A stretch of 61,496 nt of DNA from UHGV virus genome UHGV-0350099. One strand, given 5' to 3'. The notes below the pieces were generated by a model, which made no database searches, had not been told where the DNA came from, and saw nothing but the letters and a program-made list of their open reading frames with translations. This document shows, one piece after another, positions 1 through 61,496 of this stretch (position 1 is its first letter; each line of letters begins with the position of its first letter). This DNA is from a virus. The position numbers were made by a program, and so were the translations under genes.

Positions 1-3000
1 GCGTCGTCTGCCAGTGCCGCGTCAACAAGTGCCGGGCAGGCCTCAGCCAGTGCCACCGCCGCCGGAAAATCGGCAGAAAGCGCCGCATCATCCGCTTCAA
101 CAGCCACAACGAAGGCTGGCGAAGCCACTGAACAGGCCAGCGCAGCAGCGAGGTCTGCTTCCGCAGCGAAGACATCCGAAACGAACGCGAAAGCGTCGGA
201 AACCCGTGCAGAATCCTCAAAAACGGCAGCCGCATCGTCCGCCAGTTCGGCAGCGTCATCGGCATCATCGGCGTCTGCTTCAAAAGATGAGGCGACCAGA
301 CAGGCGTCAGCAGCGAAGAGCAGCGCCACGACGGCATCCACGAAGGCGACAGAGGCAGCTGGCAGTGCGACGGCGGCAGCTCAGAGCAAAAGTACGGCGG
401 AATCCGCGGCAACGCGCGCCGAGACAGCAGCTAAACGGGCAGAGGATATTGCATCCGCCGTGGCGCTTGAGGATGCAAGTACGACGAAAAAGGGGATAGT
501 ACAGCTCAGCAGTGCGACCAACAGCACATCTGAAACGCTTGCCGCGACACCGAAGGCAGTTAAAGCAGCGAATGACAATGCGAATGGCAGGGTACCATCT
601 AACCGAAAAGTTAACGGGAAAGCACTGACTGCGGATATAACATTAACACCGAAAGATATTGGCACTTTAAATTCAGTAACGATCTCTTTCTCTGGCGGGG
701 CAGGGTGGTTCAAACTGGCAACGGTTACCATGCCACAAGCGAGTTCCATCGTTTACATCGCATTGATTGGTGGCGCTGGTTACAACGTCGGCTCCCCACA
801 TCAGGCAGGCATTTCAGAACTGGTTCTACGAGCAGGCAATGGAAACCCCAAAGGGATTACAGGTGCTTTGTGGAAGCGTACAGCTGTCGGATTAACGAAT
901 TTCGCCTGGATCAACACATCCGGCGATACATATGATATTTACGTTGAGATTGGCAATTATGCGACTAGTGTAAATATCCATTGGGATTGTACTGCAAATG
1001 CGACAGTTTCTATTTATACATCGCCAACATATTCAGCGAGTAAGCCTTCCAGCGTTACCGATGGTGTTGTTTATACGATGTATAGCACACATCAGAAACC
1101 GACGCCGTTAGATATTGGAGCACTGCCAACAACCGGAGGAACAGTTTCAGGTCCGTTGTCTGTTACAGGTGGATTAACTGGTTCATTGAATGGTAATGCA
1201 AGTACAGCCACGAAATTGCAGACGGCAAGATCTATCGGTGGAGTTGTTTTCGACGGTTCTGCAAATATTAACCTTCCAGGTGTAAACACTACGGGTAATC
1301 AGAACACCACTGGTAATGCTGCAACTGCTACAAAACTACAGACAGCGCGTACAATCAACGGTGTTAAGTTTGATGGTTCTGCGGACATAACGCTGACTCC
1401 TGCGAACCTTGACGTATACAGCAAAAGCGAAATAGACAATAAAAAAGGGATGAGAAAATACACTTTTTCAGCGCCTGCAAATGCAGTAAGCGGTAAGTGG
1501 TATCCTATAGTCTTTCGCCGATCTGGAGGCAGTACCGATGAATTAGCCTCACGAGTTGTGATAACTACTTATTCCTCAGCTGGCGGATACGCCATGAATA
1601 ATTGTGAATTTAATGGGTTTGTTATGCCTGGCGGTTGGTCTGATCGCGGTTCATATGCGGCTGGTTTTTTCTCAATATATTCTACTGCTGAGCGAGCTAT
1701 ACACTCGATTATTTCAAGTGTGAAAGATGACGATTTGTGTAGTGTATTTTACGTTGAAGCCAGAGCATTCCCTATCAAGATATTTGCTGAGGAGGGCTTG
1801 AACGTAATTGTTCCAACGGCTGATTATGCAGTTGGTCAAACCACTTATAAGTGGGGGGCAACTGATCCTTTATCAGAAAGTACGAATGCACAGATAATTT
1901 TGGACTTTAAAAATGGACGAGGTTATTACTGTTCACATCCATTTATTTCAAGTCTTTCAGGAAATGCTGCTACAGCAACGAAATTGCAGACTGCAAGAAC
2001 TATCGGCGGCGTGGCCTTCGATGGATCTGCGAACATAAATTTGCCTGGTGTAAACACGGCAGGTAATCAGAATACAACGGGCAACGCGGCTACTGCTACG
2101 AAGTTGCAAACAGCGAGAAACATCAATGGTGTTAAGTTTGATGGCTCAGGCGATATCAACATTAATACACTGGTATCTCGTGGCCAAGTTACGGCGTTAA
2201 GTGGCTCTACTCAGGGTACTGCTGGTATTCAAATGTATGAAGCATATAGCAATAATTACCCAACATCATTCGGCAATGTTCTGCATATGAAAGGGGCGAG
2301 TGCTGCTGGTGAGGGCGAGTTGCTTATTGGCTGGAGTGGTACAAGCGGTGCTCATGCTCCGGTTTATGTTCGTTCACGCCGTGATACTTCGACAGCGAAC
2401 TGGTCTGGCTGGGCGCAGATCTACACAACTGCTCATAAACCCACAGCGAAAGATGTTGGGGCCGCGCAAGCGTTTAGCGCGTCTTACAGCACAGGGGCTG
2501 GCAATTGGACTACCGCTGAATTTATCGCATGGCTGAAGGAGCGTGGTGCTTTCGAAGTGCCGTACTGGATGATGAAGGGTTCCTGGTCATATGCCGACAA
2601 TAAAATTATCACTGATACAGGTGTCGGCAATATTTGTCTTGCTGGTGCGGTTATCGAGGTTTTAGGTCACGAAGGCGCAATGACCATCCGAGTTACTACG
2701 CCTACAACGACAACCGGTGGTGGGATTGCCAGTGCTCAGTTCACCTATATTAATCACGGTAGCGCGTATGCCCCTGCCTGGCGCAGAGATTACAACACTG
2801 CTCTCAAACCTACTGCGGCTGATGTCGGTGCGCTGCCGATTTCTGGCGGGACAATGAATGGTGTGCTGACGCTGCAAAATGTGAGTCAGCCTCTCAAGAC
2901 GCCGGGTGGCGGCATTCTGGCAAATGATGGAAATTTATACATCAATAAGTCAGGATTTGCAGGCTGGATTGATGCGCTGTTTTTGAAGAACAGCGGCGGT

Positions 3001-4026
3001 ACTCTGACTGGAAACCTGCGTTTGTCTGCTGACAATGCCTCCATTGTCTGCGGTAACAATGGGGATATTGGCTTCATCAAAAAACAGGGCTACCCAGGCG
3101 CAATCGTGACTGGTTCGGCAACTAAGTTCATGATTATGCGTAGTAATGCGGCCACGAATATTTCGGCTGCAAATACGCTCACGGAAGTAATGTCCATCCA
3201 GCCAACCTCAAATCGTGCCGACTTCGTAGGTGAGGTGGTTTCGCATTCGGCAAATGCGTTACGCGCGGTTTACGGGAACTACGGCTTCTTTATTCGCAAT
3301 GATGGCGGCACAACTTACTTCCTGCTGACTGCTTCTGGCGATAAATATGGCAGCTGGAACACGTTACGCCCATTGTCCATAAACAACGCAAGCGGTGCAG
3401 TTTCAATGGGGAATGGCTTGAGCGTTGGGGGAGGGGTGAATGTCACGAGCGGAAATATCCGAATCCCGACGTCGAGCACATCGTGGATCGACATGAGGAA
3501 CAATGCCGCTCTGTCTAACAGTTCTGCGGTTGCCACTTCCTCTGCATCGGCCATTATTCGTCAGGAGCACGCCGATCGTCATTATTTTGTTGGTGGTTTA
3601 GGTAACTCTCAGTTCGGATTCTACATGATTAACAAGTCACGAACTGCGAACGGCACGGATGCGAACGCATACCTCCAGAATGATGGCACTTGGGTTTGTG
3701 GCGGTAATGGCAACTTTAATGACGTTTATATCCGCTCTGACCGTCGTAGCAAACGCAATATTCGCAAGATTGAACGGGCGCTCGACAAGCTGGATCGGAT
3801 CGAAGGTGTTCTCTACGAGATTCAGGTCTGTGACCGGTATGAGCAGTCTGGCGGCCTCATCGCTCAGGACGTCCAGAATGTTCAGCCTGAACTGGTAACG
3901 GTTGACCATAACGATCAGTCAGGAGAGCCTCGTCTGCGTCTTAACTACAACGGCGTTATCGGCATGTTGGTCGAGGCTGTCAAAGAGCTGCGCGAGGAAG
4001 TGCGCGAACTGAAGGCAAAAATGTAA
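1..4026 (+). CDS. Tail fibre protein, 5'-partial (frame 1 is open from base 1); C-terminal S74-type intramolecular chaperone domain
   Basis: No stop in frame 1 from 1 to 4026; Ala/Ser-rich N-region with KTSETNAKASE-like motifs; repeated GNAATATKLQTAR blocks; C-terminal SDRRSKRNIRKIE...LVEAVKELREEV resembles autoproteolytic chaperone domain. Confidence 0.8.
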   Translation, partial: ASSASAASTSAGQASASATAAGKSAESAASSASTATTKAGEATEQASAAARSASAAKTSETNAKASETRAESSKTAAASSASSAASSASSASASKDEATRQASAAKSSATTASTKATEAAGSATAAAQSKSTAESAATRAETAAKRAEDIASAVALEDASTTKKGIVQLSSATNSTSETLAATPKAVKAANDNANGRVPSNRKVNGKALTADITLTPKDIGTLNSVTISFSGGAGWFKLATVTMPQASSIVYIALIGGAGYNVGSPHQAGISELVLRAGNGNPKGITGALWKRTAVGLTNFAWINTSGDTYDIYVEIGNYATSVNIHWDCTANATVSIYTSPTYSASKPSSVTDGVVYTMYSTHQKPTPLDIGALPTTGGTVSGPLSVTGGLTGSLNGNASTATKLQTARSIGGVVFDGSANINLPGVNTTGNQNTTGNAATATKLQTARTINGVKFDGSADITLTPANLDVYSKSEIDNKKGMRKYTFSAPANAVSGKWYPIVFRRSGGSTDELASRVVITTYSSAGGYAMNNCEFNGFVMPGGWSDRGSYAAGFFSIYSTAERAIHSIISSVKDDDLCSVFYVEARAFPIKIFAEEGLNVIVPTADYAVGQTTYKWGATDPLSESTNAQIILDFKNGRGYYCSHPFISSLSGNAATATKLQTARTIGGVAFDGSANINLPGVNTAGNQNTTGNAATATKLQTARNINGVKFDGSGDININTLVSRGQVTALSGSTQGTAGIQMYEAYSNNYPTSFGNVLHMKGASAAGEGELLIGWSGTSGAHAPVYVRSRRDTSTANWSGWAQIYTTAHKPTAKDVGAAQAFSASYSTGAGNWTTAEFIAWLKERGAFEVPYWMMKGSWSYADNKIITDTGVGNICLAGAVIEVLGHEGAMTIRVTTPTTTTGGGIASAQFTYINHGSAYAPAWRRDYNTALKPTAADVGALPISGGTMNGVLTLQNVSQPLKTPGGGILANDGNLYINKSGFAGWIDALFLKNSGGTLTGNLRLSADNASIVCGNNGDIGFIKKQGYPGAIVTGSATKFMIMRSNAATNISAANTLTEVMSIQPTSNRADFVGEVVSHSANALRAVYGNYGFFIRNDGGTTYFLLTASGDKYGSWNTLRPLSINNASGAVSMGNGLSVGGGVNVTSGNIRIPTSSTSWIDMRNNAALSNSSAVATSSASAIIRQEHADRHYFVGGLGNSQFGFYMINKSRTANGTDANAYLQNDGTWVCGGNGNFNDVYIRSDRRSKRNIRKIERALDKLDRIEGVLYEIQVCDRYEQSGGLIAQDVQNVQPELVTVDHNDQSGEPRLRLNYNGVIGMLVEAVKELREEVRELKAKM

Positions 4027-4092
4027 TCAAGGTGAATGGTGAGGGGCCACCCTCACCAATTCAGGATATTCACATCAAAAAGGAGATTAGAT

Positions 4093-4875
4093 GTGCCAAT
4101 TGTCGGTGTTCCCGGTTGGATTGGGTCTTCGGCTGTCAGTGTGACAGGCCAGAGATGGATGAGTGCGGCTCGAACGGCGGTGCAACTGCCAGCGGCTGGT
4201 TCAATGTCTCAAATGGCCGGGCGATCTAAAGAAGTTCAGTACAGCATCGGTGCGAATCATAACTACAACAAAGACACACTGATCAACTATTTAAAATCCC
4301 AGGGGGCGACGCCAGTCGTTGTTACCATTACAGGGGATCTGGTGTCGTCCAGTAGCGGCGTGCCATGTTTAGATTTCCCGAGTTCACTTACCAACTCTTA
4401 TATCAGCCTTGTAATCAACGCAGGTGTGACTGTCTATGGACGCGGTGGCAATGGTGGTAGTAACGCTGCCGGTGCTGCTGGTGGTAACGCAATTAATAAT
4501 GGCATCGGTACACGCTTGCGTATTACGAATAATGGTGCAATCGCTGGAGGTGGTGGCGGCGGTGGCGGCGGTAACAGGGGTCGACTAGTATTTGGTGGTG
4601 GCGGTGGGTGCCCATTCGGTGCTGGTGGGTCTTCCTCTCATATGAGTTCCGGTGCAACTGCTGGTACTATTTCCACTCCTGGTAAGGGATCTGTTGGTGA
4701 GGGGTCTCTTAGTGCATATACAGGCGGTTCGGGTGGTAATGTCGGTGCTGCTGGAGGAAGATGTAATACTCAAGGTAACGGTACAGAATATAACGGCGGA
4801 GCAGCTGGTAAAGCTGTTACTGGTAATGCTCCAACTTGGACTAAAGTTGGAGCAATTTACGGCGCTCATGTGTAA
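4093..4875 (+). CDS. Glycine-rich protein, possible tail fibre tip/receptor-binding or fibre-associated protein
   Basis: ORF frame 1; start moved to GTG 4093 after RBS AAGGAG (4079-4085) because ATG 4036 lies inside a hairpin; long poly-Gly tracts; position directly after tail fibre. Confidence 0.4.
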   Translation: MPIVGVPGWIGSSAVSVTGQRWMSAARTAVQLPAAGSMSQMAGRSKEVQYSIGANHNYNKDTLINYLKSQGATPVVVTITGDLVSSSSGVPCLDFPSSLTNSYISLVINAGVTVYGRGGNGGSNAAGAAGGNAINNGIGTRLRITNNGAIAGGGGGGGGGNRGRLVFGGGGGCPFGAGGSSSHMSSGATAGTISTPGKGSVGEGSLSAYTGGSGGNVGAAGGRCNTQGNGTEYNGGAAGKAVTGNAPTWTKVGAIYGAHV

Positions 4876-4949
4876 GTACTTACCTACCAAGTGTGGGCGT
4901 TTTATGATATAAATCCGCCATCCCGATTTGACTTTTCACGGAGGAAAAC

Positions 4950-5273
4950 ATGTCGAACGAGATGGCGGGCGTTACAACAGAGCAAGTTGAGCGTATTGCC
5001 GCGATCGTTGCTCGGGAGGTTGTTGGCAAATTAGGTAAAGAGCTACGTGAAGAAATTGGCCAGGAGGTCAATGATCAGCTGAAAACCTACTTTGGTGATA
5101 TGACCCCGGCGCAACATAGTATTCAACACTCCAATCTGGACAAACTCCTTAACCGGTTAGATTCCATCTCAAGTGGGTTCTTTGGCGGCATTGTTTCTAA
5201 AATAACGTCGTTCATTATTACCGCACTGCTTTTGGGGTTAGCCGCGTATGGCGTAAAAAGTGGACTGCAATAA
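4950..5273 (+). CDS. Small protein with C-terminal transmembrane helix; possible holin
   Basis: 107 aa, single hydrophobic C-terminal segment ITSFIITALLLGLAAYGV; sits immediately upstream of putative endolysin and spanins. Confidence 0.3.
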   Translation: MSNEMAGVTTEQVERIAAIVAREVVGKLGKELREEIGQEVNDQLKTYFGDMTPAQHSIQHSNLDKLLNRLDSISSGFFGGIVSKITSFIITALLLGLAAYGVKSGLQ

Positions 5274-5286
5274 CAGGAGATCAAGG

Positions 5287-5979
5287 ATGAAAACTCCGAG
5301 AGGCATTCGTAATAACAACCCTGGCAACCTCGACAAAGGTTCGCCGTGGCAGGGGCTAATCGACAACCCTGCCGAACCGCGCTTTTGCACGTTTAAAGAC
5401 CCTGTTTGGGGGATTCGTGCGCTGGCGGTGACTCTAATTACCTACCACGACAAACGTCGCGCAAAAGACGGCTCAAGTATCGATACCATTCGTGAAGTTA
5501 TTGAACGTTGGGCACCGCCGAATGAAAACAATACTGACGCCTACATTAATGAGGTGTCTAAAGCCGTTGGTGTAACCGCAGACATGATTATCGATCTGCA
5601 TGATTACGACATTCTTCGACCTTTGGTTGAGGCAATCATTCGCCATGAGAATGGGCGAGGTCCGCTAAAAACGCTGAACACCTGGTATGCGGCAGAAGTT
5701 ATTGAGGAAGGTCTGCGTCGAGCTGGCGTTGTTAAGCCGGCGAAAACCGTGAAGGCTGTTCCTGTAACTAAAGAAACCGCAGGCGCAACTGTTACAGCAG
5801 GTATTGGTCTGGCGCAGCTGGCCGATGTTATGCCGCAGGTTTCCGCTGCTATGGATAAAGCACAAGGTCATATCTCTAGCGGGGATACAGTACGCATCAT
5901 CTTCGGTATTGCCACTATTGTTGTGGCAGGATTCATTGCCTGGTCGCAGGTAAGAAAACACCAGAAAGGGATGGTCTAA
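5287..5979 (+). CDS. Putative endolysin / cell-wall hydrolase (by context), C-terminal hydrophobic segment
   Basis: RBS AGGAG then ATG 5287; lies between putative holin and Rz/Rz1-like pair; no catalytic motif recognised with certainty. Confidence 0.4.
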   Translation: MKTPRGIRNNNPGNLDKGSPWQGLIDNPAEPRFCTFKDPVWGIRALAVTLITYHDKRRAKDGSSIDTIREVIERWAPPNENNTDAYINEVSKAVGVTADMIIDLHDYDILRPLVEAIIRHENGRGPLKTLNTWYAAEVIEEGLRRAGVVKPAKTVKAVPVTKETAGATVTAGIGLAQLADVMPQVSAAMDKAQGHISSGDTVRIIFGIATIVVAGFIAWSQVRKHQKGMV

Positions 5980-5980
5980 T

Positions 5981-6232
5981 ATGCTAGGCAGCCTGATGAC
6001 AAAGCTAAAAGTTGCTTTGATTACGCTGGCTGCCGTTCTTTTCGTTCTTGTCGGCGCTTACACGATGGGCGGGAATGCGGCGCGACGAGCAATGGAAGAG
6101 AAGGCAAAACAGGAAGACAGAAAACGACTTCAAAACACAGTGAAAGTGGTGAATGAGACGAACAGTGAAATACGTCAGAAAGATGCTTCTGCCATTCATC
6201 GTGAGCTGCATGATAAGTGGATGCGTCATTAA
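5981..6232 (+). CDS. i-spanin-like (Rz-like) protein
   Basis: N-terminal TM helix LITLAAVLFVLVGAY followed by charged coiled-coil-like region; next gene overlaps in another frame. Confidence 0.5.
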   Translation: MLGSLMTKLKVALITLAAVLFVLVGAYTMGGNAARRAMEEKAKQEDRKRLQNTVKVVNETNSEIRQKDASAIHRELHDKWMRH

Positions 6233-6368
6233 GCCACAAACCGCTAGCGTGTTGTTCTGCGATGGCGCTGAACCTATTTATATCAGCAATGACGATGTAA
6301 TGACCGAAGAAACCGAACGCCAAATCCTTTTTCACAATACGATGGGAGAGAGAGTTTGCGGTTGGTGA
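6153..6368 (+). CDS. o-spanin-like (Rz1-like) lipoprotein, overlapping the i-spanin gene
   Basis: Signal peptide with lipobox MISGC; starts inside 5981-6232 in a different frame, classic overlapped spanin architecture. Confidence 0.55.
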   Translation: MRRTVKYVRKMLLPFIVSCMISGCVIKPQTASVLFCDGAEPIYISNDDVMTEETERQILFHNTMGERVCGW

Positions 6369-6400
6369 TGTCGAAGTTCCCCTCAAATGAGGGGGACACA

Positions 6401-6922
6401 TTATTCTTCGAACAATTTTTCGATAGATTTTGTTGGATAGAACAAAGAACGATCGTTGTTACCAACCAGCTGGATAAAGCCCAAACTTTTATAAAACGCC
6501 CTGGCTTTATCGTTCAACGCCTCAACGAAAAGCCCATGAATGCCTACCGCAAGAGATGCATTGTACACAACACGCATTGCGTGAGTTACAAGCATTGAGC
6601 CAAGCCCCTGACCTTGAAGAGATTTGTCCAAAGCCAGTCTGCCTAAAGTGATACTTGGGACATTCCGATAAGGCACTTTCTTTTGCTGACTCTTTGAAGG
6701 TAAGGTTTCTTTCTCAAAGCAGCTGCCTGACAAAGTGTAATAACCTAATACCTTTGGTATTTCTTCTTTAGTGCAAAGCACATAAGCGCGAAGAATTTTT
6801 CCTTCATGCTGTCTTTTTAAGTGGTTGGTCAAAAATGCGTTTAGTGACTCTTCGCCGCAATCAAAACCGTTTAGATCATAATCGTTCTCTCCAGAGAAAA
6901 TCTCGATCGTCGTATTGCTCAC
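6401..6922 (-). CDS. GNAT-family acetyltransferase toxin (TacT-like)
   Basis: 173 aa; acetyl-CoA motif LGRLALDKSLQGQGLGSML; immediately downstream of a DUF1778-type small protein on same strand. Confidence 0.7.
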   Translation of the reverse strand: MSNTTIEIFSGENDYDLNGFDCGEESLNAFLTNHLKRQHEGKILRAYVLCTKEEIPKVLGYYTLSGSCFEKETLPSKSQQKKVPYRNVPSITLGRLALDKSLQGQGLGSMLVTHAMRVVYNASLAVGIHGLFVEALNDKARAFYKSLGFIQLVGNNDRSLFYPTKSIEKLFEE

Positions 6923-6929
6923 GAGTAAA

Positions 6930-7199
6930 TTACTCCATGCTTTTCAGACGATTGGCAGCTCGTTTCAGCTTGTCGTTCGGTGCCGGAGGATTGCTTATAG
7001 CATCCATAACCAGATTCCAGGACTCTTCACTTAGAACCAGTCTACGGTGTTGCTCTATCACCTTCACGGCACGTTCGGATGCACTGCTAACCATGAACTG
7101 GGTAATGCTCTGGTTAGACATTGCGGCAGCTTCCTCGATGATGCTTTTATCGTCATCGGTTAATCTCAAATCGATGCGCTGCTTTTTCAGTGCGGACAT
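6930..7199 (-). CDS. RHH/DUF1778-type antitoxin (TacA-like)
   Basis: 89 aa; RIDLRLTDDDKSIIEEAAAMSNQSITQFM pattern typical of DUF1778 antitoxins; 7-nt gap to GNAT gene. Confidence 0.7.
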   Translation of the reverse strand: MSALKKQRIDLRLTDDDKSIIEEAAAMSNQSITQFMVSSASERAVKVIEQHRRLVLSEESWNLVMDAISNPPAPNDKLKRAANRLKSME

Positions 7200-7209
7200 G
7201 TGTACCCCC

Positions 7210-7290
7210 TGATGGCCGGTGATGTAGGAAGGCCATCATTGCTCTCTATTTAAACTGAGTTTTCGACTCAAAGGTTATTTAACTGGGCTA
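7210..7290. promoter_or_regulatory. Inverted repeats upstream of the antitoxin gene (candidate autoregulatory operator)
   Basis: GATGGCC-N13-GGCCATC at 7210-7236 and perfect palindrome TGGGCTATAGCCCA near 7275-7290. Confidence 0.3.
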
Positions 7291-7467
7291 TAGCCCATTG
7301 CGTATGTGTCATCAAATTGTGTACGGCAATTTACCGTACTCGTAATATAGAGATGATTGTCACTTTTTTCAACAGACAAATGAAAACAGTTACTAGCAAT
7401 AGGCAATAACAACCTACTAAATAACCTTTACACCGCAGCCGTAGGCATTTAGGCTATATCACATATA

Positions 7468-7484
7468 AGAAAACAAGTTGTTTC
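7468..7484. promoter_or_regulatory. AAACAAGTTGTTT palindrome upstream of parA
   Basis: AGAAAACAAGTTGTTTC about 35 nt before parA start. Confidence 0.5.
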
Positions 7485-7518
7485 AGACGATAATTATATA
7501 CGCAAAGGGAACTCTCCA

Positions 7519-8187
7519 ATGACCAAGATCTTTGTGGTTGGCGGCACAAAGGGCGGGCCTGGCAAATCCACTGTTGCCCAGCAAATTGCCGTTTGCCTGA
7601 AAGTCAAAAAGAAGAAGAAGGTTTATATCACTGATATAGATATTCAGCGCACGACAACGAGCTGGTGTGAAGACCGTCGACAGAACGAAGACCTTGAGCT
7701 GATTCCTTTTGCATACGTTCAGGATGACATCATTAAGCACCTAAAATCGCTTCAGGGTAGAGCTGAGTATGTAGTGGTAGATGCTGGTGGCTTCGACTCC
7801 GAAATTCAGCGACAAGCGATGCTGATGGCTGACGTTATCATTATCCCGCTGCGTCCTAAGCGTCGTGATTTGAAATCTTTACGTGACATCGATCCTATTA
7901 TCGACAATGTTCGCAATGTAAACGATAAAGTGAAGGTCCGCGCGGTCATGAACCAGTGCCCGGCTTTGCCATCACAAGTGTCTCGCATTCTGGCGGCTAA
8001 AGAGATTGTTGAGACGTTTGGCATCGAGTCTGCGCCAGTCAATCTATATAACCGCAACGTCTATGATGATGCGGAAGAGTCTGGTCGTTCTATCTTTGAA
8101 ATGACCGGTAGCGAGCGCGACAAAAAGGCGGAAGCCGAGTTTGAAGAATTTGTAGATTATCTGTTGAGTCTGGAGGAAGAAGAATAA
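7519..8187 (+). CDS. parA: ParA/Soj-family partition ATPase (small, type Ib-like)
   Basis: Deviant Walker A GGTKGGPGKST at N-terminus; 222 aa without N-terminal HTH. Confidence 0.8.
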   Translation: MTKIFVVGGTKGGPGKSTVAQQIAVCLKVKKKKKVYITDIDIQRTTTSWCEDRRQNEDLELIPFAYVQDDIIKHLKSLQGRAEYVVVDAGGFDSEIQRQAMLMADVIIIPLRPKRRDLKSLRDIDPIIDNVRNVNDKVKVRAVMNQCPALPSQVSRILAAKEIVETFGIESAPVNLYNRNVYDDAEESGRSIFEMTGSERDKKAEAEFEEFVDYLLSLEEEE

Positions 8188-8546
8188 TGTCCATGAAAAT
8201 GGGTGACCTAGCAAAGCGCAAAGAGCCTGATGCACCGGCTAAGAACACAACTCCTTTGCGCCAACCAGTCAGACCACAGGGACGCCCGACTCGTGGCAAA
8301 GAGAAAATTAAAAGCCGCACGATGTCACTGGAAGACGAATACTTCGAACTGCTGGAGATGATGAAGTTCATCCCTCGCTTCGAGAAGTTCACCCGTTCTG
8401 ACGTGATTCGCGCAGCCATTTTCCATCTGGCAGAGAAGTCACCGCAGGAAATCGAGGACATCGTGAAACTTAACGAGGCGATCACTGCTGCCGATGTCAC
8501 GATGCGTACCGATGAAATTAAACGCGAGTTAATGAAGAAAGGTTGA
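8187..8546 (+). CDS. Small partition/centromere-binding protein partner (ParG/RHH-like)
   Basis: 119 aa; start overlaps parA stop (TAATG); basic N-terminus, C-terminal region compatible with ribbon-helix-helix. Confidence 0.45.
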   Translation: MSMKMGDLAKRKEPDAPAKNTTPLRQPVRPQGRPTRGKEKIKSRTMSLEDEYFELLEMMKFIPRFEKFTRSDVIRAAIFHLAEKSPQEIEDIVKLNEAITAADVTMRTDEIKRELMKKG

Positions 8547-8558
8547 TATAAATCTCTA

Positions 8559-8594
8559 AGGCTGGTCTGCATTGGACAGCCTTAGAAATATTTC
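8559..8594. terminator. Hairpin between convergent genes (bidirectional terminator candidate)
   Basis: TAAGGCTG-N12-CAGCCTTA inverted repeat between parB-like (+) and 8607-9680 (-). Confidence 0.35.
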
Positions 8595-8606
8595 GTTCTA
8601 TGAAAG

Positions 8607-9680
8607 CTATTCGTAGTTAAGCTCACCGAACAGACTGAACATCAAGTCACCATCCAAAATTTCAAAGGGCAACTCGACATACTCATCCTTATGTCTCGGA
8701 ATTGCGTTGCCGTCGTTAGGGGCATTCTTGGTATAACCTTTTACATGTTTACCGTTTTCTTTTGTATACGGCAGCACGACAATTCGACCGTGATTTTTTG
8801 AAATGATAGTTCCTTCTTTCCAGAGCGTATTGCCTCTTGAGGTGGTTTCGCTTTCGCTAGCAACTTTAACACTCCAACCTACCTGATTTTTGTCCTCAAA
8901 CCAGAAAACAAAGTTGCCAACAACCAGTACCTTTTGCCCATTCCTGAGAGCTTCATCCAGCATTCTTTTTACGCTGGCGAGTTGCAGTAACCGGTTAGCA
9001 CGCGGCAGAAGCATTGAGCGAATAGTCGCTTTTGTTTTTCCCCAATGTGCAGCGCCTGATAAACCAAAACCTCTGGCTATGCGTTCTTGGTAGCAGATCT
9101 TCGCTGTCTTAGCTTTGTTGTTATATGAACATTCCCAAGTGTTAGGAGCAACGAGTTGAAGTGAAACTTGGAATTTGGGAAGAAAAACAAAATGTAAGTA
9201 AGGCATCTCGCTTAGCACGTCAAAAAGGGGTTGACGCAAAGTTTCGTAATCTGGGTTAATTATTAACTCATTTAATGTCACTCGCGGATCGTTGGCGTGT
9301 GCCTTAATTGCTTCGTTGAGCATTATATGCTCTTCATCCATGAGACGTGATTTGGCTTTGAGTGCTTTGTCAACTTTCAAACGCAATGACTTCTTTTGAA
9401 ACATAGATAGAGGAAGTTTTTCAATGTCAAAGCTCACGTTTTTATTCAGCTCTAATGCCGCTTTTCTTGCTTCAGGATAGTTATCGTAGTCGTCATCAAA
9501 AGCGTGGTTTGGCATACCACGATCAACATATCGCCGATACCAAGCAAGGGTTCCATCATTACGGAGTTTCAGACAGAACATCGACCATTTATTCCGTTCA
9601 TATTTAGGCTGAGGCCAAAAAGCCAGTTCGGGAAGGCCATATCCTGGAAGTCTATTCATGCGCATGGTGACAATATCCAC
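8607..9680 (-). CDS. Hypothetical protein in AT-rich accessory segment
   Basis: 357-aa ORF on minus strand; lower GC than flanking replication genes; no motif recognised. Confidence 0.5.
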   Translation of the reverse strand: MDIVTMRMNRLPGYGLPELAFWPQPKYERNKWSMFCLKLRNDGTLAWYRRYVDRGMPNHAFDDDYDNYPEARKAALELNKNVSFDIEKLPLSMFQKKSLRLKVDKALKAKSRLMDEEHIMLNEAIKAHANDPRVTLNELIINPDYETLRQPLFDVLSEMPYLHFVFLPKFQVSLQLVAPNTWECSYNNKAKTAKICYQERIARGFGLSGAAHWGKTKATIRSMLLPRANRLLQLASVKRMLDEALRNGQKVLVVGNFVFWFEDKNQVGWSVKVASESETTSRGNTLWKEGTIISKNHGRIVVLPYTKENGKHVKGYTKNAPNDGNAIPRHKDEYVELPFEILDGDLMFSLFGELNYE

Positions 9681-9922
9681 GAGGCTAAAACACTGATTCT
9701 AACATGATCTCCCTTGATAAATCTGTCAATGACATAGCATCTGGGGTTGGAGTCAAATTATGTTGTTCTTGGTATCCATTAGGAGCCTGTTTCTGTATAT
9801 AAATAATAAGTAACTTATTAAATATATACGGAAGCAGGTCTTTTAAAAGACACCACCAGACCAACTCCCTTCCGTTTTCACTTCCAAAAACTGACACCAG
9901 TCGCTATCATCCGTTCATTGTG

Positions 9923-9944
9923 ATAAGTAAGTAGCTACCTACCA
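9923..9944. promoter_or_regulatory. Palindromic intergenic motif GATAAGTAAGTAGCTACCTACC
   Basis: Member of dispersed TAAGTA/TACTTA family. Confidence 0.4.
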
Positions 9945-9954
9945 GGTGAGACAC

Positions 9955-10695
9955 ATGAGCCAAATCTTTTTCGATACCATCGACAACGACCAGTACGACT
10001 TCATGACAGAGTGGAATACCGCTGTTATGGACAAGTGGGTCGCTGAAAACATTGGTTTGTCGCGCTGTAAAGATGAGGCTGAACTCTTCGAGACGAAGTG
10101 GTTTGATTACCGCGACATGCATCCTCTGATGGCCACCTGTCTATTTACGGAGGCATACAAACGTCAGTACTCAAATATCATGCTGACGCACGGTCGCGAA
10201 CACTTTGAAACAGCTCCGTTCACCACCGGGTTAAAACGCCTGCCTTATCAGGAGTTGTCGACTGCCAATAAAACGTCGCTATGGAAAGCACGCCAGTTTG
10301 CTGACCGCTATTGCTGCTCATACGACTACTTTATCTCCACCGTTCTTTCCGCAGCTGCACGACGACTGTGGGACAAGCTGCCGCGTCCGCAGCATTTGTG
10401 GCAGCCAGAACTGATTGAGATATTTGAAGAGAAATTAGCCAGACGCGCAACAACCCGTCTGGATGACTCTCTCGTTAGCTTTAAGCATATGGGAGACATG
10501 CAGTTCAACCCGATTCAGGAAAGCTATTTTGGGTGGATTCTGGAGCGTTTACGCACCATCCCCCGCAGCAAGCGCATACGCGCAATTTTCTCCGCTATCT
10601 GGTTAATGGAAATCGTTCCAGAGCGCCTTATTTCCGCCCACTTTCCAGAAGAACTGGAAGAAGCACGGCGGTTTATTGATCCCCTATCTAATTAA
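9955..10695 (+). CDS. Hypothetical protein
   Basis: ORF frame with ATG 9955 after palindromic intergenic motif; no motif recognised. Confidence 0.5.
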   Translation: MSQIFFDTIDNDQYDFMTEWNTAVMDKWVAENIGLSRCKDEAELFETKWFDYRDMHPLMATCLFTEAYKRQYSNIMLTHGREHFETAPFTTGLKRLPYQELSTANKTSLWKARQFADRYCCSYDYFISTVLSAAARRLWDKLPRPQHLWQPELIEIFEEKLARRATTRLDDSLVSFKHMGDMQFNPIQESYFGWILERLRTIPRSKRIRAIFSAIWLMEIVPERLISAHFPEELEEARRFIDPLSN

Positions 10696-10703
10696 CTAAT
10701 ACT

Positions 10704-10723
10704 AGAAAACAATTTGTTTAAAA
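10704..10723. promoter_or_regulatory. AAACAATTTGTTTAA palindrome upstream of helicase gene
   Basis: AGAAAACAATTTGTTTAAAA followed by AAAGGAAAGCACATG. Confidence 0.5.
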
Positions 10724-10738
10724 AACAAAGGAAAGCAC

Positions 10739-12079
10739 ATGACCGAACTTTGCCATACAGGACGCGGGCTGTCCGAAGAGTTTGATGAAGATTTCCAGAA
10801 CAGACTGACGGCATATTTTTGTCGTGATCACGAGTTTCTTACTCGTGCGGGAGATCTGGTTGTGCCTAGCCAATTTGCCAATGCGGCCAATGCCATATTG
10901 GTTAATATGGTTTCGGGCTATTACCGTATGTACAAGAGCGCGCCCTCTTCATCTGCGATTCTGGATATGCTTAAGCGTGCGAAACGCGATAAGACTATCC
11001 GTGAGGAACTATTCGCCGATGTTGTTGCTGCGTTTAAGCGCATCCTTGCAGAAAAATTGTCTGATACCTCGTACATGGTTGACCAGGTATCAACCTTCGC
11101 AAAAAGCGTAGCGTTTGATGATGCTCTGATTAAGGCTGCTGAACTGAAAGAGAAGGGCGACTTTCAGGGGGCGATGGCAATCATGGCCAAGGTTCAGCAG
11201 ATTGGATCGAACGAAGCGACCGGAATCTATGACTACTACACCTCCGCAAGTGAGCGATTGAAAGCGCGTGAATATGAGGCTTCAGAGGAGTATGTGCCAA
11301 ACAGCATTACAACTGGACTCCCTCTGCTCGATAGGTTGCTGTACCAAAAAGGCTGGGCGAAGCGTGAAATGGTGCTCTTCATGGGGTTCGCTAAATCCGG
11401 TAAATCGACCGCAATGGGTGAGTTTTCCATAAACGCAACGCTTGCTGGCTACAATGTTCTGTATCTCTCGCTGGAGGTTCACACCACCATTTTATCCGAC
11501 CGTTTTGATGCAAGATTGTCGGAGACAGAAATGTCCAAGCTGGTGGAACGGCGCGATGAGGTTCATCGTAAGTTGGCAGAGTTGGGAGCCACGAAGGGGA
11601 TTGGTAGTTTGTGGGTTGTTGAGCGTCCGTCAGGAAGTATGTCACCGGCAGATCTGGATCGTATGCTTAACAGCATGAAAGCCAATGGCATGGTGCCTGA
11701 CATGGTTGTTGTCGACTATGCAGATTTGATGCGTGCCAGTTATGACCTTCGTGATGATCGCGCCAACATACGTAGTATCTATACCGACTTACGTGCTCTT
11801 TATGACAAACACAACGTTGCTGGTATCACGGCATCGCAGACAAACCGTGAAGGTGGCGCGTCAGAAGTTGCCACAATGATGCACGCTGCCGACAACATCG
11901 AAAAAGTACGTATTGCTGACCTGGTAATAACGATCAACAAAACCGAAGAAGAAGAAGCGAAAGGAGAGGCTCGTCTCTACTTTGCTGGTTCACGTAACCA
12001 GCAGGGAGGGATCAGCATTCGCGTTAAACAAAACCTCGAACAAATGCGCTTCATTGAGCGAATCTTAGACGTTACCTAA
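10739..12079 (+). CDS. DnaB-family/RecA-fold replicative DNA helicase
   Basis: Walker A GFAKSGKST, Walker B VVVDYADLM; conserved start context AAAGGAAAGCACATG. Confidence 0.65.
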   Translation: MTELCHTGRGLSEEFDEDFQNRLTAYFCRDHEFLTRAGDLVVPSQFANAANAILVNMVSGYYRMYKSAPSSSAILDMLKRAKRDKTIREELFADVVAAFKRILAEKLSDTSYMVDQVSTFAKSVAFDDALIKAAELKEKGDFQGAMAIMAKVQQIGSNEATGIYDYYTSASERLKAREYEASEEYVPNSITTGLPLLDRLLYQKGWAKREMVLFMGFAKSGKSTAMGEFSINATLAGYNVLYLSLEVHTTILSDRFDARLSETEMSKLVERRDEVHRKLAELGATKGIGSLWVVERPSGSMSPADLDRMLNSMKANGMVPDMVVVDYADLMRASYDLRDDRANIRSIYTDLRALYDKHNVAGITASQTNREGGASEVATMMHAADNIEKVRIADLVITINKTEEEEAKGEARLYFAGSRNQQGGISIRVKQNLEQMRFIERILDVT

Positions 12080-12161
12080 AAAATAAGCGTGGAGAACACC
12101 TCCACGCTTGATTCATTGGTGAAACAACTTTTCTTTTGCCAAACCACAAAAGAAAAACACA

Positions 12162-13342
12162 TGAGCCTTTATGTTATATCAACATTTAGGTTGGTCACAA
12201 TATTGCCTGTTAAAAGTGGAATTATCGTGAGCGAGCTGAAAGAGCTAATTACCGAATTAGATTTTGAACAATGGTTGGACACTGAAGGTATCGTTTATCG
12301 ACGTGGAGGCGTGAGTGCTCGCGGTCGTGAAGTGAATATCAAGGAGTGTCCGGTATGCGGCAGCTCCAACTGGAAGGTATATTTCAATCTGACCAGTGGC
12401 GTCGGTAAATGCTTCGCTGGTGATCATCCCGAAGAGATTCAGTTCAATAAGCTGGTCTTCCTCAAGCACTACAGCGGCAAATCACGACGACAGTTCGAGG
12501 AATATGTGCAGAACGCCCTTCTTTCCCAGGGGTGGGCACCAAAGAAAGAAGAGATAGTGCTTGCAAGCACAGTCGAGTTAGAGGGACCACTTGCACTCCC
12601 TCGTCATTACGAACTTCCTATAGATGGCCGTCTTCCAGACTATCTGGTTGAACGAAACATATCGCCTGAAATGGCAAAGTATTTTGACCTACGATACTGC
12701 GTCGAAGGCAAGCACGCTTATGTAGATCCGTATACAGATCAGGTTAAAGGACAGATATTCGATATGCGAATACTGATACCGGTTTACGATCTGGATGGGG
12801 TAATGAAGACATTTCAGGGGCGAGACATTACCGGTACAGCTGAACGTCGCTACCTCTTTCCTATGCAGCTTCCAGCTTCAGGTAAGTTTCTCTACAACGG
12901 CCATAATGCGGTCGGCAAACAGACTGTAGTTGTCTGTGAGGGGGCGTTCGATGTTATGGGAGTTAAACGAGCTATTTTTGATGAAGAAACATTACGTGAT
13001 TACGTGGAACCGATAGGAACGTTCGGGATGCATCTATCTGGTAACACCACTCAGGATGCAGAAGATCAGTTGGGCGCGTTCCTGACGCTCAAGGCGCGTG
13101 GATTACGTAATGTGATCATGATGTGGGATAGTGAAAAGCAAGCTATACGCAACACTATGGCCGCAGCCAGGCGACTGACCAGTATTGGTCTTAATGTCAA
13201 AGTAGCATGTTTGGGCGAGGAAGGACTCGACCCAGGCGATGCAACGCCAGAACAAATTATCAAAGCCTATTATCGGGCAAAACCGTATACCAAACAGTTG
13301 GAGTTGCAAAGCAAGGTTTTGGGCATTAAGGCGCTATCGTAA
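12162..13342 (+). CDS. DNA primase (zinc finger + Toprim)
   Basis: CPVCGSSNW...KCFAGDH zinc-binding motif; Toprim-like VVCEGAFDVMG and MMWDSEK; start chosen at ATG 12162 after AAAAACAC. Confidence 0.7.
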
Positions 13343-13354
13343 CAAGTGCCGCTA

Positions 13355-13377
13355 AAATAAGTAGATGATTACTTATC
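13355..13377. promoter_or_regulatory. Palindromic intergenic motif AAATAAGTAGATGATTACTTATC
   Basis: Member of dispersed TAAGTA/TACTTA family. Confidence 0.45.
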
Positions 13378-13417
13378 TTTCTGTAAGAATACTTTCATCT
13401 GTTAGCTAGGAGTTGGT

Positions 13418-14194
13418 ATGAAAGACGAAATTCAGAAATTAGCCTGCGACATCATTGATAAAACTGGTTTAGAAATCAGCGAGAGCAATCGACTAGACAT
13501 CATTGAAAAAGCGGTAAAAACAGCAATGGATCATATCGCCACTCGTTTGGTCGAGATCCCGCTACCAGGGCTACCTTATCTGAAAGTTGAGTTACACGTA
13601 TGGGGTGAACCTTCTTGTTCACGGCGTTCTGCATTAGTTGTTTTTATTAGCAAAGAAAACCCGCTCAGTCTTAAAGTGCAGGTTGGTGCATGGATGGATG
13701 GAAAAGTGATCTACACAAATACCGTTTTTTGTCTTTCAAACGACGAAACTATTGAAGCGGCCATTCAAGAAGCAGTTCTAGCAATGCGCAGCAGCGGTTT
13801 GATGAAGAATAACTACGAAGAGTACTTGCGTTCGATAAGTGGTGAAAAGACATTATCTCTGAAAGCAGATTTCGTTACCCCGAAAAATCTGTTGGAAGTC
13901 TTGCTTAATAAAGGGGCTAATGATGCCGTAAATGTAATCAGAGAGAGTGAGTATGCGTCTCTTTGCGACATGTGCAAAAGCCAGTTGGATCTGGTGCATA
14001 TCGTTATTGATGCTGGGAAGGCATGTGATGGCGTAATGGCGGAATTTGCTTGGAAGGTGGTCAGGATTGCTAACGAATTACCGATGATAGAGCAAGAGGC
14101 CAAATCATACGCCACCAATCATGTCACAGAGCTTCTTGTCCCCTATCGCTTAGAAAGCAATCAGCGCAAGATGGTTAGCTGGGGAAGTTGGTAA
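13418..14194 (+). CDS. Hypothetical protein
   Basis: 258-aa ORF, plus strand, preceded by palindromic motif at 13355-13377. Confidence 0.5.
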   Translation: MKDEIQKLACDIIDKTGLEISESNRLDIIEKAVKTAMDHIATRLVEIPLPGLPYLKVELHVWGEPSCSRRSALVVFISKENPLSLKVQVGAWMDGKVIYTNTVFCLSNDETIEAAIQEAVLAMRSSGLMKNNYEEYLRSISGEKTLSLKADFVTPKNLLEVLLNKGANDAVNVIRESEYASLCDMCKSQLDLVHIVIDAGKACDGVMAEFAWKVVRIANELPMIEQEAKSYATNHVTELLVPYRLESNQRKMVSWGSW

Positions 14195-14249
14195 TCTCTC
14201 CGCGCGTCGTTTTTTACGCAAATAACGATAGGTAAGTACAAGATTATTT

Positions 14250-14732
14250 ATGGCGGTAGTTGTGAAAGCTGATTTGTCAAAAATCCCTTCTATTTCAGGA
14301 AATAACGGTTATTCACTTCGTTGTGAGGAAGTAAAGATAAACGGTGAGTCGGCATATTGCAGCTATTCCGTTTGCCAGCACACCATTCTTGCCTTCAAAG
14401 AAAACCGTCTTCCTCGAACTTCTTTCCAGTCGTGCGCAGCCGCTATTAAAGCAGGCAAATGCAAGGCGTTAAAAATGATGGTTGAAGAGATTCGTAAAGG
14501 AGAATCTCTGTATTTCGAAGATATGACCGCGCTCATTAAGGAGGTTGAAGAACGGAATAAACAAGCCAGAACTATAAAACGAAAACGTGACAGTGTAACG
14601 ATTAATAGCATGGTTAAGAAGAGCACCACATCACAAACAGCGATCACTGACGTGTATGCGGCGTTGCTTGAAGAAACAACAAAAGAAACACATGAGCAAA
14701 TCGATCAACATATGGAGGCAAAACAACAATGA
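14250..14732 (+). CDS. Hypothetical Cys-rich protein
   Basis: 160-aa ORF with several Cys in the N-terminal half; no recognised motif. Confidence 0.45.
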   Translation: MAVVVKADLSKIPSISGNNGYSLRCEEVKINGESAYCSYSVCQHTILAFKENRLPRTSFQSCAAAIKAGKCKALKMMVEEIRKGESLYFEDMTALIKEVEERNKQARTIKRKRDSVTINSMVKKSTTSQTAITDVYAALLEETTKETHEQIDQHMEAKQQ

Positions 14733-16051
14733 AAAAGTTGATCGCACTTAAGCATAAGCTGGACGAAATGAAAGCTATGGGAACCAATGCAAAAAAAGAG
14801 GCATTGGCCAACATGGATGACTTCGAGCAAAGCATGGTTTCATTGATGCTCAACCCTTTCATCCGTTTTGGGGTAAAGAAATACAAAGTGGCAGAGCCGC
14901 TTAGTGAGTCCATCCCAAGTGACGAAAAAGCCATTGATGTACTGAATAAGCTGGCCTCTCGCGAGCTAACGGGGAACGCAGCAATAGCTGCTGTTGAGTC
15001 TATCGTGGCGTCAATGTGCGCCGATGGGCAGGACGTGTTCCGTCGTTTCCTCTTAAAAGATCCGAAAGCTGGCGTTGGGATTAGCCTATGCAACAAGGTT
15101 TTTGAAAATCCCATTCCGAAATTTGAGGTGCAGCTGGCGTCACCGTATAAAGAAAAAGGCGACAAATACCCCTTCAAGCCAAATCCTAAAGCCAAATGGC
15201 CGATGATTGGCAGCCTTAAGCTCGATGGTTTGCGAGTAATTTGTGAGGTTATTGTTGACGAGGAAGAGGTGAACTTCCTTTCTCGTACTGGTAATCCAAT
15301 CACGTCTCTCGATCACCTAAAGCCAGCCATGCTCGAATTAGGCAAACTTTCAGGCCACAAACACATCTTCTTCGATGGTGAAGGAACAGCCGGTTCATTT
15401 AACCAGTCCGTATCTGCATTGCGCAAAAAGAACGTGCAGGCAATTGGCGCTATTTATCATGTTTTCGACTTCTTCCTACCGGAATGGCGGGCACAGGCTA
15501 AATCCAAAGAGTATGCAAAGACAGGTATGAAGCTGAAAGAGCGCCTGGCTATTCTCGTGGCGTTGTTCAAAAACGATCGCAGTGAAGACTACGCGCAAGA
15601 CATTCACCTACATCCGTTCTACATCATCCATAGCCACGAAGACTTCATCGAACGCTTCATGAAACGCCTGGACGATAACGAAGAAGGGGAGATGGGCAAA
15701 GATCCGAACTCTGTTTACGAGTTTAAACGTACCCGCAGCTGGTGGAAGTTAAAAGACGAAGATTCAGAAGATGGTGAAATTATCGACTTTGAGCCGGGCG
15801 ACCCGGACTCTGGTTTTGCCAACACACTTGGAAAAATTGTTATTCGTCTTGAAAACGGCGTCATCGTTCGTGCGAGCGGCATTAAGCATAAATATCTGGA
15901 CGAGATCTGGAACAACAAAGAGAAGTACCGTGGTCGTATTGTCGAGGTTCATTGTCACGAGAAAACACCGGACGGCAGCTTACGCCACCCACGACTGAAA
16001 TGGCCGCGTTGCTTACGCGATACCGAAGATCGAATCGGAGATAAAGAATGA
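14729..16051 (+). CDS. ATP-dependent DNA ligase
   Basis: Adenylation motif KLDGLR (SLKLDGLRVI); size 440 aa; start overlaps previous stop. Confidence 0.8.
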   Translation: MKKLIALKHKLDEMKAMGTNAKKEALANMDDFEQSMVSLMLNPFIRFGVKKYKVAEPLSESIPSDEKAIDVLNKLASRELTGNAAIAAVESIVASMCADGQDVFRRFLLKDPKAGVGISLCNKVFENPIPKFEVQLASPYKEKGDKYPFKPNPKAKWPMIGSLKLDGLRVICEVIVDEEEVNFLSRTGNPITSLDHLKPAMLELGKLSGHKHIFFDGEGTAGSFNQSVSALRKKNVQAIGAIYHVFDFFLPEWRAQAKSKEYAKTGMKLKERLAILVALFKNDRSEDYAQDIHLHPFYIIHSHEDFIERFMKRLDDNEEGEMGKDPNSVYEFKRTRSWWKLKDEDSEDGEIIDFEPGDPDSGFANTLGKIVIRLENGVIVRASGIKHKYLDEIWNNKEKYRGRIVEVHCHEKTPDGSLRHPRLKWPRCLRDTEDRIGDKE

Positions 16052-16263
16052 TCGTATTAAGTAAAAGGGAGAAAGAAACGCTTCATGAAATCAGTAAGTG
16101 GCCGGAGTTCCCTGAGTACTGGAAGCCTAAAACGCGAGCTAAGTTAGAGCGTTTAGGGTTGGTTGCAAACGTTTCTGAAACGTGGTGCTCGGCCAACTAC
16201 CAGTTAACTGATAAAGGGAAAGTATTGCTACAGCAATTAGTAGAATCAGGAGTGTTAAAATGA
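16048..16263 (+). CDS. Hypothetical small protein
   Basis: 71-aa ORF translationally coupled to ligase (overlapping stop/start). Confidence 0.4.
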   Translation: MIVLSKREKETLHEISKWPEFPEYWKPKTRAKLERLGLVANVSETWCSANYQLTDKGKVLLQQLVESGVLK

Positions 16264-16412
16264 TTCCATACATCTCATTAGCTTTTATGGGTGGCTTCCT
16301 TATCGGCTTCGGCATCTGTCGTGATTTAATTAAGCAGGAACTTAAAACCAAAACACTGTGCATCGGAAAGCGTGTGTATCGGGTAGTTCATGAAATAAAG
16401 GTTAGAAAATGA
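16260..16412 (+). CDS. Small membrane protein (50 aa)
   Basis: Unlisted short ORF MIPYISLAFMGGFLIGFGIC..., ATGA-coupled to both neighbours. Confidence 0.3.
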   Translation: MIPYISLAFMGGFLIGFGICRDLIKQELKTKTLCIGKRVYRVVHEIKVRK

Positions 16413-16699
16413 GCAATTTAACTTCTTGGGACTGGTGGTTGGCCACCTATTTCTTAGCGGCCGGAGTCGCATTCGCCTTTTACGTAGGTCAGTTAGTCGT
16501 AAAACTGTTGCTGATTAAATTTGCTAGTCATAAACGTATCGATGATGGTCTGTGGCGTCTTGGCACACTGGTGGAAACTCGCTACGGGCAACTTAAGGAG
16601 AACGAAACCATTACTATCCAGGCGAAACGATTCACTGCCACCATCACAAGAACACCTAGTCGTAGAGTGGCCTTGATCAAAAAAGTCACAACCGAATAA
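16409..16699 (+). CDS. Small membrane protein
   Basis: 96 aa with N-terminal hydrophobic helix WWLATYFLAAGVAFAFYVGQLVV. Confidence 0.4.
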   Translation: MSNLTSWDWWLATYFLAAGVAFAFYVGQLVVKLLLIKFASHKRIDDGLWRLGTLVETRYGQLKENETITIQAKRFTATITRTPSRRVALIKKVTTE

Positions 16700-16708
16700 A
16701 AACATCAT

Positions 16709-16730
16709 GATAAGTATTTACTTACTTATC
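16709..16730. promoter_or_regulatory. Palindromic intergenic motif GATAAGTATTTACTTACTTATC (dispersed family)
   Basis: Near-perfect palindrome of TAAGTA/TACTTA half-sites; one of about 15 similar intergenic sites. Confidence 0.5.
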
Positions 16731-16895
16731 TTTTATGTATAAGATGACTTTGTTTTCGTTGAGACGCGACTGTTTGAACTTAAATACAAGTGCAAACGAA
16801 GAAGTCTATCTGGCAGTAGCCTAATAAGCCAAACACCAGCGAGGTCAGTTTCCAGCCTCGTTACCGAAATGGGACACACTGAGCGAGTGTGATTG

Positions 16896-17015
16896 CAGAA
16901 CGCAGGAGGGAACATTCATGTTCCCTCCGATGAAGTAACAGAATGGGCGGTTGGTATATTTTCAACTCCATATGACTCCCGGATTCTTAGCCACTGACCG
17001 CCCATTCTGTTACGT
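16896..17015 (+). other. Two strong hairpins in tRNA leader region (candidate small structured RNAs)
   Basis: GGAGGGAACAT-TC-ATGTTCCCTCC (16896-16921) and AACAGAATGGGCGG ... CCGCCCATTCTGTT (16936-17015). Confidence 0.35.
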
Positions 17016-17087
17016 CATTTTGTTCAATTATGTCGTTTATACTGGGTTAAAAAGCGGCGACGTAGCCCGGCTGGTATGGTTAGCCAG

Positions 17088-17271
17088 CACACAACGTTGA
17101 GGCCATTACATTTTTATCAATTCTAAGGTTCTATTCACAGAGATACCGGCGAGCGTTGATATGTAACATGTTGGGCAAACATTCAATCGGAGTAGTGGCC
17201 TCAACGTTGTGAAGACAGGATTGTTGTGTAGGTTTAACCACTGTTGCCATTGGTGCCTGTTTTCACAACAA
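17088..17271 (+). ncRNA. Long hairpins with CACAACG...CGTTGTG stems (structured RNA family, unknown function)
   Basis: CACAACGTTGAGGCCAT (17088-17104) pairs with GTGGCCTCAACGTTGTG (17195-17211); TTGTTGTG/CACAACAA at 17221-17271. Confidence 0.35.
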
Positions 17272-17477
17272 ATGATTCCATACATCACATTGTATAAATT
17301 TCAAAGTAGGTGCTGTCCTCAGAAACATCATCTACTTAAAGATTTTGCCTTCTACTATTGAGCGAAGTCGAAAGCGTCTGGCACTAACGAAAAGTGCAAG
17401 TAGCGGTGCGTTTCCTGGCAGAAACTAAACCGTCGCGATTGGCACTGTTGAGTAATAAATACTGGCAGTGCTGAATT

Positions 17478-17552
17478 GATGGTGTAGCTCAGCGGTAGAG
17501 CAGTTGGCTGTTAACCAACTGGTCGGTGGTTCGAATCCACCCACCATCGCCA
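17478..17552 (+). tRNA. tRNA-Asn (anticodon GUU)
   Basis: Hand-folded cloverleaf: acceptor GATGGTG/CACCATC, D-stem GCTC/GAGC, anticodon loop CTGTTAA, T-loop GGTTCGAATCC, 3' CCA. Confidence 0.8.
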
Positions 17553-17557
17553 ATTTA

Positions 17558-17644
17558 GGGGAGTTAGTCCGTAGGGGCAGCGGGGTAGACTGTAAATCTA
17601 CTGTCATTGCGACTCGGGTGGTTCGACTCCATCACTCCCCACCA
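17558..17644 (+). tRNA. tRNA-Tyr (anticodon GUA), long variable arm
   Basis: Acceptor GGGGAGT/ACTCCCC, anticodon loop CTGTAAA, T-loop GGTTCGACTCC, CCA end; architecture like bacterial tRNA-Tyr. Confidence 0.7.
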
Positions 17645-17648
17645 AATT

Positions 17649-17724
17649 GCCGGTTTAGCTCAGTTGGTAGAGCGCCTGCCTTGTAAGCAGGATGTCAGCG
17701 GTTCGATCCCGTTAACCGGCACCA
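17649..17724 (+). tRNA. tRNA-Thr (anticodon UGU)
   Basis: Acceptor GCCGGTT/AACCGGC, D-stem GCTC/GAGC, anticodon arm CCTGC-CTTGTAA-GCAGG, T-loop GGTTCGATCC, CCA. Confidence 0.75.
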
Positions 17725-17732
17725 ACACAACA

Positions 17733-17944
17733 GGTAAGAGCATTGGGCGAATCGGCGATACTGACCCACAAGCCCGTAAATCGATAGAGTCAGACCAGTG
17801 CTCTTACCGTTGTGAGGAAGTGCAGCTCTTTGAAGCAACCAGAAGATAAGCATCTGGCTTCACAACACAACGATAAGATCATTACGGTTAATCGTCGTTC
17901 ATGTGCACAATGACTGGTCGAAAGGTAGTGATCTTACCGTTGTG
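17733..17944 (+). ncRNA. Three further long hairpins of the same family between tRNAs
   Basis: GGTAAGAGCATTGG/CCAGTGCTCTTACC (17733-17807); GTTGTGAGG/CTTCACAAC (17809-17857); CACAACGATAAGATC/GATCTTACCGTTGTG (17856-17944). Confidence 0.35.
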
Positions 17945-18044
17945 ATGAATGCACAGGCTGATGTGCCGCAACTACAGTAGTGCGCGCTTTGCGGGGCTTG
18001 CTACAACCCTGTGTCGGAGTTCAGCACCGACCATCACAATAGCT

Positions 18045-18131
18045 GGAGAGTAGGGAGCATGGTGCTCAAGCGGTCTTGAAATCCGTCCCATTGTGCAAAC
18101 GATGATGGTTCGATTCCATTACTCTCCGCCA
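18045..18131 (+). tRNA. tRNA-Ser(UGA)-like, long variable arm, possibly degenerate
   Basis: Acceptor GGAGAGT/ACTCTCC + CCA, anticodon loop CTTGAAA, T-loop GGTTCGATTCC; anticodon stem has a T-T mismatch and D-arm is atypical. Confidence 0.45.
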
Positions 18132-18133
18132 GA

Positions 18134-18211
18134 CACAGCGTTGAGCGGTTTGGCCTTTTAATCACCCAGATTAAGACTCCGCTAACATAAACCAGACCGC
18201 TCAACGCTGTG
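18134..18211 (+). ncRNA. 20-bp inverted repeat hairpin following tRNA-Ser-like
   Basis: CACAGCGTTGAGCGGTTTGG ... CCAGACCGCTCAACGCTGTG, same CAACG/CGTTG stem signature as upstream hairpins. Confidence 0.35.
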
Positions 18212-18287
18212 ATAGACAATTACGGCAGACGTTCTTAACCATAGCTTGCTAACATCCTAGCAACACTTTTTTTCAGCGCAAAATTCA

Positions 18288-18309
18288 AAGGGGCTTCGGC
18301 CCCTTTTTT
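18288..18309 (+). terminator. Rho-independent terminator after tRNA cluster
   Basis: GGGGC-TTCG-GCCCC followed by TTTTTT. Confidence 0.6.
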
Positions 18310-18352
18310 GCAACTGAAAGAGTCAAGTCTACGAACTTTGTAGGAAGAAATA

Positions 18353-18703
18353 ATGACCAGCAAAGATAACACACCACTAAAAGTCACCCCTGAACACATT
18401 GAACAACTCATTCAAAGTGAACATTATTTCACTGCATATGATGCCAGCCACGGGGATAACTTCATCTCCGTTTACAATTCAAAAACAGATATCGACAAAT
18501 GTCATGAGTCGTTAAAACTCTTAACGTTCTGCGTTATGGTTCTCAAAAATGGATATACCGTAACGGGAAAATCTGCGTGCGTAAGACCAGAAATCTTCAA
18601 CTTTGATGTTGGTCGCGAGTACGCTCGAAAAGATGCTATCGATCAAATCTGGCCCCTGGAAGGCTATCTCCTGAAGCAAAAGTGGCATGAGGCAAAGCAA
18701 TGA
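18353..18703 (+). CDS. Hypothetical protein
   Basis: 116-aa ORF; no motif recognised. Confidence 0.45.
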   Translation: MTSKDNTPLKVTPEHIEQLIQSEHYFTAYDASHGDNFISVYNSKTDIDKCHESLKLLTFCVMVLKNGYTVTGKSACVRPEIFNFDVGREYARKDAIDQIWPLEGYLLKQKWHEAKQ

Positions 18704-18945
18704 CGATCACTATCTACGGACGAGATAACTGCTCATACTGCAAACGTGCGGTCGAGCTGGCGAAGCAACTAAAGGGACATGGCTACGGTGATTATGAGTA
18801 CATCGACATCACCACTGCCGGTATCGACAAGGAAAAACTAAGTGAAATTGTTGGTAAACCGGTAGAGACTATCCCCCAAGTGCTGATCGATGGCCAACCG
18901 ATTGGCGGATACACAGAACTGGCTGCATACGTCAGCACCCTCTGA
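18700..18945 (+). CDS. Glutaredoxin/NrdH-like redoxin
   Basis: 81 aa; N-terminal TIYGRDNCSYCKRA with CxxC active site. Confidence 0.65.
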   Translation: MTITIYGRDNCSYCKRAVELAKQLKGHGYGDYEYIDITTAGIDKEKLSEIVGKPVETIPQVLIDGQPIGGYTELAAYVSTL

Positions 18946-18949
18946 TTTT

Positions 18950-18976
18950 AACGGCTCACAGGAGCCGTTTTTATTC
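18950..18976 (+). terminator. Rho-independent terminator
   Basis: ACGGCTC-ACAG-GAGCCGT followed by TTTTTATT. Confidence 0.55.
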
Positions 18977-19155
18977 CCACCAAACTCACTCCCGTTTCCC
19001 TTAAAATTCAAAAAACAACGTCAAAATGATTCCATACCTACTATGTATGGAATCATTGCTGAAAATGAGTTACTTTTACTCTTGATCCTATAAGAATCTA
19101 TGCCTAATATACTGTTTACTTATACAGTACATCGGCGTAACTCGGTGATTGTCAT

Positions 19156-20259
19156 ATGAAAAATAGCTTTGACAGAGCACGCGCTGCGGAGAACACCTCA
19201 AAAGAGGCGATTGAGTATCTCGAAAGAGCATCTCAAATGCAGGCCGTTATGATCTCGCAGGTTAGCAATGACATGAGATTCTCGGACGCATTCATGTTAT
19301 TCACTCGCTTATCTCTGCTGATAACCAGACGTCGGCCAGAGATCGCTGTTCATTGTATTTTGATACATGTTTTTCCGCACATTGCCGATGTAAAAGTAAG
19401 TGATATTAATAGGTTCATGGTGAACCAACTGGTCAACCCACTAATACTGGATGGCAAAATTGTTATGGGCCGCCGCGTTTTCTCTCTGATGAAGCAGTTC
19501 CTTAGCTGGTGCGCCTTCCAGGGGATGATAGACGTGTCACCGTTAAACGATATGTCACTTAACAAAGTTGCCGGTGGCGCAAAGCCCACGCCCCGCGAGC
19601 GGAAGCTGACTGACGCAGAGGTATGGGTGTTCTGGAATATATGGGACTACTTCAATGTGTGCGCTGGTACAAAATGGGCGGCCAGACTGTGTCTTGTATC
19701 AGCAAGACGACCTGACGAAGTACTGCGGGCTAAAAAAAGTGAGTTCAATCTTAAGCGTGGAGTTTGGAATCAAGGCAAGAGAAACAAGTCAGCACGTGAG
19801 CATTCGCTGCCTTTAAGCACATTAATGCGCACATGCATTGAAGAGTTGTTCGAATACGGTAAAGACAGCCAGTGGCTCGTGCCTTCGAATAAAAAAATCG
19901 GGAAAGACCTTCCTATGTCTAAAGTGGCAATAGCCCAGGCATTACGTCGTATTCTGGAACGACCAGAACTGATGGAGCTTGAGCCATTTACACCCCGAGA
20001 TTTGCGCCGTACTGCGCGTAGTTACTTCCCAGCATTAGGCATAAGCCAGGAGGTATCACGCAAAATCATGAACCACAGTCTTGAGGGGATAGATCGGGTC
20101 TACGACCGGCACGATTATATGGACGAGATGCGAGACGCCTTAGAAAGTTTCTCGACGTACATCGCATCAATCGTAGAGCAACCGGATTTAGACGAAATTG
20201 ACCACAAATTTAAGGGAGATCGTCTATCAACAGAGCTTATTCGTGTAAATTTTTCATAG
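19156..20259 (+). CDS. int: Tyrosine recombinase / phage integrase family protein
   Basis: 367 aa; C-terminal catalytic-domain pattern ARRPDEV...HSLPL...RDLRRTARS...HSLEGIDRVYDRHDY consistent with R-H-R-Y integrase fold. Confidence 0.7.
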   Translation: MKNSFDRARAAENTSKEAIEYLERASQMQAVMISQVSNDMRFSDAFMLFTRLSLLITRRRPEIAVHCILIHVFPHIADVKVSDINRFMVNQLVNPLILDGKIVMGRRVFSLMKQFLSWCAFQGMIDVSPLNDMSLNKVAGGAKPTPRERKLTDAEVWVFWNIWDYFNVCAGTKWAARLCLVSARRPDEVLRAKKSEFNLKRGVWNQGKRNKSAREHSLPLSTLMRTCIEELFEYGKDSQWLVPSNKKIGKDLPMSKVAIAQALRRILERPELMELEPFTPRDLRRTARSYFPALGISQEVSRKIMNHSLEGIDRVYDRHDYMDEMRDALESFSTYIASIVEQPDLDEIDHKFKGDRLSTELIRVNFS

Positions 20260-20640
20260 AGACTTTATGGCCTCAACAACCTTTTGTGATGCGCCTTTCT
20301 CTTTACCGAATCGCTCGTTATATGCAGCAAGAACCTGTTTTTCGTCCTCGTTAAGAGGAGCAGTGCCTTCTTTGTATAAAAATGCTGCGAGTTCGGGTTG
20401 GCGTTCTTCCAGCACCATCATCATAAGACGACTTGGCTCAATACCCAGCGCCAGCGCCAACGGACGAACCTTATCGATAGGCAAAGGAATTTTGCCACTT
20501 TTAATTAAAGAAAGGTTGTTGGCATTTTTGTAACCAATAAGTCTGGCTATTTGGGCCTGACTCATAGGTGAGGATTCAATCAACCCTGCGATAAAAGCAG
20601 CGTAGCGACTTTCTATAAATTCAATCTTGTTATCAGACAT
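20254..20640 (-). CDS. XRE-family HTH transcriptional regulator (candidate phage repressor)
   Basis: 128 aa; N-terminal HTH MSQAQIARLIGYKNANNLSLIKSGK; convergent with integrase; palindrome GGTAAGTGCTTACC in its upstream region. Confidence 0.6.
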   Translation of the reverse strand: MSDNKIEFIESRYAAFIAGLIESSPMSQAQIARLIGYKNANNLSLIKSGKIPLPIDKVRPLALALGIEPSRLMMMVLEERQPELAAFLYKEGTAPLNEDEKQVLAAYNERFGKEKGASQKVVEAIKSL

Positions 20641-20671
20641 GGTTACAACCTTTGCGCGTTCAATTCTCTCT

Positions 20672-20685
20672 GGTAAGTGCTTACC
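20672..20685. promoter_or_regulatory. Perfect palindrome GGTAAGTGCTTACC in repressor upstream region (candidate operator)
   Basis: Same core as dispersed GGTAAGT..ACTTA motifs found before many replication genes. Confidence 0.45.
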
Positions 20686-20891
20686 GATATTACATCAAAG
20701 GTTAGGGTTGTAAAGCTATTATCATTTTTTTCGATAGGCACTTAAAAGACCGGTTAAAGGCCATTGCACGGAGAAAAATTAGCCCAAAATAGGTAAGAAA
20801 ATCAACTTGCATATGATATGAATGTATTCAGTATTGATACAAATTTTAGTAGTATTCCTTACCATAGTATAAGTTAGAATGGATTGATTGA

Positions 20892-21104
20892 ATGAAAACC
20901 ACTATTTCCAGCCTAATCGCTCTTGAGATCGGACACGTACAGAAATTAGCTGATGAGTGTGTAGCTGACATCCTCACCGATCTACCGAATGAGCAGATTC
21001 AGGTTGGTGTGAATGACACAACTGGATTTATATTCGAACTTAACAACAAACGCTTCACGCTTCTCAATACCGGCTCCGGGTCTTTAGCCGTCAGAATCTG
21101 TTAA
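20892..21104 (+). CDS. Hypothetical small protein divergent from repressor
   Basis: 70-aa ORF on opposite strand across a 250-bp AT-rich intergenic region. Confidence 0.35.
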   Translation: MKTTISSLIALEIGHVQKLADECVADILTDLPNEQIQVGVNDTTGFIFELNNKRFTLLNTGSGSLAVRIC

Positions 21105-21202
21105 CCCCTCTTCTCCCTGCGCGAATGGCTTAGTTCCCTGTTCGCGCAGTGCTACATTAAACACACTAGTAAATAATTTGTTTTCATAACAAAGGATTAG
21201 CC

Positions 21203-23311
21203 ATGTCTAAAAAACGTTCCATCAAAGAGGTTCAGGACTTCCGTGACAGTGTAAAACGAGTAGTCGCTCTCCTTTCAGGTAAAAACATCCCTGTTGCAGA
21301 ACGAGGGGACGACGCTTATGTACGCTATAACGATGATGGAGAGCCAATTCTCGTAAACATCCCATCAATCCCGGATAACGCAACACCGGCATTGATGAAT
21401 GCTGTGCGCGGATTTCTCGATCATGAGGTTGCTCACATTTTGTTTACCGATATTCGTGTGTCCAACAAAATGAGAGAAAAAGGACGCGTTCCTTCCTGGT
21501 CGCTATGGAATGCCTTAGAAGACGTGTTCATCGAGCGAAAAATGGGTCAGGTCTTTAACGGAACAAGACGTAATCTGATGGCAACTCAGCGCCTTATAAT
21601 CGAAAAAGTCTTTAAACCAAAGGCTTCAGAGGCTATTGCTTATTGTGGCAAAGATCAGCGCGCGCTTTTTCTAAACTTCTTTCTCTGTCCGGTTGTAAGA
21701 GCCTGGGATGGCCAAGCACCGTTCGTAGATTTCATGGATGAATATTGGCCTGTCATTGAGAAACCAATTTCATTATTAAAAGAACATGGTATCGATGTGG
21801 CCGTGCGTAACATGTCTTGCACCGAGGATTGTGTAAAGGTGGCTGCGACCATAGCTAAGATCCTCAAAGACACTGAAAGTGAAAGCAAAGGTAAGGAGTC
21901 AGCTCCGGGAAAAACTTCCGATCCTTCAGACGCTGACCAGACGGATGCCTCTGGAGAAAACAATGAAGACAACGAAGATCATGAGACACCCTCATCGTTA
22001 GATAATCACAAATCTATTAAATCAGAGTCACATAGTAAGCACAAACATGATAATAACGACAGTGATGATTCAGATAATCCTGAATCATCAGAAACAATAT
22101 TCGATGATACAGAAAATGATAAAGCGGTATCAGATTCTGATGCTTCTGATAACGCGGCGTCAGAATCATTAACCGCTGACCACGAAAAAAGAAAAACGAC
22201 AGAAGACGGCTCTTCAGACATTCCAACTCCGTCAAAAATGAGTCTGGAAGAGGCTTTAGAGGAGTTGGATAGCATGGAAGATGAAGTCGGAGGCATGACA
22301 GAAGATGCGCTATCCGAAACGATTAAAAGCGAGTTAACAGAAAGCTCGAAAAGCGAATACAGGCCATACAATCGCTCATACGACTTCATCGGCTCGATTG
22401 ATCAGGCAGAAGCCCATATCAAACGGCTTATTAAAACATTCTCCGATATTGATTTAGGTGGATATCCAATCAGCCGTTATCGCATCGTTCCTGAAGGCAA
22501 CCAACTCTTCGACAAATATATTGAAAAGCACCTTTCGTCAGGTGTTTCGTCGACGCTGGCAAAAGACCTGGAACGTGCAATAGCAAGCAGAAACAGAGTT
22601 CAGTTTATACCTGGCCAGCGTCGGGGGCGCATTCATGGTTCAAGTATCTACAGATTAACAATGAATGATGATCGCGTGTTTCGTAAAAAAGAAGAATCTA
22701 AAGCCGTTAACGCCTGTGTTCAACAAGTGATTGATTTATCGGGTTCAATGAGTGGCGAAACGATAAAACTAGCTCTTGCAAGTGCATATACCATCGCCGA
22801 TGCACTTGATCGAATAAATGTTCCCAACATTATCACCGGCTTCACTACATTTGGCAGTCATATGGCAGCAGGAGAACTTAAGGCTATCAAATATGAGTTC
22901 TCTCGCTTTGAATCTTTAATGCTACCTATCATCAAAAATTGGAATGAAAAAGCAAATTCTCGCGAAGTTCGCTCACGTATGGGGTGCGTAGGCTACACAT
23001 TCCCACTTCTTAATAACGTGGATGGTGAAAGCATAGCCAGCCTTGCATCGTTATTTTCCGGTCGCTTGGAGGACAGGAAGATCATGCTTGTTCTGAGCGA
23101 TGGCGCGCCGTGGGCTGTTGGGAGAGGTTTTGACGCCCATTTGCGTTCGGTTACGAAGCAAATTGAAACGCAGACTGACATTGATTTGATGGCAATTGGC
23201 ATCATGACTGATGCACCGGAGAGATTTTACGCAAATCATGCCCTGGTAACTAGTGTTGATAGTCTTGGTTCATCTGTAGTTACTGAACTATCTCGTATCA
23301 TTTTGAAGTAA
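21203..23311 (+). CDS. vWA-domain protein, CobT-like, with long acidic low-complexity linker
   Basis: 702 aa; MIDAS-like DLSGSMSG motif near C-terminal domain; Asp/Ser/Glu-rich linker around 21900-22300. Confidence 0.65.
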   Translation: MSKKRSIKEVQDFRDSVKRVVALLSGKNIPVAERGDDAYVRYNDDGEPILVNIPSIPDNATPALMNAVRGFLDHEVAHILFTDIRVSNKMREKGRVPSWSLWNALEDVFIERKMGQVFNGTRRNLMATQRLIIEKVFKPKASEAIAYCGKDQRALFLNFFLCPVVRAWDGQAPFVDFMDEYWPVIEKPISLLKEHGIDVAVRNMSCTEDCVKVAATIAKILKDTESESKGKESAPGKTSDPSDADQTDASGENNEDNEDHETPSSLDNHKSIKSESHSKHKHDNNDSDDSDNPESSETIFDDTENDKAVSDSDASDNAASESLTADHEKRKTTEDGSSDIPTPSKMSLEEALEELDSMEDEVGGMTEDALSETIKSELTESSKSEYRPYNRSYDFIGSIDQAEAHIKRLIKTFSDIDLGGYPISRYRIVPEGNQLFDKYIEKHLSSGVSSTLAKDLERAIASRNRVQFIPGQRRGRIHGSSIYRLTMNDDRVFRKKEESKAVNACVQQVIDLSGSMSGETIKLALASAYTIADALDRINVPNIITGFTTFGSHMAAGELKAIKYEFSRFESLMLPIIKNWNEKANSREVRSRMGCVGYTFPLLNNVDGESIASLASLFSGRLEDRKIMLVLSDGAPWAVGRGFDAHLRSVTKQIETQTDIDLMAIGIMTDAPERFYANHALVTSVDSLGSSVVTELSRIILK

Positions 23312-23327
23312 TTAAAACAGCCTTAAT

Positions 23328-23349
23328 GATAAGTAACTACTTACCATAG
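23328..23349. promoter_or_regulatory. Palindromic intergenic motif GATAAGTAACTACTTACCATAG
   Basis: Member of dispersed TAAGTA/TACTTA motif family. Confidence 0.45.
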
Positions 23350-23406
23350 TTAATGGTATATTTATATAAGAACTTGAACGCTCATTAGAGAACAAAGGAA
23401 AAGCGC

Positions 23407-24642
23407 ATGACTACTACTGCACTGCAAAATGATAAAAATCCTTCTGATTACCTTGTTTGCAAGTGGTGCGGCAAATCATTTCACTATTTTAAGTCCCATG
23501 TAGCCAATGGTAATTGCGAGGGCATTCCTGAGTCAGTAAAAGATGCCGATCCTGACACCGTACTGAAAATGTACACAACGCAGTTTCCAGATGAACCAAC
23601 GCTATCGAAAAAGGCACTTGATGCAATTCAAGCTAAACGTGCCGAGCAAAAAAGCGAAATGGCGAAATCTTCTGGCTTGACCAGTAGCCCAGGCTACACA
23701 GGCACAGTTGAGTACAAGACAGATCTGGTCGCAGCTCACGAACTGCTAAACGTAACGGTGGAAGAACTCGGAACAAAACGTGGGACGCCGCTCATGGTTA
23801 GCGTCAACGTCAATACGCCGTATCCAGAGTTCGTTCCAGAAGTGAAGAAGGGCTACGTATATGGCGACTTCGAACTGATCAAAGATATTTTCATGATGCT
23901 TGAACTTGGCATACCTGGCTATTTGTGGGGTCATGCAGGAACAGGCAAATCGTCATTGCCTACACAGCTATGTGCTTTGCTCAATCGTCCGTTGATCCGT
24001 GCCCAACATACAGCATCAATGGAAGAGGCACATGTTACGGGGCAAATTCTGGCGCGTGATGGCTCTACGTATTTCGAGCCTGGCTTGCTTGCGCTCGCAA
24101 TGAAGCATGGCTGGGTTTACCTCGCGGATGAATACGACTTTGCGTTTCCACAAATTCTTGGCGTGTATCAGCCAGTGCTGGAAGGTGAGGCGTTGGTCAT
24201 CAAAGAGGCAACTCCAGAATGGCGTCGCATTACTCCGCATGAACGGTTTGCTTTCATTGGCACTGGCAACACAAACGGTTCTGGTGATGAAACCGGCTTG
24301 TACCAGGGTACAAACATCCAGAACGCCGCGAACTTTTCACGTTTTGGCATCGTTTCGAATGTGAAATACATGAGCAAAGAGGCAGAGATCAACATGTTGA
24401 TAAATGCCGGCATCGTGGATGAGTACGCTGAAAAGATGGTTAAGTTTGCCGGTATCGTTCGCGATGGATATGAAGAACACCTTATCAGCCAGCCAATTGG
24501 GCCTCGTGAGCTTTTGTTGTCGGCCAAGATTGGAATGATGCGAGGCGACTTTGTGGCAGGTATTGAGCGTTCTTTCATTAACAAACTCCCTTCAGCTTCT
24601 GCGCAAGCGGCTCGTGAAGTTGTTCAAAAAATATTTGGTTAA
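23407..24642 (+). CDS. AAA+ ATPase, MoxR/CobS-like
   Basis: Walker A GHAGTGKSSL, Walker B-like VYLADEYDF; adjacent to vWA partner. Confidence 0.7.
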   Translation: MTTTALQNDKNPSDYLVCKWCGKSFHYFKSHVANGNCEGIPESVKDADPDTVLKMYTTQFPDEPTLSKKALDAIQAKRAEQKSEMAKSSGLTSSPGYTGTVEYKTDLVAAHELLNVTVEELGTKRGTPLMVSVNVNTPYPEFVPEVKKGYVYGDFELIKDIFMMLELGIPGYLWGHAGTGKSSLPTQLCALLNRPLIRAQHTASMEEAHVTGQILARDGSTYFEPGLLALAMKHGWVYLADEYDFAFPQILGVYQPVLEGEALVIKEATPEWRRITPHERFAFIGTGNTNGSGDETGLYQGTNIQNAANFSRFGIVSNVKYMSKEAEINMLINAGIVDEYAEKMVKFAGIVRDGYEEHLISQPIGPRELLLSAKIGMMRGDFVAGIERSFINKLPSASAQAAREVVQKIFG

Positions 24643-24822
24643 TCGTGCGTAAAGGATGTTTCGGCTCTCTTATCGCTGCTTCTGAAACTGGCAAGGCTTG
24701 TCTGGGGTGTCCAGACAAGCCCGATTGTCACCAATCAGCAAAAGAAGTTGCGATTTCGATGTATGGGAAGTTCGTAGGCTTCCCCAATGACAAAATCAAA
24801 AAAACCAGAAAGGTAAAAACAC

Positions 24823-27800
24823 ATGAAGGCACTGATGGTTCGAACTGACTTCTCACTTGGGGAGTCGGCTCTAAAAGCAGAAAACGCGGTGAAGATTGCC
24901 AGAGAAGCTGGCTACACCGCTGTAATTTCAGCAGATAGCATGAATATTGCGAGCGTTATTCCACTACAACGTGCCGCTGGTGACGACATGGCGGTTATTT
25001 GTGGTGTGAAACTAAACATTGTTGATGATCCCACATACGAGCACCGGGCTAAACTTGCTAAAGAATCTATGAGATGTATGGAATCATTAGAGCGGGGACG
25101 TAACTACTCGTTTACCGCTCTAATTAAAAATGAGCAAGGATATCGCGACATCTGCGAACTAATGACGGTGGCCAACACACGAGAACAGTTCTACTTTGTA
25201 CCGCGTCTCTCGCTCGAACAGTTGGTTTCTACATATGCCAAAGGCAACATCATCCTGCTTACTTCCGACATCGGTAGCGTGTTCCAACGCAACGATTTTG
25301 CAAAAATCATAAGCACACTGATTACAGCGGGTGGAAAAGACAACTTCTATAGTGTGGTTTATCCGCACCCTACCCCATTCTACGACCAGATTAACGTCCG
25401 AGCGATGAAAGTAGCCAGCGCACTGAAAATAGAGCCAGTAGCGTTCTATCCCGCTTATTACGAATCGATCGACGATGCAGACATTAAAGACATTGCGCAC
25501 ATGGTTACGAACAACATAAAAATCGACCAGCCGCATCGTCTGCGTATCCCCCACCAGCGAGATAACGCCATCAATGGTCGTCGCCATCTCCTTGAGGCGC
25601 TTAAAGCCTTCTCCGTTCGCATGGATGTGCCGGTAACAGCTGCAATGGCCTCAACAACGCAGGACTCCATTATCGATGCCTGCACATGGCGCTGGCATGA
25701 ATTGCCACCAGCACTGCCCAAGATGGCAGACGACGAACCTGCAACGCTGATGAAACTGGCTGTTGCAGGGCTGCGTAAACGTCTTACCACAAAAGAGTTT
25801 GGATACACACCACCTGCTTCTGAGAACAGGGTTTATGTTGAGCGGCTAAAGTACGAAATGAACACGCTGACTCGCCTGGGATTTTGTGGTTACTTCCTGA
25901 TGGTACGCGATCTGATGAATCACAGCCGTGAAACTGGCATTCCTGTCGGGCCTGGTCGTGGTTCCTCTGCCGGTTCTCTGGTGGCGTGGTGCATAGGCAT
26001 AACCAACGTCGACCCAATCCGTCACGGTCTTCTGTTTGAGCGTTTCATCAACCCTGAGCGTCTCGACTTGCCGGATGCGGACTTGGACTTCAGCCAGGCA
26101 CGTCGCCATGAGGTGATCGAGTATCTGAATGAACGCTACGGCGAAGATTACGTTGCAGGCATTCCGAACTTCACCTATCTGGGCGCGGCATCTGCACTAC
26201 GTGACACCGCTCGTATTTATGGTGTGGAGTCCGCAGATATGGCGGTATCAAAAGAACTGAAGAACGTCGAGGATGATAGCCTTCCATTGGAAGAGCTGCG
26301 CGAACAACTGGCAAGTCTCGACAAATACGCAACAAAATATCCTGATGCATTCAATGCAGCCTGCAAGTTACAAAGCCTTATGCGTGGCTTTGGTAGACAT
26401 GCGGCAGGGATGATTGTAGCAGGTGTTCCTCTGACAGAACGTACACCGGTTGAGCGCCGTGGTGACGCGCGTTGTATCGCATTTGACAAGCGTTACTGCG
26501 AGGCTATGGGCCTAATTAAGCTGGACGTGCTTGGCCTGGCAACTCTCGATTTGCTCGATAGTGCAAAACGCTACATAAAAGAGAACACAGGTGAAGATAT
26601 CAATCTTGATGCCATTTCTCTTGAAGATCGCAAGGTGCTGGATGGTTTTGCTGCAGGGTATACACAGGGCGTATTCCAGCTGGAGTCCGGCCCCATGCGC
26701 AAGCTGCTTAAAGATCTAGGCGGTGGCATTGAGCCAATGAGCTTTAAAACCGTTGTCGCCACGACCGCACTCTTCCGACCTGGCCCGATCCAATCCGGCA
26801 TGTTGGACGACTATGTTTCTGTCGCCAAAGGCTTTATGACGCCGGAATCATTACACCCCGTTCTTGATGAACTTACCGCGGAAACAAATGGCGTGATTCT
26901 CTATCAGGAACAGACGATGAACGCGACTCGATTGCTTGCCGGCTTCACAATGGCTGAAGCTGACGGTGTGCGTTCCGCAATCGGTAAGAAGAACATGGAA
27001 AAAATGAAGAGCATGGGCGAGAAGTTCATCGTTCAGGCTCAAGCTGGCTGGATAGACGTTGAGCTGGAAGATGGCACTACACAGCGCATTCACCGTGCGG
27101 AACATTTTAAATGCGAAGACGGAACTCTGAAAACTGTCGAAGAGGCACTTGAGCACGGCGCAAAACTACCTATAAACGCAGTACGCGTTACAGCGTCACA
27201 TCCAGGGCTATCAGAGATGAAAGCGAAGGAGATCTGGACCGCATTCGAAAAAAATGGTGCCTACCAGTTCAATAAATCACACTCCGTTGCTTATTCTTTA
27301 ATCAGTTATCAGTCTATGTGGCTAAAGACGCACTACCCTGCTGAGTTCTTCGCAGCTGCGCTCACCATTCTGGGCGAGGATAAGCATCAGGGGCTGGTGA
27401 AGGATGCGCTGACCTATGGCATTCGCGTATTGCCACCAGACGTTAATGTGTCATCTAACCGAATTGAGATCCGCACACTCGAAGACGGCAGTCAGGCACT
27501 GTATGCGCCATTCTCTGCTGTGAAAGGCTGTTCTGAAAATGGTTGTCAGGCAATTATGCGTGCGCGTGAGAAAGTTGGTGGCAAATTCGAGTCAGTGGCA
27601 CAATTCGATGAAGCGGTCGAGAAGCGTGCATGTAACAGTCGTGTACGCGAGTCGCTTCATAAAGTAGGGGCTTTTGCGTCAATTGAGCCAGGCAGTCTGC
27701 CAGCAACTGATCCTGAACGACTGCGCGACCAGGCTGAGCTGATGGGCAATCTCATCATTGACGCTGTTAAAGCATCACGTCCGTTCGAAATGAATCCTAA

Positions 27801-28341
27801 GCGTTCTGCCGAAATCAACGTACTCATGACACGTATGGCGGCTGAAATGGGCTTGGGTGAGGAGTTGATACGCCCGACTATTGGTATTAAACCCAAAATC
27901 ATGATCATTCTGGACAATGCGAACGGCAATGACGCTCGTACCGGCTACTTCATGGAGAACGGATACGACGACTTTAAGGCAAAACTACTGACAGTTGGAG
28001 ATCTGCGCATGGGCGATCTTTATGTCACGGGTGTTTGTAAGAAGGTTAAGGACAAAGAGAAAGACTATACCAAAGACGAGATAGGCCAGTTCACAGACTT
28101 TATGCGGGAAGAAATTAATCTTGTACGACCAACCTACATTTTGACGTGTGGTAGTCGTTCAACCGCACTATTTAACAATAAGAGTAAACCATCAGATCTG
28201 ATTGGTCGTAAGGAGTACTTCCCAGAGCTTGATGCAACCGTCTTCTACGGATTTAACCCGAATATCCTGTACTTCCGACCGGAAGAAGGAGAGCGACTGG
28301 AGGCCATTCTGGCTGATATCGCGGAGACAATAAATAAGTAA
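24823..28341 (+). CDS. dnaE: DNA polymerase III alpha-subunit-like (DnaE-family, C-family polymerase)
   Basis: 1172 aa; N-terminal PHP-like region; core GFCGYFLMVRDLM...GPGRGSSAGSLVAWCIGITNVDP...PDADLDF. Confidence 0.9.
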   Translation: MKALMVRTDFSLGESALKAENAVKIAREAGYTAVISADSMNIASVIPLQRAAGDDMAVICGVKLNIVDDPTYEHRAKLAKESMRCMESLERGRNYSFTALIKNEQGYRDICELMTVANTREQFYFVPRLSLEQLVSTYAKGNIILLTSDIGSVFQRNDFAKIISTLITAGGKDNFYSVVYPHPTPFYDQINVRAMKVASALKIEPVAFYPAYYESIDDADIKDIAHMVTNNIKIDQPHRLRIPHQRDNAINGRRHLLEALKAFSVRMDVPVTAAMASTTQDSIIDACTWRWHELPPALPKMADDEPATLMKLAVAGLRKRLTTKEFGYTPPASENRVYVERLKYEMNTLTRLGFCGYFLMVRDLMNHSRETGIPVGPGRGSSAGSLVAWCIGITNVDPIRHGLLFERFINPERLDLPDADLDFSQARRHEVIEYLNERYGEDYVAGIPNFTYLGAASALRDTARIYGVESADMAVSKELKNVEDDSLPLEELREQLASLDKYATKYPDAFNAACKLQSLMRGFGRHAAGMIVAGVPLTERTPVERRGDARCIAFDKRYCEAMGLIKLDVLGLATLDLLDSAKRYIKENTGEDINLDAISLEDRKVLDGFAAGYTQGVFQLESGPMRKLLKDLGGGIEPMSFKTVVATTALFRPGPIQSGMLDDYVSVAKGFMTPESLHPVLDELTAETNGVILYQEQTMNATRLLAGFTMAEADGVRSAIGKKNMEKMKSMGEKFIVQAQAGWIDVELEDGTTQRIHRAEHFKCEDGTLKTVEEALEHGAKLPINAVRVTASHPGLSEMKAKEIWTAFEKNGAYQFNKSHSVAYSLISYQSMWLKTHYPAEFFAAALTILGEDKHQGLVKDALTYGIRVLPPDVNVSSNRIEIRTLEDGSQALYAPFSAVKGCSENGCQAIMRAREKVGGKFESVAQFDEAVEKRACNSRVRESLHKVGAFASIEPGSLPATDPERLRDQAELMGNLIIDAVKASRPFEMNPKRSAEINVLMTRMAAEMGLGEELIRPTIGIKPKIMIILDNANGNDARTGYFMENGYDDFKAKLLTVGDLRMGDLYVTGVCKKVKDKEKDYTKDEIGQFTDFMREEINLVRPTYILTCGSRSTALFNNKSKPSDLIGRKEYFPELDATVFYGFNPNILYFRPEEGERLEAILADIAETINK

Positions 28342-28347
28342 TAAAGA

Positions 28348-28372
28348 AAACCCGCCTGTTGGCGGGTTTATA
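28348..28372. terminator. Bidirectional rho-independent terminator between dnaE (+) and cspA (-)
   Basis: AAAACCCGCC-TGTT-GGCGGGTTTAT, A-tract and T-tract on either side. Confidence 0.65.
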
Positions 28373-28644
28373 AAGAATTATGGCGCTTGTTGAGGAAGTC
28401 ACTCCTCTTACGCACTTTGTTTTGCCATGCCGGCAGTTAGCTTCTGCCTTTGACTATTCATGCGGCAACCCCGCATTTCGCCACAATGGGCAATTCACTT
28501 TTATGGAATAAACTGGCCGTTGTGTCGATTTAATTAGCATGGCCTTACCATGCTAATTTATTCAACTTGTACAATCCTACAAATCTATCCACTCAGGCTT
28601 ACACCGTCTTCGTTATTGTAGAAATGAGGATCATCAGCGTTGAA

Positions 28645-28860
28645 TCAGCTTAGAGCAACGACATTTGCTGCTGCTGGGCCTTTAGCACCATTCTCGATAG
28701 AGAATTCGACCTGCTGGCCTTCTTCCAAAGTGCGGAAATTATTACTCTGAATTGCCGAAAAATGTACAAAAACATCTTTACTGCCATCAGCAGGAGAAAT
28801 AAAGCCAAAGCCTTTATCAGAGTTAAACCATTTTACTAAACCAGTCATTTTATTAGACAT
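28645..28860 (-). CDS. cspA: Cold-shock protein, CspA family
   Basis: [38 protein letters not shown]... with RNP motifs KGFGFI and VFVHF; start trimmed to MSNK. Confidence 0.9.
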
Positions 28861-29075
28861 AGATATTACCTTCTTAATTTTGTGAGCCACATAGTGCGGC
28901 GAGAATTTGATCTGTATAGATTGGGACTTACTTAGGCACTTAAGGAGGAGACTCACGAAGAAGGGAAATCAGAAGATAACACTGAACTGAGACTGCTTTA
29001 CTAAAACTGCTTACATAAGGTCTGTCTTGCAAACCAACGATGCTATTAACGCATACCCCTTCTTTTCATGCAACC
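28861..29075 (-). promoter_or_regulatory. cspA-type promoter and long 5' UTR
   Basis: On minus strand reads TTGCAT -35-like, TTAAT -10-like and a cold-box-like TGCAAGACAGACC; about 180-nt leader as in enterobacterial cspA (recalled from memory). Confidence 0.5.
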
Positions 29076-29189
29076 TTTATTTTTCAAAGATAACTAATTT
29101 TTGTCACCATTGGTTTAGTAAACGTTAACGAACCAGACGATGCCAGACACCTTTACAGAGAACAGATGCCCGCCAATTGGCGGGCATCA

Positions 29190-29753
29190 TTATGCGCATT
29201 TCGCAATATCTTTGCGGCGTTTAATCAGTTTCTCCGCAATTTGCTCTATTTCGTTGAAATCTTTCGAGACGCTGTTTCGAAGCGCCAGATTCCATTTACT
29301 CAAAGTTCGGGCATTTTGGACAATTTGATCGCCCTCTTTAAGTCGTCCGTTATTCATGAGCCATTCAGCCACATCAGCCCAATCCCAGAGAGGAGACTGG
29401 CCTTTTATGCGTTGTACAGGGCAAGGGAAGTCGCCGCTTCCGCGCTTACCGTCTTTGAGCAACGCCACTGCCTGGCGAGACAGGTCTGTCAGTTCCGCGA
29501 TATCGCTTAAGCCCACAAGAGCCGAGTCGACGGATTCAACAATTGCACCGATACCGGCTGATTCAATATTGTCGACCGCAGATGCGATAGCTGCATCAAG
29601 TGATTGTGCTTCGCGGTCAAATTCTACATAGACGGAGTTTCCATATGCGCAAATTAGCGCATCGTCACAGCCGTTTTGGTACAGCGCGTCTTCCAGTCCT
29701 TCCGTCTCATACGATACGCCTGAGAGCGTCAGAGTGAAGTTATAAAGCGCCAT
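29190..29753 (-). CDS. Putative DNA-binding protein with HicB-like N-terminal fold (antitoxin-like)
   Basis: Start taken at MALYNFTLTL; N-terminal YxFTLTL...YVEF pattern and a C-terminal HTH-like segment; assignment is weak. Confidence 0.3.
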   Translation of the reverse strand: MALYNFTLTLSGVSYETEGLEDALYQNGCDDALICAYGNSVYVEFDREAQSLDAAIASAVDNIESAGIGAIVESVDSALVGLSDIAELTDLSRQAVALLKDGKRGSGDFPCPVQRIKGQSPLWDWADVAEWLMNNGRLKEGDQIVQNARTLSKWNLALRNSVSKDFNEIEQIAEKLIKRRKDIAKCA

Positions 29754-29813
29754 AGTTTTCCTTTGAAGATAGTTGGACAGTTTCTGCAAAAGGCGGCTAA
29801 TGCCGCCTTGAAA

Positions 29814-30038
29814 TCATTTACAACGATCAACCATTCGTTTGATCTGTTTGGCATGGTTTTCGGGATTACCCGGAGTCGACCATACGCTCATTTGGTGAGT
29901 TTTGTGTTCACCTTCTGGATTACCGCATCGCAGTCTGCAAAAACAATGTGCAGCACCACCAGCTGCTACCCAGATCCAGCCTTTACTTAATGCATAGTCA
30001 ATGGCTGCTTGAATATGCTTATTCGGATGTTGCTTCAT
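29814..30038 (-). CDS. Small Cys/His-containing protein upstream of the HicB-like gene
   Basis: 74 aa, HCFCRLRC...H..H motif; first gene of a two-gene minus-strand cassette. Confidence 0.35.
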   Translation of the reverse strand: MKQHPNKHIQAAIDYALSKGWIWVAAGGAAHCFCRLRCGNPEGEHKTHQMSVWSTPGNPENHAKQIKRMVDRCK

Positions 30039-30292
30039 TCGCCTCCGATAATAGTATTCTATTCACAGTGTTGACATCTGTCAACGGCGACTGAATTTCA
30101 TCCGTTCATGCCACACCCCCATCCATCTCATGTATGTGACCTAAAGATGGTCAGCACAGCTTACCAAAATAAGACAACTAATTATCTTCGGTGATCTCAA
30201 TATTTTCCCCTGAACAAAGTTGACATGACGCCATAAACCCGTTCTCTGTTTGATATAATTGATACAGATTTTATAAGTAGGAACCTATTAGA

Positions 30293-30724
30293 GTGAACAC
30301 TGATATTTTTTCTAAAATCATGGCCGATCTGGAGTTCGACCGCGACAACCTTGAGGAAGTATGGCGTAAACAGCCACGGCTTTTAATGGAGTATGGGTCA
30401 AAACTAGCGCAGGCAGATCGAGATGTCGCAGAGGCAAAACTTAACCTTGAAGCTGTTGAAGCAAAGCTATACGACACAGAGCGTAAGAACTTGAGTATGA
30501 ACGGCATTAAGTTTAACGAGTCTGTACTGGACGCTAAGGTTAAAACAAACCCACAGTATCTGTCTAAACGGCAGAAGTTGGATGAAGCACGGCACATCGC
30601 AGACATATACAAACATGCTGTCGCCGCCTTTTCGCATCGCCGAGACATGATCGTTCAGGCGTCAAAGATGGCCATCGTTGAATTAGAGCGATTAGGCTCT
30701 GAACGCTTTATTACTCCCCGTTGA
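30293..30724 (+). CDS. Hypothetical protein
   Basis: 143-aa ORF with GTG start; coiled-coil-like composition. Confidence 0.45.
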   Translation: MNTDIFSKIMADLEFDRDNLEEVWRKQPRLLMEYGSKLAQADRDVAEAKLNLEAVEAKLYDTERKNLSMNGIKFNESVLDAKVKTNPQYLSKRQKLDEARHIADIYKHAVAAFSHRRDMIVQASKMAIVELERLGSERFITPR

Positions 30725-30729
30725 TTTTT

Positions 30730-30758
30730 GATAGATAATAAGTAAGTACTGATCTATC
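30730..30758. promoter_or_regulatory. Palindromic intergenic motif GATAGATAATAAGTAAGTACTGATCTATC
   Basis: Member of dispersed TAAGTA/TACTTA family, upstream of SSB-like gene. Confidence 0.45.
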
Positions 30759-30841
30759 ATTTAACAGCTCGAAAGAGCCACGAATGAACGAAAGCCCAAC
30801 GCGCATAGCGCCATCGGCCAAATCACAACAAGGAGAAACAC

Positions 30842-31870
30842 ATGTCTAAGACATTACTTGATTTGCTTAACAAAACTCGTGAAGACATTGCCGCCAAACG
30901 TGGCAACAACGTTGATCTGACTCGCTTAAAAGACGGCGTCAACTATATCCGCATCTTCCCGAATAAAGACGACCCAAACGGTAAGTTCTTCCAGACTTTC
31001 GGTATGCACTACGTTAAGTATCAGAACGAGGAAGGTAAAGAAGCAACCAACGCTTATATTTGTGAGCAACATACTCACGGTCGCGCTTGTCAGCTATGCG
31101 AAATGGTTATGGAAGGTCGCGCTCGTCACAAGGGTAACAAAGCAATGGAAGAACGCATCGGTCAAATGCGTGCCACTCCTCGCTACCTGGTCAACGGCAT
31201 TCTTTCTGCTCGTGAGGATTTCGCAGATGCTGAGAAATGCCAGTTAATCGAGCTGCCGTCTACTGTATTCGATGATATCTGCAAAGCAATCACCGAAGAC
31301 ATCGCTGATGATATCGGCAATCCACTGAGCAAAGAGGAAGGCTACGCATTCCTGATTAAACGTACTGGCTCTGGTCGCGATACCAAATATGACGTCTCGC
31401 CTAAGCGTAAAGTCTACAAAGGCGATATCGAAGATAAATTCTGGAACACCCAGCATGATCTGATCGCATACGCAAATCAGGCTGATGAAACTCGTCTTCT
31501 GTCGACAGTTCGCACTATGGGTCGTCTGATTGGCATCGCTGCACCAACTGCCGCAGCATCTGCACCAGCAATTTCCTCAACCGCGAAAACATCGGCTGCG
31601 GCACTACCTGGATTTGGCTCTGTCACTGGTCATACGGAGGGTGCGACTGCTGTAGCAACCGCTCACACCCCAGCTTCTGAACCAACCAGTCTGGTTGATG
31701 AAGAAATCCTCCGTGCCGTTGAAACTGAATTTAAACCAGAAGCAAGTTCCGCTGCCGTTGCCGTATCAGTCAAAGAGTCTGAAGCAGTCGCAGCGACATC
31801 TGTAGCAGCCGCATCTGCGACGGAAGATGAAGGTCTGGATGACCTACTGAGAGAGCTGGACTCTCTGTAA
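30842..31870 (+). CDS. Single-stranded DNA-binding protein (gp32-like)
   Basis: Zn-binding-like CEQHTHGRACQLCE; Ala/Ser-rich linker and acidic C-terminal tail DEGLDDLLRELDSL. Confidence 0.55.
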   Translation: MSKTLLDLLNKTREDIAAKRGNNVDLTRLKDGVNYIRIFPNKDDPNGKFFQTFGMHYVKYQNEEGKEATNAYICEQHTHGRACQLCEMVMEGRARHKGNKAMEERIGQMRATPRYLVNGILSAREDFADAEKCQLIELPSTVFDDICKAITEDIADDIGNPLSKEEGYAFLIKRTGSGRDTKYDVSPKRKVYKGDIEDKFWNTQHDLIAYANQADETRLLSTVRTMGRLIGIAAPTAAASAPAISSTAKTSAAALPGFGSVTGHTEGATAVATAHTPASEPTSLVDEEILRAVETEFKPEASSAAVAVSVKESEAVAATSVAAASATEDEGLDDLLRELDSL

Positions 31871-31886
31871 TCCCATTACGTGACCA

Positions 31887-31915
31887 GTAAGGCGTCTACG
31901 GACGCCTTACTTTTT
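31887..31915 (+). terminator. Rho-independent terminator (AGGCGTCC/GGACGCCT family)
   Basis: GTAAGGCGTC-TACG-GACGCCTTAC followed by TTTTT. Confidence 0.65.
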
Positions 31916-31930
31916 GGAAGGAATGTACCG

Positions 31931-32875
31931 GTGAATTATCTCTTCGTAGATGGCAATAGCCTGGGTTATTACCACCAACAATCTGACAAATTGCACAACG
32001 GCGAAATGGAAGTACAGGCTGCTTTCGGCTTTGTTAAGAACGTCCGTCGTTATGCCTCCATCCTCCATGCCCGACCTATGATTCTTTGGGATGGATTTAG
32101 TGACAAGCGTCGCGACTTTTACCCGGACTACAAAGCAAATCGCGACGACGATCCTGATATGAAAAAGATGAAGGAAGGCTTTGCTGTCCAGAAGCCATAC
32201 ATCCTCAAAATGATGACCGCGCTTGGTGTTAACCAAATCATTGCAAAAGATGCAGAAGCGGATGATCTGGCCGGGCTGCTGGTATCCCGCATGGCACCGC
32301 AGCCAACCGTTGAACACATCTATCTGTTAACAGGCGATAGCGACTGGCTTCAGTTAGTTCGTGAAAACGTAAGCTGGGTAAGCCTGCGTGAAGACGCCAA
32401 AAACAAGCAGGTTAATTTTGAGCAATTTGCGGAGCTGACAGGATTCGCCACGCCTCGCGCATTTTTGGAAGCAAAAGCATTACAAGGCGATAACTCGGAC
32501 AACATTAGCGGTGTTGGAGGCATTGGTGCTGGCGGTGCGAAAGAGCTGCTGCATGAATGGGGAAGTGTCGCAACGATGGTACGCGGCATCAACGACGGCT
32601 CAATCGTGGTTAATAAAGGGCGTCATAAGACCGCCTTCAACAAACTAGCGAAGAATGCCTTCAACGAGAAAACAGGCTGTCGAATGCTCGAAGCGTTCAA
32701 GAGAAACATCACGCTAATGAACCTGATTGAGACGAAGTTTCCGCCTACCGAAATCGAAACAATCAAAGGCAATCGTGACGTGAAAGCATTCGAGCAACTG
32801 TGCTACGAGCTGAATTTCCGTTCGTTCCTTGAAGACCTTGAAGTGTTTGTTCTTCCATTCGAAAGGTATTGCTAA
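31931..32875 (+). CDS. 5'-3' exonuclease / flap endonuclease (Pol I 5' nuclease-like, phage RNase H type)
   Basis: LFVDGNSLGYY, AEADDLAG, LLTGDSDWLQLV and H3TH GDNSDNISGVGGIG motifs; start GTG 31931 after RBS GGAAGGA, since the longer ORF start lies inside the terminator. Confidence 0.8.
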   Translation: MNYLFVDGNSLGYYHQQSDKLHNGEMEVQAAFGFVKNVRRYASILHARPMILWDGFSDKRRDFYPDYKANRDDDPDMKKMKEGFAVQKPYILKMMTALGVNQIIAKDAEADDLAGLLVSRMAPQPTVEHIYLLTGDSDWLQLVRENVSWVSLREDAKNKQVNFEQFAELTGFATPRAFLEAKALQGDNSDNISGVGGIGAGGAKELLHEWGSVATMVRGINDGSIVVNKGRHKTAFNKLAKNAFNEKTGCRMLEAFKRNITLMNLIETKFPPTEIETIKGNRDVKAFEQLCYELNFRSFLEDLEVFVLPFERYC

Positions 32876-33141
32876 TGCTTAAATCGATTATCAATGGCGC
32901 TACAACCACCCCTGCCCAACTGGCAAAAGAGATTGTCTTTTATCACGGTGAGTACGCTGTCATCGCACTGCCGTCAATTCTAGGCGCTGCCGGAATGAAA
33001 GCGACAGATCGCGAGTTTGGATTAGTCAGCGAGCAGGTCGTAAAAATCCTCGCTCGTGTATCCAGACTCCTTAACCACGATGCGATTGTATTCGATGAAT
33101 CCGCCGCTTTAAAACGAATCAACGAAACAAAAGGAGCCTGA
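32875..33141 (+). CDS. Hypothetical small protein
   Basis: 88-aa ORF, TAATG-coupled to exonuclease gene. Confidence 0.4.
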   Translation: MLKSIINGATTTPAQLAKEIVFYHGEYAVIALPSILGAAGMKATDREFGLVSEQVVKILARVSRLLNHDAIVFDESAALKRINETKGA

Positions 33142-33143
33142 TC

Positions 33144-35483
33144 ATGGCAAAAGGAAAATCCGCACTGGCACTTGCTCTGAAAAAGAAAATCGGTAGCAAC
33201 GACGAAATTCAGAAAGTAACTCATTGGATTGATACAGGCTTTCCACCGTTAAACAAAGCTATTTCTGGTCGTTACGATGGCGGCTTCCCATGTGGTCGTA
33301 TCGTCGAAGTATTCGGTCCACCAAGCGCGGGGAAATGTGTTACCGCAGACACCATGCTGCTGACGGAGCGTGGAATGGTAACAGTGAAAGAGTTGTTTGA
33401 GATTGAAGGGTACAAAGCGACATGCACTACTCGCGATGTAGAGCATAACGTTGGACTCATCAATGAAAATGGCGTGATAGAGAAGACCTCACACCTGACA
33501 TGGAACAACCGTCGCAAATTCAAGCGTATTAAGCTGGCATCAGGCGGTTATATCGAGGCTACGTTCCGTCACCCAATCCGTGTGGTTGACGACTTAGGTA
33601 ATGTCGTCTGGCGACATGCTGAAAAAATCAGTGTAGGCGACACGATTCCTTCAATGGTTGGCACACATCAATTCGGCGATCAGCACCTGGATGCCAATAT
33701 CGCAAAACTGATGGGCTATTTAATTGCTGACGGATACGTGGCCTCTGAAAATTCAGTGAATTTTTCTAACACAGATCCTTTCATCAAGGATGAGTACTAC
33801 CGCCTCATTTCGCTGGTATCAGACAAGATGCCAGTTGCGAGAAAACATAACGGCTCGGAAGACCATGTGCTGTTTAGCAAAGAGGTGCGTTCGCTGCTTT
33901 TTAAAGAATATGGTCTGGAGTATGAGAAAGCTGCTGGCAAGCAGGTTCCGTTGAGTGTGCGTCGCGCCAATAGCGAGGCTCAAATTGCATTCCTTCGCGG
34001 CTACTTTGAGCTGGAATGCCACGTCAATGATGGTCGCTGCATTGAGGTTGTGAGCGCGAGTGGGCTGCTGCTACAGCAAATTCGCCTCATGCTCCTGAAT
34101 CTGGGGATTACGTCAACTATCTCTGAAAAACACGTCGCGGGTTATGAAAATACATATTACCGGCTGTCATTCAGTGGCTCTAATTACGACCTTTTTCTGT
34201 CAACGATTGGTTTCGAATCTCCGGCACGTTTATCAGTGGCAACCAAACGGGACATTGGTTTTGACCGCACTTACTCAGGCTATGTTCCGCACATCAGCGG
34301 CTTAGTGAAATCACTCTACGAGTCGCTCACCAAGACCACCCGTGAAGACTACGCTCTGGTAGACCACGTTATTGGCCGCGGCGATCGTGTCGGAATAGAC
34401 AAACTGCGAGAAATCTATGTCTCCTTCATTGGCAGAAAGAATCGTTTTAACGAGCATCTGTTTGCACAACTGGCAGCGGTAATTGGCTCTAACTTGTTCT
34501 ACGACGAAGTCGTGGCTATTGAGGAAGGTGAAGCACCAACGTTCGACGTAGCGATGCCGGAAACACACTCTTTCTGGTCTAACGGGATTATCAGCCACAA
34601 CACATTCCTTGCAACAGCAGCGATGATCTCCGCTCAAAAACAAGATGGTCTGGCGGTATTCCTCGATCATGAAAACAGTTTTGACGTTGGCCTGGCTGTA
34701 GCCAATGGCCTGAACGCAGATGAGGATGACGGTCAGTGGGTATACAAGCAGCCAGATACCTTCGAAGACTCTGTAGAGTTGATCGGCACAATACTTAAAT
34801 TGGTTCGTGATGAAGAGCTTATCCCCGAATCAGCACCTATCTGTATCGTGGCTGACTCTCTTGCGTCTATGGTTCCGAACTCCAAAGCCGAGAAGTTCGA
34901 AAAGATGGCTGAAGGCACAGCCAAAGACAAAGATCAGCTAAACATGAACGACAATACGGCACTGGCTCGTGCGACGAGTGCGAACTTCCCTACTCTGGCT
35001 TTGTGGGCACGCAAATACAACGCCTGCATCATCTTCTTGAATCAGGTTCGCACAAAAATCGGTGTAATGTTTGGCGACCCTACTACGTCGCCAGGTGGAG
35101 ATTCACCGAAGTTTTACGCTTCTGTGCGTATCCGTCTTGGTGCATCGGTGATGAAGGATGGTAAAGAGAAGATCGGCCAGGACGTAGGCGCAGAATGCAT
35201 CAAAAACAAAGTTGCACCACCGTATGGCAAATGCACCTGGAAATTCTACTTCGATCCTACTCGTGGCCTCGACGTTATCGAATCGCTCGTCGAGTACATG
35301 CTGGAAGAAGGATACCTGCCAAAGAACGCCAGCGGGCGAGTTGAAATTGGTGACAAGAAATACACCAAATCGCAGATCGTCGAGATGTATCGGGAGAAGC
35401 CACTGGCTGAAATCATTGCGGCTTTGCAGGCAATCGACGACCGAAGAGCAAAAGACAACCCCACCGAGTCAGTAGAAGAGTAA
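33144..35483 (+). CDS. recA: RecA-like recombinase interrupted by an intein
   Basis: Exteins: GRIVEVFGPPSAGK|...|TFLATAAM, AVFLDHENSFD, CIVADSLASMVP, IFLNQVRTKIGVMFGDPTTSPGGDSPKFYASVRIRLG match RecA core motifs. Confidence 0.85.
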   Translation: MAKGKSALALALKKKIGSNDEIQKVTHWIDTGFPPLNKAISGRYDGGFPCGRIVEVFGPPSAGKCVTADTMLLTERGMVTVKELFEIEGYKATCTTRDVEHNVGLINENGVIEKTSHLTWNNRRKFKRIKLASGGYIEATFRHPIRVVDDLGNVVWRHAEKISVGDTIPSMVGTHQFGDQHLDANIAKLMGYLIADGYVASENSVNFSNTDPFIKDEYYRLISLVSDKMPVARKHNGSEDHVLFSKEVRSLLFKEYGLEYEKAAGKQVPLSVRRANSEAQIAFLRGYFELECHVNDGRCIEVVSASGLLLQQIRLMLLNLGITSTISEKHVAGYENTYYRLSFSGSNYDLFLSTIGFESPARLSVATKRDIGFDRTYSGYVPHISGLVKSLYESLTKTTREDYALVDHVIGRGDRVGIDKLREIYVSFIGRKNRFNEHLFAQLAAVIGSNLFYDEVVAIEEGEAPTFDVAMPETHSFWSNGIISHNTFLATAAMISAQKQDGLAVFLDHENSFDVGLAVANGLNADEDDGQWVYKQPDTFEDSVELIGTILKLVRDEELIPESAPICIVADSLASMVPNSKAEKFEKMAEGTAKDKDQLNMNDNTALARATSANFPTLALWARKYNACIIFLNQVRTKIGVMFGDPTTSPGGDSPKFYASVRIRLGASVMKDGKEKIGQDVGAECIKNKVAPPYGKCTWKFYFDPTRGLDVIESLVEYMLEEGYLPKNASGRVEIGDKKYTKSQIVEMYREKPLAEIIAALQAIDDRRAKDNPTESVEE
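33336..34601 (+). mobile_element. Intein (422 aa) with LAGLIDADG homing endonuclease, inserted in the RecA P-loop
   Basis: Begins with Cys right after GPPSAGK, ends HN followed by Thr; LAGLIDADG-like LMGYLIADGYV and FLRGYFELECHV. Confidence 0.8.
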
Positions 35484-35487
35484 ACAC

Positions 35488-35513
35488 AAGGCGTCCACAG
35501 GACGCCTTTTTAT
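35488..35513 (+). terminator. Rho-independent terminator (AGGCGTCC/GGACGCCT family)
   Basis: AAGGCGTCC-ACA-GGACGCCTT followed by TTTATCT. Confidence 0.6.
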
Positions 35514-35524
35514 CTCTTGAAAAT

Positions 35525-35544
35525 ATATAAGTACTTACTTATAT
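35525..35544. promoter_or_regulatory. Palindromic intergenic motif ATATAAGTACTTACTTATAT
   Basis: Member of dispersed TAAGTA/TACTTA family. Confidence 0.45.
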
Positions 35545-35573
35545 TTTCGCATAACAACCACATAGGAAAACAC

Positions 35574-35774
35574 ATGATCAAAATCTATCTATTGGCAGTA
35601 GCCACAGGCCTTTCAGTGGCTCTCATCTACGGTTTACTGGTTCCGTCGCTGATTTCTACCAAGAGTGATTTAGCCGTCATGTTTGGAGTTATCGTTGGTT
35701 TTGGTGCTCCTGTAATCGGTCTTATTGCTGGTCGTAAGTTTATCAACTCATTAATCAAAGCAAAGGGGAAATAA
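35574..35774 (+). CDS. Small membrane protein (two predicted TM helices)
   Basis: Start at ATG 35574 after GGAAAACAC; hydrophobic segments LLAVATGLSVALIYGLLV and VMFGVIVGFGAPVIGLIAG. Confidence 0.4.
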   Translation: MIKIYLLAVATGLSVALIYGLLVPSLISTKSDLAVMFGVIVGFGAPVIGLIAGRKFINSLIKAKGK

Positions 35775-35777
35775 GTA

Positions 35778-36608
35778 ATGAAGAAAGGTTTACTTGCAGT
35801 TGCTCTGGCGGCTATTTGCACAATGGGTCTTACTGGCTGTGATCGCGTGGAGCCTGGATACGTTGGCATCAAAGTAAACAAATTAGGTGAAGACAAAGGG
35901 ATTGGTGAAGTGGTTGGCGTTGGTCGCCAATGGACAGGTCTTAACACCGAACTTTACGTATTCCCGACCTTCAAACAAATGAAGACCTACGACGAGCCGT
36001 TCACATTCCAGATGAGTGACGGTACTGCTATTGGTCACAAAATTGGCGTTGCGTATCTGGTTAATCGTGACAAGGTAACGACGGTGTTCCAGACCTATCG
36101 CAAAGGCGTAGACGATATCACCGAATCAGATCTGCGTCAGAAAATTGCCGACTCTCTAAACCGTTTGGCCAGCCGTATGACCACTGACTCATTTATCGAC
36201 GGTGGTAAGGCACAATTGCTGGACAACGCACTGAAAGATATTCAGAAAGAGATGTCTCCGGTTGGTATTGAGGTACTGAGCCTGTCATGGGTTGGAAAGC
36301 CTGATTACCCAAAAACTGTCATTGAATCTATTAACGCCAAAGTAACGGCTAACCAGCGTACTCTGCAACGTCAGCAGGAAGTTGAACAACGTAAAGCTGA
36401 GGCGAATATGCTACGTGAACAGGCTAATGGTGAAGCTGATGCTATCCGTGCTCGTGCGCAAGCAGAAGCAGACGCCATTCGTCTGCGCGGTGAAGCTCTG
36501 CGTCAAAACCCGAACGTTATGGAACTGGAAGCCATCAATAAATGGAATGGCCAGTTACCGCAGTACATGACTCAAGGGGCTAACACTCCTTTCATTACAG
36601 TGAAATAA
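35778..36608 (+). CDS. SPFH/band-7 (prohibitin/stomatin-like) domain lipoprotein
   Basis: Signal peptide with lipobox LTGC; SPFH-like core followed by Ala/Glu/Arg-rich coiled coil (EADAIRARAQAEADAIRLRGEA). Confidence 0.65.
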   Translation: MKKGLLAVALAAICTMGLTGCDRVEPGYVGIKVNKLGEDKGIGEVVGVGRQWTGLNTELYVFPTFKQMKTYDEPFTFQMSDGTAIGHKIGVAYLVNRDKVTTVFQTYRKGVDDITESDLRQKIADSLNRLASRMTTDSFIDGGKAQLLDNALKDIQKEMSPVGIEVLSLSWVGKPDYPKTVIESINAKVTANQRTLQRQQEVEQRKAEANMLREQANGEADAIRARAQAEADAIRLRGEALRQNPNVMELEAINKWNGQLPQYMTQGANTPFITVK

Positions 36609-36625
36609 CTCCCCTAAAAAGTTCA

Positions 36626-36649
36626 GGCGTCCAGTTGGACGCCTTTTTT
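36626..36649 (+). terminator. Rho-independent terminator (AGGCGTCC/GGACGCCT family)
   Basis: GGCGTCC-AGTT-GGACGCC followed by TTTTTTA. Confidence 0.65.
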
Positions 36650-36666
36650 ATCGCAATTATCTTATT

Positions 36667-36687
36667 AAGAAAACAATTTGTTTAAAA
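36667..36687. promoter_or_regulatory. AAACAATTTGTTTAA palindrome upstream of 36700 gene
   Basis: AAGAAAACAATTTGTTTAAAA followed by GGATAAGAAAACATG. Confidence 0.5.
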
Positions 36688-36699
36688 GGATAAGAAAAC

Positions 36700-37125
36700 A
36701 TGACAGCTATTAAGAAACTCTACGATGCCGCAAACGTGGCTCTGGATGTTATTGATGATGAAGTAGCAAAAGGCTTTCCTGAACCTGATTGGGCGCATCA
36801 GCTACGAAACGCTATCGCAGAAATGACCCCACCAGATCCAACCCCCGACGAGACAGACTGGCAGCGATTCATCCGTATGTACGCTCAGGAAATAGGTCCA
36901 ACGCCAACGGCAGAGCAGGCAATGCTGCTGAAATACTTCAAAGAGGCGGGAGAGGATTTACCAATTGATGACTCAGCATATTGGTTCCACTGCGCATGGC
37001 GTAAGTATGACGTGATATTCACACAAGGCATGGGAAGCAAAGATATGGTTGTGTGGCATCTACTCCATATAGACACAGCCGTTGACAGAGTTATTGAACA
37101 GTTTTTCCCTAAACAAGAAGATTGA
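36700..37125 (+). CDS. Hypothetical protein
   Basis: 141-aa ORF preceded by AAACAATTTGTTTAA motif. Confidence 0.5.
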   Translation: MTAIKKLYDAANVALDVIDDEVAKGFPEPDWAHQLRNAIAEMTPPDPTPDETDWQRFIRMYAQEIGPTPTAEQAMLLKYFKEAGEDLPIDDSAYWFHCAWRKYDVIFTQGMGSKDMVVWHLLHIDTAVDRVIEQFFPKQED

Positions 37126-37180
37126 TCGCCTATTCATAACTAACAAAATAAGTAAACACTAACCACAAAAGGAAAAACAC

Positions 37181-37456
37181 ATGAGAGTTTTAGTTCGAAT
37201 CGTTACCAGCACTGTCTATGACGTGTTTCCGCTTTTTATGGTCAAAGCCGATGGCCTTAACGACGAAGAAACTGACGCGCTGATCCAGCGTATTCTCGTT
37301 GAATATACAGGTCATGACGCTGATTCAGTGATGGTTGATGATGATGGTGTTTGTTGGCATAACGGCAACTGTTGGTACGTAGAAGAGACTCAACAAATCA
37401 GTGATGAAGATGCCGAACATCTTGAGCGTATTTTAAGCATCAGCACTTTTGAGTGA
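37181..37456 (+). CDS. Hypothetical acidic protein
   Basis: 91-aa ORF with conserved AAAGGAAAAACACATG start context. Confidence 0.5.
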   Translation: MRVLVRIVTSTVYDVFPLFMVKADGLNDEETDALIQRILVEYTGHDADSVMVDDDGVCWHNGNCWYVEETQQISDEDAEHLERILSISTFE

Positions 37457-37473
37457 GTTTACAGTAAAATTTA

Positions 37474-37495
37474 TATAAGTTAGTATCTACCTATC
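37474..37495. promoter_or_regulatory. Palindromic intergenic motif TATAAGTTAGTATCTACCTATC
   Basis: Member of dispersed motif family. Confidence 0.4.
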
Positions 37496-37675
37496 ATGAA
37501 GATTTTTATTGAATACTTGTTACTCATCGTTTCAATAGCTTTTGTCATCGACTGCATTTTCACTGGTGTCATTCGTAAAGTCTTTTCCCCGGTGCACGAC
37601 GTAGTCATAAACGCTTTGGCTATCGTGCTCGTATTTAATTCAGCATTTGATGTAATCAAAGAGGTGGCAGCATGA
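37496..37675 (+). CDS. Small membrane protein (about 59 aa)
   Basis: Unlisted short ORF MKIFIEYLLLIVSIAFVIDC...; ATGA-coupled to next gene; preceded by palindromic motif. Confidence 0.3.
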   Translation: MKIFIEYLLLIVSIAFVIDCIFTGVIRKVFSPVHDVVINALAIVLVFNSAFDVIKEVAA

Positions 37676-38007
37676 AGGCCATCCCATTCGCGCTGTTGTT
37701 CCTTTCTTCGATCGTTGTGGCCGACACCACTGTTTATCAGTGTGAAATGTCTGTAGCCGACGTTAAGAATGGCGCTCTTACCGACGTCATAAAAGCACCA
37801 TATGGAGCGATGGTCGTAGACAGCGGCGACCAGTTCTATGTTGTGCGTGACGATCGAGTGTTGTCATCCCCATATCTCACAAATCGTAATGGCAAATTAA
37901 CCGGCGTCGGAGAAGACCACTTCGTATACAACAAATACAAGGGCTTCTATGGCGTTCACGCTTCTCAGCAAAGCTACCTTTTCGATGACTGCAAGGAGGT
38001 TGGATAA
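37672..38007 (+). CDS. Secreted protein (signal peptide)
   Basis: N-terminal MKAIPFALLFLSSIVVA signal-like sequence; 111 aa. Confidence 0.45.
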   Translation: MKAIPFALLFLSSIVVADTTVYQCEMSVADVKNGALTDVIKAPYGAMVVDSGDQFYVVRDDRVLSSPYLTNRNGKLTGVGEDHFVYNKYKGFYGVHASQQSYLFDDCKEVG

Positions 38008-38219
38008 TGGCATTAACACTGGCAGGTCTGGAAATCGAGAAAACAAGCGGCTACTGGCGTGCTAAGGGTTTCAAGCAGCCTGGCATTCTTGAGCGTCTGG
38101 AACGTGAAGATGGGTATATCGTCCACCAGCGGCGTGAATGGCGTATGTACGATCCAGAAACAGGAAAACTGACTACAAAAGCCGGAACACTTTGGGGTCT
38201 GTTGAAGAAAATACACTAA
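38007..38219 (+). CDS. Hypothetical small protein
   Basis: 70-aa ORF, ATGG-coupled to previous gene. Confidence 0.4.
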   Translation: MALTLAGLEIEKTSGYWRAKGFKQPGILERLEREDGYIVHQRREWRMYDPETGKLTTKAGTLWGLLKKIH

Positions 38220-38224
38220 TAGCA

Positions 38225-38708
38225 CCAACCACTGCGGTGAGTAGTCTGCTCACCGCATTCGTATCCAGCTCATTATCCACTGTAGTCAGTAACAAAACCT
38301 TCCTACATATCTGCTAACCACTGTAGCGAGTAGACAGCCTTTCATTCGCATCAAACAACCACTATGGTGAGTATTGGAGTGAGATGTCCAGCGGGTATCC
38401 ACTATGGTGAGTAAGCCTTTGCTGTTTTCAGTGGATATCCACTCGCCACAGTGGATACGCTCAAAGATGAGGGCGACAACAACCACTATAGACAGTAAAT
38501 TTTCCAAGATACCCAGTGACCACTAACCTCGCAGCCCTTGTTTCATCAGTGTTAGTGATCACTAACATTTAATTCAGTATTTGCATTCTACTGCCTACAG
38601 TGGTTATCAACAGATAACGATACTCACTATAGTGGATAGCGAATTACAGATATAAGTAAGGCTCACTACAGTGGATAGTGAGCCTTACTACTAACTACAG
38701 TGGTTGGG
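38225..38708. repeat. Iteron-like repeat array downstream of repA (incA-like copy-control candidate)
   Basis: About 11 copies of CCACTRTRG(N)GAGTA / CTACAGTGGWTA at roughly 40-bp spacing, both orientations; core CACTATAGTG is palindromic. Confidence 0.6.
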
Positions 38709-39764
38709 CTATTTGCGAGTCTTTGCCTTGCGCAACTCTTCGAGAAGCGCCAGTTCTTCTTTACTCAACATGACCATTTTGCCTTCTTTTTCGTCAGGCA
38801 CAACGTCGATAATGTCATCTTGATTCTCATCTGGGAGGCTATATTCCGTCTCATCATTATCGATTTTTGTTGATATTTGTGCCTGGCGTAACTTTGGCCG
38901 CCTATAGTGGATGACGAAGTAGACCGAGTTTCCGCGCTTAACTTCCGTGTAATCGAGATATCCTATCTCTCGCAGCTGTTCCATAGCCTTTCTTACCGTC
39001 GCATTCTGAGTAATAGTGCGACTTGTCAGATTAAGTCTGGCGCGTAAACGGGCTAGTGATATTGGTGCCGGATCAGGCGGCAAACTTTCAATAAAAGTAT
39101 AAAGCGCCTGAGCGGATTCTTTTCTTGAGAGTTCGTTTATAGCCCGGAGTTGCAGAAGAACCTTTTTGTCGAACTGGTAGAGTTCGAAAATCTTGGGATC
39201 TGCTTTCAGTTCGACCGTATCGTGCTTGACACTATATTTTGCCGTTTGCACAAGATGCGTTACGTAAAACTCATCAGAGCCTTTGCTACGGAACGAGATG
39301 GTATTTGTGGCAATACGGCTTAGCGAACTGTCCAGGCGTTTGCGTAACTTCGCTGATGACCTGGCGGTCGGAATGCCACACAGCCTTACAAACTCAACGA
39401 ACGGCAACGTGACAGTATCGCCAACGACCTTGTGTTTGGCAAACGCGTGGATTATTCCCACCCACGTTTTAAAGTCGTTATCCATATCAAGCCGAAGGCC
39501 AGAGATCCTTATGTCTTCGTACCCTTCGGCTTTTGCCAGAGACAGCTGTTTGAGTTCAGCAGAGGCATCCATAGAGACCATTTGCCCCTTTCTTCCTCTG
39601 GATGTCGATTTCAGCGTCGGAACGAAGAGGCCCAGACGCATCAAAGCAACAGGCTGAACAGTGTTATTAGTGTTAGGAACCAACGTAACAACTTCGCCTG
39701 TCTTTTTATCTGTTTCTGAAAATGCTTCAACGATCGCTATGTTTTTATTGCCGTTTTCGCTCAT
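38709..39764 (-). CDS. repA: Iteron-type plasmid replication initiator RepA (P1 RepA / RepFIB-like)
   Basis: 351 aa flanked by iteron arrays; [47 protein letters not shown] segments recalled as matching P1-type RepA (no search run). Confidence 0.8.
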
Positions 39765-39804
39765 TCCAAATGTCTCTTGTTATTCGACGGCTTTGGTGGC
39801 CTTT

Positions 39805-39930
39805 GCTGATTACAGTGGATAGTAGCACTCATCACAGCGGTTATCCTACCGTCTATAGTGGTTTTTCTCCTCTCTATAGTGGTTGCTTTGCTCCCTATAG
39901 TGGATTATTCGCTCTCTATAGTGGATATCG
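39805..39930. repeat. Origin iterons (6 direct repeats, about 21-bp spacing)
   Basis: YTCTATAGTGGWT cores at 39811, 39833, 39853, 39875, 39896, 39917. Confidence 0.7.
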
Positions 39931-39964
39931 ATCATGTCTGAAGGCAGATGGCACAACGGTTTGA

Positions 39965-40050
39965 GGTGGGCGGGGATCTTATTGGGTCTTTATGGGTCTC
40001 TTTGGTTCTCTTTGTGATCTGAATTACTGGATCGGGCCTGTGGATAAAAA
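39965..40050. promoter_or_regulatory. Degenerate GATC-heptamer region plus DnaA-box-like TGTGGATAA
   Basis: GGGATCTTATT/GGGTCTTTAT/GGGTCTCTTT/GTGATCT repeats; TGTGGATAA at 40039-40047. Confidence 0.45.
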
Positions 40051-40204
40051 TCAGAGGATTTCAAGAACAGGTAACTCTACTCTTCTGTGGATATTTAAGG
40101 ACATAAGAATCATGACTAAGAGTAGAGTTTAAAATATATCTATGTATATCAGTATGTTAATGAAGAATTAAGTCATTAAGTTATCCATAAAAGACAATGT
40201 GCTC

Positions 40205-40310
40205 TACTCTCTACAGTGGATATATACAGCTCTCCAGAGTGGTTGTTTTACTCTTCATAGCGGTTATTCAGCTCTCTACAGAGGTTTCTTTGCTCTCCAT
40301 AGTGGATGGC
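40205..40310. repeat. Second iteron set (5 repeats), part of duplicated origin module
   Basis: CTCTACAGTGG, CTCCAGAGTGG, CTTCATAGCGG, CTCTACAGAGG, CTCCATAGTGG at 21-22-bp spacing. Confidence 0.6.
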
Positions 40311-40344
40311 AACACCCTTTCAGACCAGTAACCGCAACGGCTAG

Positions 40345-40420
40345 AGGCGATCGGGGATCTCTTTGGATCTTCTATTTGATCTTACTTGGGATCTCTTATT
40401 TGGATCTATCCAGTGGATAA
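40345..40420. promoter_or_regulatory. Cluster of six GATC sites at 11-13-bp spacing plus DnaA-box-like CAGTGGATAA
   Basis: CGATCGGGGATCTCTTTGGATCTTCTATTTGATCTTACTTGGGATCTCTTATTTGGATCTATCCAGTGGATAA. Confidence 0.55.
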
Positions 40421-40507
40421 CTGGGATAAGTAAAACAGGCAAATGCAGATTAAGGTATGCCTAATGAGTTATCGTAGCATCGGCCAATAACTACTGAAAA
40501 AACGATT

Positions 40508-41152
40508 ATGGATCTAAAACGCACGCGCTGGGTTCGTCGTCTTGAGGACGGCTCCTACACTATCGAATCAAATTCCAACCTGAATAAGCAGAAGTTACTT
40601 TGTGATATCTGCGGTATAGCGGCGAAGTGCCCGATCTACGAAACCAGAATTAAACTTGATAAGGCTGGTGTGAACTTTCATTTGAATAGTTGTATCAGGT
40701 ACGTTCCATTGCTCGCATTTCGTAAACCGATCATCGGATTGGATGCGCCCTACTTCAACACACTCCGTTCAGGAGTAACGTGGCGAGATCGTTTATCACC
40801 AGACAAACTGATTTGCCTTGTATCCGCAGATACAGGAAAAATCATTCGTTTTGGGAAAGTAGACAAGGTTTACTCAGGCCCAGTTGACGAGATGTTGCGG
40901 AAACACAGCCGGTTTAATCACCTCTGCATGGGTGGTGAGAAAATCGAGAAGGTTGAAGAAGTGATCCGCAAATCCTACGGACACTTCCTGACCAAAGATA
41001 GCCTGCTCACCGCAATCTACATCAGACATGTAAAACGTGAGTTCGACCTCGAATACCACAGCGAAGAAGAGCTTAACCTTGTTGACCCACGTCCAAAAGC
41101 TGGCGTCATAAGCATAAACGCAGCGCGTAAAAAGCCCACTGACGCGCTGTAA
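40508..41152 (+). CDS. Hypothetical protein
   Basis: 214-aa ORF next to origin region; no motif recognised. Confidence 0.5.
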   Translation: MDLKRTRWVRRLEDGSYTIESNSNLNKQKLLCDICGIAAKCPIYETRIKLDKAGVNFHLNSCIRYVPLLAFRKPIIGLDAPYFNTLRSGVTWRDRLSPDKLICLVSADTGKIIRFGKVDKVYSGPVDEMLRKHSRFNHLCMGGEKIEKVEEVIRKSYGHFLTKDSLLTAIYIRHVKREFDLEYHSEEELNLVDPRPKAGVISINAARKKPTDAL

Positions 41153-41276
41153 CCCTCCAGATCGTATATTGGCGTAGATAGAATCTACGCCCCCTCAAAA
41201 TAGCTCTCATAGCGTTCTACAGTGATCCTGTCTTATTTTTAGTCATACAGACAAGCAAAGTTGCGTCACAACAAAT

Positions 41277-41294
41277 AGGTATATACTTACTTAT
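41277..41294. promoter_or_regulatory. Palindromic intergenic motif AGGTATATACTTACTTAT
   Basis: Member of dispersed TAAGTA/TACTTA family, upstream of sbcD-like gene. Confidence 0.4.
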
Positions 41295-41406
41295 AAATTT
41301 TGTATATTAAGACGCTCGTTTCATTCCTAACATACCGTTATGCATAGTTGTTTACCTTCTCATTGCTCTTAAAATTTGTATCAAAATAACCACAAAGGAA
41401 AAACAC

Positions 41407-42492
41407 ATGACTTTGCCATACGGCGTCATTTCTGACTGCCACTACCACAAATGGGATGCGTTCTCCACGACGAACGCAGAGGGGCTTAACTCCAGACTTG
41501 AAATACAGTTGGAAGCAACGAAAGAAGCAGCCATCGCCATGAAGAAGGCCGGTTGTAAGTACATGTTGGTTGCCGGTGACACATTTCACGTCCGAGGAAC
41601 TGTGTCCCCTTCTGTTTTGCATTACGTAACTGAAACGTACAAGTGGATTATCAACGAGCTTGATCTGACAGTAGTAATGCTGGCCGGTAATCACGATCTT
41701 GAAACCAACGATTCAGTATATAGCGCCAACGCAGCAGCATCGCTGAGTTCTATCGGCGTGGTAATCGTATGTGGCAAGCGCCCACACTCAATAAAAATTG
41801 GTGATGTGACTGTCCACCTGATTAGCTGGCGTAACAATCATGCGGAGCTTATCAGCGATCTGAAAGCATTACGTAAGAGCGTAGAAGGTGATAATCATGA
41901 CGTTGTTATCCATACATCCATTAACAAAGCCATTCCAACAATGCCTGACGTCGGTATCGATGCGCAGGAGTTAAAGGATATCGGCTTTCGTCTCGTGCTT
42001 AGTGGGCATTACCACAACCACAAAGAGGTCATTCCTGGAGTTATCAGTGTCGGTGCACTGACTCATCAAAATTGGGGAGATGTTGGATCTCTGGCTGGCT
42101 ACATGATCGTAAACCCGGACGGCAGTTTCAGTCACTACGAAACCAGTGCGCCTAAATTCATTAACCTGGAAGATGATGTTGCTGATGACCAAATTCGCGG
42201 CAACTACGTGCGTTTCCGCGCCGTAATTGAGAACGATGAAGAAGGCATTAAGTACCAGAACATCCTCAAAACAATGGGTGCAAAAGGTGTCGTGTGCAAC
42301 TTCATCCGTAAGTCATCAATGATGGAAGGGACAGCCAGCACAACTGAAACCAGCAAAATCGATAGCCTGGGAGAGTCGGTATCTGCTTATTGCAAGATTG
42401 TCCACGATACTGACGGCGGATTTGATCTGAGCAAGTTGGATATTTTGTGTCAGGAAATCCTCACCGAAGCGGAGAGTTCGGAGGCTGTGTGA
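41407..42492 (+). CDS. sbcD: SbcD/Mre11-family nuclease (metallophosphatase)
   Basis: Phosphoesterase motifs SDCHYH, AGDTFH, GNHD, SGHYHN. Confidence 0.8.
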   Translation: MTLPYGVISDCHYHKWDAFSTTNAEGLNSRLEIQLEATKEAAIAMKKAGCKYMLVAGDTFHVRGTVSPSVLHYVTETYKWIINELDLTVVMLAGNHDLETNDSVYSANAAASLSSIGVVIVCGKRPHSIKIGDVTVHLISWRNNHAELISDLKALRKSVEGDNHDVVIHTSINKAIPTMPDVGIDAQELKDIGFRLVLSGHYHNHKEVIPGVISVGALTHQNWGDVGSLAGYMIVNPDGSFSHYETSAPKFINLEDDVADDQIRGNYVRFRAVIENDEEGIKYQNILKTMGAKGVVCNFIRKSSMMEGTASTTETSKIDSLGESVSAYCKIVHDTDGGFDLSKLDILCQEILTEAESSEAV

Positions 42493-42533
42493 GGCAAAGT
42501 CGTTATGGGAGCTTTCGAGACTTTGCCATCACG

Positions 42534-42725
42534 ATGAAAAGACTTGAACGAGGCCAGACGGTGATGTTTCACAAGCCCTACCCGCCACAAGGAAATCCCG
42601 TAGCGTTTTATCTTGGAAGGTTAACCAGAAAAGGCGTATTGAGGCGCAGATCCTTCCCGGCGCATACGGAGTTCAGATTGAAAGAAGGTCAAAAGCTAAC
42701 ACACGGTATCAAAGGTGTTATATGA
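42534..42725 (+). CDS. Small basic protein between sbcD and sbcC
   Basis: About 63 aa from ATG 42534; ATGA-coupled to sbcC start; preceded by hairpin GGCAAAGTC...GACTTTGCC. Confidence 0.3.
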   Translation: MKRLERGQTVMFHKPYPPQGNPVAFYLGRLTRKGVLRRRSFPAHTEFRLKEGQKLTHGIKGVI

Positions 42726-44638
42726 AGTTTTTAAAGCTCCAGGTTGAGAATTTTATGGCTATCGCCAGCGCGGAGGTCGAGTTAGATCAGCGTGGTTTAG
42801 TGCTCATTCAGGGTGTTAATAGTGATGATAGTTCCGCATCAAGTAATGGCTCTGGAAAGTCAACGCTAATGAATAGCCTGATGTGGTGTCTTTATGGCGA
42901 AACAGCTCATGGTGTGAAGGGTGACGATGTGTTGTCTACCGACCATGAAAAGAACTGTCGTGTTGCAGTAACCATCGAGGATGAAGGCAAGAGATATGCG
43001 ATCATTCGTCACCGTAAACACAAAGAGTTCAAAAATCGGCTTATCGTTCGTGGTGAAGACGGCGATATGACGAAAGGCAAAGATGCGCTGACGCAGGAGT
43101 TCGTCGAGCGTCTGATCGGTGCATCTAAAGAGGTTTTCATGGCTTCCATCTATGCGAGCCAAGAAGCTATGCCAGATTTACCTGGAATGTCCGACAAAAA
43201 CCTCAAAACCATCGTAGAAGAAGCCGCTGGCGTTGACAGACTGACACGCGCCTACGCTATTGCTCGTGAGCGAGCTAATGCAGCTGCCGCACGTATGGAT
43301 GTGGTTAAAACCAAATTGGAGTCGACAATCTCGACCATTGAGGCAACACAGTCAGAAATTGAGTCAGCGAAAGCCTCCTCTGAATCATGGGAGCAAGAGC
43401 GTTCTAAACGTTATGACGATGCCCTGGCTGGGCTGGCCAGTGCCGAAGTTGAGTTAACGGAAGTTGAACTTGAGATCCGCACTCTTCCCGAACAGATACG
43501 TGATACCGAGAAGGCAATCGAAAGTGAGCGCAAAAAGTTAGCCTCAAAAGAAGAACATGACGCCAAGTTGCTCAAAGTTCGTGGTGCGATAACTGATATT
43601 CGGGCAAGCATCAAAGCTACAGAAAATAGTCAGGCTGATGCAATGAACCGCGCGCGTAATTTTAAGACCAAAGCAGAAGAGGTTGGTACTAAAGTGGGAT
43701 CACCATGCCCTACTTGTGGCAAAGCCTACTGCGAAGAAGATCTATCAACGGTGAAGGAGAATTTCATTGAACAAGCACGTCAGGAAATTGGTCAGGCGAA
43801 GACACTTGCAGAGGCAATGGCTAAACACAAAACGAATCTTGAGAAAGCGTTAAGCATTGAGTCTGCCCTTGTTAAAACGACACCTGATGTAACGGCTATC
43901 ATTGCCCGGATTGAAGAGCTTACGAAACAACTCTCATCTTTGCGTCATCGTGAGAAGGAGGTTGTTGCTATTGAGTCTCTTGTGACTCGTGCTCGTACTG
44001 AGGTCGATCGTATATCAAAAGAGATTAATCCGTTTATTGCTCTTATCGCCAGACACGAAGATAACCTGGTATCCAGTAAGTCTACCTTCAAGTCCTTAAA
44101 AGATGAGTTGAAGGCTATTCAGGAACAAACGTTGCTATTGGAAAAAGCTCGTCAGGTCTACTCTCCTGCCGGGGTGCGTTCTCATATTTTGACGTCTGTT
44201 ACGCCTTTCCTGAATACACGCACTGCCGAGTATCTCAATACGTTGTCTGACGGGAATATTACTGCTGAGTGGTCGACGATGGATGTCACTAAAAAAGGTG
44301 AGTATCGCGACAAATTCAACATTAGTGTGCAGAAGAAAGGTTCAAGTAAGTCGTTCCAGACCCTCTCTGGTGGTGAGAAGCGGAAGGTTCGCATTGCGTG
44401 TTCTTTGGCATTGCAGGATCTGGTTAGTAACCGGGCGAGTAAAAACATCGATTTGTTTATCGGCGACGAAATTGACGATGCACTCGATACAGCCGGTCTT
44501 GAACGCCTCATGGGTATTCTGGAGTCCAAAGCTCGCGAGCGAGGTACTGTGCTGATTATCTCCCATAAAGAGATGAAGTCATGGTTCCGGGAAACTATTA
44601 CGCTGGAAGTTAAAGAGGGGCGCAGCTATGTCGTTTAA
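42722..44638 (+). CDS. sbcC: SbcC/Rad50-family ATPase
   Basis: Walker A NGSGKST, central coiled coil with zinc hook CPTCG, signature LSGGEKRKV, Walker B LFIGDEIDDALD. Confidence 0.8.
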   Translation: MKFLKLQVENFMAIASAEVELDQRGLVLIQGVNSDDSSASSNGSGKSTLMNSLMWCLYGETAHGVKGDDVLSTDHEKNCRVAVTIEDEGKRYAIIRHRKHKEFKNRLIVRGEDGDMTKGKDALTQEFVERLIGASKEVFMASIYASQEAMPDLPGMSDKNLKTIVEEAAGVDRLTRAYAIARERANAAAARMDVVKTKLESTISTIEATQSEIESAKASSESWEQERSKRYDDALAGLASAEVELTEVELEIRTLPEQIRDTEKAIESERKKLASKEEHDAKLLKVRGAITDIRASIKATENSQADAMNRARNFKTKAEEVGTKVGSPCPTCGKAYCEEDLSTVKENFIEQARQEIGQAKTLAEAMAKHKTNLEKALSIESALVKTTPDVTAIIARIEELTKQLSSLRHREKEVVAIESLVTRARTEVDRISKEINPFIALIARHEDNLVSSKSTFKSLKDELKAIQEQTLLLEKARQVYSPAGVRSHILTSVTPFLNTRTAEYLNTLSDGNITAEWSTMDVTKKGEYRDKFNISVQKKGSSKSFQTLSGGEKRKVRIACSLALQDLVSNRASKNIDLFIGDEIDDALDTAGLERLMGILESKARERGTVLIISHKEMKSWFRETITLEVKEGRSYVV

Positions 44639-45371
44639 ATTAAGCCGCTCGCAGTTTTTGCAGGTATTTGCAGTGATGCAGTCGATAAAACTGATCAATG
44701 GGCATACTTCCAATGGTGCGGCTCCACGTATTCTGTGGGGCAGCAACAATATTGACGGAGTACAATTCGCCGCGTTGCTTGGTCTAATATCCGAGACGCC
44801 ATTGATGCAAAGTTTGAAATCACTACCACCTGGATGTATTGCGCCGATCCTGATTAATCCTTTTGTTGAGGGGGGATATCTTCCCAACGTCGGGCCTGGG
44901 TTTATTGCATCCCATGAAACTGAAGATCTTAACATTAATAGCGAAGGGTTCTTTGGGGGAATGGGTGCGCATCACTGTATGGCTTTCACGAACCTTATTC
45001 GACTTGCCAATAAGCGGGTGGATAGTTTGGCATCGCCAGGTGATGCTTTTACTGGTTTCCTTATCCAAAGGAGGGATAAAAAGTACAGTGCGGACAAACT
45101 ACAGTTTGTTGGTAAGTATGGAGAAATGGTAGAAATCGAACTTCAGCTCCCTCATGTTTTAGCAAACGATAGTGCAGACAGTCGGAGGCTATTGGGCATC
45201 ATGCGTCATTTCATAGCAAGTGGTGTTAAACATGCCGCAGATAAACGTGTCACGCAGGAAAATGAGTATTCAGACTTTGCAAACTATCCCCAACCAACGT
45301 TGCAAACGGCAATAGTAGCCAATTCGTTGGAGGCGAGATTATTGGAAAACCCTATATGGGGAACATGGTAA
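44628..45371 (+). CDS. Hypothetical protein
   Basis: 247-aa ORF overlapping sbcC end; no motif recognised. Confidence 0.5.
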   Translation: MSFKLSRSQFLQVFAVMQSIKLINGHTSNGAAPRILWGSNNIDGVQFAALLGLISETPLMQSLKSLPPGCIAPILINPFVEGGYLPNVGPGFIASHETEDLNINSEGFFGGMGAHHCMAFTNLIRLANKRVDSLASPGDAFTGFLIQRRDKKYSADKLQFVGKYGEMVEIELQLPHVLANDSADSRRLLGIMRHFIASGVKHAADKRVTQENEYSDFANYPQPTLQTAIVANSLEARLLENPIWGTW

Positions 45372-45380
45372 GGAGACTAT

Positions 45381-45950
45381 ATGAGTAAAAAAATCAGCGT
45401 AGTTGGTGTTGATCCCTCAATGAGCAACTTTGGGCTTGCTGTGGGCACTTTAGACCTTGAGACGGACGAACTTGAGATTCACGGCCTTACTCTTGTTGAG
45501 ACTAAAGCGGGGAGTAACAAAAAGACCGTTCGTGTGAACAGTGACGATCTGCGCCGCGCCAGTGAAATATGGCGTGTTGCGAAGCCAATCATTGATAAGG
45601 CAAATATGGTTTTTTGTGAGCTACCGGTTGGGAGCCAAAACTCTCGTTCGCAGACGTCTTACGGTATTTGTATCGGTGTACTTGCGTGTGTGGATAAGCC
45701 ATTGATCCAGGTTACTCCAAACGAAATCAAGCATTTTGTCGGCAATAAACTTACTACATCGAAAGAAGAGATTATCCAGTGGGCTACGAAAAAACACCCT
45801 AAAGCACCGTGGCTGCGTCGTAAGCAATCTGGACAGGATGTTCTCGTGAACAAAAACGAACATTTGGCTGATGCGGTGGCTGCCATCCATACCGGTATGC
45901 AAACAGATCAGTTCCGCCAGGTGCGCGATGTTCTTAAGTCTCTCATTTGA
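45381..45950 (+). CDS. RuvC-like Holliday junction resolvase (RNase H fold)
   Basis: VVGVDPSMSNFGLAVG N-terminus, acidic residues in CELPVG, C-terminal HLADAVAAIHTG resembling RuvC catalytic end. Confidence 0.5.
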   Translation: MSKKISVVGVDPSMSNFGLAVGTLDLETDELEIHGLTLVETKAGSNKKTVRVNSDDLRRASEIWRVAKPIIDKANMVFCELPVGSQNSRSQTSYGICIGVLACVDKPLIQVTPNEIKHFVGNKLTTSKEEIIQWATKKHPKAPWLRRKQSGQDVLVNKNEHLADAVAAIHTGMQTDQFRQVRDVLKSLI

Positions 45951-45957
45951 TTTCATT

Positions 45958-45978
45958 GATAGGTAAGTGCTTATCTAT
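45958..45978. promoter_or_regulatory. Palindromic intergenic motif GATAGGTAAGTGCTTATCTAT
   Basis: Shares GGTAAGTGCTTA core with the palindrome upstream of the XRE repressor. Confidence 0.5.
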
Positions 45979-45984
45979 TAACAT

Positions 45985-46015
45985 GGGCCACTATATTTAG
46001 TGGCCCTCTTTATTT
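45985..46015 (+). terminator. Rho-independent terminator
   Basis: GGGCCACT-ATATTT-AGTGGCCC followed by TCTTTATTT. Confidence 0.55.
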
Positions 46016-46023
46016 GGTGATAC

Positions 46024-48339
46024 ATGATAAGCATCGTAAAACGTAACGGCCAAACAGAGCCGTTATCCGAAGAAAAATACAACCGCGTCGTAATGTATGG
46101 CGTAGAAGGCATTCGTGGTGTAAGCGCATCCGCTGTAGCAATGGGAGCTGCGGCCAGCATTTTTGATGGGATTACCACCAGCCAGTTGCATGAGGCTTTG
46201 GTTAAATCTGCCGCTGATTTGATCTCACCAGAAGCACCAAATTACTCACAGGTGGCTGCCCGCCTGAACATTTTTAAAATCCGCAAAGATGCCTTCGGTC
46301 GTTACGACTATCCGAACTTCTACCAACACATTGTCAAGAACGTTAACAAGGGCGTTTATGACAAGGATTTGCTGACACATTATTCGTTTGAAGAGATCGA
46401 AGAACTCGGCAATTACATTAAGCCGAAACGTGACGATCTTTTTGGCTATGCAGCTACGGTGCAGTTGCAAAGCAAATACCTCGTTCAAAACCGTGTTACT
46501 GGTGAGATTCATGAGGGGCCGCAACATATCTATATGCTGGTAGGCATGTGTCTGTTCCAGAATTGGGAAGACGACTGCGCTGGCAAAACACGTATGGAGA
46601 TGGTCAAAGGTTTCTATGACGTTACAAGTACGTTCAAACTGTCTCTGCCCACACCAATCATGGCCGGCGTCCGTACTCCAACCCGTCAGTTCTCCAGTTG
46701 TGTGCTGATTGAGTCTGGCGATAGTCTGAAAGGGATTAGTGCAGCTTCAGCCGCAATTATCGACTACGTTTCACGTCGTGCTGGAATTGGTATTGGTTTT
46801 GGCCGTATCCGTGCGCTGGGCAGCGAGATCCGCAATGGTGAAGCCACCCATACTGGAGTTATTCCATTCCTGAAGCATTTCCAGACGGCTGTTAAATCTT
46901 GTTCGCAAGGTGGTGTTCGTGGTGGCGCAGCAACAGCGTTTTACCCGATCTGGCATCTTGAAGTTGAAAGTCTGCTGGTGGTGAAAAATAACCGTGGTAT
47001 TGATGAAAACCGCGTTCGCCATCTTGATTACGGCGTCATGAGTAACCGTCTAATGTACCGTCGACTCGTCAGAAGCGAGAACATCACTCTGTTCAGCCCG
47101 CATGATGTGCCTGATATGTACGAAGCCTTCTTCACAGACCAGGAGCTGTTTGAAAAGCTGTACCATAAATACGAAGCCGATGATTCAATTCGCAAGAAGT
47201 CAGTACCTGCCATTGAGCTGTTCTCATCTCTGATGCAGGAACGAGCGTCCACGGGCCGAATTTATATTGCGAACGTCGATCATATTAATGAGCATGGCGC
47301 TTTCATTCCTGCTCTTGCACCTGTTCGCCAGTCAAACCTGTGTATGGAGATCACCCTACCCACCCGTCCACTGGCATTTACCGACGACCCGAACGGTGAG
47401 ATCGCGCTATGCACTTTATCCGCTTTTAACCTCGGAGCCATCCGTTCACTGGAGTCTCTTAAAGAGGTGGCGTTCTATGCCGTTGCTGCACTGGATTCGT
47501 TACTGGATTATCAAGACTATCCGATGGAGGCAGCCGAAGTGCCTGCCAAAGCTCGTCGTAGCTTGGGAATTGGTGTAACCAACTTTGCTTATTACCTGGC
47601 AAAGAATGGCGTTCGTTATTCTGATACCGCTGGCAATAAACTGGTGCATGAAACGTTCGAAGCTATCCAGTATTACCTTCTTGATGCCAGCTGCCGACTT
47701 GCTGAAGCAAAAGGTGAGTGTGACTGGTTTGAGCAGACCAAATACGCAATTGGTCAGTTGCCGATCGACCATTACCGTTCTTCATTAGACGAAAGTGGCG
47801 AAACCAACTTTGAGTTAAAGATGCCGTGGGAAGAACTGCGTGAACGTATTGCAAAATACGGCCTTCGCAACTCCACACTGACGGCACAAATGCCATGCGA
47901 GACTTCCAGCCAGATCACTAATTCCACCAACGGCATCGAACCGCCTCGTGGCCCGGTGTCGGTGAAATCTTCTAAGGACGGCATCGTTAAGATGGTCGTG
48001 CCTGAGTTTGAAAAACTGAAGGAACAGTATGAATACCTGTGGGATATGCCGGACAACCGCGGCTATCTGACAAAGGTGGCGATCATCCAGAAGTTCTTTG
48101 ACCAGGCTATTTCAGCCAATACCAACTATGACCCTTCTCGCTTTGAAGGCGATAAAGTCCCAATGATGACGCTACTGTCAGATTTGCTTCTCGCCTACAA
48201 GATGGGAGTTAAAACGCTTTACTACCACAACACCAGAGATGGGGCAGGAAAGCGTGATGACGACGAACCGCAGAATCCACTGACGCAAGCTGTAGCCGTC
48301 GAGCCAGAAGATGAGTGCGACGGAGCCTGCAAAATCTGA
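46024..48339 (+). CDS. nrdA: Ribonucleoside-diphosphate reductase alpha subunit (class I)
   Basis: 771 aa; N-terminal ATP-cone-like VVKRNGQTEPL; active-site NLCMEI; C-terminal Cys pair ECDGACKI. Confidence 0.9.
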   Translation: MISIVKRNGQTEPLSEEKYNRVVMYGVEGIRGVSASAVAMGAAASIFDGITTSQLHEALVKSAADLISPEAPNYSQVAARLNIFKIRKDAFGRYDYPNFYQHIVKNVNKGVYDKDLLTHYSFEEIEELGNYIKPKRDDLFGYAATVQLQSKYLVQNRVTGEIHEGPQHIYMLVGMCLFQNWEDDCAGKTRMEMVKGFYDVTSTFKLSLPTPIMAGVRTPTRQFSSCVLIESGDSLKGISAASAAIIDYVSRRAGIGIGFGRIRALGSEIRNGEATHTGVIPFLKHFQTAVKSCSQGGVRGGAATAFYPIWHLEVESLLVVKNNRGIDENRVRHLDYGVMSNRLMYRRLVRSENITLFSPHDVPDMYEAFFTDQELFEKLYHKYEADDSIRKKSVPAIELFSSLMQERASTGRIYIANVDHINEHGAFIPALAPVRQSNLCMEITLPTRPLAFTDDPNGEIALCTLSAFNLGAIRSLESLKEVAFYAVAALDSLLDYQDYPMEAAEVPAKARRSLGIGVTNFAYYLAKNGVRYSDTAGNKLVHETFEAIQYYLLDASCRLAEAKGECDWFEQTKYAIGQLPIDHYRSSLDESGETNFELKMPWEELRERIAKYGLRNSTLTAQMPCETSSQITNSTNGIEPPRGPVSVKSSKDGIVKMVVPEFEKLKEQYEYLWDMPDNRGYLTKVAIIQKFFDQAISANTNYDPSRFEGDKVPMMTLLSDLLLAYKMGVKTLYYHNTRDGAGKRDDDEPQNPLTQAVAVEPEDECDGACKI

Positions 48340-48382
48340 CATATGGTGGGGTATAACCCCACCTTCTCTTTGATTTGTAAGC

Positions 48383-48418
48383 CTTGTTTAAACAAATAAG
48401 ATAACAACTTGTTTAAAC
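48383..48418. promoter_or_regulatory. Two adjacent AAACAA/TTGTTT palindromes upstream of nrdB
   Basis: TTGTTTAAACAA and AACAACTTGTTTAAAC followed by AAAGGAAAAACACATG. Confidence 0.5.
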
Positions 48419-48444
48419 ACATCAAAAAGCAAAAGGAAAAACAC

Positions 48445-49587
48445 ATGTCATATTCAACGTTCCGTTTGGGTGCTAATGATGCAACCAAAGAGCCTATGTT
48501 CCTCGGACAATCTGTCAACGTGGCACGTTACGATCAGCAAAAATACCGTGATTTTGAAAAGTTGATTGAACGTCAATTGTCTTTCTTCTGGCGGCCGGAA
48601 GAAGTTGATATTTCGAGCGATCGTATCGACTTCAACACGAAGCTGCGGGACCACGAACGTCACATTTTTCTGAGCAATCTCCGTTATCAAACGTTACTCG
48701 ACTCAGTTCAGGGACGTAGCCCAAATGCAACGCTGCTGCCGCTTATCTCTATTCCTGAACTGGAAACGTGGGTTGAAACATGGTCTTTCTCTGAGACTAT
48801 CCATAGCCGCAGCTACACCCACATTATTCGTGGCATGGTGGACGATCCGAGCATTGTTTTTGACGGTATTGTTACGGATGAAGAAATCATCAACCGAGCG
48901 ATCAGTATCTCTGCTGAATATGACAGGCTTTATGGGATGACCTGCGAGCGCCAGTCGTTAGGTGAGAAAGAGTTTGAACGTCTGTACGTAAATGAATATG
49001 GCTGGGAGCCATACCCTTTGCATCGTCAGCTTTTCCGCACGTTGGTGTCCATTAATGCGCTTGAGGCGATCCGTTTCTATGTAAGTTTTGCATGTACGTT
49101 TGCCTTTGGCGAACGGAAGTTGCTTGAGGGTAACACCAAAATTATGCGCTTTATTGCCCGTGATGAAGCTCTGCATTGCGAAGGAACTGAACGCATGATC
49201 CGCTTCATGCGTACCGGTCGCGAAGGTTTATTGTGGAAAGAGATTGCTGCTGATGAAGAAAACGTCATTTACGACACCATGAAATCAGTCGCCGAACAAG
49301 AAATGAACTGGGCAGACTATCTCTTCAAAGACGGTTCGATGATTGGTTTAAACGCGGATATTCTGAAGACCTATGTAAAATACCGAACCAATCTGGCTAT
49401 GAATCGTCTTGGCCTGAAGGCTTTATTTCCAGAAGTTACCACTGATCCGCTGGTCTGGATGAACAAGTGGTTGTTAACCGACACACTGCAAATTGCACCA
49501 CAAGAGGCAGAGCAAAGCACATATCTGGTAGGTCAGATCGATTCTACCGTGGATAAGGCTTCTCTAAGCCAGTTTGCTGACCTGTAA
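48445..49587 (+). CDS. nrdB: Ribonucleoside-diphosphate reductase beta subunit (class I)
   Basis: Di-iron ligand pattern [13 protein letters not shown] and RDEALH; start at ATG 48445 in conserved start context. Confidence 0.9.
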
Positions 49588-49664
49588 ACCGATACAAAGC
49601 ATTATGTGGCCTGGCAACGCTGGTCCACAATGGATCACAAGAATTAAGAAGGAACAAAACTAGC

Positions 49665-50534
49665 ATGAACTTTACCAAACTGACTGACCACCTGAAACTT
49701 GCCACCGATCGACTCATTGGATTTAAGCCAGAACCATATGAGTTGCATGAAGGTCATGGTGTAGCTACTGAAAGTATTTACAAGATGGTCGATCAGTTTC
49801 ATGAACTCTTCCAGCATCCGAGACGCGTTATGCCGACACCAGAGCTGCTTCGTCTCCGTGCAAGCCTGATTCATGAAGAAGCTGTAGTGGAAGGTATTCC
49901 AGCCGCAATGAATGGGGATATTGAGCAACTGCTGGATGCAATGGCCGACTTTTTATACGTTGGTGTTGGTACGATGGTCGCCATCAAAGGTGGTATTTCT
50001 ACCGGCATGACCTATTACACGCAGGAACAGAGCATTGATCGCTTTATGCAGACAATTTTTGTGCCCGGTAACACTGTTTTCGATGATATGGCAATGCCAT
50101 TTCAGGAAGCTCGTGAGGCGTCATGTATGCTCGAAGAGCTGGCAGATAAACTTGAGAACAAGACTGTTAAGGATTCTGAGCTGATTCAGGAACTGCGCCG
50201 TGTCATGAACAAAATCTATGTGGCGTGCATGATGACCTATCGACTGGCTGATTTCCTCGGTATCAATGTAGTCGAGCTGGTTGGCGAAATTCATCGGTCT
50301 AACATGACAAAATTATGGCCTGCTGATGTTGAGGAACGTCGCCAGGCTGTGGCCAACTGCAAATACGACTCTTCAGACCTGGGATTTCGCCATGCTGATG
50401 GTACCGATAAGATGATCGGTTTTCGAATTTCCGATGGAAAGATTCTGAAGTCTCCAACCTATAGTGATGTCGATTTATCCTCCTTTGTTGAGCAAGCTAA
50501 AGCCTCAGCAATGTACGGAATGATCAAAAAATAG
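49665..50534 (+). CDS. Putative all-alpha NTP pyrophosphohydrolase (MazG/dimeric dUTPase-like)
   Basis: Glu/Asp-rich helical motif HEEAVVEGIPAAMNGDIEQLLDAMADF; context among nucleotide metabolism genes; weak. Confidence 0.4.
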   Translation: MNFTKLTDHLKLATDRLIGFKPEPYELHEGHGVATESIYKMVDQFHELFQHPRRVMPTPELLRLRASLIHEEAVVEGIPAAMNGDIEQLLDAMADFLYVGVGTMVAIKGGISTGMTYYTQEQSIDRFMQTIFVPGNTVFDDMAMPFQEAREASCMLEELADKLENKTVKDSELIQELRRVMNKIYVACMMTYRLADFLGINVVELVGEIHRSNMTKLWPADVEERRQAVANCKYDSSDLGFRHADGTDKMIGFRISDGKILKSPTYSDVDLSSFVEQAKASAMYGMIKK

Positions 50535-50536
50535 TT

Positions 50537-50557
50537 GTAGGTAGTTATCTATCTATG
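50537..50557. promoter_or_regulatory. Palindromic intergenic motif GTAGGTAGTTATCTATCTATG
   Basis: Member of dispersed motif family. Confidence 0.4.
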
Positions 50558-50603
50558 TATATTGTGTTGGCGCGTTAAATTCCTGAAACAACTATTCGTT
50601 TTT

Positions 50604-50628
50604 GGTGGCCTATGGCCACCATTTTTTT
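50604..50628 (+). terminator. Rho-independent terminator
   Basis: GGTGGCC-TAT-GGCCACC followed by ATTTTTTT. Confidence 0.65.
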
Positions 50629-50673
50629 ATCTATCTGGCCTTGTTCTCTCAATAAATGTAAACTCACGTAATG

Positions 50674-50691
50674 AATAAGTGGTTACTTATC
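50674..50691. promoter_or_regulatory. Palindromic intergenic motif AATAAGTGGTTACTTATC
   Basis: Member of dispersed motif family, directly upstream of thyA. Confidence 0.45.
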
Positions 50692-50705
50692 TTTGTGAGG
50701 TTTTT

Positions 50706-51809
50706 GTGTCACTCCTTTTGAATCGTGAGCATACGAACGGTCAGGTAACAAACGCATCGTATGCAAAAGTTATTGAGACGGTGCTTAAAAGCGGCGTGCA
50801 GGCTGATGATCGCACAGGCACTGGTACTTTAAGCACCTGCTACGTTCCCTCTTACTACATGCTTACTGGTGGGACTGTGCCGCTTATTTCTGGAAAGGCG
50901 GTAAATCTTAAGCCACTGCTTGTCGAACTTGAGTGGTATCTGAAAGGCACGGGCAACATCCAATTTCTCAAGGATAACGGCGTTAAGATTTGGGATGCAT
51001 GGGCCGATGAGAATGGCGATTTGGGGCCGGTTTACGGTAAGCAGTGGCGTCGATGGGAAGATACCCGCATCGTGAGCCATAGTGAATATCTGAGCAAGAT
51101 CGATACTTTCCGTGAACGCGGGTACAAAGTCGAGGGATACCTGGGTATCAGTGAAGATCGCGTAGTGCTGTCCCGTGAAATCGATCAGCTACAGCGTATT
51201 GTCGATACACTGCGCACGAACCCTACCGATCGTCGCATCATGCTTAACGCATGGAACGTAGGCGAGCTTGAGGATATGAAACTGCCACCTTGCCACTTTG
51301 TCTTCTCTTTGTGGAGTCGTGAGCTGGATTTTGAAACCCGTTTAACGATGGCAACTGACATTGGTCTTCAACACAGTCGCCTCGGTTACGAGTCTATCTA
51401 CACCAAGATGCTATACGATCTGGAGATGGACGGCAGTGTTACTGAAGCTGAACTGGATGAACTTGGAATCCCCAAACGCATCCTCAACTCCTGCCTCGTA
51501 CAGCGTAGCGTAGACACTTTTGTTGGTATGCCATTCAATATTGCTGGCTATGGCATTCTCACTCATTTTCTCGCGAAGATTACGGGTCACATGGCCGGTG
51601 CATTTGTGCATTTTGGCTTTGACGTGCATTTGTACAACAACCACATGGAAGGTGTGTGTGAGCTAATGAAACGACAGGCTCCAGAGCATTCAGATCCGGT
51701 CGTTATTTTCCCTCATGAATGGTCAGAGTTGGATGATTTCAAATGGGACGAGGTTTTAATTCTTGGCTATGACCCTCTACCGTGGATCAAGGTTCCAGTG
51801 GCGGTGTGA
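50706..51809 (+). CDS. thyA: Thymidylate synthase (ThyA family) with two insertions
   Basis: DDRTGTGTLS, IWDAWADENGDLGPVYGKQWRRW, RRIMLNAWNVGEL, LPPCH, GMPFNIAGY, C-terminal GYDPLPWIKVPVAV; start at GTG 50706 is tentative. Confidence 0.85.
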   Translation: MSLLLNREHTNGQVTNASYAKVIETVLKSGVQADDRTGTGTLSTCYVPSYYMLTGGTVPLISGKAVNLKPLLVELEWYLKGTGNIQFLKDNGVKIWDAWADENGDLGPVYGKQWRRWEDTRIVSHSEYLSKIDTFRERGYKVEGYLGISEDRVVLSREIDQLQRIVDTLRTNPTDRRIMLNAWNVGELEDMKLPPCHFVFSLWSRELDFETRLTMATDIGLQHSRLGYESIYTKMLYDLEMDGSVTEAELDELGIPKRILNSCLVQRSVDTFVGMPFNIAGYGILTHFLAKITGHMAGAFVHFGFDVHLYNNHMEGVCELMKRQAPEHSDPVVIFPHEWSELDDFKWDEVLILGYDPLPWIKVPVAV

Positions 51810-51810
51810 T

Positions 51811-52224
51811 ATGGCAAGAGGTATGTATGTCTTATGCGAAATTGAAGGTGTGCTGGCAAATGCCAGCCATCGTAAATCAGTATCTGACGCGGATGCAGGC
51901 CAGCTCATTGCCGGTGATGAACTCATTTTCCCCACCAGCCGTATGTTGCGTGGTTTTGCTCGCTCAGGGGCTGAAGTGGTGCTTATCAGTAGCCGCTCTG
52001 AAACTCTTGAAGCGCCAACTAAACGATGGCTGAAAGATTTTGGCGTTGATTATGACTGGCTTCATCTCGTACCGAATGGCACCAGTTATGAGAAGCATAT
52101 TAAGCGCACATTAGCGGAGCATAAAGGCGATCTGCTTATCGCTGCGCTGGTGCACGATCCTCGACTCCGTGCCGCTTTAGCCGACTCTCACCATCGACCG
52201 GTCATCTATGAGGTGAGCAAATGA
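51811..52224 (+). CDS. Hypothetical protein
   Basis: ATG 51811 overlaps thyA stop (TGATATG); 137 aa; no confident motif. Confidence 0.45.
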   Translation: MARGMYVLCEIEGVLANASHRKSVSDADAGQLIAGDELIFPTSRMLRGFARSGAEVVLISSRSETLEAPTKRWLKDFGVDYDWLHLVPNGTSYEKHIKRTLAEHKGDLLIAALVHDPRLRAALADSHHRPVIYEVSK

Positions 52225-52697
52225 AGATGATCGCTGCTGTTGGCCGTAACTATGAGATCGGCATAGCGAATGAACTCCCCTGGCGTTGTTCTACCGATCT
52301 GAAGCTATTTAAGAGACTCACCAAAAACGCCACTGTCGTTATGGGGCGTAAAACGATGGAAAGTCTCAAACGCCCTCTTCCAGAGCGTCATAACCTCGTT
52401 TTGACGCGCTCTCATGGCTTTGTACCAAATGGATTCTACCCTGCTGGTGTGGATGATGTGTTGCGATTACCAGAGCCTGTGTGGGTGATTGGCGGGGAAC
52501 AAATTTACTCGCTATTCATGCCGCATGTTGAAGAGATTTGGCTCTCCCACATCGGCGTTGATGTACCAAACGCCGATGCATTCTTCCCGGCAAGCATGAT
52601 GCGTAACTTAGGCTTTGTGCCTGTTGAAACAGCTTATACCCAACGAGCCAGCGAGGAAGAGCCTGGCTTTTCGCAGATCGTATACAGAAGGTCGTAA
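52221..52697 (+). CDS. Dihydrofolate reductase
   Basis: MIAAVGRNYEIGIANELPWRCSTDLKLFKRLTKNATVVMGRKTMESL matches DHFR N-terminal signature. Confidence 0.9.
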   Translation: MKMIAAVGRNYEIGIANELPWRCSTDLKLFKRLTKNATVVMGRKTMESLKRPLPERHNLVLTRSHGFVPNGFYPAGVDDVLRLPEPVWVIGGEQIYSLFMPHVEEIWLSHIGVDVPNADAFFPASMMRNLGFVPVETAYTQRASEEEPGFSQIVYRRS

Positions 52698-53341
52698 TGG
52701 ATTACCGGATTGGGATCACTGGTGCTCAGGGCAGTGGGAAAACAACCCTGGCTAAATATATCGACAAACATTACGGAATCCCTTACGTGGATGCTGGTGT
52801 CGGAAGTTTGATGAGCCGCCTCGGTGTTCGAGTAGGTGATTCTATGCCTCTATATGAGCGGCTTCAGATTCAAATGGAAATAGCAAAGCATATAGAGCTA
52901 CTTACGCGTGGAGTTGAAGGCTTTGTTATCGATCGCACACCTGCTGATGTTATGGCCTACACGTTGGATTTGGTCGGCCATACAAATGAAGATCGGTGTA
53001 TTGAGTTAGCCCTCGATATCGAAAAGTTTTGCCACAAAACTGCTATTTCAAACTTTAACGCCATTGCTGGCTTACGCCCGGGAGTCGCTCTCTCAGAGCG
53101 AGATTACTTGCGGTCACAACGAGCATCATTAGACCGTCTGTATGTCGCTCGTATTGATGCGTTGATGTGCGGGGAACTGACAAAAATTCACCTGCATCCG
53201 CAAAGGGGAGATCTGCAAACCTTCGTCGTTTCCAACCGGTATCGCACAGTTGAAGCAAGAGCCAGATCAGTGATGAGAATGCTAGATAACGCTGTAGAAA
53301 AGATAGAAAACCGGTTCTGTGGCCGAGTGACCGTTCATTAG
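52697..53341 (+). CDS. P-loop kinase, possibly deoxynucleoside monophosphate kinase
   Basis: N-terminal GITGAQGSGKTTLAKY Walker A; context; function inferred. Confidence 0.4.
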   Translation: MDYRIGITGAQGSGKTTLAKYIDKHYGIPYVDAGVGSLMSRLGVRVGDSMPLYERLQIQMEIAKHIELLTRGVEGFVIDRTPADVMAYTLDLVGHTNEDRCIELALDIEKFCHKTAISNFNAIAGLRPGVALSERDYLRSQRASLDRLYVARIDALMCGELTKIHLHPQRGDLQTFVVSNRYRTVEARARSVMRMLDNAVEKIENRFCGRVTVH

Positions 53342-53402
53342 AAATTGTTCGCCTCTTCGACATTGCGACAATAAAACTCTCAAAATGGGTTAAGGATAAA
53401 AA

Positions 53403-53822
53403 ATGTTTAGTGAAATGTTGCTTGAAGATGAACTGGATCGGAAAACAACAGAGGCTTTGATTCGTGTAGCGGACGAACATTCCCGGTCGCTTATGAGCGA
53501 TCGAGAGGCTCGTCTGGCTATTCGTGCCATATTCGAAACTGCGCAGGGGCTTGTTGGTACACAAGTGGGTGAAGCCATTAACATCGCCATGTCTCAGTTC
53601 AGTGAAGGCAGTAAAAAGCCTCTGTTTCCTATGCATTTGATGCTGGCTGGTGGCACGGTGCTTTATATCTCTGTTTGTCTGGATAGCAACCAAATCAATA
53701 TTCTCAACACTGTGTCAGGTAAGTGGAAAGATCCGATTGTCTGTGAAACCAGTGAAGAAACTTTGAAAAAAGCGGCTCAATTTGTACGTAGCGCACTACT
53801 TAAGGGCGCTAAGAAGTTGTAA
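53403..53822 (+). CDS. Hypothetical protein
   Basis: 139-aa ORF; no motif recognised. Confidence 0.45.
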   Translation: MFSEMLLEDELDRKTTEALIRVADEHSRSLMSDREARLAIRAIFETAQGLVGTQVGEAINIAMSQFSEGSKKPLFPMHLMLAGGTVLYISVCLDSNQINILNTVSGKWKDPIVCETSEETLKKAAQFVRSALLKGAKKL

Positions 53823-53831
53823 GGAGTTCTG

Positions 53832-54389
53832 ATGACAACGATTGTTGCAGGCATCGATATCGAGTCTACGGGACTGGATTTCCTTGCTGGTCATAAAATT
53901 ATTGAAATCGCAATTACCCGCTATGAACTGGAGACACAGAGACATATTGATAGTCTGGAGATGCGTTTTAACCCTCGCAGAAACATAGATCCGAAAGCTC
54001 AAGCCGTTCATGGCATTTCATTGGAACAGCTCGCAGCTGAACCTTTGTTGTCAAATCATGCCAGCGAAATTGGCGCTTATATGGGGGCATGTAGTGTGTG
54101 GGTTGCTCATAACGGCGAAGCATTTGATATACCATTTATTCGACACGAGTTTTCAGGGTATGGAGTAAGACTGCCAGAAGTTCCTGTTATAGATACTATG
54201 TTATCGGGATTGTGGGCCACAGAAGACGGTAAACGTCCCCGCCTTGAAGAGTTGGCCTTCTCTCTTGGCTTTATATACGATCATGCCAAAGCACATAGTG
54301 CCTTATATGACACAAACTTAATGATGCAATGCTTCTTTAAGGCACGTAATAAGTACGGATTTTTTAAATTACCCTCTGAAATTGTGTAA
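53832..54389 (+). CDS. DnaQ-like 3'-5' exonuclease (DEDDh family, epsilon-like)
   Basis: Exo I GIDIESTG, Exo II VAHNGEAFDIPF, Exo III HSALYDTN. Confidence 0.7.
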   Translation: MTTIVAGIDIESTGLDFLAGHKIIEIAITRYELETQRHIDSLEMRFNPRRNIDPKAQAVHGISLEQLAAEPLLSNHASEIGAYMGACSVWVAHNGEAFDIPFIRHEFSGYGVRLPEVPVIDTMLSGLWATEDGKRPRLEELAFSLGFIYDHAKAHSALYDTNLMMQCFFKARNKYGFFKLPSEIV

Positions 54390-54394
54390 AACAA

Positions 54395-54433
54395 AAGCCT
54401 ACTTTAAAAAGTTTAAAGTAGGCTTTCTTTTAA
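54395..54433 (+). terminator. Rho-independent terminator (long AT-rich stem)
   Basis: AAGCCTACTTTAAA-AAG-TTTAAAGTAGGCTT followed by TCTTTT. Confidence 0.55.
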
Positions 54434-54547
54434 AGAACAGTCGCCTTTCAATCATTTCCTGCCTGTATTTAATACTTTTCCGCCTGATAGGTTTAGTCAA
54501 AATGTAGCCATCGAAACGCAAATGTAACCAAACAGAAGGAGACTTAC

Positions 54548-55357
54548 ATGAGTTCGGTTGAAAATGTAATGACAAATGATGATCTGGACGAGCTGACAGC
54601 CATGTTGCAATCACTTGATGAACCAGTAAAAAAAGCTGCACAGGTTGAAAATACTGATGATATTGACGATCTGCTGCTCGGCCTAGATGCTGGCGTAGCC
54701 ATGAGTTCTGATGATGTTGCCGAAGAACTGTTCAATGAAGAAAAAGCAGGTGATTTCAGCTCTGCTTTAAATGAGTTGGAGTTAGCGCATGAGCCTATAA
54801 ACGTAATTAACGTTGAAAGTGTTGAAGCTGCCGAAAACGAGCCAGAACAATTGGGATTTATTGAGGTTGAAGAGTGTGTTGAGGTTAATGATGAATTAAA
54901 AGTTCAACAGTCAAATGATAGCAATACAAATAAAAAAGCTCGTACTGCAAGAGGTCCTCGTTTTACTTTAAGTGATAAAGATGATTCGTTTTTCAATAAA
55001 GCGGGCTTAGAAAAAGATATTTTCTTAGACGCTTACGATAACGCGCCTGTCAAAGCAAAGGATAAGATATTAAACCTTCTTAATTGGTTTAGCGGAGGTC
55101 CAGATATTAGTGTTTACACGGTAATTTCCATGAGACACCTTCTCACAGAAAAGAAGGCTACAAGTAATAGTATTAAGATTGCTTTAATGAGCAATCCAGA
55201 AAAACCGTATCCGCTTAACACTGCGTCAACTCAGGCTGGGCAAATGATGGCTGTATTTCCAGCGACAGGAATTGCCGTTAGAGACGGTGGAAATCTAACA
55301 TTGAACGAAGAATCACCGATCGTTAAGAAGTTTGTCGCGGAGTACACTATTGGATGA
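54548..55357 (+). CDS. Hypothetical acidic protein (AT-rich gene)
   Basis: 269-aa ORF, Asp/Glu-rich N-terminal half; lower GC than neighbours. Confidence 0.45.
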   Translation: MSSVENVMTNDDLDELTAMLQSLDEPVKKAAQVENTDDIDDLLLGLDAGVAMSSDDVAEELFNEEKAGDFSSALNELELAHEPINVINVESVEAAENEPEQLGFIEVEECVEVNDELKVQQSNDSNTNKKARTARGPRFTLSDKDDSFFNKAGLEKDIFLDAYDNAPVKAKDKILNLLNWFSGGPDISVYTVISMRHLLTEKKATSNSIKIALMSNPEKPYPLNTASTQAGQMMAVFPATGIAVRDGGNLTLNEESPIVKKFVAEYTIG

Positions 55358-55432
55358 CGTTCCCCTACTGAAAATAAAGCCCATAGAGAGCTTTATAGTG
55401 CTGGGTAAGCCAATCACATACCCAGCACCACA

Positions 55433-55480
55433 AAAACGCGCCAGAGAGCTTCTCGTTTGCATTTCTGGCGCGTTTTATTT
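55433..55480 (+). terminator. Rho-independent terminator (12-bp stem)
   Basis: AAACGCGCCAGA ... TCTGGCGCGTTT followed by TATTTGATT. Confidence 0.55.
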
Positions 55481-55509
55481 GATTGCCAGACATAAAATCA
55501 AATGCAAAA

Positions 55510-55530
55510 ATAGGTATTTACTTACCTATC
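55510..55530. promoter_or_regulatory. Palindromic intergenic motif ATAGGTATTTACTTACCTATC
   Basis: Member of dispersed motif family, upstream of methyltransferase gene. Confidence 0.45.
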
Positions 55531-55540
55531 GAGAAAGAAG

Positions 55541-56134
55541 ATGATTGCAGCCGAAAAAATCAAACAGCGAAAGCGCGACAACTCTCTTCGTGACCTCTGG
55601 AGAACACCTGACTGGCTGTTTTCTGCCATTCAACGTTATCTTGGAGTGACATTTGATGTTGACGTTGCCTGCAACAAGGACAATGCAAAGCTGCCTAATT
55701 TCATAGGCGTTGAGCGTGATGCTTTGAAATCTGAATGGGGACAGCCAGGTACAATTGCCTTCCTCAATCCACCCTACTCCAAAATCTCCCCCTGGATTGA
55801 TGCAGCTATACGTGAGCAGGCTCGCGGAGTTACAACAGTGATGCTAATTCCTCAATCCCTAGATACAAAGTGGTATGAGCGTGCAACAGAGTGTGCGAAT
55901 GAGACGATTATTCTGTCTGGTGGCCGCGTAGCGTTTGTCGAGCCTGACGTCAATCTGGGTCAGGTAGAAGTAAACATCAACCCCGGTGGCAGTATGCTCG
56001 TTGTTTTTCGAGGATTCTGTCAGGACGCTGGGCACTCTATAAGCAAGATCCCTTTGGACGTCATGAAAAGTCTGGGAGGGTATGATCCTGCGAATGTGGT
56101 CAGAAAAAAAAGACCATCAAAGAAGGCTGCTTAG
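55541..56134 (+). CDS. DNA N6-adenine methyltransferase (phage Dam-like)
   Basis: Motif IV AFLNPPYSKI (NPPY); 197 aa typical of small phage N6A methyltransferases. Confidence 0.6.
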   Translation: MIAAEKIKQRKRDNSLRDLWRTPDWLFSAIQRYLGVTFDVDVACNKDNAKLPNFIGVERDALKSEWGQPGTIAFLNPPYSKISPWIDAAIREQARGVTTVMLIPQSLDTKWYERATECANETIILSGGRVAFVEPDVNLGQVEVNINPGGSMLVVFRGFCQDAGHSISKIPLDVMKSLGGYDPANVVRKKRPSKKAA

Positions 56135-56320
56135 TTTGTTCTGGCGTCTGTAATTAGCCTGCTTCTGTATATATAAATAACTACATATTAATTATTAATA
56201 TACGGAAACAGGCTGTTTTGTATCAGAGACTCCAGACCTGAACATCACTACAGAATCCACTAGAACCCCTTCCCAGACGCTTTAAAATCGATTTTATGAA
56301 CCACTTTAAGGAAAACTAAC

Positions 56321-56551
56321 ATGCCATACCCGACCAATGTTGTTGCGCTCGTAGAGAGCGATTTTCTGGCTAAGGCTCGTGAAATGATGAAAGACCGCGA
56401 GCAGGCTTTCAACTTGTACGAATGGGCAATTAAGTGCTTGCATCTTGGGGAACATCGCGAACTTGTTGAACAGCTTTTAGGTGAGTTGATCAACGAGGTG
56501 TTTGCCTTGAATGTTCAACTACATGGTCGAGAAAATAATCAATCGAAATGA
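56321..56551 (+). CDS. Hypothetical small protein
   Basis: 76-aa ORF. Confidence 0.4.
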   Translation: MPYPTNVVALVESDFLAKAREMMKDREQAFNLYEWAIKCLHLGEHRELVEQLLGELINEVFALNVQLHGRENNQSK

Positions 56552-57135
56552 TAGATAAGTACAAACTATTCATAAAATGAATTGTAAGTGCTAAGATCTG
56601 ATAGTTTCCAGTCGTAGACTGGAGACTCGACCTGATGGGTGGGGGTAAGCGTCACTGGCGTCAGGTTTAAAAAAGCTCACTACCAGCGTAGAACCGGTGC
56701 CGTTTAGGTGTCGGGGAAGGGGGAACCAAAGTGAGCGGAGACAAGGGTCACTTTATGATTGTCGAGTCTGGGGTGTTTCGAGAGGTTGAATCCAGTACTC
56801 CCCTTCATAAAGTGTGGGAAGATCTCGGTTCTGGGGTGCTGTCATCCATAACTTCCCAAGTCTAAGCTGGCAGTAGACTTAGGCCATAACTTTTCAGGTT
56901 ATGAAACGACCAGGTTGGTGAGGGATTTTTATACTCACCTCCCTGGGAGAGTATTACCTGAAAAGACAACCTCTCACTTCGTTCGAGGTGAACTTCACTC
57001 ACTTCGTTCGTTCAGTTCAGGTTTATAAAAACCTGTTCTGGGAAGTAATTTGTTTATTTTAATAATTATTAACACGCACGCGTGTGCGCACGCGCGAGGA
57101 AAAAAATCGGCGCGGCGCTTGATTCAGGAGTTTAT
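56552..57135. other. About 580-bp non-coding region with direct repeats and a GC-rich double palindrome
   Basis: No ORF of 60 aa or more; CACTCACTTCGTTCG tandem repeat near 56985-57015; CACGCGTG/GTGCGCAC palindromes at 57073-57098. Confidence 0.4.
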
Positions 57136-57729
57136 ATGACGACGAAGACACCAGCCCGATCGCAAGACAAAACTCGCAAAAAAGCCAAAAACAAAAATTC
57201 TCCCCGCACCAATTCCACAACGCCTGTCGTAGAGTTCAATCCCCAGCTTAAAACCGTGAAAATCTTCAGTGATGGCTCTTGCCTTAAAAATCCGGGTGGC
57301 CCGGGCGGTTACGGTATAGTTCTCCAGTATCGTGGTGAGGAACGCGAGTTCTCAGATGGTTTTCATAGCACCACCAATAACCGCATGGAGATGATGGGGG
57401 CACTTATCGGGCTGGAGCGTTTGAAATATCCATGCAACGTTATTTTGCACTCTGATAGCCAGTATCTGAAAAACGGCATGACACAGTGGATGAAATGGTG
57501 GAAACGCAATGGATGGGTGACTTCTGACAAAAAACCGGTAAAGAATGTTGATCTGTGGAAGCGTCTGGATGAGGCTGCAAGTCGACATAATGTTCGCTGG
57601 AAGTGGGTTAAAGGTCACGCCGGGCATCGTGAAAATGAAATATGTGATCGACTCGCGAAGATCGCAGCTTTTTCCGCAGCAGATATGCCTCACAAGAAAG
57701 ATATTGGTTTTGTTTACAACAAGCAGTAA
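57136..57729 (+). CDS. rnhA: Ribonuclease HI with basic N-terminal extension
   Basis: [57 protein letters not shown]; start at ATG 57136 after RBS AGGAG. Confidence 0.9.
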
Positions 57730-57747
57730 GTAAGTGTTTACCTATCA
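57727..57747. promoter_or_regulatory. Palindromic intergenic motif GTAAGTAAGTGTTTACCTATC
   Basis: Member of dispersed motif family. Confidence 0.4.
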
Positions 57748-57874
57748 TTTTAAATCATGTATCTTATCGGCGTCAGGATGACAATGTGTCGGTAAGACAC
57801 AGTTCCAGGATGGAACGAGAAAGGCGGCTGGCAATCGCCAGCCGCAACTCTTTCTGACACTGGATGGAGTCCAC

Positions 57875-58369
57875 ATGGCACGTCAAACCTATTTCACTTC
57901 TGCAACTAAACGTCCTCGTTCACTACGTCAAATTTTGGCCGAATTATTTAGCGGTCGTGTTCTGTCACGTCTTGATGAACTAGAGACTGCCGTTCGGTTG
58001 CTGAATGAACGTTTAGATAAGCAAGCGTCAGTTGTTGCGAACGTGGGGGCGATTGTTACCTCTGGTTCTTCACGCGAAGCGAAAAGTACACGGCCTTTAG
58101 TGAAGGAGAAAAACAACAAGGACAGTTCGAATGGAAAATTTTCAAAGAAAGAGGCTGAAACCAATGGCCTACGTTCTCATTATAGTTTCACTGGCGACGG
58201 TAGCCGTTCCAGCCGGCCAGAGCCTTTTGATGCCGGGTTCATCCATCACCACACCTCCGTCGACGACAATTACCACCACTCCAGTAGAGCGTCCTGTCAC
58301 TCTGGATGGGATGACGGTGGATGCGATACCTCAAGTTCATCCAGTTACTCAGGATCATGCTGTGACTAA
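57875..58369 (+). CDS. Hypothetical Ser-rich protein
   Basis: 164-aa ORF; low-complexity C-terminus. Confidence 0.4.
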   Translation: MARQTYFTSATKRPRSLRQILAELFSGRVLSRLDELETAVRLLNERLDKQASVVANVGAIVTSGSSREAKSTRPLVKEKNNKDSSNGKFSKKEAETNGLRSHYSFTGDGSRSSRPEPFDAGFIHHHTSVDDNYHHSSRASCHSGWDDGGCDTSSSSSYSGSCCD

Positions 58370-58378
58370 GGCGGTTGT

Positions 58379-58576
58379 ATGAACTGGTTTTCAAATCACT
58401 TTGGAAAAACTTGGCTGGCGATTCTGGCTTTCATAGCTCTCATGGCCGCCGGTTGGGTATCGAACATTGTAAAACTCGTTTGCTCTGGTGATCTCCAGTT
58501 TCAGGCTGGTATGACCTTGGCTCGTGTTGTTGGGATTTTTGTTTTTCCAGTCGGTTCGGTACTTGGTTATTTCTGA
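58379..58576 (+). CDS. Small membrane protein
   Basis: 65 aa with two hydrophobic segments. Confidence 0.35.
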   Translation: MNWFSNHFGKTWLAILAFIALMAAGWVSNIVKLVCSGDLQFQAGMTLARVVGIFVFPVGSVLGYF

Positions 58577-58628
58577 CGGTTGTTAGTGCATATGCATTGC
58601 CCGTCTTTTCGTAAGCAATTCATGTAAC

Positions 58629-58651
58629 TAGAAAACAACTTGTTTTAACAA
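58629..58651. promoter_or_regulatory. AAACAACTTGTTTT palindrome upstream of TerB-like gene
   Basis: TAGAAAACAACTTGTTTTAACAA followed by AAAGGAAAGCACATG. Confidence 0.5.
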
Positions 58652-58669
58652 ATAACAAAAGGAAAGCAC

Positions 58670-59095
58670 ATGTTAGGTTTATTCAAAAAGAAAACTCGTA
58701 AAGCTGTTATCGAGGTCAAAAAAATGGAGAACCGAGATGCGGTTGAAGCCACCGTGTGGGGCGCGTACATGATCTCCTATGCCGATGGCACATGCGACGC
58801 AAAGGAAATTTCCATTCTTGAGAAAACAATTGCAGCTCTGCCTGCGTTTTCTCCGTTTGCTGGTGAGATTGCCCAAATGAGCGCCAATATCCGTGCTCAA
58901 TACGAAGCCTCACCGCGCCGCGCTAATGCCCAGGCTTTACGTGAGCTGGCTGATGTGGCCGGGACTAATGATGCAGTAGATGTACTGTGTCTGTGCCTTG
59001 ATATTGCCGACCAAGACGGTATTGGCGAACAAGAAGAGCTGGCCCTGAAAAAGATCGCACAGGCGCTCCAGTTGTCACTGGATGCTTATCTCTAA
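58670..59095 (+). CDS. TerB-like domain protein
   Basis: 141 aa; pattern AYMISYADGTCDAKEISILEK...CLDIADQDGIGEQEE resembles TerB/tellurite-resistance-like fold; weak. Confidence 0.35.
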   Translation: MLGLFKKKTRKAVIEVKKMENRDAVEATVWGAYMISYADGTCDAKEISILEKTIAALPAFSPFAGEIAQMSANIRAQYEASPRRANAQALRELADVAGTNDAVDVLCLCLDIADQDGIGEQEELALKKIAQALQLSLDAYL

Positions 59096-59255
59096 TGCTT
59101 GAGAGATTCCGGCTTGTGACCGTCATTGCTCTTCTGGTGATGGCGGTGTTGGTGGATTTTACGGGAAAGATGATGTCTGTCATTTCTGATGGCGTCCTCA
59201 TTGGTCTGGCGATCTACTTCGCTTATCCGCTAGTCCGTAAAGCAACGTGTTAATG

Positions 59256-59285
59256 ACAAGGGCCAAATGGCCCTTGTGTTTCGTT
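59256..59285 (+). terminator. Rho-independent terminator
   Basis: ACAAGGGCC-AAAT-GGCCCTTGT followed by GTTTCGTT. Confidence 0.5.
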
Positions 59286-59357
59286 GACCGAAATAGAGAG
59301 TTTGCACCTTTACGTTTAGCTTGCTCCCCTTTTATGCCACATCACAATAAAGCCAAT

Positions 59358-59378
59358 AAGAAAACAACTTGTTTAAGC
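59358..59378. promoter_or_regulatory. AAACAACTTGTTTAA palindrome upstream of 59393 gene
   Basis: AAGAAAACAACTTGTTTAAGC followed by AGGAAAAACACATG. Confidence 0.5.
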
Positions 59379-59392
59379 ATTAGGAAAAACAC

Positions 59393-59962
59393 ATGTGCAA
59401 GAAATGCAAAGCGATAGCTGATGAACAAAACGCCTTATTCGAAGAAATGGATGCTAATGAACTGGTCAAAATGTTAGCCATTCTTCGAGGAATAGAAGAC
59501 GTTTCCATATTTGAGAGAGTGGTTACAGCACTTAATTTTGAGTCCACCTTTGAAGAGCCAACTCAGGTTGTAGCTTTAGCACATCATTTCGGTGTTCATT
59601 ATCTTGCTGAAAAAGAGCGCGCTGATAAGTTGCAGGCGACTTTGGATATGGTGAGCGAGACTCAACGAACTGATGACACTAACAAGAGTGAGGCGATTAT
59701 TGCCAGCAAAGATCGTGAAATTGCTGGGCTTAAATCCTCTCTAACGATGTTGATGTCTGCGTTCAATCTTATGTCTTCTCAGGCGGGTTATAAAATGCCA
59801 TCACTAAACAGCGATGATCCGATGGCCGTTCGTCAGCTTTTGGGAGCAATGGCCGACCAACTCGACGACACAAAGAGTCGGCTTGAAGACATGATGCGTG
59901 AGTTAAGCCATCGACATAACCTCGCAACACAGCCACACAAAGCCTTTCAAAGCTCTAATTGA
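59393..59962 (+). CDS. Hypothetical protein
   Basis: 189-aa ORF with conserved start context. Confidence 0.45.
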   Translation: MCKKCKAIADEQNALFEEMDANELVKMLAILRGIEDVSIFERVVTALNFESTFEEPTQVVALAHHFGVHYLAEKERADKLQATLDMVSETQRTDDTNKSEAIIASKDREIAGLKSSLTMLMSAFNLMSSQAGYKMPSLNSDDPMAVRQLLGAMADQLDDTKSRLEDMMRELSHRHNLATQPHKAFQSSN

Positions 59963-60244
59963 TCTGATATGGCCGCATGATCGGCCATATTGTGTTGATA
60001 AAAAACAAGGATGAAAAATGGCATACGGTACAGGGATTTACAACAATAAAGGAATTAACGTTACTGGCTTCCTTACTCCTATTTTTTTTCTTGATCGATT
60101 TACTGCGTCATCAGGCTCTAAGACGTACTCCAATCCGCCACCGGGTAAATCGCTACATGCCGTGTGGTCATTGATGCCTCTTAACAACGACAACTACATT
60201 AATTTACCTGTTCCAACAGTTACTATTAATGGAAATACGGTTAG

Positions 60245-60916
60245 TTGGTCAAATTTATATACGGGGCTTGGTTCTTACATATACACATACTGGGGATAAT
60301 TATGTTCGGGATGTCAATTACTCAATCAGATGGAAGTTTGTGGATGAGTCCAGAATTTACTCCGCAAAATCTGATTAATAAAGGGACAATGTCTACATCT
60401 AAAGGTTCTGTTTTTCAAACATCAATCCCATCAAACAAATCATGCTTTTTCTTCATAAAAAGCAGTAATAAGGCGAACATGATGTTTATTCATGAGCATA
60501 GTAACGGATACAATGCTCTCAGATTGCATCAGGTAAATGGTAGCCCCGGAACAATAACAGTTTATGCTTTTTCTGATATGGTGTTACCACATTCTGGCTA
60601 TGGCATTGCCATGTATAACAGCGCAGGCGCAATGGTGTATCACGGTGAGATGATGCCCCTTGATGCGAAACTTATCACTATTTCTGACCCTCAATTTACA
60701 ATAGATATGGGGTATCCATGTGCGGTAATGCCTGCTATGGTTGGGGTATATAACTATAGACGAACCGATTACGACAGACCTGTCTATGTAACTATGACCG
60801 GTGCAACTGGAAACCAAGTATATAACGGTCAATGGTATTCCGGTAATGTCACATGGGATATTAAGAAGATTTATACAAACAAAATCCTGGTTATAAATAC
60901 CTCAAAGTATGATTAG
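60245..60916 (+). CDS. Hypothetical protein (AT-rich gene); true start may be internal ATG
   Basis: 223-aa ORF in low-GC segment; overlapping 60018-60299 ORF may be alternative/upstream gene. Confidence 0.35.
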   Translation: MVKFIYGAWFLHIHILGIIMFGMSITQSDGSLWMSPEFTPQNLINKGTMSTSKGSVFQTSIPSNKSCFFFIKSSNKANMMFIHEHSNGYNALRLHQVNGSPGTITVYAFSDMVLPHSGYGIAMYNSAGAMVYHGEMMPLDAKLITISDPQFTIDMGYPCAVMPAMVGVYNYRRTDYDRPVYVTMTGATGNQVYNGQWYSGNVTWDIKKIYTNKILVINTSKYD

Positions 60917-61019
60917 CAAATACCTTTATTTAAAGGATTGCCTGTTAATTTCTATTTAGCACCTTTTCATTTTTGAAATAATTGCACCATTAAACAAATC
61001 TTTTCTTAATGGTGCAATT

Positions 61020-61496
61020 ATGAATACAGCTCTTTCCATCATCGACGATGCCAACTCAAACACTGCTATCGATTATCGTCAGGAAATGAACGTCATCCAC
61101 GAAATTGTGGCCGAGTGCGAGAAAGAGATCGCCTTCATGTATCAGGTTCACGACTTCGTTTATGGAGACGAACGCCACAACATGATTAATCGCCTGCTGC
61201 AACTGAACCACCGACCAGATGAAGAACGCTCACGTTTGAATCGAGCTTGGCTGGATAAAGTCGATCTGGAATGGGTGAAACAGAATATTTGGGCCGAGTA
61301 CTGGAGGAAGGTCACGGATATGACTAACGTTCTGCTGATCATGCCAGCTTCCCGTCGTGACGAGTGGTATGAGCAATTTATCGAGGGCAAGCAGGAAGTC
61401 ATCAAAACTGACAGAACCGGCTATCAGATGAAGGTTAAAGAGTTCGTTGGTGTACCTGAGTTCAAAGTGGATACAGACATCCCTACGATGGCTTGA
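61020..61496 (+). CDS. Hypothetical protein
   Basis: 158-aa ORF ending with TGA at window end. Confidence 0.45.
   Translation: MNTALSIIDDANSNTAIDYRQEMNVIHEIVAECEKEIAFMYQVHDFVYGDERHNMINRLLQLNHRPDEERSRLNRAWLDKVDLEWVKQNIWAEYWRKVTDMTNVLLIMPASRRDEWYEQFIEGKQEVIKTDRTGYQMKVKEFVGVPEFKVDTDIPTMA

Follow-up and report, generated by a model that had tools for sequence, protein, structure and literature searches.

In the Cre/loxP system of bacteriophage P1, a circular plasmid prophage of low copy number encodes a tyrosine recombinase beside the enzyme's own site. In that site a short asymmetric spacer, 8 bp long in loxP, separates two perfect inverted arms of 13 bp each, and there are no apparent accessory arm sites and no arm-binding domain in the enzyme. 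ResD at rfsF of F, a plasmid-encoded tyrosine resolvase, and the host's XerCD at cer and psi turn multimers of low-copy plasmids that depend on partition into monomers; in plasmid resolvases the recombinase gene lies beside its site among maintenance genes, and the Xer system depends on a pair of recombinases acting at 11-6-11 sites with accessory sequences. The lambda- and P4-type integrases have a 7-bp crossover region, an arm-binding N-terminal domain and arm-type repeats, and give rise to integrated copies at an attB. Among other tyrosine recombinases, the integron integrase IntI has a LexA box at its promoter (LexA control of intI was reportedly described by Guerin et al. in 2009), and the sfx sites of the IncI Rci shufflon consist of one conserved arm and a 7-bp spacer. 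The role of Cre in P1 is stated in PMC7969092, in which the "integrase" of SSU5-type elements is a persistent gene with no known site or role, and reviews describe phage-plasmids as typically lacking integrases.

Here we analyse a viral genome of 61,496 nucleotides (UHGV-0350099, hereafter the window), an SSU5-supergroup phage-plasmid of E. coli with about 97% identity to phage Cyrano (pLF82). Its recombinase gene, int, lies beside a candidate 33-bp site and, with moderate confidence, we propose that the two form a Cre/loxP-like module that keeps the plasmid prophage monomeric. The locus has in common with Cre/loxP its setting, the perfect 13-bp arms, the short asymmetric spacer and the lack of apparent accessory arm sites and arm-binding domain, and we propose for Int the same role in multimer resolution and possibly in cyclisation. 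It differs in that Int is no sequence relative of Cre, in its 7-bp spacer, in the LexA box at the int promoter and in extra single arms that lie kilobases away.

Results

Organisation of the locus

The three open reading frames of the locus were recovered as the initial annotation had drawn them: int, a convergent XRE-like gene and a divergent gene for a 70-aa protein (Table 1). The first two overlap end to end by 6 bp (TCATAG), and the AT-rich spacer in front of the divergent gene measures 251 bp and has a GC content of 33.9%, versus 46.1% across the window. The order int, convergent HTH gene, divergent gene of about 70 codons, cobT, cobS, dnaE is kept in relatives from Escherichia, Yersinia, Kluyvera, Citrobacter, Klebsiella, Xenorhabdus and Providencia, and because it recurs across these seven genera we regard the layout as conserved and not as a product of chance. 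The "switch-like" repressor arrangement that had been suggested holds as well. The RepA/ParA functions that had been reported are also present in the window, as a Rep3-type initiator and a ParA-type ATPase. The placement of int next to the tRNA cluster has to be corrected, since 1,024 bp and two genes, one of the gp49/66 family and one for a glutaredoxin (grx), separate them. With all four tRNA genes complete, 1 kb away and beyond two intervening genes, the proposed junction inside a tRNA gene is unsupported.

Table 1. Features of the int locus and of related loci in the window
Feature	Position	Strand	Remarks
ParA-type ATPase	7519-8187		
Single arm 1, AATGATTCCATAC-ATCTCAT	16259-16278	+	Over start codon of a 50-aa ORF (16260-16412)
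Single arm 2, AATGATTCCATAC-ATCACAT	17271-17290	+	Non-coding, before tRNA cluster
tRNA genes Asn, Tyr, Thr, Ser	17478-18131		
Candidate recombination site, 13-7-13	19025-19057		Arms flank 7-bp spacer; 98 bp upstream of int
Left arm, AATGATTCCATAC	19025-19037		
Asymmetric spacer, CTACTAT	19038-19044		
Inverted right arm, GTATGGAATCATT	19045-19057		
Putative int promoter	19082-19110	+	-35 TTGATC (19082-19087), 17-nt spacer, -10 TAATAT (19105-19110)
LexA (SOS) box, TACTGTTTACTTATACAGTA	19110-19129		Overlaps -10 hexamer; 27 bp before int ATG
Tyrosine recombinase gene int, 367 aa	19156-20259	+	Core-binding and catalytic domains; domain, profile and structure matches
XRE-type HTH protein, 128 aa, putative lysogeny repressor	20254-20640	-	HTH and PHROG matches; equals CYRAN_45
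Divergent control region	20641-20891		Promoter, dyad and conserved block before 70-aa gene
Dyad, GGTAAGTGCTTACC	20672-20685		
Predicted xre promoter, TTTACA-16-TAATAT	20714-20687	-	
70-aa protein, PHROG 2627	20892-21104	+	First gene of rightward cobT-cobS-dnaE string
Single arm 3, AATGATTCCATAC-ATCTCAT	25069-25088	-	Within dnaE
Rep3-type initiator	38709-39764	-	

Int retains the catalytic residues and fold of a tyrosine recombinase

Int matches the Pfam family Phage_integrase (PF00589; E = 4.7e-10, 39.9 bits, with the curated cut-off at 27.1) and PHROG 1, "integrase" (1e-46). Residues R185, K211, R284, H307 and Y316 align with R212, K235, R311, H333 and Y342 of lambda Int, so that the enzyme is predicted to be catalytically competent, as had been assumed. 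The His-I position (H308 in lambda) is occupied by Arg281 throughout the Int subfamily, a single substitution at what is generally the least conserved catalytic position. Y316, R185 and R284 are invariant in 46 homologues, down to 23% identity, and all but one of the 252 E. coli records (251) keep an intact int.

The AlphaFold 2 model of Int (pLDDT 86.7) finds its best Foldseek matches in lambda Int-DNA complexes (1z1b), across the core-binding and catalytic domains (E = 3e-7, probability 1.00), whereas Cre structures rank 36th at best, with E values of at least 0.015. Profile matches of Int in the PDB include the SAM-like core-binding domains of P4-type integrases, with Cre not among them; single-sequence PDB searches with Int and with the XRE protein returned no match. 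Residues 1-40 are helical in the model, which lacks a beta arm-binding domain, and neither the Pfam search nor the model revealed a PF13356 or PF09003 arm-binding N-terminal domain; PF13356 is present in distant P4-type relatives and absent from Int's own family. On a complete relative of 107 kb, Int is the sole annotated site-specific recombinase; RecA and a RuvC-like protein are encoded there too.

A symmetric site accompanies int

The arms of the candidate site are perfect inverted repeats of 13 bp, an arrangement expected about 0.003 times per window; two further perfect 13-7-13 palindromes exist in the window. No arm-type direct repeats were found on either side of the core. When the literature was searched for the arm sequences, the matches were all unrelated, and the palindrome upstream of int is a previously undescribed candidate target site of a known kind of module.

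In every related locus examined, across Enterobacterales, a 13-7-13 architecture is found 30-98 bp upstream of an Int homologue. The palindrome lies 43-98 bp upstream of Int homologues of 57-99% identity in 39 palindrome-bearing loci, but many of the loci that inform on arm conservation were retrieved through the arm itself, and the unbiased set consists of the eight lineages found by Int or DNA homology alone, all of which have a 13-7-13 site upstream of int (imperfect in Photorhabdus). Two classes of arm can be told apart, TGATTCCATAC with Ints at least 57% identical and TGACTCCAGAC with Ints 44-49% identical (Xenorhabdus, Pantoea, Rahnella and Providencia), the same change being present in both arms of a site; the arm classes thus follow Int divergence. 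The spacer is hypervariable, with at least 10 different versions on invariant arms; Ints that share at least 97.8% identity account for three of these versions. Such freedom is expected of a site that recombines only with its own copies, and unexpected of one that has to match a host attB. As a separate observation, the orientation of the spacer relative to int is flipped in PhiR41_1 and Buttiauxella, a change that is impossible by conservative site-specific recombination and that we tentatively attribute to hairpin or template-switch events.

The pair is also found outside phage-plasmids. A solitary int with its site lies amid non-phage genes in a 507-kb Pantoea vagans record (CP028350) and in a 221-kb Rahnella contig, and the pair sits inside a TA-parAB-rep cluster on a 33.8-kb Photorhabdus plasmid that has no virion genes within the stretch examined. 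It is highly improbable, in our view, that the palindrome is merely an operator, hairpin or terminator and that Int is a relic or has some other unseen target. Arg at His-I, the two additional 13-7-13 palindromes, from which long hairpins would seem not to be rare, and the lack of recombination products in the plasmid records fit such an account, but the stem is AT-rich and has no downstream T-run, and grx has a terminator of its own at 18950-18969. Furthermore, the palindrome accompanies int into unrelated replicons, its arms change symmetrically by Int class, and the conservation of the three invariant residues and the intact gene are hard to reconcile with a relic.

int and its site are found on plasmids

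Among 5,426 complete E. coli genomes, 252 carry int, in 254 copies, all of which are on plasmids, as are all 207 E. coli copies of the palindromic site; no lone site was found in the E. coli chromosomes of this set. Across one genome per species for 185,579 species, no exact arm pair was found away from an int homologue, a search that an imperfect attB would escape. Cyrano is kept at about 5.5 copies per cell (PMC9928086). The plasmid records examined contained no recombination products in the form of a dimer, a hybrid site or a deletion between sites. Two oversized int-bearing plasmids, of 198 kb and 214 kb, have an ordinary neighbourhood at the site, with IS elements in cobS of one of them, and we therefore rejected Int-mediated cointegrates as their origin.

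These data bear on the two functions that the initial annotation had offered for the recombinase, dimer resolution or integration. It is very unlikely that Int is a true integrase through which the element can also reside in the chromosome, the palindrome then being the attP core. Int is nearest to lambda- and P4-type integrases in sequence and fold, a 7-bp spacer is typical of these enzymes, SOS control would suit an enzyme of excision and integration, and contigs of 0.2-0.9 Mb, which may be chromosomal, carry some of the homologues. Against this stand the absence of chromosomal copies and of lone sites in the two surveys, on which chromosomal integration was rejected, and symmetric arms with a free spacer, which are incompatible with a conserved match to attB. 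The protein also lacks an arm-binding domain and the site arm-type repeats, the two oversized plasmids are normal at the site, and no excisionase-like gene was seen beside int in the phage-plasmids, where its neighbours are grx or cargo and the XRE gene. In the Chimaeribacter locus alone, a neighbour of int has a weak HTH_17 match. A Cre-like resolution enzyme is accordingly the alternative that we favour, because the 13-7-13 site is symmetric, its spacer free, the arm-binding domain absent and the module present on non-phage replicons.

The putative int promoter, its LexA box and the repressor region

The putative int promoter was read by eye, with a score of 8/12 that is under the threshold of the promoter scan; its -35 and -10 hexamers are conserved in relatives from Yersinia, Kluyvera, Klebsiella and Citrobacter. 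The motif CTGT-N8-ACAG occurs once in the window, as the LexA box at int, and a LexA box upstream of int is kept in phage-plasmids of E. coli, Yersinia, Kluyvera and Klebsiella. The complete relative has two strong LexA boxes, one at int and a second that adjoins humD and a gene for a 158-aa DNA-binding protein. In a Cyrano lysogen, int mRNA is at about five times the local background, and in macrophages, an SOS-inducing niche, it rises from 5.6 to 10.3 on a log2 scale. The int and repressor mRNAs of Cyrano go up together in macrophages while phage production remains blocked (PMC9928086), and ciprofloxacin induces Cyrano 39-fold (PMC9928086).

The 128-aa XRE-type protein has a weak HTH_19 match and a match to PHROG 8, "transcriptional regulator" (6.6e-12), and the Pfam search found no Peptidase_S24 domain in it. 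Its Cyrano equivalent, CYRAN_45, is described as a "putative repressor" and is expressed at 10 times the local background in the lysogen in LB (PMC9928086). In some relatives an unrelated 101-aa HTH protein takes its place and the convergent overlap with int is kept; no strong terminator lies between the 3' ends of int and the XRE gene. The promoter and dyad of the control region are conserved. For the 70-aa protein, searches of Pfam, NCBIfam and the PDB found no match; it has no detectable HTH, and its AlphaFold 2 model, from a shallow alignment, has a pLDDT of 53.6; positionally, its gene is a Cro equivalent. The region thus resembles CI/Cro switches, in which a lysogeny-expressed HTH repressor faces a small first gene of the lytic direction across an AT-rich region, but differs from them in that the XRE protein has no RecA-dependent cleavage domain and the 70-aa protein no detectable HTH or family.

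It is conceivable, though unlikely, that the main role of this arrangement is regulatory, with an SOS-induced int transcript running into the repressor gene (by interference or antisense), or, instead or in addition, Int bound at the palindrome and at three single arms acting as a roadblock or in looping, so that damage throws the switch. Several features suit this reading: the only LexA box of the window, and one of the two strong boxes of the complete relative, is at int; the 3'-3' overlap has no strong terminator and is kept with the unrelated 101-aa protein; ciprofloxacin induces Cyrano even though the XRE protein lacks S24; and the isolated arms described below are conserved as half-sites. 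On the other side, the joint rise of the int and repressor mRNAs in macrophages comes with blocked phage output, and a conventional route through an antirepressor is available at the second LexA box, which adjoins humD and the gene for the 158-aa DNA-binding protein. Moreover, since loci from Pantoea, Rahnella, Chimaeribacter and Xenorhabdus also have int with its palindrome but lack LexA box, XRE gene and single arms, regulation is not the ancestral function of the module. Regulation and resolution are compatible and can coexist.

Isolated single arms and a variable slot

Three single arms, each followed by ATC, lie kilobases from the palindrome (Table 1). They are conserved as half-sites, and the position of arm 1 is kept in Klebsiella and Citrobacter relatives. 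As single arms followed by ATC they resemble the sfx sites of Rci, but there is no invertible segment here, and inversion would disrupt dnaE. The junction predicted for a shufflon-like inversion was present in none of 219 E. coli plasmids, and that for a deletion between single arms in none of 210, so both were rejected. The arms were also rejected as attL and attR, because the extensions that contain ATC are wrongly oriented relative to one another and do not combine parts of the palindrome spacer as hybrids would, and as code for a common peptide (MIPY...), because the reading frames finish differently. A TG variant in K. michiganensis had suggested covariation between single arms and palindrome; this was downgraded, as arm position 2 varies elsewhere too. 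A simple Cre-like model has no place for the three arms.

Between grx and the palindrome, relatives carry different cargo: nothing, CYRAN_43, a hypothetical gene with a YafO toxin, and others. Of the 207 E. coli matches, 38 leave most of the query uncovered, and the examples listed start at the left edge of the palindrome. This variability, together with a LexA control that is reminiscent of integron integrases, would fit integron-like capture or exchange of cargo at the palindrome, a reading to which we give almost no credence. No second full or half site bounding the cargo was found; homology on the right resumes ahead of the palindrome arm and not within the spacer. From the sequences compared, the slot variation is best read as mosaic homologous exchange, because its left boundary lies within the 3' end of grx and each variant encodes a diverged grx C-terminus; on these grounds integron-like capture was rejected. 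The LexA box is a regulatory trait shared with IntI and no criterion of membership, and the locus differs from integrons in that it has neither an array of attC-bounded cassettes nor a divergent layout of the cassette promoter, its site being a simple double-stranded palindrome. An arm-like sequence (9/13 matches) at the left boundary of the slot is peculiar to this window.

Discussion

The Cre-like model that we favour builds on what was observed directly, namely a site that is linked to Int and changes as Int diverges, an enzyme with the catalytic residues and fold of its family, a plasmid-only location and a LexA box. Binding of the arms by Int, which their linkage suggests, would place two monomers on the two identical 13-bp arms; two sites would then synapse and exchange strands across the 7-bp spacer. 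The partners would be sister copies of the same site, such that head-to-tail multimers, which may arise by homologous recombination in an element with a RecA of its own, would be returned to monomers and segregated by the ParA system. LexA, acting on the int promoter, would keep Int low in the lysogen, and the level would rise during SOS. The XRE gene and the divergent 70-aa gene would form an immunity region of separate function, interlocked with int by 3'-overlapping convergent transcription.

Recombination of this kind could also close the terminally redundant genome of an infecting phage into a circle. That the module acts mainly at this stage, the other role of Cre, is distinctly unlikely: the simple-site logic is shared with resolution and the element is a functional siphovirus, but on the circular map roughly 40 kb, measured along the shorter arc, separate the site from the terminase genes; a cell that has just been infected contains LexA, the repressor of int; and the module is retained on non-phage replicons and on the 33.8-kb plasmid, whose examined stretch has no virion genes.

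Several observations count against resolution by Int as well. A canonical LexA box is unexpected for a housekeeping resolvase, and the Arg281 at His-I, the three distant single arms and the lack of an observed recombination product have to be set beside it. Int may also be dispensable, because XerCD of E. coli is in principle able to do this work on plasmid multimers. It is also possible, at rather long odds, that Int is more than a resolvase, and that, induced by SOS, acting on three half-sites and transcribed antisense through a non-cleavable repressor gene, it serves as a damage sensor and genome-wide regulator. To our knowledge, no wiring of SOS to the lysis-lysogeny decision through a recombinase module has been described.

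SSU5-supergroup phage-plasmids are common in Enterobacterales, where they carry toxins, morons and resistance genes. A lox-like site would give their "integrase" a concrete and testable maintenance function, and would explain its persistence in elements that were never found integrated here. With their simple pairing of recombinase and site, at least two specificities of arm and numerous spacers, these modules may also provide orthogonal tools for genome engineering. Finally, the LexA box and the half-sites may link DNA damage, plasmid maintenance and prophage induction in these elements.

Gene layout around the recombinase

The three open reading frames proposed in the initial annotation, a tyrosine recombinase gene (int), a convergent XRE-type HTH gene encoding a putative repressor and a small divergent gene, were recovered with matching coordinates and sizes, the last of these lying across a spacer of low GC content (33.9%, against 46.1% for the whole window). 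Although int had been described as adjoining the tRNA cluster, the cluster stops 1,024 bp upstream, with gp49/66-family and glutaredoxin (grx) genes intervening. The order int, convergent HTH gene, divergent small gene, cobT, cobS, dnaE is found in relatives of seven genera. The four tRNA genes are preceded by ~780 bp that lack ORFs and carry several long inverted repeats; the sole Rfam match there is weak and tmRNA-like (16773-16875, E 0.04), and tRNA remnants or an RNA not yet annotated may lie in this stretch.

Features of the int region and related elements in the window
Feature	Coordinates	Strand	Remark
Single arm 1	16259-16278	+	start codon of small ORF
ORF-free stretch	16700-17478		5' of tRNA genes
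Single arm 2	17271-17290	+	before tRNA cluster
tRNA cluster	17478-18131
grx-palindrome slot	~18926-19024		empty in window
Palindrome AATGATTCCATAC-CTACTAT-GTATGGAATCATT	19025-19057		perfect; 98 bp upstream of int
LexA box TACTGTTTACTTATACAGTA	19110-19129
int	19156-20259	+	367 aa
HTH (XRE) gene	20254-20640	-	128 aa; 6-bp overlap with int
70-aa ORF	20892-21104	+	across 251-bp spacer from HTH gene
Hairpin CTGCGCGAA...TTCGCGCAG	21118-21150		9-bp stem, no T-run
Single arm 3	25069-25088 (13-mer at 25076)	-	inside dnaE
RecA ORF	33144-35483		779 aa
Palindrome GTAAGGCTCACTA-CAGTGGA-TAGTGAGCCTTAC	38656-38688		perfect 13-7-13; adjoins Rep3 initiator gene
Palindrome AAAGCCTACTTTA-AAAAGTT-TAAAGTAGGCTTT	54394-54426		perfect 13-7-13

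The recombinase is a two-domain relative of lambda integrase

The recombinase (Int) matches Pfam PF00589 above threshold, and a profile built from 46 Int homologues matches lambda integrase in the PDB (E 1.4e-12). In this alignment R185, K211, R284, H307 and Y316 of Int correspond to lambda R212, K235, R311, H333 and Y342, confirming the catalytic Tyr, Arg and His residues presupposed by the initial annotation, with Arg281 at the position of lambda H308; R185, R284 and Y316 are invariant among homologues down to 23% identity. An AlphaFold 2 model (pLDDT 86.7) matches the core-binding and catalytic domains of lambda Int (E 3e-7), and Cre at E 0.015 only. Residues 1-40 are modelled as short helices, and the P4-type arm-binding domain PF13356 occurs in distant homologues but not in this Int family. 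Given its catalytic residues, fold and family matches, Int looks active; it is lambda/P4-like by descent, cut down to the two domains used by simple recombinases.

A palindromic site accompanies int

Upstream of int lies a 13-7-13 (arm-spacer-arm) palindrome that the initial annotation missed. Although only ~0.003 palindromes of the form 13-N(6-8)-13 are expected per window, two more were found, which may be terminators or operators; because of these, the palindrome by itself proves little and comparative evidence must decide. At 39 loci with the palindrome, an Int homologue (57-99% identity) always lies 43-98 bp downstream; among them are Chimaeribacter loci where homologues of XRE, the 70-aa protein and grx are missing from the neighbourhood. 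Since many of the 39 were retrieved by arm search, they show linkage rather than conservation. As an unbiased set we used eight lineages retrieved by Int or DNA homology alone, all eight of which have the 13-7-13 architecture.

Sites upstream of int in lineages retrieved by homology alone
Lineage	Int identity	Site
Klebsiella pJN2-26	82%	TATGATTCCATAC-TTGGTAG-GTATGGAATCATT
Citrobacter	86%	AATGATTCCATAC-CTATAAA-GTATGGAATCATT
K. michiganensis	59%	TGTGATTCCATAC-TATATAA-GTATGGAATCACA
Xenorhabdus	47%	TGTGACTCCAGAC-GTAGTTA-GTCTGGAGTCACA
Pantoea vagans	48%	TGTGACTCCAGAC-TTATTAG-GTCTGGAGTCATA
Rahnella	49%	TGTGACTCCAGAC-TTAATAG-GTCTGGAGTCACA
Providencia	44%	ATGACTCCAGAC-TACATAG-GTCTGGAGTCAT
Photorhabdus	47%	imperfect form, TGACTCCAGAC class

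The arms fall into two classes, in which the same two positions are altered in both halves as Int diverges. Such paired change is the signature of a dimer-binding site evolving with its protein, and we infer that Int binds the palindrome arms. In class-I sites, those with the arm class of the window, the arms are essentially invariant and the 7-bp spacer has at least 10 versions, of which three are seen within a set of Ints sharing 97.8% identity or more. In the relatives PhiR41_1 (4001-4033) and Buttiauxella (2114-2146) the spacer is inverted relative to int: sister lineages carry its reverse complement between flanks of unchanged orientation, which amounts to a small loop inversion. Conservative recombination was rejected as its source, since it cannot produce such an inversion. 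That the inverted spacer is tolerated suggests that the palindrome needs no fixed orientation toward its flanks. Neither arm sequence appears in a relevant context in the papers searched; tyrosine recombinases are among the persistent genes of the SSU5 supergroup, without an assigned site or role (Pfeifer et al., PMC7969092).

Beyond the palindrome, the exact 13-mer arm recurs three times, kilobases away, each copy followed by ATC and lacking a partner arm; copies with one or two mismatches were absent from a complete relative. At each of the three corresponding positions, relatives from Klebsiella and Citrobacter (DNA ~73% identical) retain an unaltered 12-nt core, and the single arms were not found in Xenorhabdus. 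None of the inversion or deletion junctions predicted from single-arm recombination was seen in ~215 plasmids. The single arms are probably extra binding sites.

Cargo between grx and the palindrome differs among relatives. In Cyrano (pLF82), a published close relative, the slot carries CYRAN_43, expressed at 723x background; pLR-60_2 and pRM9131-1 have a hypothetical gene and a toxin of the YafO family there, and PhiR41_1 has over 4 kb of foreign genes. Cargo capture by Int was rejected, as the relatives compared have no second site bounding the cargo and its left joint falls within the grx 3' end. We read the variable slot as probable mosaic homologous exchange beside a conserved element.

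Control of int and the immunity region

The window's only CTGT-N8-ACAG sequence, the LexA box, overlaps the -10 element of an inferred int promoter (TTGATC-17-TAATAT) that lies below the scan threshold. Relatives from Yersinia, Kluyvera and Klebsiella keep the box and both hexamers; Citrobacter and Buttiauxella have a degenerate box, and Xenorhabdus, Pantoea and Chimaeribacter have none. Cyrano int mRNA rises from log2 5.6 (LB) to 10.3 (macrophages, 6 h), a niche described as SOS-inducing (PMC9928086). Because the repressor (128 aa) lacks an S24 domain and no strong terminator separates it from int, a role of the int promoter in prophage induction is conceivable; however, repressor mRNA climbs together with that of int, and induction could take a conventional route through a second LexA box that relatives carry elsewhere. 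This strong box (TACTGTATGGATAAACAGTA), outside the window at ~4925 of the relative plasmid NZ_JBSTQP010000003, is flanked by a 158-aa 'DNA-binding protein' (no Pfam match) and HumD (UmuD-like, S24), making the locus a candidate SOS-controlled antirepressor.

The XRE gene corresponds to CYRAN_45, a published putative repressor expressed at 10x background in the lysogen (PMC9928086). An imperfect inverted repeat, which includes the dyad GGTAAGTGCTTACC, flanks its sigma-70-like promoter (TTTACA-16-TAATAT). Yersinia, Citrobacter and Klebsiella share this promoter block as well as a second one ahead of the 70-aa gene, even with XRE proteins that match that of the window at just 57-66% identity. 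In place of the XRE and 70-aa genes, phage-plasmids of the Klebsiella michiganensis type have a gene for an unrelated HTH_3 protein (101 aa) and a gap of 600 bp, and they retain the LexA box and convergent overlapping int/repressor layout. PHROG 2627, a family of unknown function, includes the 70-aa protein, which has no match in Pfam, NCBIfam or the PDB and is modelled at pLDDT 53.6; its gene is Cro-equivalent by position only. Between this gene and cobT lies a hairpin. In Cyrano RNA-seq from macrophages the 70-aa gene is up ~90-fold and cobT only ~6-fold, a gap that suggests attenuation of transcription at the hairpin.

Probable resolution rather than integration

Cyrano covers 93% of positions 17000-23500 at 97% identity, and other E. 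coli plasmid prophages of ~108 kb match at similar identity. Cyrano is an SSU5-like phage-plasmid of ~5.5 copies per cell; it makes siphovirus particles, and ciprofloxacin induces it 39-fold (PMC9928086). The window encodes a ParA-type ATPase, a Rep3-type initiator and RecA. The RecA ORF owes its length to an intein that carries a homing-endonuclease domain of the LAGLIDADG type (Pfam matches: Intein_splicing, LAGLIDADG_3, RecA); in a closely related plasmid RecA has no intein and measures 357 aa.

The alternative integrated state raised in the initial annotation found no counterpart: among 5,426 complete genomes of E. coli, 252 contain int, and the 254 int copies and 207 site copies all lie on plasmids. 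Among 185,579 species (one genome each) the exact arm pair occurs in seven places, always adjoining an int homologue. The module of int and site stands alone among non-phage genes on the Pantoea record CP028350 (507 kb) and on a 221-kb Rahnella contig, and on the 33.8-kb Photorhabdus asymbiotica plasmid CP177137 it lies between parAB and the Rep3 initiator gene. This small plasmid, in which TacT/TacA, parAB, int, a convergent HTH gene, a small divergent gene and the Rep3 initiator gene are neighbours, looks like a phage-plasmid maintenance core stripped of phage genes.

Four features recall Cre/loxP: symmetric arms; a freely drifting spacer, which a conserved attB would forbid; an Int without an arm-binding domain at a site with no arm-type repeats beside it; and a module present on non-phage replicons. 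By analogy, they jointly agree with a site that recombines with its own sister copies. Plasmid multimers should form, since a complete 107-kb relative encodes RecA and a RuvC-like protein, and Int is the only site-specific recombinase annotated there. In Cyrano lysogens int mRNA is ~5x local background, about half the repressor level; no recombination product was seen. These features, the plasmid-only location and the sole annotated recombinase make multimer resolution the somewhat likelier role of Int and its site, with cyclisation possible.

The int module is real and ordinary in kind, and LexA control with orphan half-sites is unusual. The evidence speaks against integration, and the lox-like site, which diverges along with its recombinase, is previously undescribed.

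Follow-up and report, generated by a model that had tools for sequence, protein, structure and literature searches.

The closest described counterparts of the gene pair analysed here are the CobS and CobT subunits of cobaltochelatase (EC 6.6.1.2; PDB 9ujv and 9uka; preprint 10.64898/2026.07.21.739949), which are encoded by two adjacent genes. An AAA_5 ATPase is there combined with an adaptor comprising an N-terminal domain described as M48C-like in the solved structure, an acidic disordered linker some 90 aa long and a vWA domain whose MIDAS is complete. The shaft of cellular CobT (Q373-R413) inserts into the CobS ring, and the effector, CobN, is a separate protein presented by the adaptor. 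NorQ-NorD, CbbQ-CbbO, RavA-ViaA and BchI-BchD offer analogies to this arrangement, with a hexameric AAA+ motor acting on a client through a MIDAS-vWA adaptor, and BchI/ChlI has been assigned to a different AAA+ clade (preprint 10.64898/2026.07.21.739949). In phages, a MoxR-vWA pair with an N-terminal metallopeptidase on the vWA protein was independently described by Iyer, Anantharaman, Krishnan, Burroughs and Aravind (2021, Viruses 13:63; PMC7824862), so that neither the pair nor the MoxR-vWA-peptidase architecture is new to the literature.

Phage genomics and viromics routinely count cobS and cobT as vitamin-B12 auxiliary metabolic genes, and wrong enzymatic steps are sometimes ascribed to them because Salmonella and Pseudomonas share gene names for different enzymes. 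No experiment was found in the literature on members of the pair, and papers on other phages call cobS uncertain or only propose a function, in agreement with a previous sequence-only reading of this locus, which considered its role in phages not established.

A CobST-like gene pair between the lysogeny switch and dnaE

The window, that is, the whole stretch of 61,496 nucleotides under analysis, is an SSU5-like phage-plasmid with 97% identity to Escherichia phage Cyrano. Two ORFs spanning positions 21203-24642 had been proposed to lie between the regulatory switch and dnaE. Both coding regions were recovered exactly at 21203-23311 and 23407-24642 on the + strand, separated by 95 nt and flanked by the integrase/repressor region (19156-20640) on one side and dnaE (24823-28341) on the other. 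The block contains the following features:

20892..21104, + strand: 70-aa ORF (phrog_2627), the first on the right-hand side of the divergent repressor gene and directly 5' of the pair
21203..23311, + strand: CobT-like adaptor protein, 702 aa (Pfam CobT and CobT_C; phrog_1576, E 6e-301)
23407..24642, + strand: CobS-like MoxR-type AAA+ ATPase, 411 aa (AAA_5; phrog_249, E 5e-106; PDB CobS)
24645..24848, + strand: 67-aa Cys-rich ORF (phrog_6337), starting 3 nt past the cobS-like stop and overlapping the dnaE start
24823..28341, + strand: DnaE-type DNA polymerase III alpha, a downstream neighbour conserved in the siphophage lineage
28348..28369, no strand assigned: GC-rich perfect hairpin immediately after dnaE

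The hairpin probably marks the end of the transcription unit. The annotation of Cyrano includes the 70-aa ORF in the same place, and an ORF of 60-62 aa is found there in remoter relatives. The 67-aa ORF is conserved in SSU5 as SSU5_051; its identification with the sigma70_r2-like gene that distant relatives carry at this position was rejected, as the two are unrelated. Cyrano and PhiR41_1 are cultured close relatives of this element. The pair was identified in 494 phage records and, within E. coli, in 219 of 5426 complete genomes (4%), exclusively on phage-plasmids and in no instance (0) on the chromosome.

The ATPase is a CobS relative with a different N-terminal extension

The 411-aa protein matches AAA_5 at aa 173-293 (Pfam, E 2e-15). 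Its best structure match is the solved cobaltochelatase CobS (9ujv_A, aa 142-411, E 1.8e-25); midasin, CbbQ and NorQ rank next, an outcome that bears out its earlier assignment to the MoxR/CobS-type AAA+ ATPases. NorQ and CbbQ are thus detectable sequence relatives of the phage ATPase, and many of its homologues carry a CbbQ_C Pfam match. Three motifs were located:

23458..23499, + strand: C18-x2-C21-x4-H26-x4-H31 in the N-terminal extension, a candidate zinc-binding knuckle
23929..23952, + strand: Walker A GHAGTGKS, aa 175, conserved across 112 aligned sequences
24115..24132, + strand: Walker B VYLADE, aa 237, conserved across 112 aligned sequences

Conservation in the same 112 sequences is at least 95% for C18 and at least 80% for C21, G22, H26 and H31; the knuckle may possibly bind zinc. 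It stands in place of the CobS_N domain (PF12556) of cellular CobS, which the Pfam scan did not detect in the phage protein. Further differences from cellular CobS concern the pore residues S102, I104, D110, I112 and R147, which contact the shaft according to the preprint and are not conserved in a manual alignment, and the score against the CobS equivalog TIGR01650, which reaches 84.9 bits for a cut-off of 558.55.

The adaptor retains the shaft, the MIDAS and the acidic linker of CobT

In the 702-aa protein, Pfam matches to CobT (aa 9-292, E 3e-27) and to CobT_C/vWA (aa 492-701, E 6e-83) were obtained, and the C-terminal domain matches residues 347-616 of PDB CobT 9uka_G (E 7e-18). The full-length AlphaFold2 model has a pLDDT of 81.7. 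The linker and the C-terminal part comprise the following:

21902..22213, + strand: acidic Ser-rich disordered linker, aa 234-337 (composition; pLDDT below 50 in AlphaFold2)
22223..23308, + strand: C-terminal ordered part, aa 341-702, with lead-in helices, hairpin and vWA in the AlphaFold2 model, aligning to CobT_C of 9uka_G
22589..22711, + strand: shaft-equivalent segment, aa 463-503, aligned to the Q373-R413 shaft of cellular CobT
22733..22747, + strand: MIDAS motif DLSGS (DxSxS), aa 511-515, with D511, S513 and S515, completed by N605 and D633

The shaft-equivalent segment, for which strands are predicted at 465-472 and 493-499, forms a hairpin before the vWA domain as in cellular CobT, and by analogy it would insert into the ring of the phage ATPase. 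The protein had been described as a MIDAS-containing vWA protein, and the DLSGS motif with N605 and D633, which are invariant or nearly so in 50 relatives, confirms that description: all five positions match D422/S424/S426/N518/D546 of cellular CobT. As with the ATPase, the score against the corresponding equivalog (TIGR01651) is far under threshold, at 69.1 bits for a cut-off of 759, and covers aa 297-697 only. The phage gene order, T then S, also differs from the S-then-T order of the two cellular loci examined.

The sequence-only reading had singled out an unusually long Asp/Ser/Glu-rich insert at about 21900-22300. The segment itself was closely placed (nt 21902-22213), and Ser (27), Asp (24) and Glu (22) account for 73 of the 151 residues between aa 225 and 375. 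Its length is not unusual, however: the HExxH and MIDAS motifs lie 437 apart here, the median for the family being 398, and the distance is longer in 37 of 127 representatives. Among 76 SSU5-like relatives the distance ranges from 421 to 527, 437 being the second shortest class, so that most close relatives have a longer linker. Its length and sequence are highly variable among them, a tandem DNA repeat beneath it was looked for and not found, and acidic residues outnumber basic ones (DE > KR) in the linkers of 126 of 127 family representatives. A disordered tether of this kind is normal in, and characteristic of, the CobT family as a whole.

The N-terminal domain carries a conserved zincin motif

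A feature missed by the sequence-only reading is a zincin motif in the N-terminal domain of the vWA protein, which true CobT lacks. The elements of this domain are:

21203..21898, + strand: N-terminal domain, aa 1-232, with a helix, a three-stranded sheet and a helical bundle, predicted to adopt an M48/zincin-like fold
21422..21436, + strand: zincin HExxH motif HEVAH, aa 74-78, with H74, E75 and H78 invariant in 36- and 50-sequence alignments
21509..21535, + strand: NALEDVFIE, aa 103-111, a helix with a candidate third zinc ligand

HEVAH falls within predicted helix 62-81, and E106 and E111 lie on predicted helix 96-117. Neither alignment shows any variation at E106, D107 or E111, and N103 is invariant in the first and nearly so in the second. 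The best structural matches of the domain are M48/gluzincins (Ste24/ZMPSTE24, HtpX, BepA and the BlaR1 sensor domain), which share the helix-borne HExxH followed by a Glu-bearing helix, and it is by analogy with them that the NALEDVFIE helix is a candidate source of the third ligand. In contrast to these peptidases, the phage protein is soluble, with no membrane segments, is fused to a vWA domain and is coupled to an AAA+ motor. The adaptors of NorQ-NorD, CbbQ-CbbO, RavA-ViaA and BchI-BchD, for their part, have no zincin domain, and the known clients of these systems (NorB, Rubisco and ChlH) are absent here.

The HExxH motif is kept in 127 of 127 full-length representatives (clusters at 50% identity), a proportion biased towards motif retention because the query carried the motif and the matches were ranked by their similarity to it. 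The motif also occurs in the cyanophage P-SSM4 'peptidase', ICP2-like JSF27, roseophage CRP-810, Rhizobium phage RHEph10 and a Salmonella genomic-island protein. In cellular CobT, by contrast, it was found in 0 of 61 sequences, all 61 reading D[S/A]MALR where the phage segment reads DHEVAH. Pseudomonas phage nickie and Stenotrophomonas phage BUCTxx99 have lost the motif, reading DSEISK and DREVST respectively, but nonetheless retain the pair and its place before dnaE, and proteolysis can hence not be indispensable to the core role of the module in every lineage. The phage and cellular N-domains align weakly in a profile-profile comparison (E about 0.02-0.04), and their putative homology rests on the shared PF06213 match and on topology. 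The G-x-x-D segment with which cellular CobT contacts CobS is conserved, G70 and D73 being invariant in the segment equivalent to R76/D80 of the crystal structure.

The pair lies among replication or recombination genes in phages of three polymerase types

In DnaE siphophages of Enterobacteria, Pseudomonas, Rhizobium and Stenotrophomonas the pair is located next to dnaE, a context shared by metagenomic relatives with 45% CobS identity; synteny within this group may simply reflect common descent. In an ICP2-like podophage the pair is found upstream of helicase and PolA genes, and in the T4-like cyanophage P-SSM4 the order is gp47, gp46, peptidase, pcyA, cobS, gp45, gp44, gp62. The two genes remain adjacent in most loci examined, pcyA intervening in P-SSM4, and in phages of all three polymerase types they lie among replication or recombination genes.

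The P-SSM4 'peptidase' contains HEVGH, NVLEDARIE, an acidic linker and DWSGS, and is followed by cobS, reproducing the architecture of the window pair. The pair of Iyer et al. (PMC7824862) presents the same architecture and motifs. We regard the window pair as a member of this Iyer/cyanophage group, from which it differs in its low identity (about 30% or less) and in its setting, a temperate siphovirus phage-plasmid with DnaE as opposed to a lytic T4-like myovirus. In cyanomyophages the pair is a near-universal single-copy gene, whatever the depth or niche (PMC9983427), a pattern more in keeping with a core phage function than with a niche metabolic gene.

Proposed function and alternative explanations

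On the basis of sequence homology, the pair can be classed as a phage-type CobS-CobT motor-adaptor module of the MoxR AAA+/vWA-MIDAS class. The explanation that we favour, and to which we give about an even chance, is that this CobST-like motor and adaptor contain a built-in metallopeptidase effector and act early on a protein. No CobN was found among the 25 window ORFs scanned and the adaptor N-domain keeps its HExxH...E site, which leads to a proposal of remodelling followed by cleavage. From the observed homology, motifs, predicted fold, conservation and synteny we infer the geometry of the complex, zinc binding, proteolysis, timing and target as follows. The ATPase would form a hexameric ring, by homology with the solved cobaltochelatase, and grip the hairpin shaft ahead of the vWA domain, its small AAA+ subdomain providing the docking site for the adaptor N-domain. 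The two halves of the adaptor would be tethered by the acidic linker, so that once the MIDAS face had captured a protein substrate and ATP hydrolysis had remodelled it, the tethered metallopeptidase could cleave it. Since the pair heads a rightward early/replication block beside the lysogeny switch, the machine probably comes into play when lytic DNA replication begins, with a protein of the host or the phage as its target.

The usual view in the literature, proposed for archaeal and bacterial tailed viruses (PMC8651126) and repeated elsewhere, would make this a genuine auxiliary metabolic pair, in which a viral CobST, by docking on host CobN or a mosaic CobN/ChlID chelatase, raises cobalt insertion and with it the B12 supply available to phage replication. 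The clear homology to CobS and CobT, shaft and MIDAS included, speaks for it, yet we consider it the least probable of the explanations weighed here. The scores lie 6-11 times under the equivalog cut-offs, the intact HExxH of the phage adaptor is absent from all 61 cellular CobT sequences examined, and near-universality in cyanomyophages regardless of niche argues in the same direction. Pfam scans of 25 window ORFs, including the two longest (1188 aa, a tail fibre; 1172 aa, DnaE), returned no CobN match. On the host side, engineering de novo B12 synthesis in E. coli required heterologous cobN, cobS and cobT, Salmonella uses the anaerobic route (PMC6249242), and carriage in E. coli is confined to phage-plasmids. 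The ribonucleotide reductase of the phage is class I (NrdA and NrdB, from Pfam scans of window ORFs) and does not need B12, which also counts against this role. With a host without known CobN and an adaptor that keeps its zinc site, the pair is probably a protein-remodelling or processing machine and not a vitamin B12 enzyme. The B12 reading is thus implausible at this locus, as had been anticipated when a role in replisome or virion assembly, rather than cobalamin synthesis, was suggested. The replication link in that suggestion is upheld by its wide conservation, but virion assembly finds no support in the position of the pair, which belongs to the early/replication region in every lineage examined. 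A chaperone or protease folding and processing structural proteins has been proposed for T4-like jumbo phages, with Acidianus two-tailed virus, where a role in tail formation has been shown for MoxR-vWA proteins, cited as a precedent (PMC7824862). The published virion-maturation proposal does not fit the gene position here, directly after the repressor, nor that in P-SSM4, between gp46/47 and gp45/44/62, and all genomes examined have the pair far from head and tail genes. Gene position is indirect evidence of timing, and we deem such a function very improbable.

A MoxR-vWA chaperone without proteolysis is a stronger contender, although still rather unlikely. It would remodel or metallate a replication protein, for instance by loading metal into the PHP domain of DnaE or by assembling the replisome, the N-domain serving only as a scaffold on which the ATPase docks, as it does in cellular CobT. 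Pairs of the MoxR-vWA type typically act in maturation or metal insertion (NorQD, CbbQO and CoxDE; preprint 10.64898/2026.07.21.739949), the pair adjoins dnaE over a wide range of siphophages, and it stays there in the phages that have lost HExxH. The strict conservation of H74, E75, H78, E106 and E111 in widely diverged relatives is nevertheless hard to fit to a scaffold alone, and the conserved site extends to T4-like cyanophages and podophages without DnaE. Association of the pair with family A and family B polymerases as well excludes a DnaE-specific role as its general function. The favoured motor-adaptor with its own peptidase would, given a host target, include as a special case an improbable host-takeover or anti-defence protease, whose MIDAS adaptor captures a host defence, nucleoid or replication protein that is then destroyed early. 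The place beside the lysogeny switch, the intact peptidase motif and the rapidly evolving linker are compatible with such a role, but the domains are strongly conserved, unlike typical fast-evolving anti-defence genes, and no literature support was found. PADLOC models gave no match for the ATPase or the 67-aa ORF, and a weak one (DrmE, E 7e-4) for the vWA protein.

As a tentative and on balance doubtful generalization, phage 'CobST' might be an ancient and widespread ATP-driven, MIDAS-targeted metalloprotease of tailed viruses that licenses lytic DNA replication by cleaving a specific host or phage protein and has no metabolic role. Cellular CobT would then be an inactivated relative, its dead peptidase domain reused for docking, and the locus accordingly bears on the evolution of the chelatase adaptor. 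Given the 494 phage records and the near-universal cyanomyophage distribution, the protease reading, if true, would re-assign much-cited viral 'auxiliary metabolic genes'. The E. coli element and its cultured relatives provide tractable genetics for the role of what is a near-universal core pair in cyanophages. In the nearly identical phage Cyrano, the public labels 'dimethylbenzimidazole phosphoribosyltransferase' and 'cobalamin synthetase' were rejected, as they derive from a gene-name collision and not from homology.

Organization of the gene pair and its locus

The sequence-only reading had described a MIDAS-containing vWA protein adjoining an AAA+ ATPase at 21203-24642, placed between a regulatory switch and dnaE. 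This description proved correct: the coordinates are exact, the Pfam domains and the MIDAS, Walker A and Walker B motifs are all present, and the pair is preceded by integrase and repressor genes and followed by the gene encoding DnaE.

Features of the locus
19156-20259: integrase, upstream of the pair
20254-20640, minus strand: HTH repressor, divergent, upstream of the pair
20892-21104: 70-aa ORF (orf70), upstream of the pair
21203-23311, plus strand: CobT-like protein, 702 aa; Pfam CobT at aa 9-292 (E 3e-27) and CobT_C (vWA) at aa 492-701 (E 6e-83); MIDAS motif DLSGS at aa 511; PHROGs phrog_1576 (unknown function)
23407-24642, plus strand: CobS-like ATPase, 411 aa; Pfam AAA_5 at aa 173-293; Walker A GHAGTGKS at aa 175; Walker B VYLADE at aa 237; PHROGs phrog_249 ("porphyrin biosynthesis")
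23458-23499: C-x2-C-x4-H-x4-H element, aa 18-31 of the CobS-like ATPase; C18 at least 95% and the other positions at least 80% conserved across 112 aligned sequences
24645-24848, plus strand: Cys-rich 67-aa ORF (phrog_6337), with C5, C19, C22 and C28
Downstream of the pair: DnaE, 1172 aa
28348-28369: perfect GC-rich hairpin, directly after dnaE
28645-28956, minus strand: cold-shock-protein-like ORF, called by reading its sequence
Within 28645-29789, minus strand: 199-aa ORF, no Pfam match

The window is an SSU5-like phage-plasmid, in which the stretch encompassing bases 20800-28400 is 97% identical to Escherichia phage Cyrano, about 95% identical to two other E. coli phage-plasmids and 81% identical to Salmonella phage SSU5. 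The 67-aa Cys-rich ORF, also kept in SSU5, starts 3 nt past the stop codon of the cobS-like gene and overlaps the start of dnaE by 26 nt. Its slot is occupied in more distant relatives by a sigma70_r2-like gene; the possibility that the ORF is a remnant of this gene was rejected, the two being unrelated. Since a promoter and terminator scan returned no more sites than shuffled sequence, with none convincing inside the block, operon structure can only be inferred, and the segment from orf70 to dnaE may constitute one transcription unit.

Phage homologues of CobT and CobS were first remarked upon for ICP2 in 2011 (PMC3037004), and a two-gene cluster was later described in tailed viruses of eight bacterial or archaeal host orders (Liu et al. 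2021). A MoxR-vWA pair in which the vWA protein carries an N-terminal metallopeptidase has been reported in T4-like jumbo phages and proposed to act in virion maturation (Iyer et al. 2021, PMC7824862), while cobS is near-universal and single-copy in cyanomyophages (PMC9983427). No experimental test of the pair's function was found in the literature. The Cyrano record (OV696614, 6404-9843) names the two products "dimethylbenzimidazole phosphoribosyltransferase" and "cobalamin synthetase". Both names belong to Salmonella enzymes that happen to be called CobT and CobS and are unrelated to the proteins analyzed here; the same confusion is present in the text of PMC11288001. In E. coli, the NCBI pipeline labels the two products "cobaltochelatase CobT-related protein" and "AAA family ATPase". 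Of 5426 complete E. coli genomes, 219 carry the genes, in every case on a plasmid and never on the chromosome.

Relationship to the aerobic cobaltochelatase

Comparison with solved structures identified CobS (9ujv_A, E 1.8e-25, aa 142-411) as the nearest solved structure to the ATPase, supporting its initial assignment as MoxR/CobS-like, and CobT (9uka_G, E 7e-18 over the C-terminal domain) as the nearest to the CobT-like protein. In the chelatase, CobS forms a hexameric ring, which is entered by a shaft (Q373-R413) preceding the vWA domain of CobT (CobT_C). CobT_N, which is M48C-peptidase-like, is docked on the CobS small subdomain, and the catalytic subunit CobN is bound between the two CobT domains near the MIDAS (preprint 10.64898/2026.07.21.739949). 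The cellular shaft aligns with aa 463-503 of the phage protein, with predicted strands at aa 465-472 and 493-499, and the phage MIDAS residues D511, S513, S515, N605 and D633 correspond to D422, S424, S426, N518 and D546 of cellular CobT. Across 50 relatives, these five positions show little or no variation. G70 and D73 are invariant and fall in the segment that matches the CobS-contacting R76/D80 of CobT. Such correspondence makes it very likely, by homology, that the phage pair and the chelatase share their motor-adaptor mechanics.

On several tested points, the pair fails membership of the chelatase family. The NCBI equivalog models yielded 69 bits for CobT and 85 bits for CobS, against cut-offs of 759 and 558, respectively. 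Whereas cellular CobS has a CobS_N domain, the phage ATPase lacks it and presents its own N-terminal extension, with the partly conserved C-x2-C-x4-H-x4-H element; this may be a zinc knuckle, and the one cellular CobS sequence read has no CxxC at this position. Pfam scans of 25 window ORFs, including the two longest listed (a tail fibre of 1188 aa and DnaE), returned no match to CobN. De novo B12 synthesis in E. coli needed heterologous cobN, cobS and cobT, and Salmonella uses the anaerobic route (PMC6249242). Furthermore, the phage encodes a class I ribonucleotide reductase (NrdA- and NrdB-type subunits), and the usual rationale of supplying B12 to a class II enzyme is hence inapplicable.

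Conservation of a putative zinc-site motif in the N-terminal domain

The N-terminal domain of the CobT-like protein (aa 1-232) contains the motif HEVAH at aa 74-78, followed by NALEDVFIE at aa 103-111. An exhaustive HMMER search against 1.84 billion cluster representatives (E <=0.001) identified 1123 relatives. Of the best 150 of these, 127 are full-length proteins, and every one of them keeps both HExxH and DxSxS; the 49 of the 127 that were aligned show 28-62% identity over their full length. Residues H74, E75, H78, E106, D107 and E111 are invariant in alignments of 36 and 50 sequences. For domain-sized queries, word-indexed homologue searches gave mostly fragments, up to about 1.7 times the query length, and were poor for diversity; this was taken from the exhaustive search and from genome loci.

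Structural matches of the domain include BepA, BlaR1, an M48 peptidase, ArdC and Ste24p, together with minigluzincins and SprT/Wss1-type zincins, and structure-based matches also place it N-terminal to the vWA domain in proteins of sipho-, podo- and myoviruses, haloarchaeal tailed viruses and actinophages. Foldseek searches against the PDB gave nothing significant. Neither phmmer nor the 36-sequence profile of the domain retrieved the solved CobT_N, and their chance-level matches (HLA-DR beta and AcrIIA26) were discounted. The AcrIIA26 match (9zq6_B, E 0.006) covers 49 columns at aa 95-143, centred on the LNxVEDxFIE helix, and is probably due to chance; AcrIIA26 is described as blocking Cas9 DNA binding (PMC13089141).

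For the cellular comparison, 80 alphaproteobacterial cobT loci were fetched, yielding 61 full-length CobT sequences. None of the 61 contains HExxH, the aligned position reading RGxxD[S/A]MALR in 56 of them, and the MIDAS is kept in all. Pfam PF06213 is common to both N-terminal domains (cellular positions 4-275, E 6e-94; phage positions 3-271), and the residue correspondence agrees with that of a weak hhalign match (E 0.02-0.04), which was used for this purpose only. In two other alphaproteobacterial assemblies (L003, 3316-5380; L004, 3421-5329), cobT consists of two overlapping reading frames, with the break close to where the acidic linker begins; this could reflect assembly error, a pseudogene or frameshifting; the 61 intact genes replaced them.

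The motif is intact in a cyanophage P-SSM4 protein annotated as "peptidase" (HEVGH, NVLEDARIE, DWSGS), in the ICP2-like Vibrio phage JSF27 (HECYH), in roseophage CRP-810 (HEAGH), in Rhizobium phage RHEph10 and in a Salmonella genomic-island protein. The latter, encoded at 6001-7797 of a Salmonella Typhimurium island (AB571791), belongs to the same family (598 aa; HEAAH, NVLEDCRIE, DMSSS) and has a low-complexity, Gln/Asn/Gly-rich linker; on the chromosomal island its gene is close to ssb and bet, and the AAA-family gene is not adjoining but lies several genes upstream. HExxH has been lost in Pseudomonas phage nickie (8974-11058, DSEISK) and Stenotrophomonas phage BUCTxx99 (5992-7977, DREVST). 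In both, the MIDAS is retained, the ATPase gene is next door and the pair precedes dnaE. Judged by sequence, these two proteins are putative natural "peptidase-dead" variants that lend themselves to comparison. The predicted zinc-site motif is hence strongly, but not universally, conserved among viruses, and degenerate in every cellular chelatase adaptor examined.

The acidic linker

A full-length AlphaFold2 model of the CobT-like protein (50-sequence alignment, mean pLDDT 81.7) has three parts: a confident region at aa 1-232, a segment at aa 234-337 (nt 21902-22213) where pLDDT falls below 50, and an ordered region from about aa 341. The middle segment is rich in Ser, Asp and Glu, and the disordered, acidic insert noted previously is thus real; its description as unusually long did not hold. 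The distance from HExxH to the MIDAS is 437 residues, against a family median of 398, and is longer in 37 of the 127 full-length representatives. Across the 76 SSU5-like relatives taken from viral contigs it ranges from 421 to 527, with the window protein in the second-shortest class, and the acidic linker of the RHEph10 protein (836 aa) is far longer. A net-acidic linker is present in 126 of the 127 representatives and was also seen in the cellular CobT sequences fetched here; in cellular CobT, a disordered acidic linker of about 90 residues has been described (preprint 10.64898/2026.07.21.739949). Being near-universal and longer in many relatives, the linker is a normal, fast-evolving tether of the family. 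Conservation among close relatives is limited to a short acidic helix (MSLEEALEELDSMEDE...) at the C-terminal end of the linker. At the DNA level, a single short 9-nt array (2.6 copies, score 32) was detected, and no other tandem repeats were found in the linker region.

Genomic context in other phages

A first scan of viral contigs returned SSU5-like relatives only, and wider context was obtained from annotated phages and contig look-ups. Three metagenomic relatives, with 45% identical CobS-like proteins, share the order CobT-like, CobS-like, one or two small ORFs, DnaE, gp32-type SSB, 5'-3' exonuclease and RecA. A small ORF with a weak sigma70_r2 match is present in two of the three, and an integrase and HTH repressor lie just upstream of the pair in two, one of which is integrated beside uvrC. 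In nickie, RHEph10 and BUCTxx99 the order is DnaB, primase, (ligase), CobT-like, CobS-like, small ORFs and DnaE. The T4-like P-SSM4 presents gp55, gp47, an unnamed ORF, gp46, the "peptidase", pcyA, cobS, an unnamed ORF, gp45, a DNA-binding protein, gp44, dam and gp62. In the ICP2-like podophage the helicase and PolA genes follow a few genes downstream of the pair, and in CRP-810 the pair occurs in S-then-T order towards the left genome end, close to an integrase.

The pair hence lies beside early replication and recombination genes across three polymerase families, and never with head or tail genes in the genomes examined. Gene position, which is indirect evidence for timing, argues against both DnaE-specific roles and the part in virion assembly that the sequence-only reading had hinted at. 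A DnaE-specific role was rejected as a general explanation, since the pair also accompanies T4-type and PolA-type replication modules.

Proposed mechanism and alternative explanations

The homology, motifs, conservation and context observed here form the basis for a reading in which the pair operates as a CobST-like motor and adaptor, with a protease effector built into the adaptor. The ATPase ring would grip the shaft of the vWA domain, the MIDAS face would capture a protein client, ATP-driven motion would remodel it, and the zincin domain, on a flexible acidic tether of about 100 residues, would cut it. We infer assembly, zinc binding, catalysis, timing and the client, and consider the chances of this explanation to be evenly balanced.

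The main alternative is that the same machine works as a pure chaperone or metal-insertion factor, with the N-terminal domain serving only for docking. The loss of HExxH in two phage lineages supports a chaperone without proteolysis, and we regard this as possible, if doubtful. An anti-defence function, which would overlap with the motor-adaptor-protease explanation if the target were a host protein, appears improbable; PADLOC returned only a weak DrmE match for the vWA protein (E 7e-4), and nothing found here thus assigns the pair to a known defence system. Virion assembly is very improbable given the placement with early genes. Classical B12 synthesis is, for this element, the least probable, in view of the low equivalog scores, the missing CobS_N, the lack of a CobN match in the 25 ORFs and the class I reductase.

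The genes were already annotated in near-identical phages, and the peptidase-vWA-MoxR architecture had been described for other phages. The present analysis explicitly places the SSU5-type pair in that group, adds a residue-level contrast with genuine CobT (HExxH in 127/127 versus 0/61) and shows the pair accompanying replication genes in three polymerase lineages. Its function can be tested directly in the tractable E. coli and Salmonella elements.

Additional features of the element

An exact 11-mer, CTTACCATAGT, occurs on the plus strand upstream of orf70 (20858-20868) and in the gap between the cobT-like and cobS-like genes (23340-23350), where it could provide the -35 element of a TTACCA-18-TATAAG promoter. 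Two one-mismatch copies (38361-38371 and 38401-38411, minus strand) are located next to the Rep3-type initiator gene and resemble iterons. The four matches compare with 0.63 expected, and four were reached in 1 of 100 shuffles.

An intein containing a LAGLIDADG homing-endonuclease domain splits the RecA homologue (33144-35483, plus strand, 779 aa; Pfam Intein_splicing, LAGLIDADG_3 and RecA), whose counterparts in relatives have 335-339 aa. The cargo just past dnaE also differs between the window (28645-29789, minus strand) and Cyrano, which carries HicA/HicB in this slot (14379-15227). The slot therefore appears to be a variable accessory site.

Follow-up and report, generated by a model that had tools for sequence, protein, structure and literature searches.

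A phage-plasmid DnaE-type polymerase with a degenerate UDG fold in place of its OB and tau-binding domains

The gene at positions 24823 to 28341 (plus strand) of the window, the whole 61,496-nucleotide stretch of DNA that was analysed, encodes a C-family polymerase of the DnaE type. As judged from its sequence, it has an intact polymerase active site and an (HhH)2 DNA-binding module, while a family-4 UDG fold, devoid of the uracil-excision residues and of the Fe-S cluster, stands in place of the OB fold and the tau-binding domain. The whole element is an SSU5-like phage-plasmid of E. coli, with nucleotide identities of 97% to phage Cyrano, 85% to SSU5 and 99.3% to the best-matching E. coli plasmid; Cyrano, which is syntenic, has holin, endolysin and tail genes in its annotation. 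We consider it probable that the dnaE product is the catalytic subunit of a replicase that the phage-plasmid encodes for itself and that would most likely drive genome replication in the lytic cycle. GenBank phage and plasmid entries already list the gene as DNA polymerase III alpha (in Cyrano as CYRAN_49, 'DNA polymerase III alpha subunit', 97% nucleotide identity), 781 PLSDB plasmids bear it, Yersinia and Salmonella plasmids among them, and the odd architecture of its product was noted in 2014 (Timinskas et al., PMC3919608). No biochemical or genetic data on the polymerase were found in the searchable literature.

The gene is a single ORF running from ATG to stop and encoding 1172 amino acids. 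A Pfam scan of the protein placed PHP (PF02811) at residues 6 to 176 (E 6e-13), DNA_pol3_alpha (PF07733) at 309 to 571 (E 1e-73), DNA_pol3_finger (PF17657) at 574 to 740 (E 1e-43) and HHH_6 (PF14579) at 866 to 955 (E 4e-16), with (HhH)2 thus located after the fingers. The nearest solved structures by sequence are the Pol III alpha subunits of Taq, M. tuberculosis and E. coli (E 1e-120 to 1e-108), and a Foldseek search with the full-length AlphaFold model (pLDDT 91.2) returned Taq 2hpi (E 2.5e-60) and E. coli 5fkv (E 3.3e-53), with PolC far weaker (1e-33). No exonuclease domain was found inside the polymerase, and its PHP domain carries no inserted exonuclease, as in the DnaE type and not in PolC. 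The protein also scores 624.9 bits with the NCBIfam superfamily model TIGR00594, above the cut-off of 434.35. The ORF, the Pfam and NCBIfam results and the PDB matches bear out the original prediction that the phage-plasmid encodes a DnaE-type polymerase with a PHP-like N-terminus. Its description as a full-length DnaE does not hold, because the OB fold and tau-binding C-terminal domain are replaced and the PHP metal-ligand positions are nearly all substituted; nor are C-family polymerases unusual in phages, 1366 of 50,697 phage records having one.

It could be argued that this protein is a specialised error-prone or repair enzyme of a DnaE2- or DnaE3-like kind, encoded by an accessory gene, and not the replicase of the element, for it stays below the cut-off of the NCBIfam DnaE equivalog model NF004226 (672.6 against 1002), a disrupted PHP metal site and missing OB/C-terminal domains are typical of DnaE3 and DnaE2, and about two thirds of the plasmid-borne C-family polymerases are DnaE2 (PMC3919608). 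We regard this as highly improbable. The DnaE2 model NF004225 gives 402 bits against a cut-off of 939, the conserved Q-x-x-L motif is unlike the P-rich motifs of DnaE2, and no imuA/imuB-like genes, the partners of DnaE2, are present in the Cyrano annotation. In addition, dnaE is embedded in a helicase-primase-SSB-ligase module that persists in distant phages, and the Cyrano genome has no other annotated replicative polymerase.

The palm, thumb and fingers core, assigned from the two Pfam polymerase domains, spans residues 301 to 739 (25723 to 27039, plus strand). By alignment, D418 (codon 26074-26076), D420 (26080-26082) and D568 (26524-26526) correspond to the catalytic D401, D403 and D555 of E. 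coli, and the motifs bearing them, PDaDlDF and KLDvLGL, are invariant across 57 family sequences. The palm triad on which the original prediction depended is therefore intact. The end of the fingers and the (HhH)2 module occupy residues 792 to 955 (27196 to 27687, plus strand), where the FNKSH motif, beginning at residue 816, corresponds to E. coli 756-760 and retains the steric-gate H820. The PHP domain (residues 1 to about 300; 24823 to 25722, plus strand) is in a different state. The nine metal-ligand positions, canonically H, H, D, H, E, H, C, D and H and intact in family members P0244, P0251 and P0260, read M5, R7, E14, S39, K, S, D149, P and Y in this polymerase (numbered only where the alignment is confident), and the PHP domain is degenerate across the polymerase family. 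With these ligands lost, the polymerase would be unable to proofread by itself.

In the fingers, the alignment with Taq jumps from query 739/Taq 788 to query 792/Taq 789, marking a clade-specific insertion of 52 residues (740 to 791; 27040 to 27195, plus strand) that is restricted in the alignment to this polymerase and P0094-P0102. Pfam gives no match to the insertion. The model builds it from strands at 743-748, 753-757, 761-763, 769-771 and 786-793 and a helix at 772-778 (pLDDT 81 to 91), so that a beta-rich mini-domain is predicted. A homing-endonuclease hot spot was also observed within dnaE, as relatives carry a homing-endonuclease gene (HEG) at the site of the fingers insertion. Their dnaE is split into ORFs of 787 and 389 amino acids about 25 codons upstream of FNKSH. 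The split is due to an HNH_3/NUMOD4 endonuclease ORF that stands free, and intein halves are absent; dnaE at 24823-28341 is itself unsplit. The recurrence of this split at one site implies that the enzyme tolerates synthesis as two polypeptides, which is of some interest for protein engineering.

The most distinctive feature of the polymerase is its C-terminal domain, a catalytically degenerate family-4 UDG fold at residues ~1011 to 1172 (27853 to 28338, plus strand). A family profile searched against the PDB matched 4zbx (E 1e-21) as well as 1vk2 and 1ui0, Pfam UDG was matched in 34 of 35 family members, and the AlphaFold model of the domain (pLDDT 93.6) retrieved 4zbx with Foldseek (E 1e-11, TM 0.72/0.80). 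Pfam finds no OB fold anywhere in the polymerase, the tau-binding domain is likewise absent, and the family HMM aligns with E. coli alpha only to residue 897. In family-4 UDGs, four cysteines bind a 4Fe-4S cluster; this polymerase and the SSU5 clade have no Cys at any of the ligand positions. The defining motifs of these enzymes are motif A, GE(A/G)PG, the Asn of TNAV, and motif B, HPS(S/A)(L/V)(L/V)R, each with its assigned residue roles (PMC10359453), and the corresponding segments in the phage polymerase read LDNAN, TGVC and NPNILYF, with the Glu of motif A (GEAPG) changed to D1031.

Is this domain still able to work on DNA, as a sensor of uracil or modified bases or as an editing glycosylase coupled to synthesis? 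A DNA-acting role has been proposed for some UDG-PolA fusions (PMC10201439), and the well-preserved fold, the conservation centred on the former active-site pocket (D1031, Y1067, T1069, K1073 and P1146 are highly conserved), the CxxC, one further Cys and conserved His retained in distant family members, and the element's own ThyX, DHFR and MazG would all be compatible with it. Nevertheless, the Asn of TNAV that reads uracil is absent from all 106 representatives (G, S, A or T instead), the motif B His is kept in only one of them, M, L, G or A mostly takes the place of the stacking Phe, the Fe-S cysteines are gone from this clade, and the domain is acidic (pI 5.05 here, family median 6.1), which together make a functional UDG very unlikely. 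The acidic pI also argues against the popular role of a "DNA-binding processivity module". Our preferred reading is that the acidic UDG-like domain would serve as a non-catalytic structural or protein-interaction module and not as a glycosylase; given its conserved pocket, a changed ligand-binding function is possible.

Between (HhH)2 and the UDG-like domain lies the linear motif RLRDQAELMGNL (residues 966 to 977; 27718 to 27753, plus strand), which from its conservation in the family and its position is a candidate for binding the beta clamp. Its family consensus is R-x-K-D-Q-x-E-L-M/L-P-G and it sits where the clamp-binding motif of E. coli alpha lies, QAELM at 970-974 taking the position of E. 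coli QADMF as the first conserved element after (HhH)2 in both proteins. Among 106 cluster representatives, R966 is conserved in 102, Q970 in 99, L973 in 82 and P975 in 80, and position 974 is M, L or I in 101. The clamp-motif consensus of these polymerases, also located after (HhH)2, is QL[S/D]LF, with positions 1, 4 and 5 mattering most (PMC3919608), and the candidate ends in M, L or I where this consensus has F. The model places it in a confident helix (residues 964 to 973, pLDDT ~90), not in a free peptide. With such an ending and in a helix, the motif may be purely structural.

A separate DnaQ-like proofreader was part of the original prediction. The gene at 53832 to 54389 (plus strand), 25.5 kb downstream of dnaE, does encode a DEDDh 3'-5' exonuclease of 185 residues, a candidate for proofreading in trans, with Pfam RNase_T at E 6e-22 and E. 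coli epsilon as the best PDB match (E 8e-11). Its D9, E11, D99, H155 and D160 correspond in the alignment to epsilon D12, E14, D103, H162 and D167, and the DEDDh residues are invariant in five distant orthologs. What ties it to the polymerase is co-occurrence: each of the 31 complete phage genomes that encode a UDG-tailed DnaE has an ortholog, and these genomes are the top 31 exonuclease matches among 50,697 records. A core genome common to these phages could be explanation enough for this pattern. The part of the prediction that stands is thus the exonuclease; its proofreading role is less firm, the link being this co-occurrence and the epsilon tail being missing.

Alternatively, the exonuclease may act in recombination, nucleotide salvage or degradation of host DNA or RNA, and the polymerase may recruit host epsilon or go unproofread. 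By alignment, including that of the orthologs, the exonuclease lacks the epsilon-type C-terminal alpha-binding segment and the clamp motif (QTSMAF-like), ending at residue 185, about residue 190 of epsilon, and all orthologs are 185 to 189 residues long. It scores below every NCBIfam epsilon cut-off (71 against 196), no DnaE-DnaQ fusion was found in the family, and its gene lies in a nucleotide-metabolism block with NrdAB, MazG, ThyX, PNK and DHFR. However, the one-to-one phyletic match with the tailed DnaE, the family-wide degeneration of PHP, which makes an external proofreader expected, and the position of epsilon as the nearest solved relative speak against this alternative, as does a short conserved C-terminal tail, G-[FLY]-[FYV]-x-x-P, whose invariant P181 could mark a docking peptide. 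We therefore hold the alternative to be unlikely, though it deserves serious consideration, and favor proofreading in trans by the co-conserved exonuclease, which would dock in a manner unlike that of E. coli epsilon.

The surroundings of dnaE fit a replication module. A DnaB-like helicase (10739-12079; Pfam DnaB_C) and a DnaG-type primase (12089-13342; DNAG_N and Toprim_2) are encoded on the plus strand and agree with Cyrano. Directly downstream of dnaE, in conserved synteny and in agreement with Cyrano, a UvsY-like mediator, a gp32-like SSB (30842-31870; phrog_1192) and a 5'-3' exonuclease (31880-32875; phrog_107) lie within 30293 to 32875, also on the plus strand. About 45 environmental viral contigs, each roughly 100 to 120 kb long, keep the order helicase-primase-ligase ... 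cobT-cobS-dnaE-uvsY-gp32-exo-recA-sbcDC-nrdA, with DnaE identity as low as 35%. A CobT-like VWA protein (21203 to 23311, plus strand; Pfam CobT and CobT_C) and a CobS-like AAA_5 (MoxR-type) ATPase (23407 to 24642, plus strand; AAA_5 and synteny) precede dnaE; wherever a related locus reaches far enough, cobT-cobS was found directly upstream of dnaE. The annotation of Cyrano (97% identical) has neither a clamp nor a clamp loader, Pfam scans of unannotated ORFs found none either, and no theta is annotated in Cyrano, so the earlier term "Pol III-like core" is only a loose analogy.

The predicted plasmid RepA is confirmed as a Rep_3 protein (38709-39764, minus strand) by its Rep3_N and Rep3_C matches and by flanking iterons. 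The replicon as a whole (38224 to 40312, minus strand) includes iteron arrays at 38224-38705, 39802-39931 and 40203-40312, direct repeats at 21-nt spacing with the core CTATAGTGGAT, and ParA is also present in the element. RepA homologs occur only in loci of the enterobacterial (SSU5-like) clade, and the dnaE module was already present in the ancestor of a far broader group of phages. Separate replicons for the plasmid state and the lytic cycle are known in the phage-plasmids P1, N15 and the SSU5 supercommunity (Pfeifer et al. 2021, PMC7969092). Two replication modes, one with the element's own polymerase and one with RepA, are accordingly a plausible and reasonable reading of the gene content.

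Taken together, we propose that the polymerase would work with the element's DnaB-like helicase, primase, gp32-like SSB, 5'-3' exonuclease and ligase, all of the same conserved module, and would be made processive by the host beta clamp, bound through the conserved Q-x-E-L-M/L motif after (HhH)2. Lacking a tau-binding domain, the polymerase would not be plugged into the host holoenzyme. The RepA/iteron replicon, acquired by the enterobacterial clade only, would keep the prophage as a low-copy plasmid with the host machinery, so that the two systems may serve different stages of the life cycle. A bolder and rather doubtful extension concerns the whole group of ~105-120 kb siphophages and phage-plasmids (SSU5-like, Pseudomonas Nickievirus, Rhizobium RHEph10-like, Stenotrophomonas ANB28-like and hundreds of environmental contigs): these might put together, by a mode so far undescribed, a C-family replisome that has neither tau nor a clamp loader and in which the dead UDG fold docks the exonuclease and/or the helicase, and CobS-CobT loads or assembles the polymerase instead of taking part in cobalamin synthesis.

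Phage-plasmids of the SSU5 type, some with resistance genes, occur widely in Klebsiella, Escherichia, Enterobacter, Yersinia and Salmonella, and they bring a near-complete replisome, the host being needed mainly for the plasmid state. The architecture raises the questions of how a C-family polymerase functions when it lacks the OB and tau-binding domains, what use it makes of a dead UDG fold, and whether so minimal an epsilon-like protein serves as its proofreader.

Compared with Pol III alpha (DnaE1) of E. coli and Taq, to which it is ~28% identical, the phage polymerase shares the domain order PHP, palm-thumb-fingers, (HhH)2, retains the catalytic Asp triad and the steric-gate His, and has a Q-x-x-L-type motif after (HhH)2. 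It differs in the UDG fold at the place of the OB fold and tau-binding domain, in PHP ligands more degenerate than those of E. coli, in the 52-residue fingers insertion, and in a score under the DnaE equivalog cut-off. The exonuclease shares with E. coli epsilon the DEDDh fold and five catalytic residues, which align over epsilon residues 11-176, but it has 185 residues against 243 and is without the Q-linker, the alpha-binding segment and QTSMAF. The DnaEX variant of Y. pestis pMT1 and Salmonella pHCM2, in which the OB and C-terminal domains are replaced by an archaeal-type UDG (PF03167) (Timinskas et al. 2014, PMC3919608), belongs to the same protein family with no essential difference; it was described as an additional polymerase in some Y. 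pestis and S. enterica strains (PMC3919608), and to this picture we add how the catalytic residues stand, how far the family extends in phages, the split alleles and an exonuclease that co-occurs with the polymerase.

The UDG-PolA polymerases (N4-like, SPO1 and T5-like, A-family) likewise fuse a family-4 UDG fold to a phage replicative polymerase, and the N4-like enzymes among them have not conserved the catalytic residues, a part in processivity having been suggested instead (PMC10201439; PMC3201878). phrog_17 (PolA) weakly matches the UDG-like region of the present polymerase. However, UDG-PolA is of the A family with an N-terminal UDG, whereas here a C-family enzyme carries it at the C-terminus, and thus the fusions presumably arose independently. 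The split alleles of the relatives resemble the cyanobacterial split-intein dnaE and T4-related HEG-split genes in that a replicative polymerase gene is split, FNKSH being the classic DnaE intein site, but the split in the relatives is made by a free-standing endonuclease ORF and not by an intein. Finally, the element resembles the P1, N15 and SSU5 phage-plasmids in having a Rep_3/iteron IncFIB-type replicon and ParA beside a complete phage replication module. P1 relies on host Pol III, whereas the lytic machinery here includes a complete C-family polymerase.

The region 24823-28341 (+) holds one ORF, running from ATG to stop and encoding 1172 aa. Pfam assigned to it a PHP domain (aa 6-176, E 6e-13), DNA_pol3_alpha (aa 309-571, E 1e-73), DNA_pol3_finger (aa 574-740, E 1e-43) and HHH_6 (aa 866-955, E 4e-16). 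The protein scored 624.9 with the Pol III alpha superfamily model TIGR00594 of NCBIfam, above the cut-off of 434, and stayed below all the DnaE, DnaE2 and PolC equivalog cut-offs (best NF004226, 672.6 vs 1002), scores which are only a rough proxy for placement among bacterial DnaE1, DnaE2 and DnaE3. The nearest solved proteins by sequence are the Pol III alpha subunits of Taq, M. tuberculosis and E. coli (E 1e-120 to 1e-108). AlphaFold, run on the full-length protein with 52 sequences, gave a model of pLDDT 91.2 and pTM 0.85, with which Foldseek retrieved 2hpi at E 2.5e-60 vs 1e-33 for PolC. Because the Pfam, NCBIfam, PDB and Foldseek matches agree, we assign the ORF to the DnaE-type C-family polymerases with very high confidence, as the original prediction had proposed.

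The active site is intact. D418, D420 and D568, located in the PDaDlDF and KLDvLGL segments, map to D401, D403 and D555 of E. coli and are invariant across 57 full-length family members; the inactivating palm substitutions that would have argued against a working polymerase are not present. The histidine of the FNKSH segment, H820, is invariant in both the 16- and the 52-sequence alignments and is equivalent to E. coli H760, which we take to be the steric-gate residue. As for the expectation of a full-length DnaE with a PHP-like N terminus, the PHP domain, the catalytic core and the (HhH)2 element were all found, while the OB fold and the tau-binding domain are missing and a UDG fold is found instead. 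What had been observed in the sequence is confirmed, and the interpretation attached to it is partly supported.

The family HMM stops at residue 897 of E. coli alpha, with zero alignment past aa 955 of the window polymerase. A profile of 35 C-terminal domains searched against the PDB matched structures of family-4 UDGs (4zbx, E 1e-21; TM0511, 1e-20; Tth UDGA, 2e-17), and Pfam UDG was matched by 34 of the 35. Moreover, aa 956-1172, modelled with AlphaFold (pLDDT 93.6), superposed on 4zbx with TM scores of 0.72/0.80. Because of the HMM end, the PDB profile, the Pfam matches and the model superposition, we conclude that a UDG fold has taken the place of the OB fold and the tau-binding domain.

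Family-4 UDGs and UdgX are defined by a Glu in motif A, GE(A/G)PG, by an Asn within TNAV and by motif B, HPS..R (PMC10359453). At these sites the window domain reads LDNAN, TGVC and NPN, respectively; among 106 cluster representatives, the Glu position is Asp in 99, the uracil-reading Asn occurs in none and the motif B His in one, and the stacking Phe, Met in the window, is mostly M, L, G or A. Distant members (C-terminal-domain alignment A1) keep a CxxC, a single further Cys downstream and, in an 'HP.P' segment, a conserved His, with the fourth canonical Fe-S cysteine gone (VKC to VKA), and their UDG-like domains could hold a 3Cys-1His metal site. The residues of this putative site are all lost in the SSU5 clade, where the Fe-S ligand positions carry zero Cys. 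From the sequence, we conclude that the UDG-like domain would not be a uracil glycosylase.

For UDG-PolA fusions, the role of an extra DNA-binding processivity module has been proposed (PMC3201878; PMC10201439). This idea fits the window domain poorly given its charge, as the domain is acidic (pI 5.05, net charge -4); across the family the median pI is 6.1, and only 17 of 105 domains exceed pI 8. We favor a protein-docking or structural role. In addition, the domain may have an altered ligand-binding function, because its best-conserved residues (D1031, Y1067, T1069, K1073 and P1146) line the former pocket.

The PHP domain has also departed from the canonical form. The canonical ligands H,H,D,H,E,H,C,D,H are kept in three distant members (P0244, P0251 and P0260), the corresponding window residues are M5, R7, E14, S39, K, S, D149, P and Y, and this degeneration is common to nearly the whole polymerase family. 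At the level of sequence, intrinsic PHP proofreading by the window polymerase can be excluded.

A separate proofreader had been proposed in the form of a DEDDh exonuclease about 25 kb away, and 53832-54389 (+) does encode a 185-aa protein of this type. It matches Pfam RNase_T (E 6e-22) and phrog_192, "DNA polymerase exonuclease subunit"; E. coli epsilon is its top hit in the PDB (residues 8-169 vs epsilon 11-176), and in this alignment the five catalytic residues D9, E11, D99, H155 and D160 are all in place. The protein ends where the epsilon exonuclease domain ends and therefore differs from E. coli epsilon in lacking the segment that tethers it to the alpha PHP domain; it also lacks the QTSMAF clamp motif. 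Orthologs in Rhizobium, Stenotrophomonas and Pseudomonas phages share 40-45% identity, are all 185-189 aa long and have in common the short tail G-[FLY]-[FYV]-x-x-P.

In a search of 50,697 phage records, 32 had the UDG-type tail, comprising 31 genomes and one fragment. The top 31 matches of the DnaQ-like protein in the same records (at least 39% identity) are exactly these 31 genomes, and the next matches fall to 35% identity or below with weak E-values. As these phages have a core genome in common, this phyletic match, the strongest link between the two proteins, is suggestive but not decisive. No DnaE-DnaQ fusion of the Rosetta-stone type was found among unusually long family members, whose extra length is due to inteins, and the ORF upstream of dnaQ has unconvincing conservation in distant relatives (19-24% identity). 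The proofreading assignment is favored by co-occurrence in the 31 genomes, and the absence of both a fusion and the alpha-binding segment of epsilon counts against it.

The best-conserved linear motif between (HhH)2 and the UDG fold is R-x-K-D-Q-x-E-L-(M/L)-P-G-L, in the window RLRDQAELMGNL at aa 966-977; R966 is conserved in 102 of the 106 representatives, Q970 in 99 and L973 in 82, and 101 have M, L or I at position 974. The clamp-binding motif of C-family polymerases, QL[S/D]LF, comes after (HhH)2, with positions 1, 4 and 5 the most important (PMC3919608). QAELM lies 21 residues from the (HhH)2 GAF, vs 34 for E. coli QADMF, and fits the consensus at positions 1 and 4, position 5 being hydrophobic but not Phe. 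In the AlphaFold model the motif is inside a confident helix, which weakens the case for clamp binding. The polymerase likely uses the host clamp through this candidate motif. Neither a clamp nor a clamp loader was found in the annotation of the near-identical Escherichia phage Cyrano or in Pfam scans of unannotated ORFs, and the AAA match at 52697-53341 is kinase-like.

At the nucleotide level, the window dnaE is 97% identical to that of Cyrano, 85% to that of Salmonella phage SSU5 and 99.3% to the best E. coli plasmid. The gene is carried by 781 PLSDB plasmids of Klebsiella, Escherichia, Enterobacter, Yersinia and Salmonella, nearly all non-mobilizable. The syntenic Cyrano record labels it "DNA polymerase III alpha subunit" and also lists ParA, toxin-antitoxin pairs, DnaB-like helicase, primase, ligase, integrase, UvsY, gp32-like SSB, exonuclease, RecA, RepA, SbcCD, RuvC, NrdAB, ThyX, DHFR and "Exonuclease, PolIII subunit epsilon". 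Because of these identities and the Cyrano gene content, we place the window in the SSU5 supercommunity of phage-plasmids (Pfeifer et al. 2021, PMC7969092). An exhaustive representative search, used instead of a word-indexed one that returned 6 fragments only, gave 140 clusters of the C-terminal domain at 50% identity, and at least 588 related stretches occur in IMG/VR. A count in 2011 found C-family polymerases in 28 of 808 phages (PMC3201878); they now appear in 1366 of the 50,697 records, mainly Pseudomonas, Mycobacterium, Streptomyces and Gordonia phages, and are not rare.

Some 45 distant loci, with DnaE at 35-39% identity and on contigs that mostly measure about 100-120 kb, keep the gene order helicase-primase-ligase ... 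cobT-cobS-dnaE-uvsY-gp32-5'3'exo-recA-sbcD-sbcC-nrdA. The Rep_3 initiator RepA (38709-39764, -) has homologs detected only in SSU5-like loci (enterobacterial and Xenorhabdus), between recA and sbcD. Iteron arrays flank repA at 38224-38705, 39802-39931 and 40203-40312; over 38224-40312 the core CTATAGTGGAT recurs densely with 21-nt spacing, on both sides of the gene and in both orientations. RepA and the iterons form a typical iteron-controlled theta replicon, and the arrays are possible incompatibility or copy-control elements. The wide distribution of the module order and the restriction of RepA to SSU5-like loci support the polymerase module as the probable ancestral phage equipment, to which the iteron replicon would have been added in the plasmid-prophage lineage. 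The idea of two replication modes is supported in this form, as an evolutionary inference.

Several neighboring genes were also recorded. Directly upstream of dnaE (21203-24848, +) lie a CobT-like VWA protein of 702 aa and a CobS-like AAA_5 ATPase of 411 aa, together with a 67-aa ORF overlapping the start of dnaE; the cobT-cobS pair (VWA and MoxR-type AAA+) adjoins dnaE in every locus long enough, down to 35% DnaE identity, and our literature search found nothing linking it with a phage Pol III. Just downstream, a CspA-type cold-shock ORF (28645-28956, -; Pfam CSD, E 4e-33) converges on dnaE, with a GC-rich hairpin at 28348-28369 between the two; promoter and terminator scans around dnaE performed no better than on shuffled sequence. 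The RecA gene (33144-35483, +) encodes 779 aa and includes an intein with a LAGLIDADG endonuclease domain (Pfam Intein_splicing, LAGLIDADG_3 and RecA); RecA in related elements has no intein and measures about 341 aa. In three database proteins (P0103, P0107 and P0124), N-terminal domains of DnaE occur together with a Pfam match to RecA, and these may be dnaE-recA deletion fusions. A dihydrofolate reductase gene (52221-52697, +) in the nucleotide-metabolism block was assigned via the Cyrano annotation; a recent study reported that DHFRs of SSU5-like phage-plasmids confer trimethoprim resistance as dfrA50 and dfrA51 (PMC12217456).

Selfish elements have often targeted the UDG-tailed DnaE family. 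In many relatives, including Klebsiella phages vB_KpnS_p4727 and GArcari-2022, cluster P0105 (1105 member sequences) and the loci L004 (602-4854) and L005 (1822-6074), dnaE is split at about aa 787 into ORFs of 787 and 389 aa, and a free-standing 233-aa HNH_3/NUMOD4 endonuclease gene sits between the halves. Of four distant lineages inspected, three (L094, L095 and L097) again have their N and C fragments separated by an ORF, 177-240 aa long, which in one of the three has NUMOD4 and HNH_3 matches; in the fourth (P0141) the contig ends within the upstream ORF and the arrangement is not readable. By comparing the window and Cyrano genes, we found about 100% identity outside gene nt 1711-2520 (aa 571-840; window 26533-27342), and down to 47% around the split site within this patch. 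Here Cyrano matches the split Klebsiella allele without having the endonuclease gene, and the window carries the other, endonuclease-free version, common to SSU5. The mosaic patch has the look of a co-conversion tract centred on a homing site.

The fingers contain an insertion at aa 740-791 (query 739 aligns with Taq 788, and query 792 with Taq 789) which is confined to the SSU5-like subclade and predicted to form a small beta-rich domain (pLDDT 81-91). A reading of these 52 aa as an intein/Hint remnant or a split-intein half was unsupported: a Pfam scan at E up to 10 gave zero matches, the N fragment of the split alleles is without the extra ~100 aa, the C fragment begins only ~10 residues before extein-like sequence, and the true inteins of the family occupy other sites. 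Such inteins were seen in the distant members P0166, P0244, P0228 and P0260, where they interrupt the fingers, the palm or the classic FN(K/R)|SH site.

Taken as a whole, a mechanism in which the element brings its own lytic replicase, working with the host clamp, a DnaQ-like proofreader in trans and a non-catalytic UDG-like domain, and keeps RepA for the plasmid state, seems to us quite probable; the clamp, proofreader and UDG-role steps are those that we infer. Our literature search found no report of SSU5 with a Pol III or of a phage DnaE with a UDG-like domain, and beyond the scarcity of experimental work, nothing in the window gene would surprise a specialist. The polymerases on pMT1 and pHCM2, relatives of the window element, are those in which Timinskas et al. 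(PMC3919608) noted the swap of the OB fold and C-terminal domain for a UDG domain, and the window gene is a known member of this known, previously noted DnaE variant.
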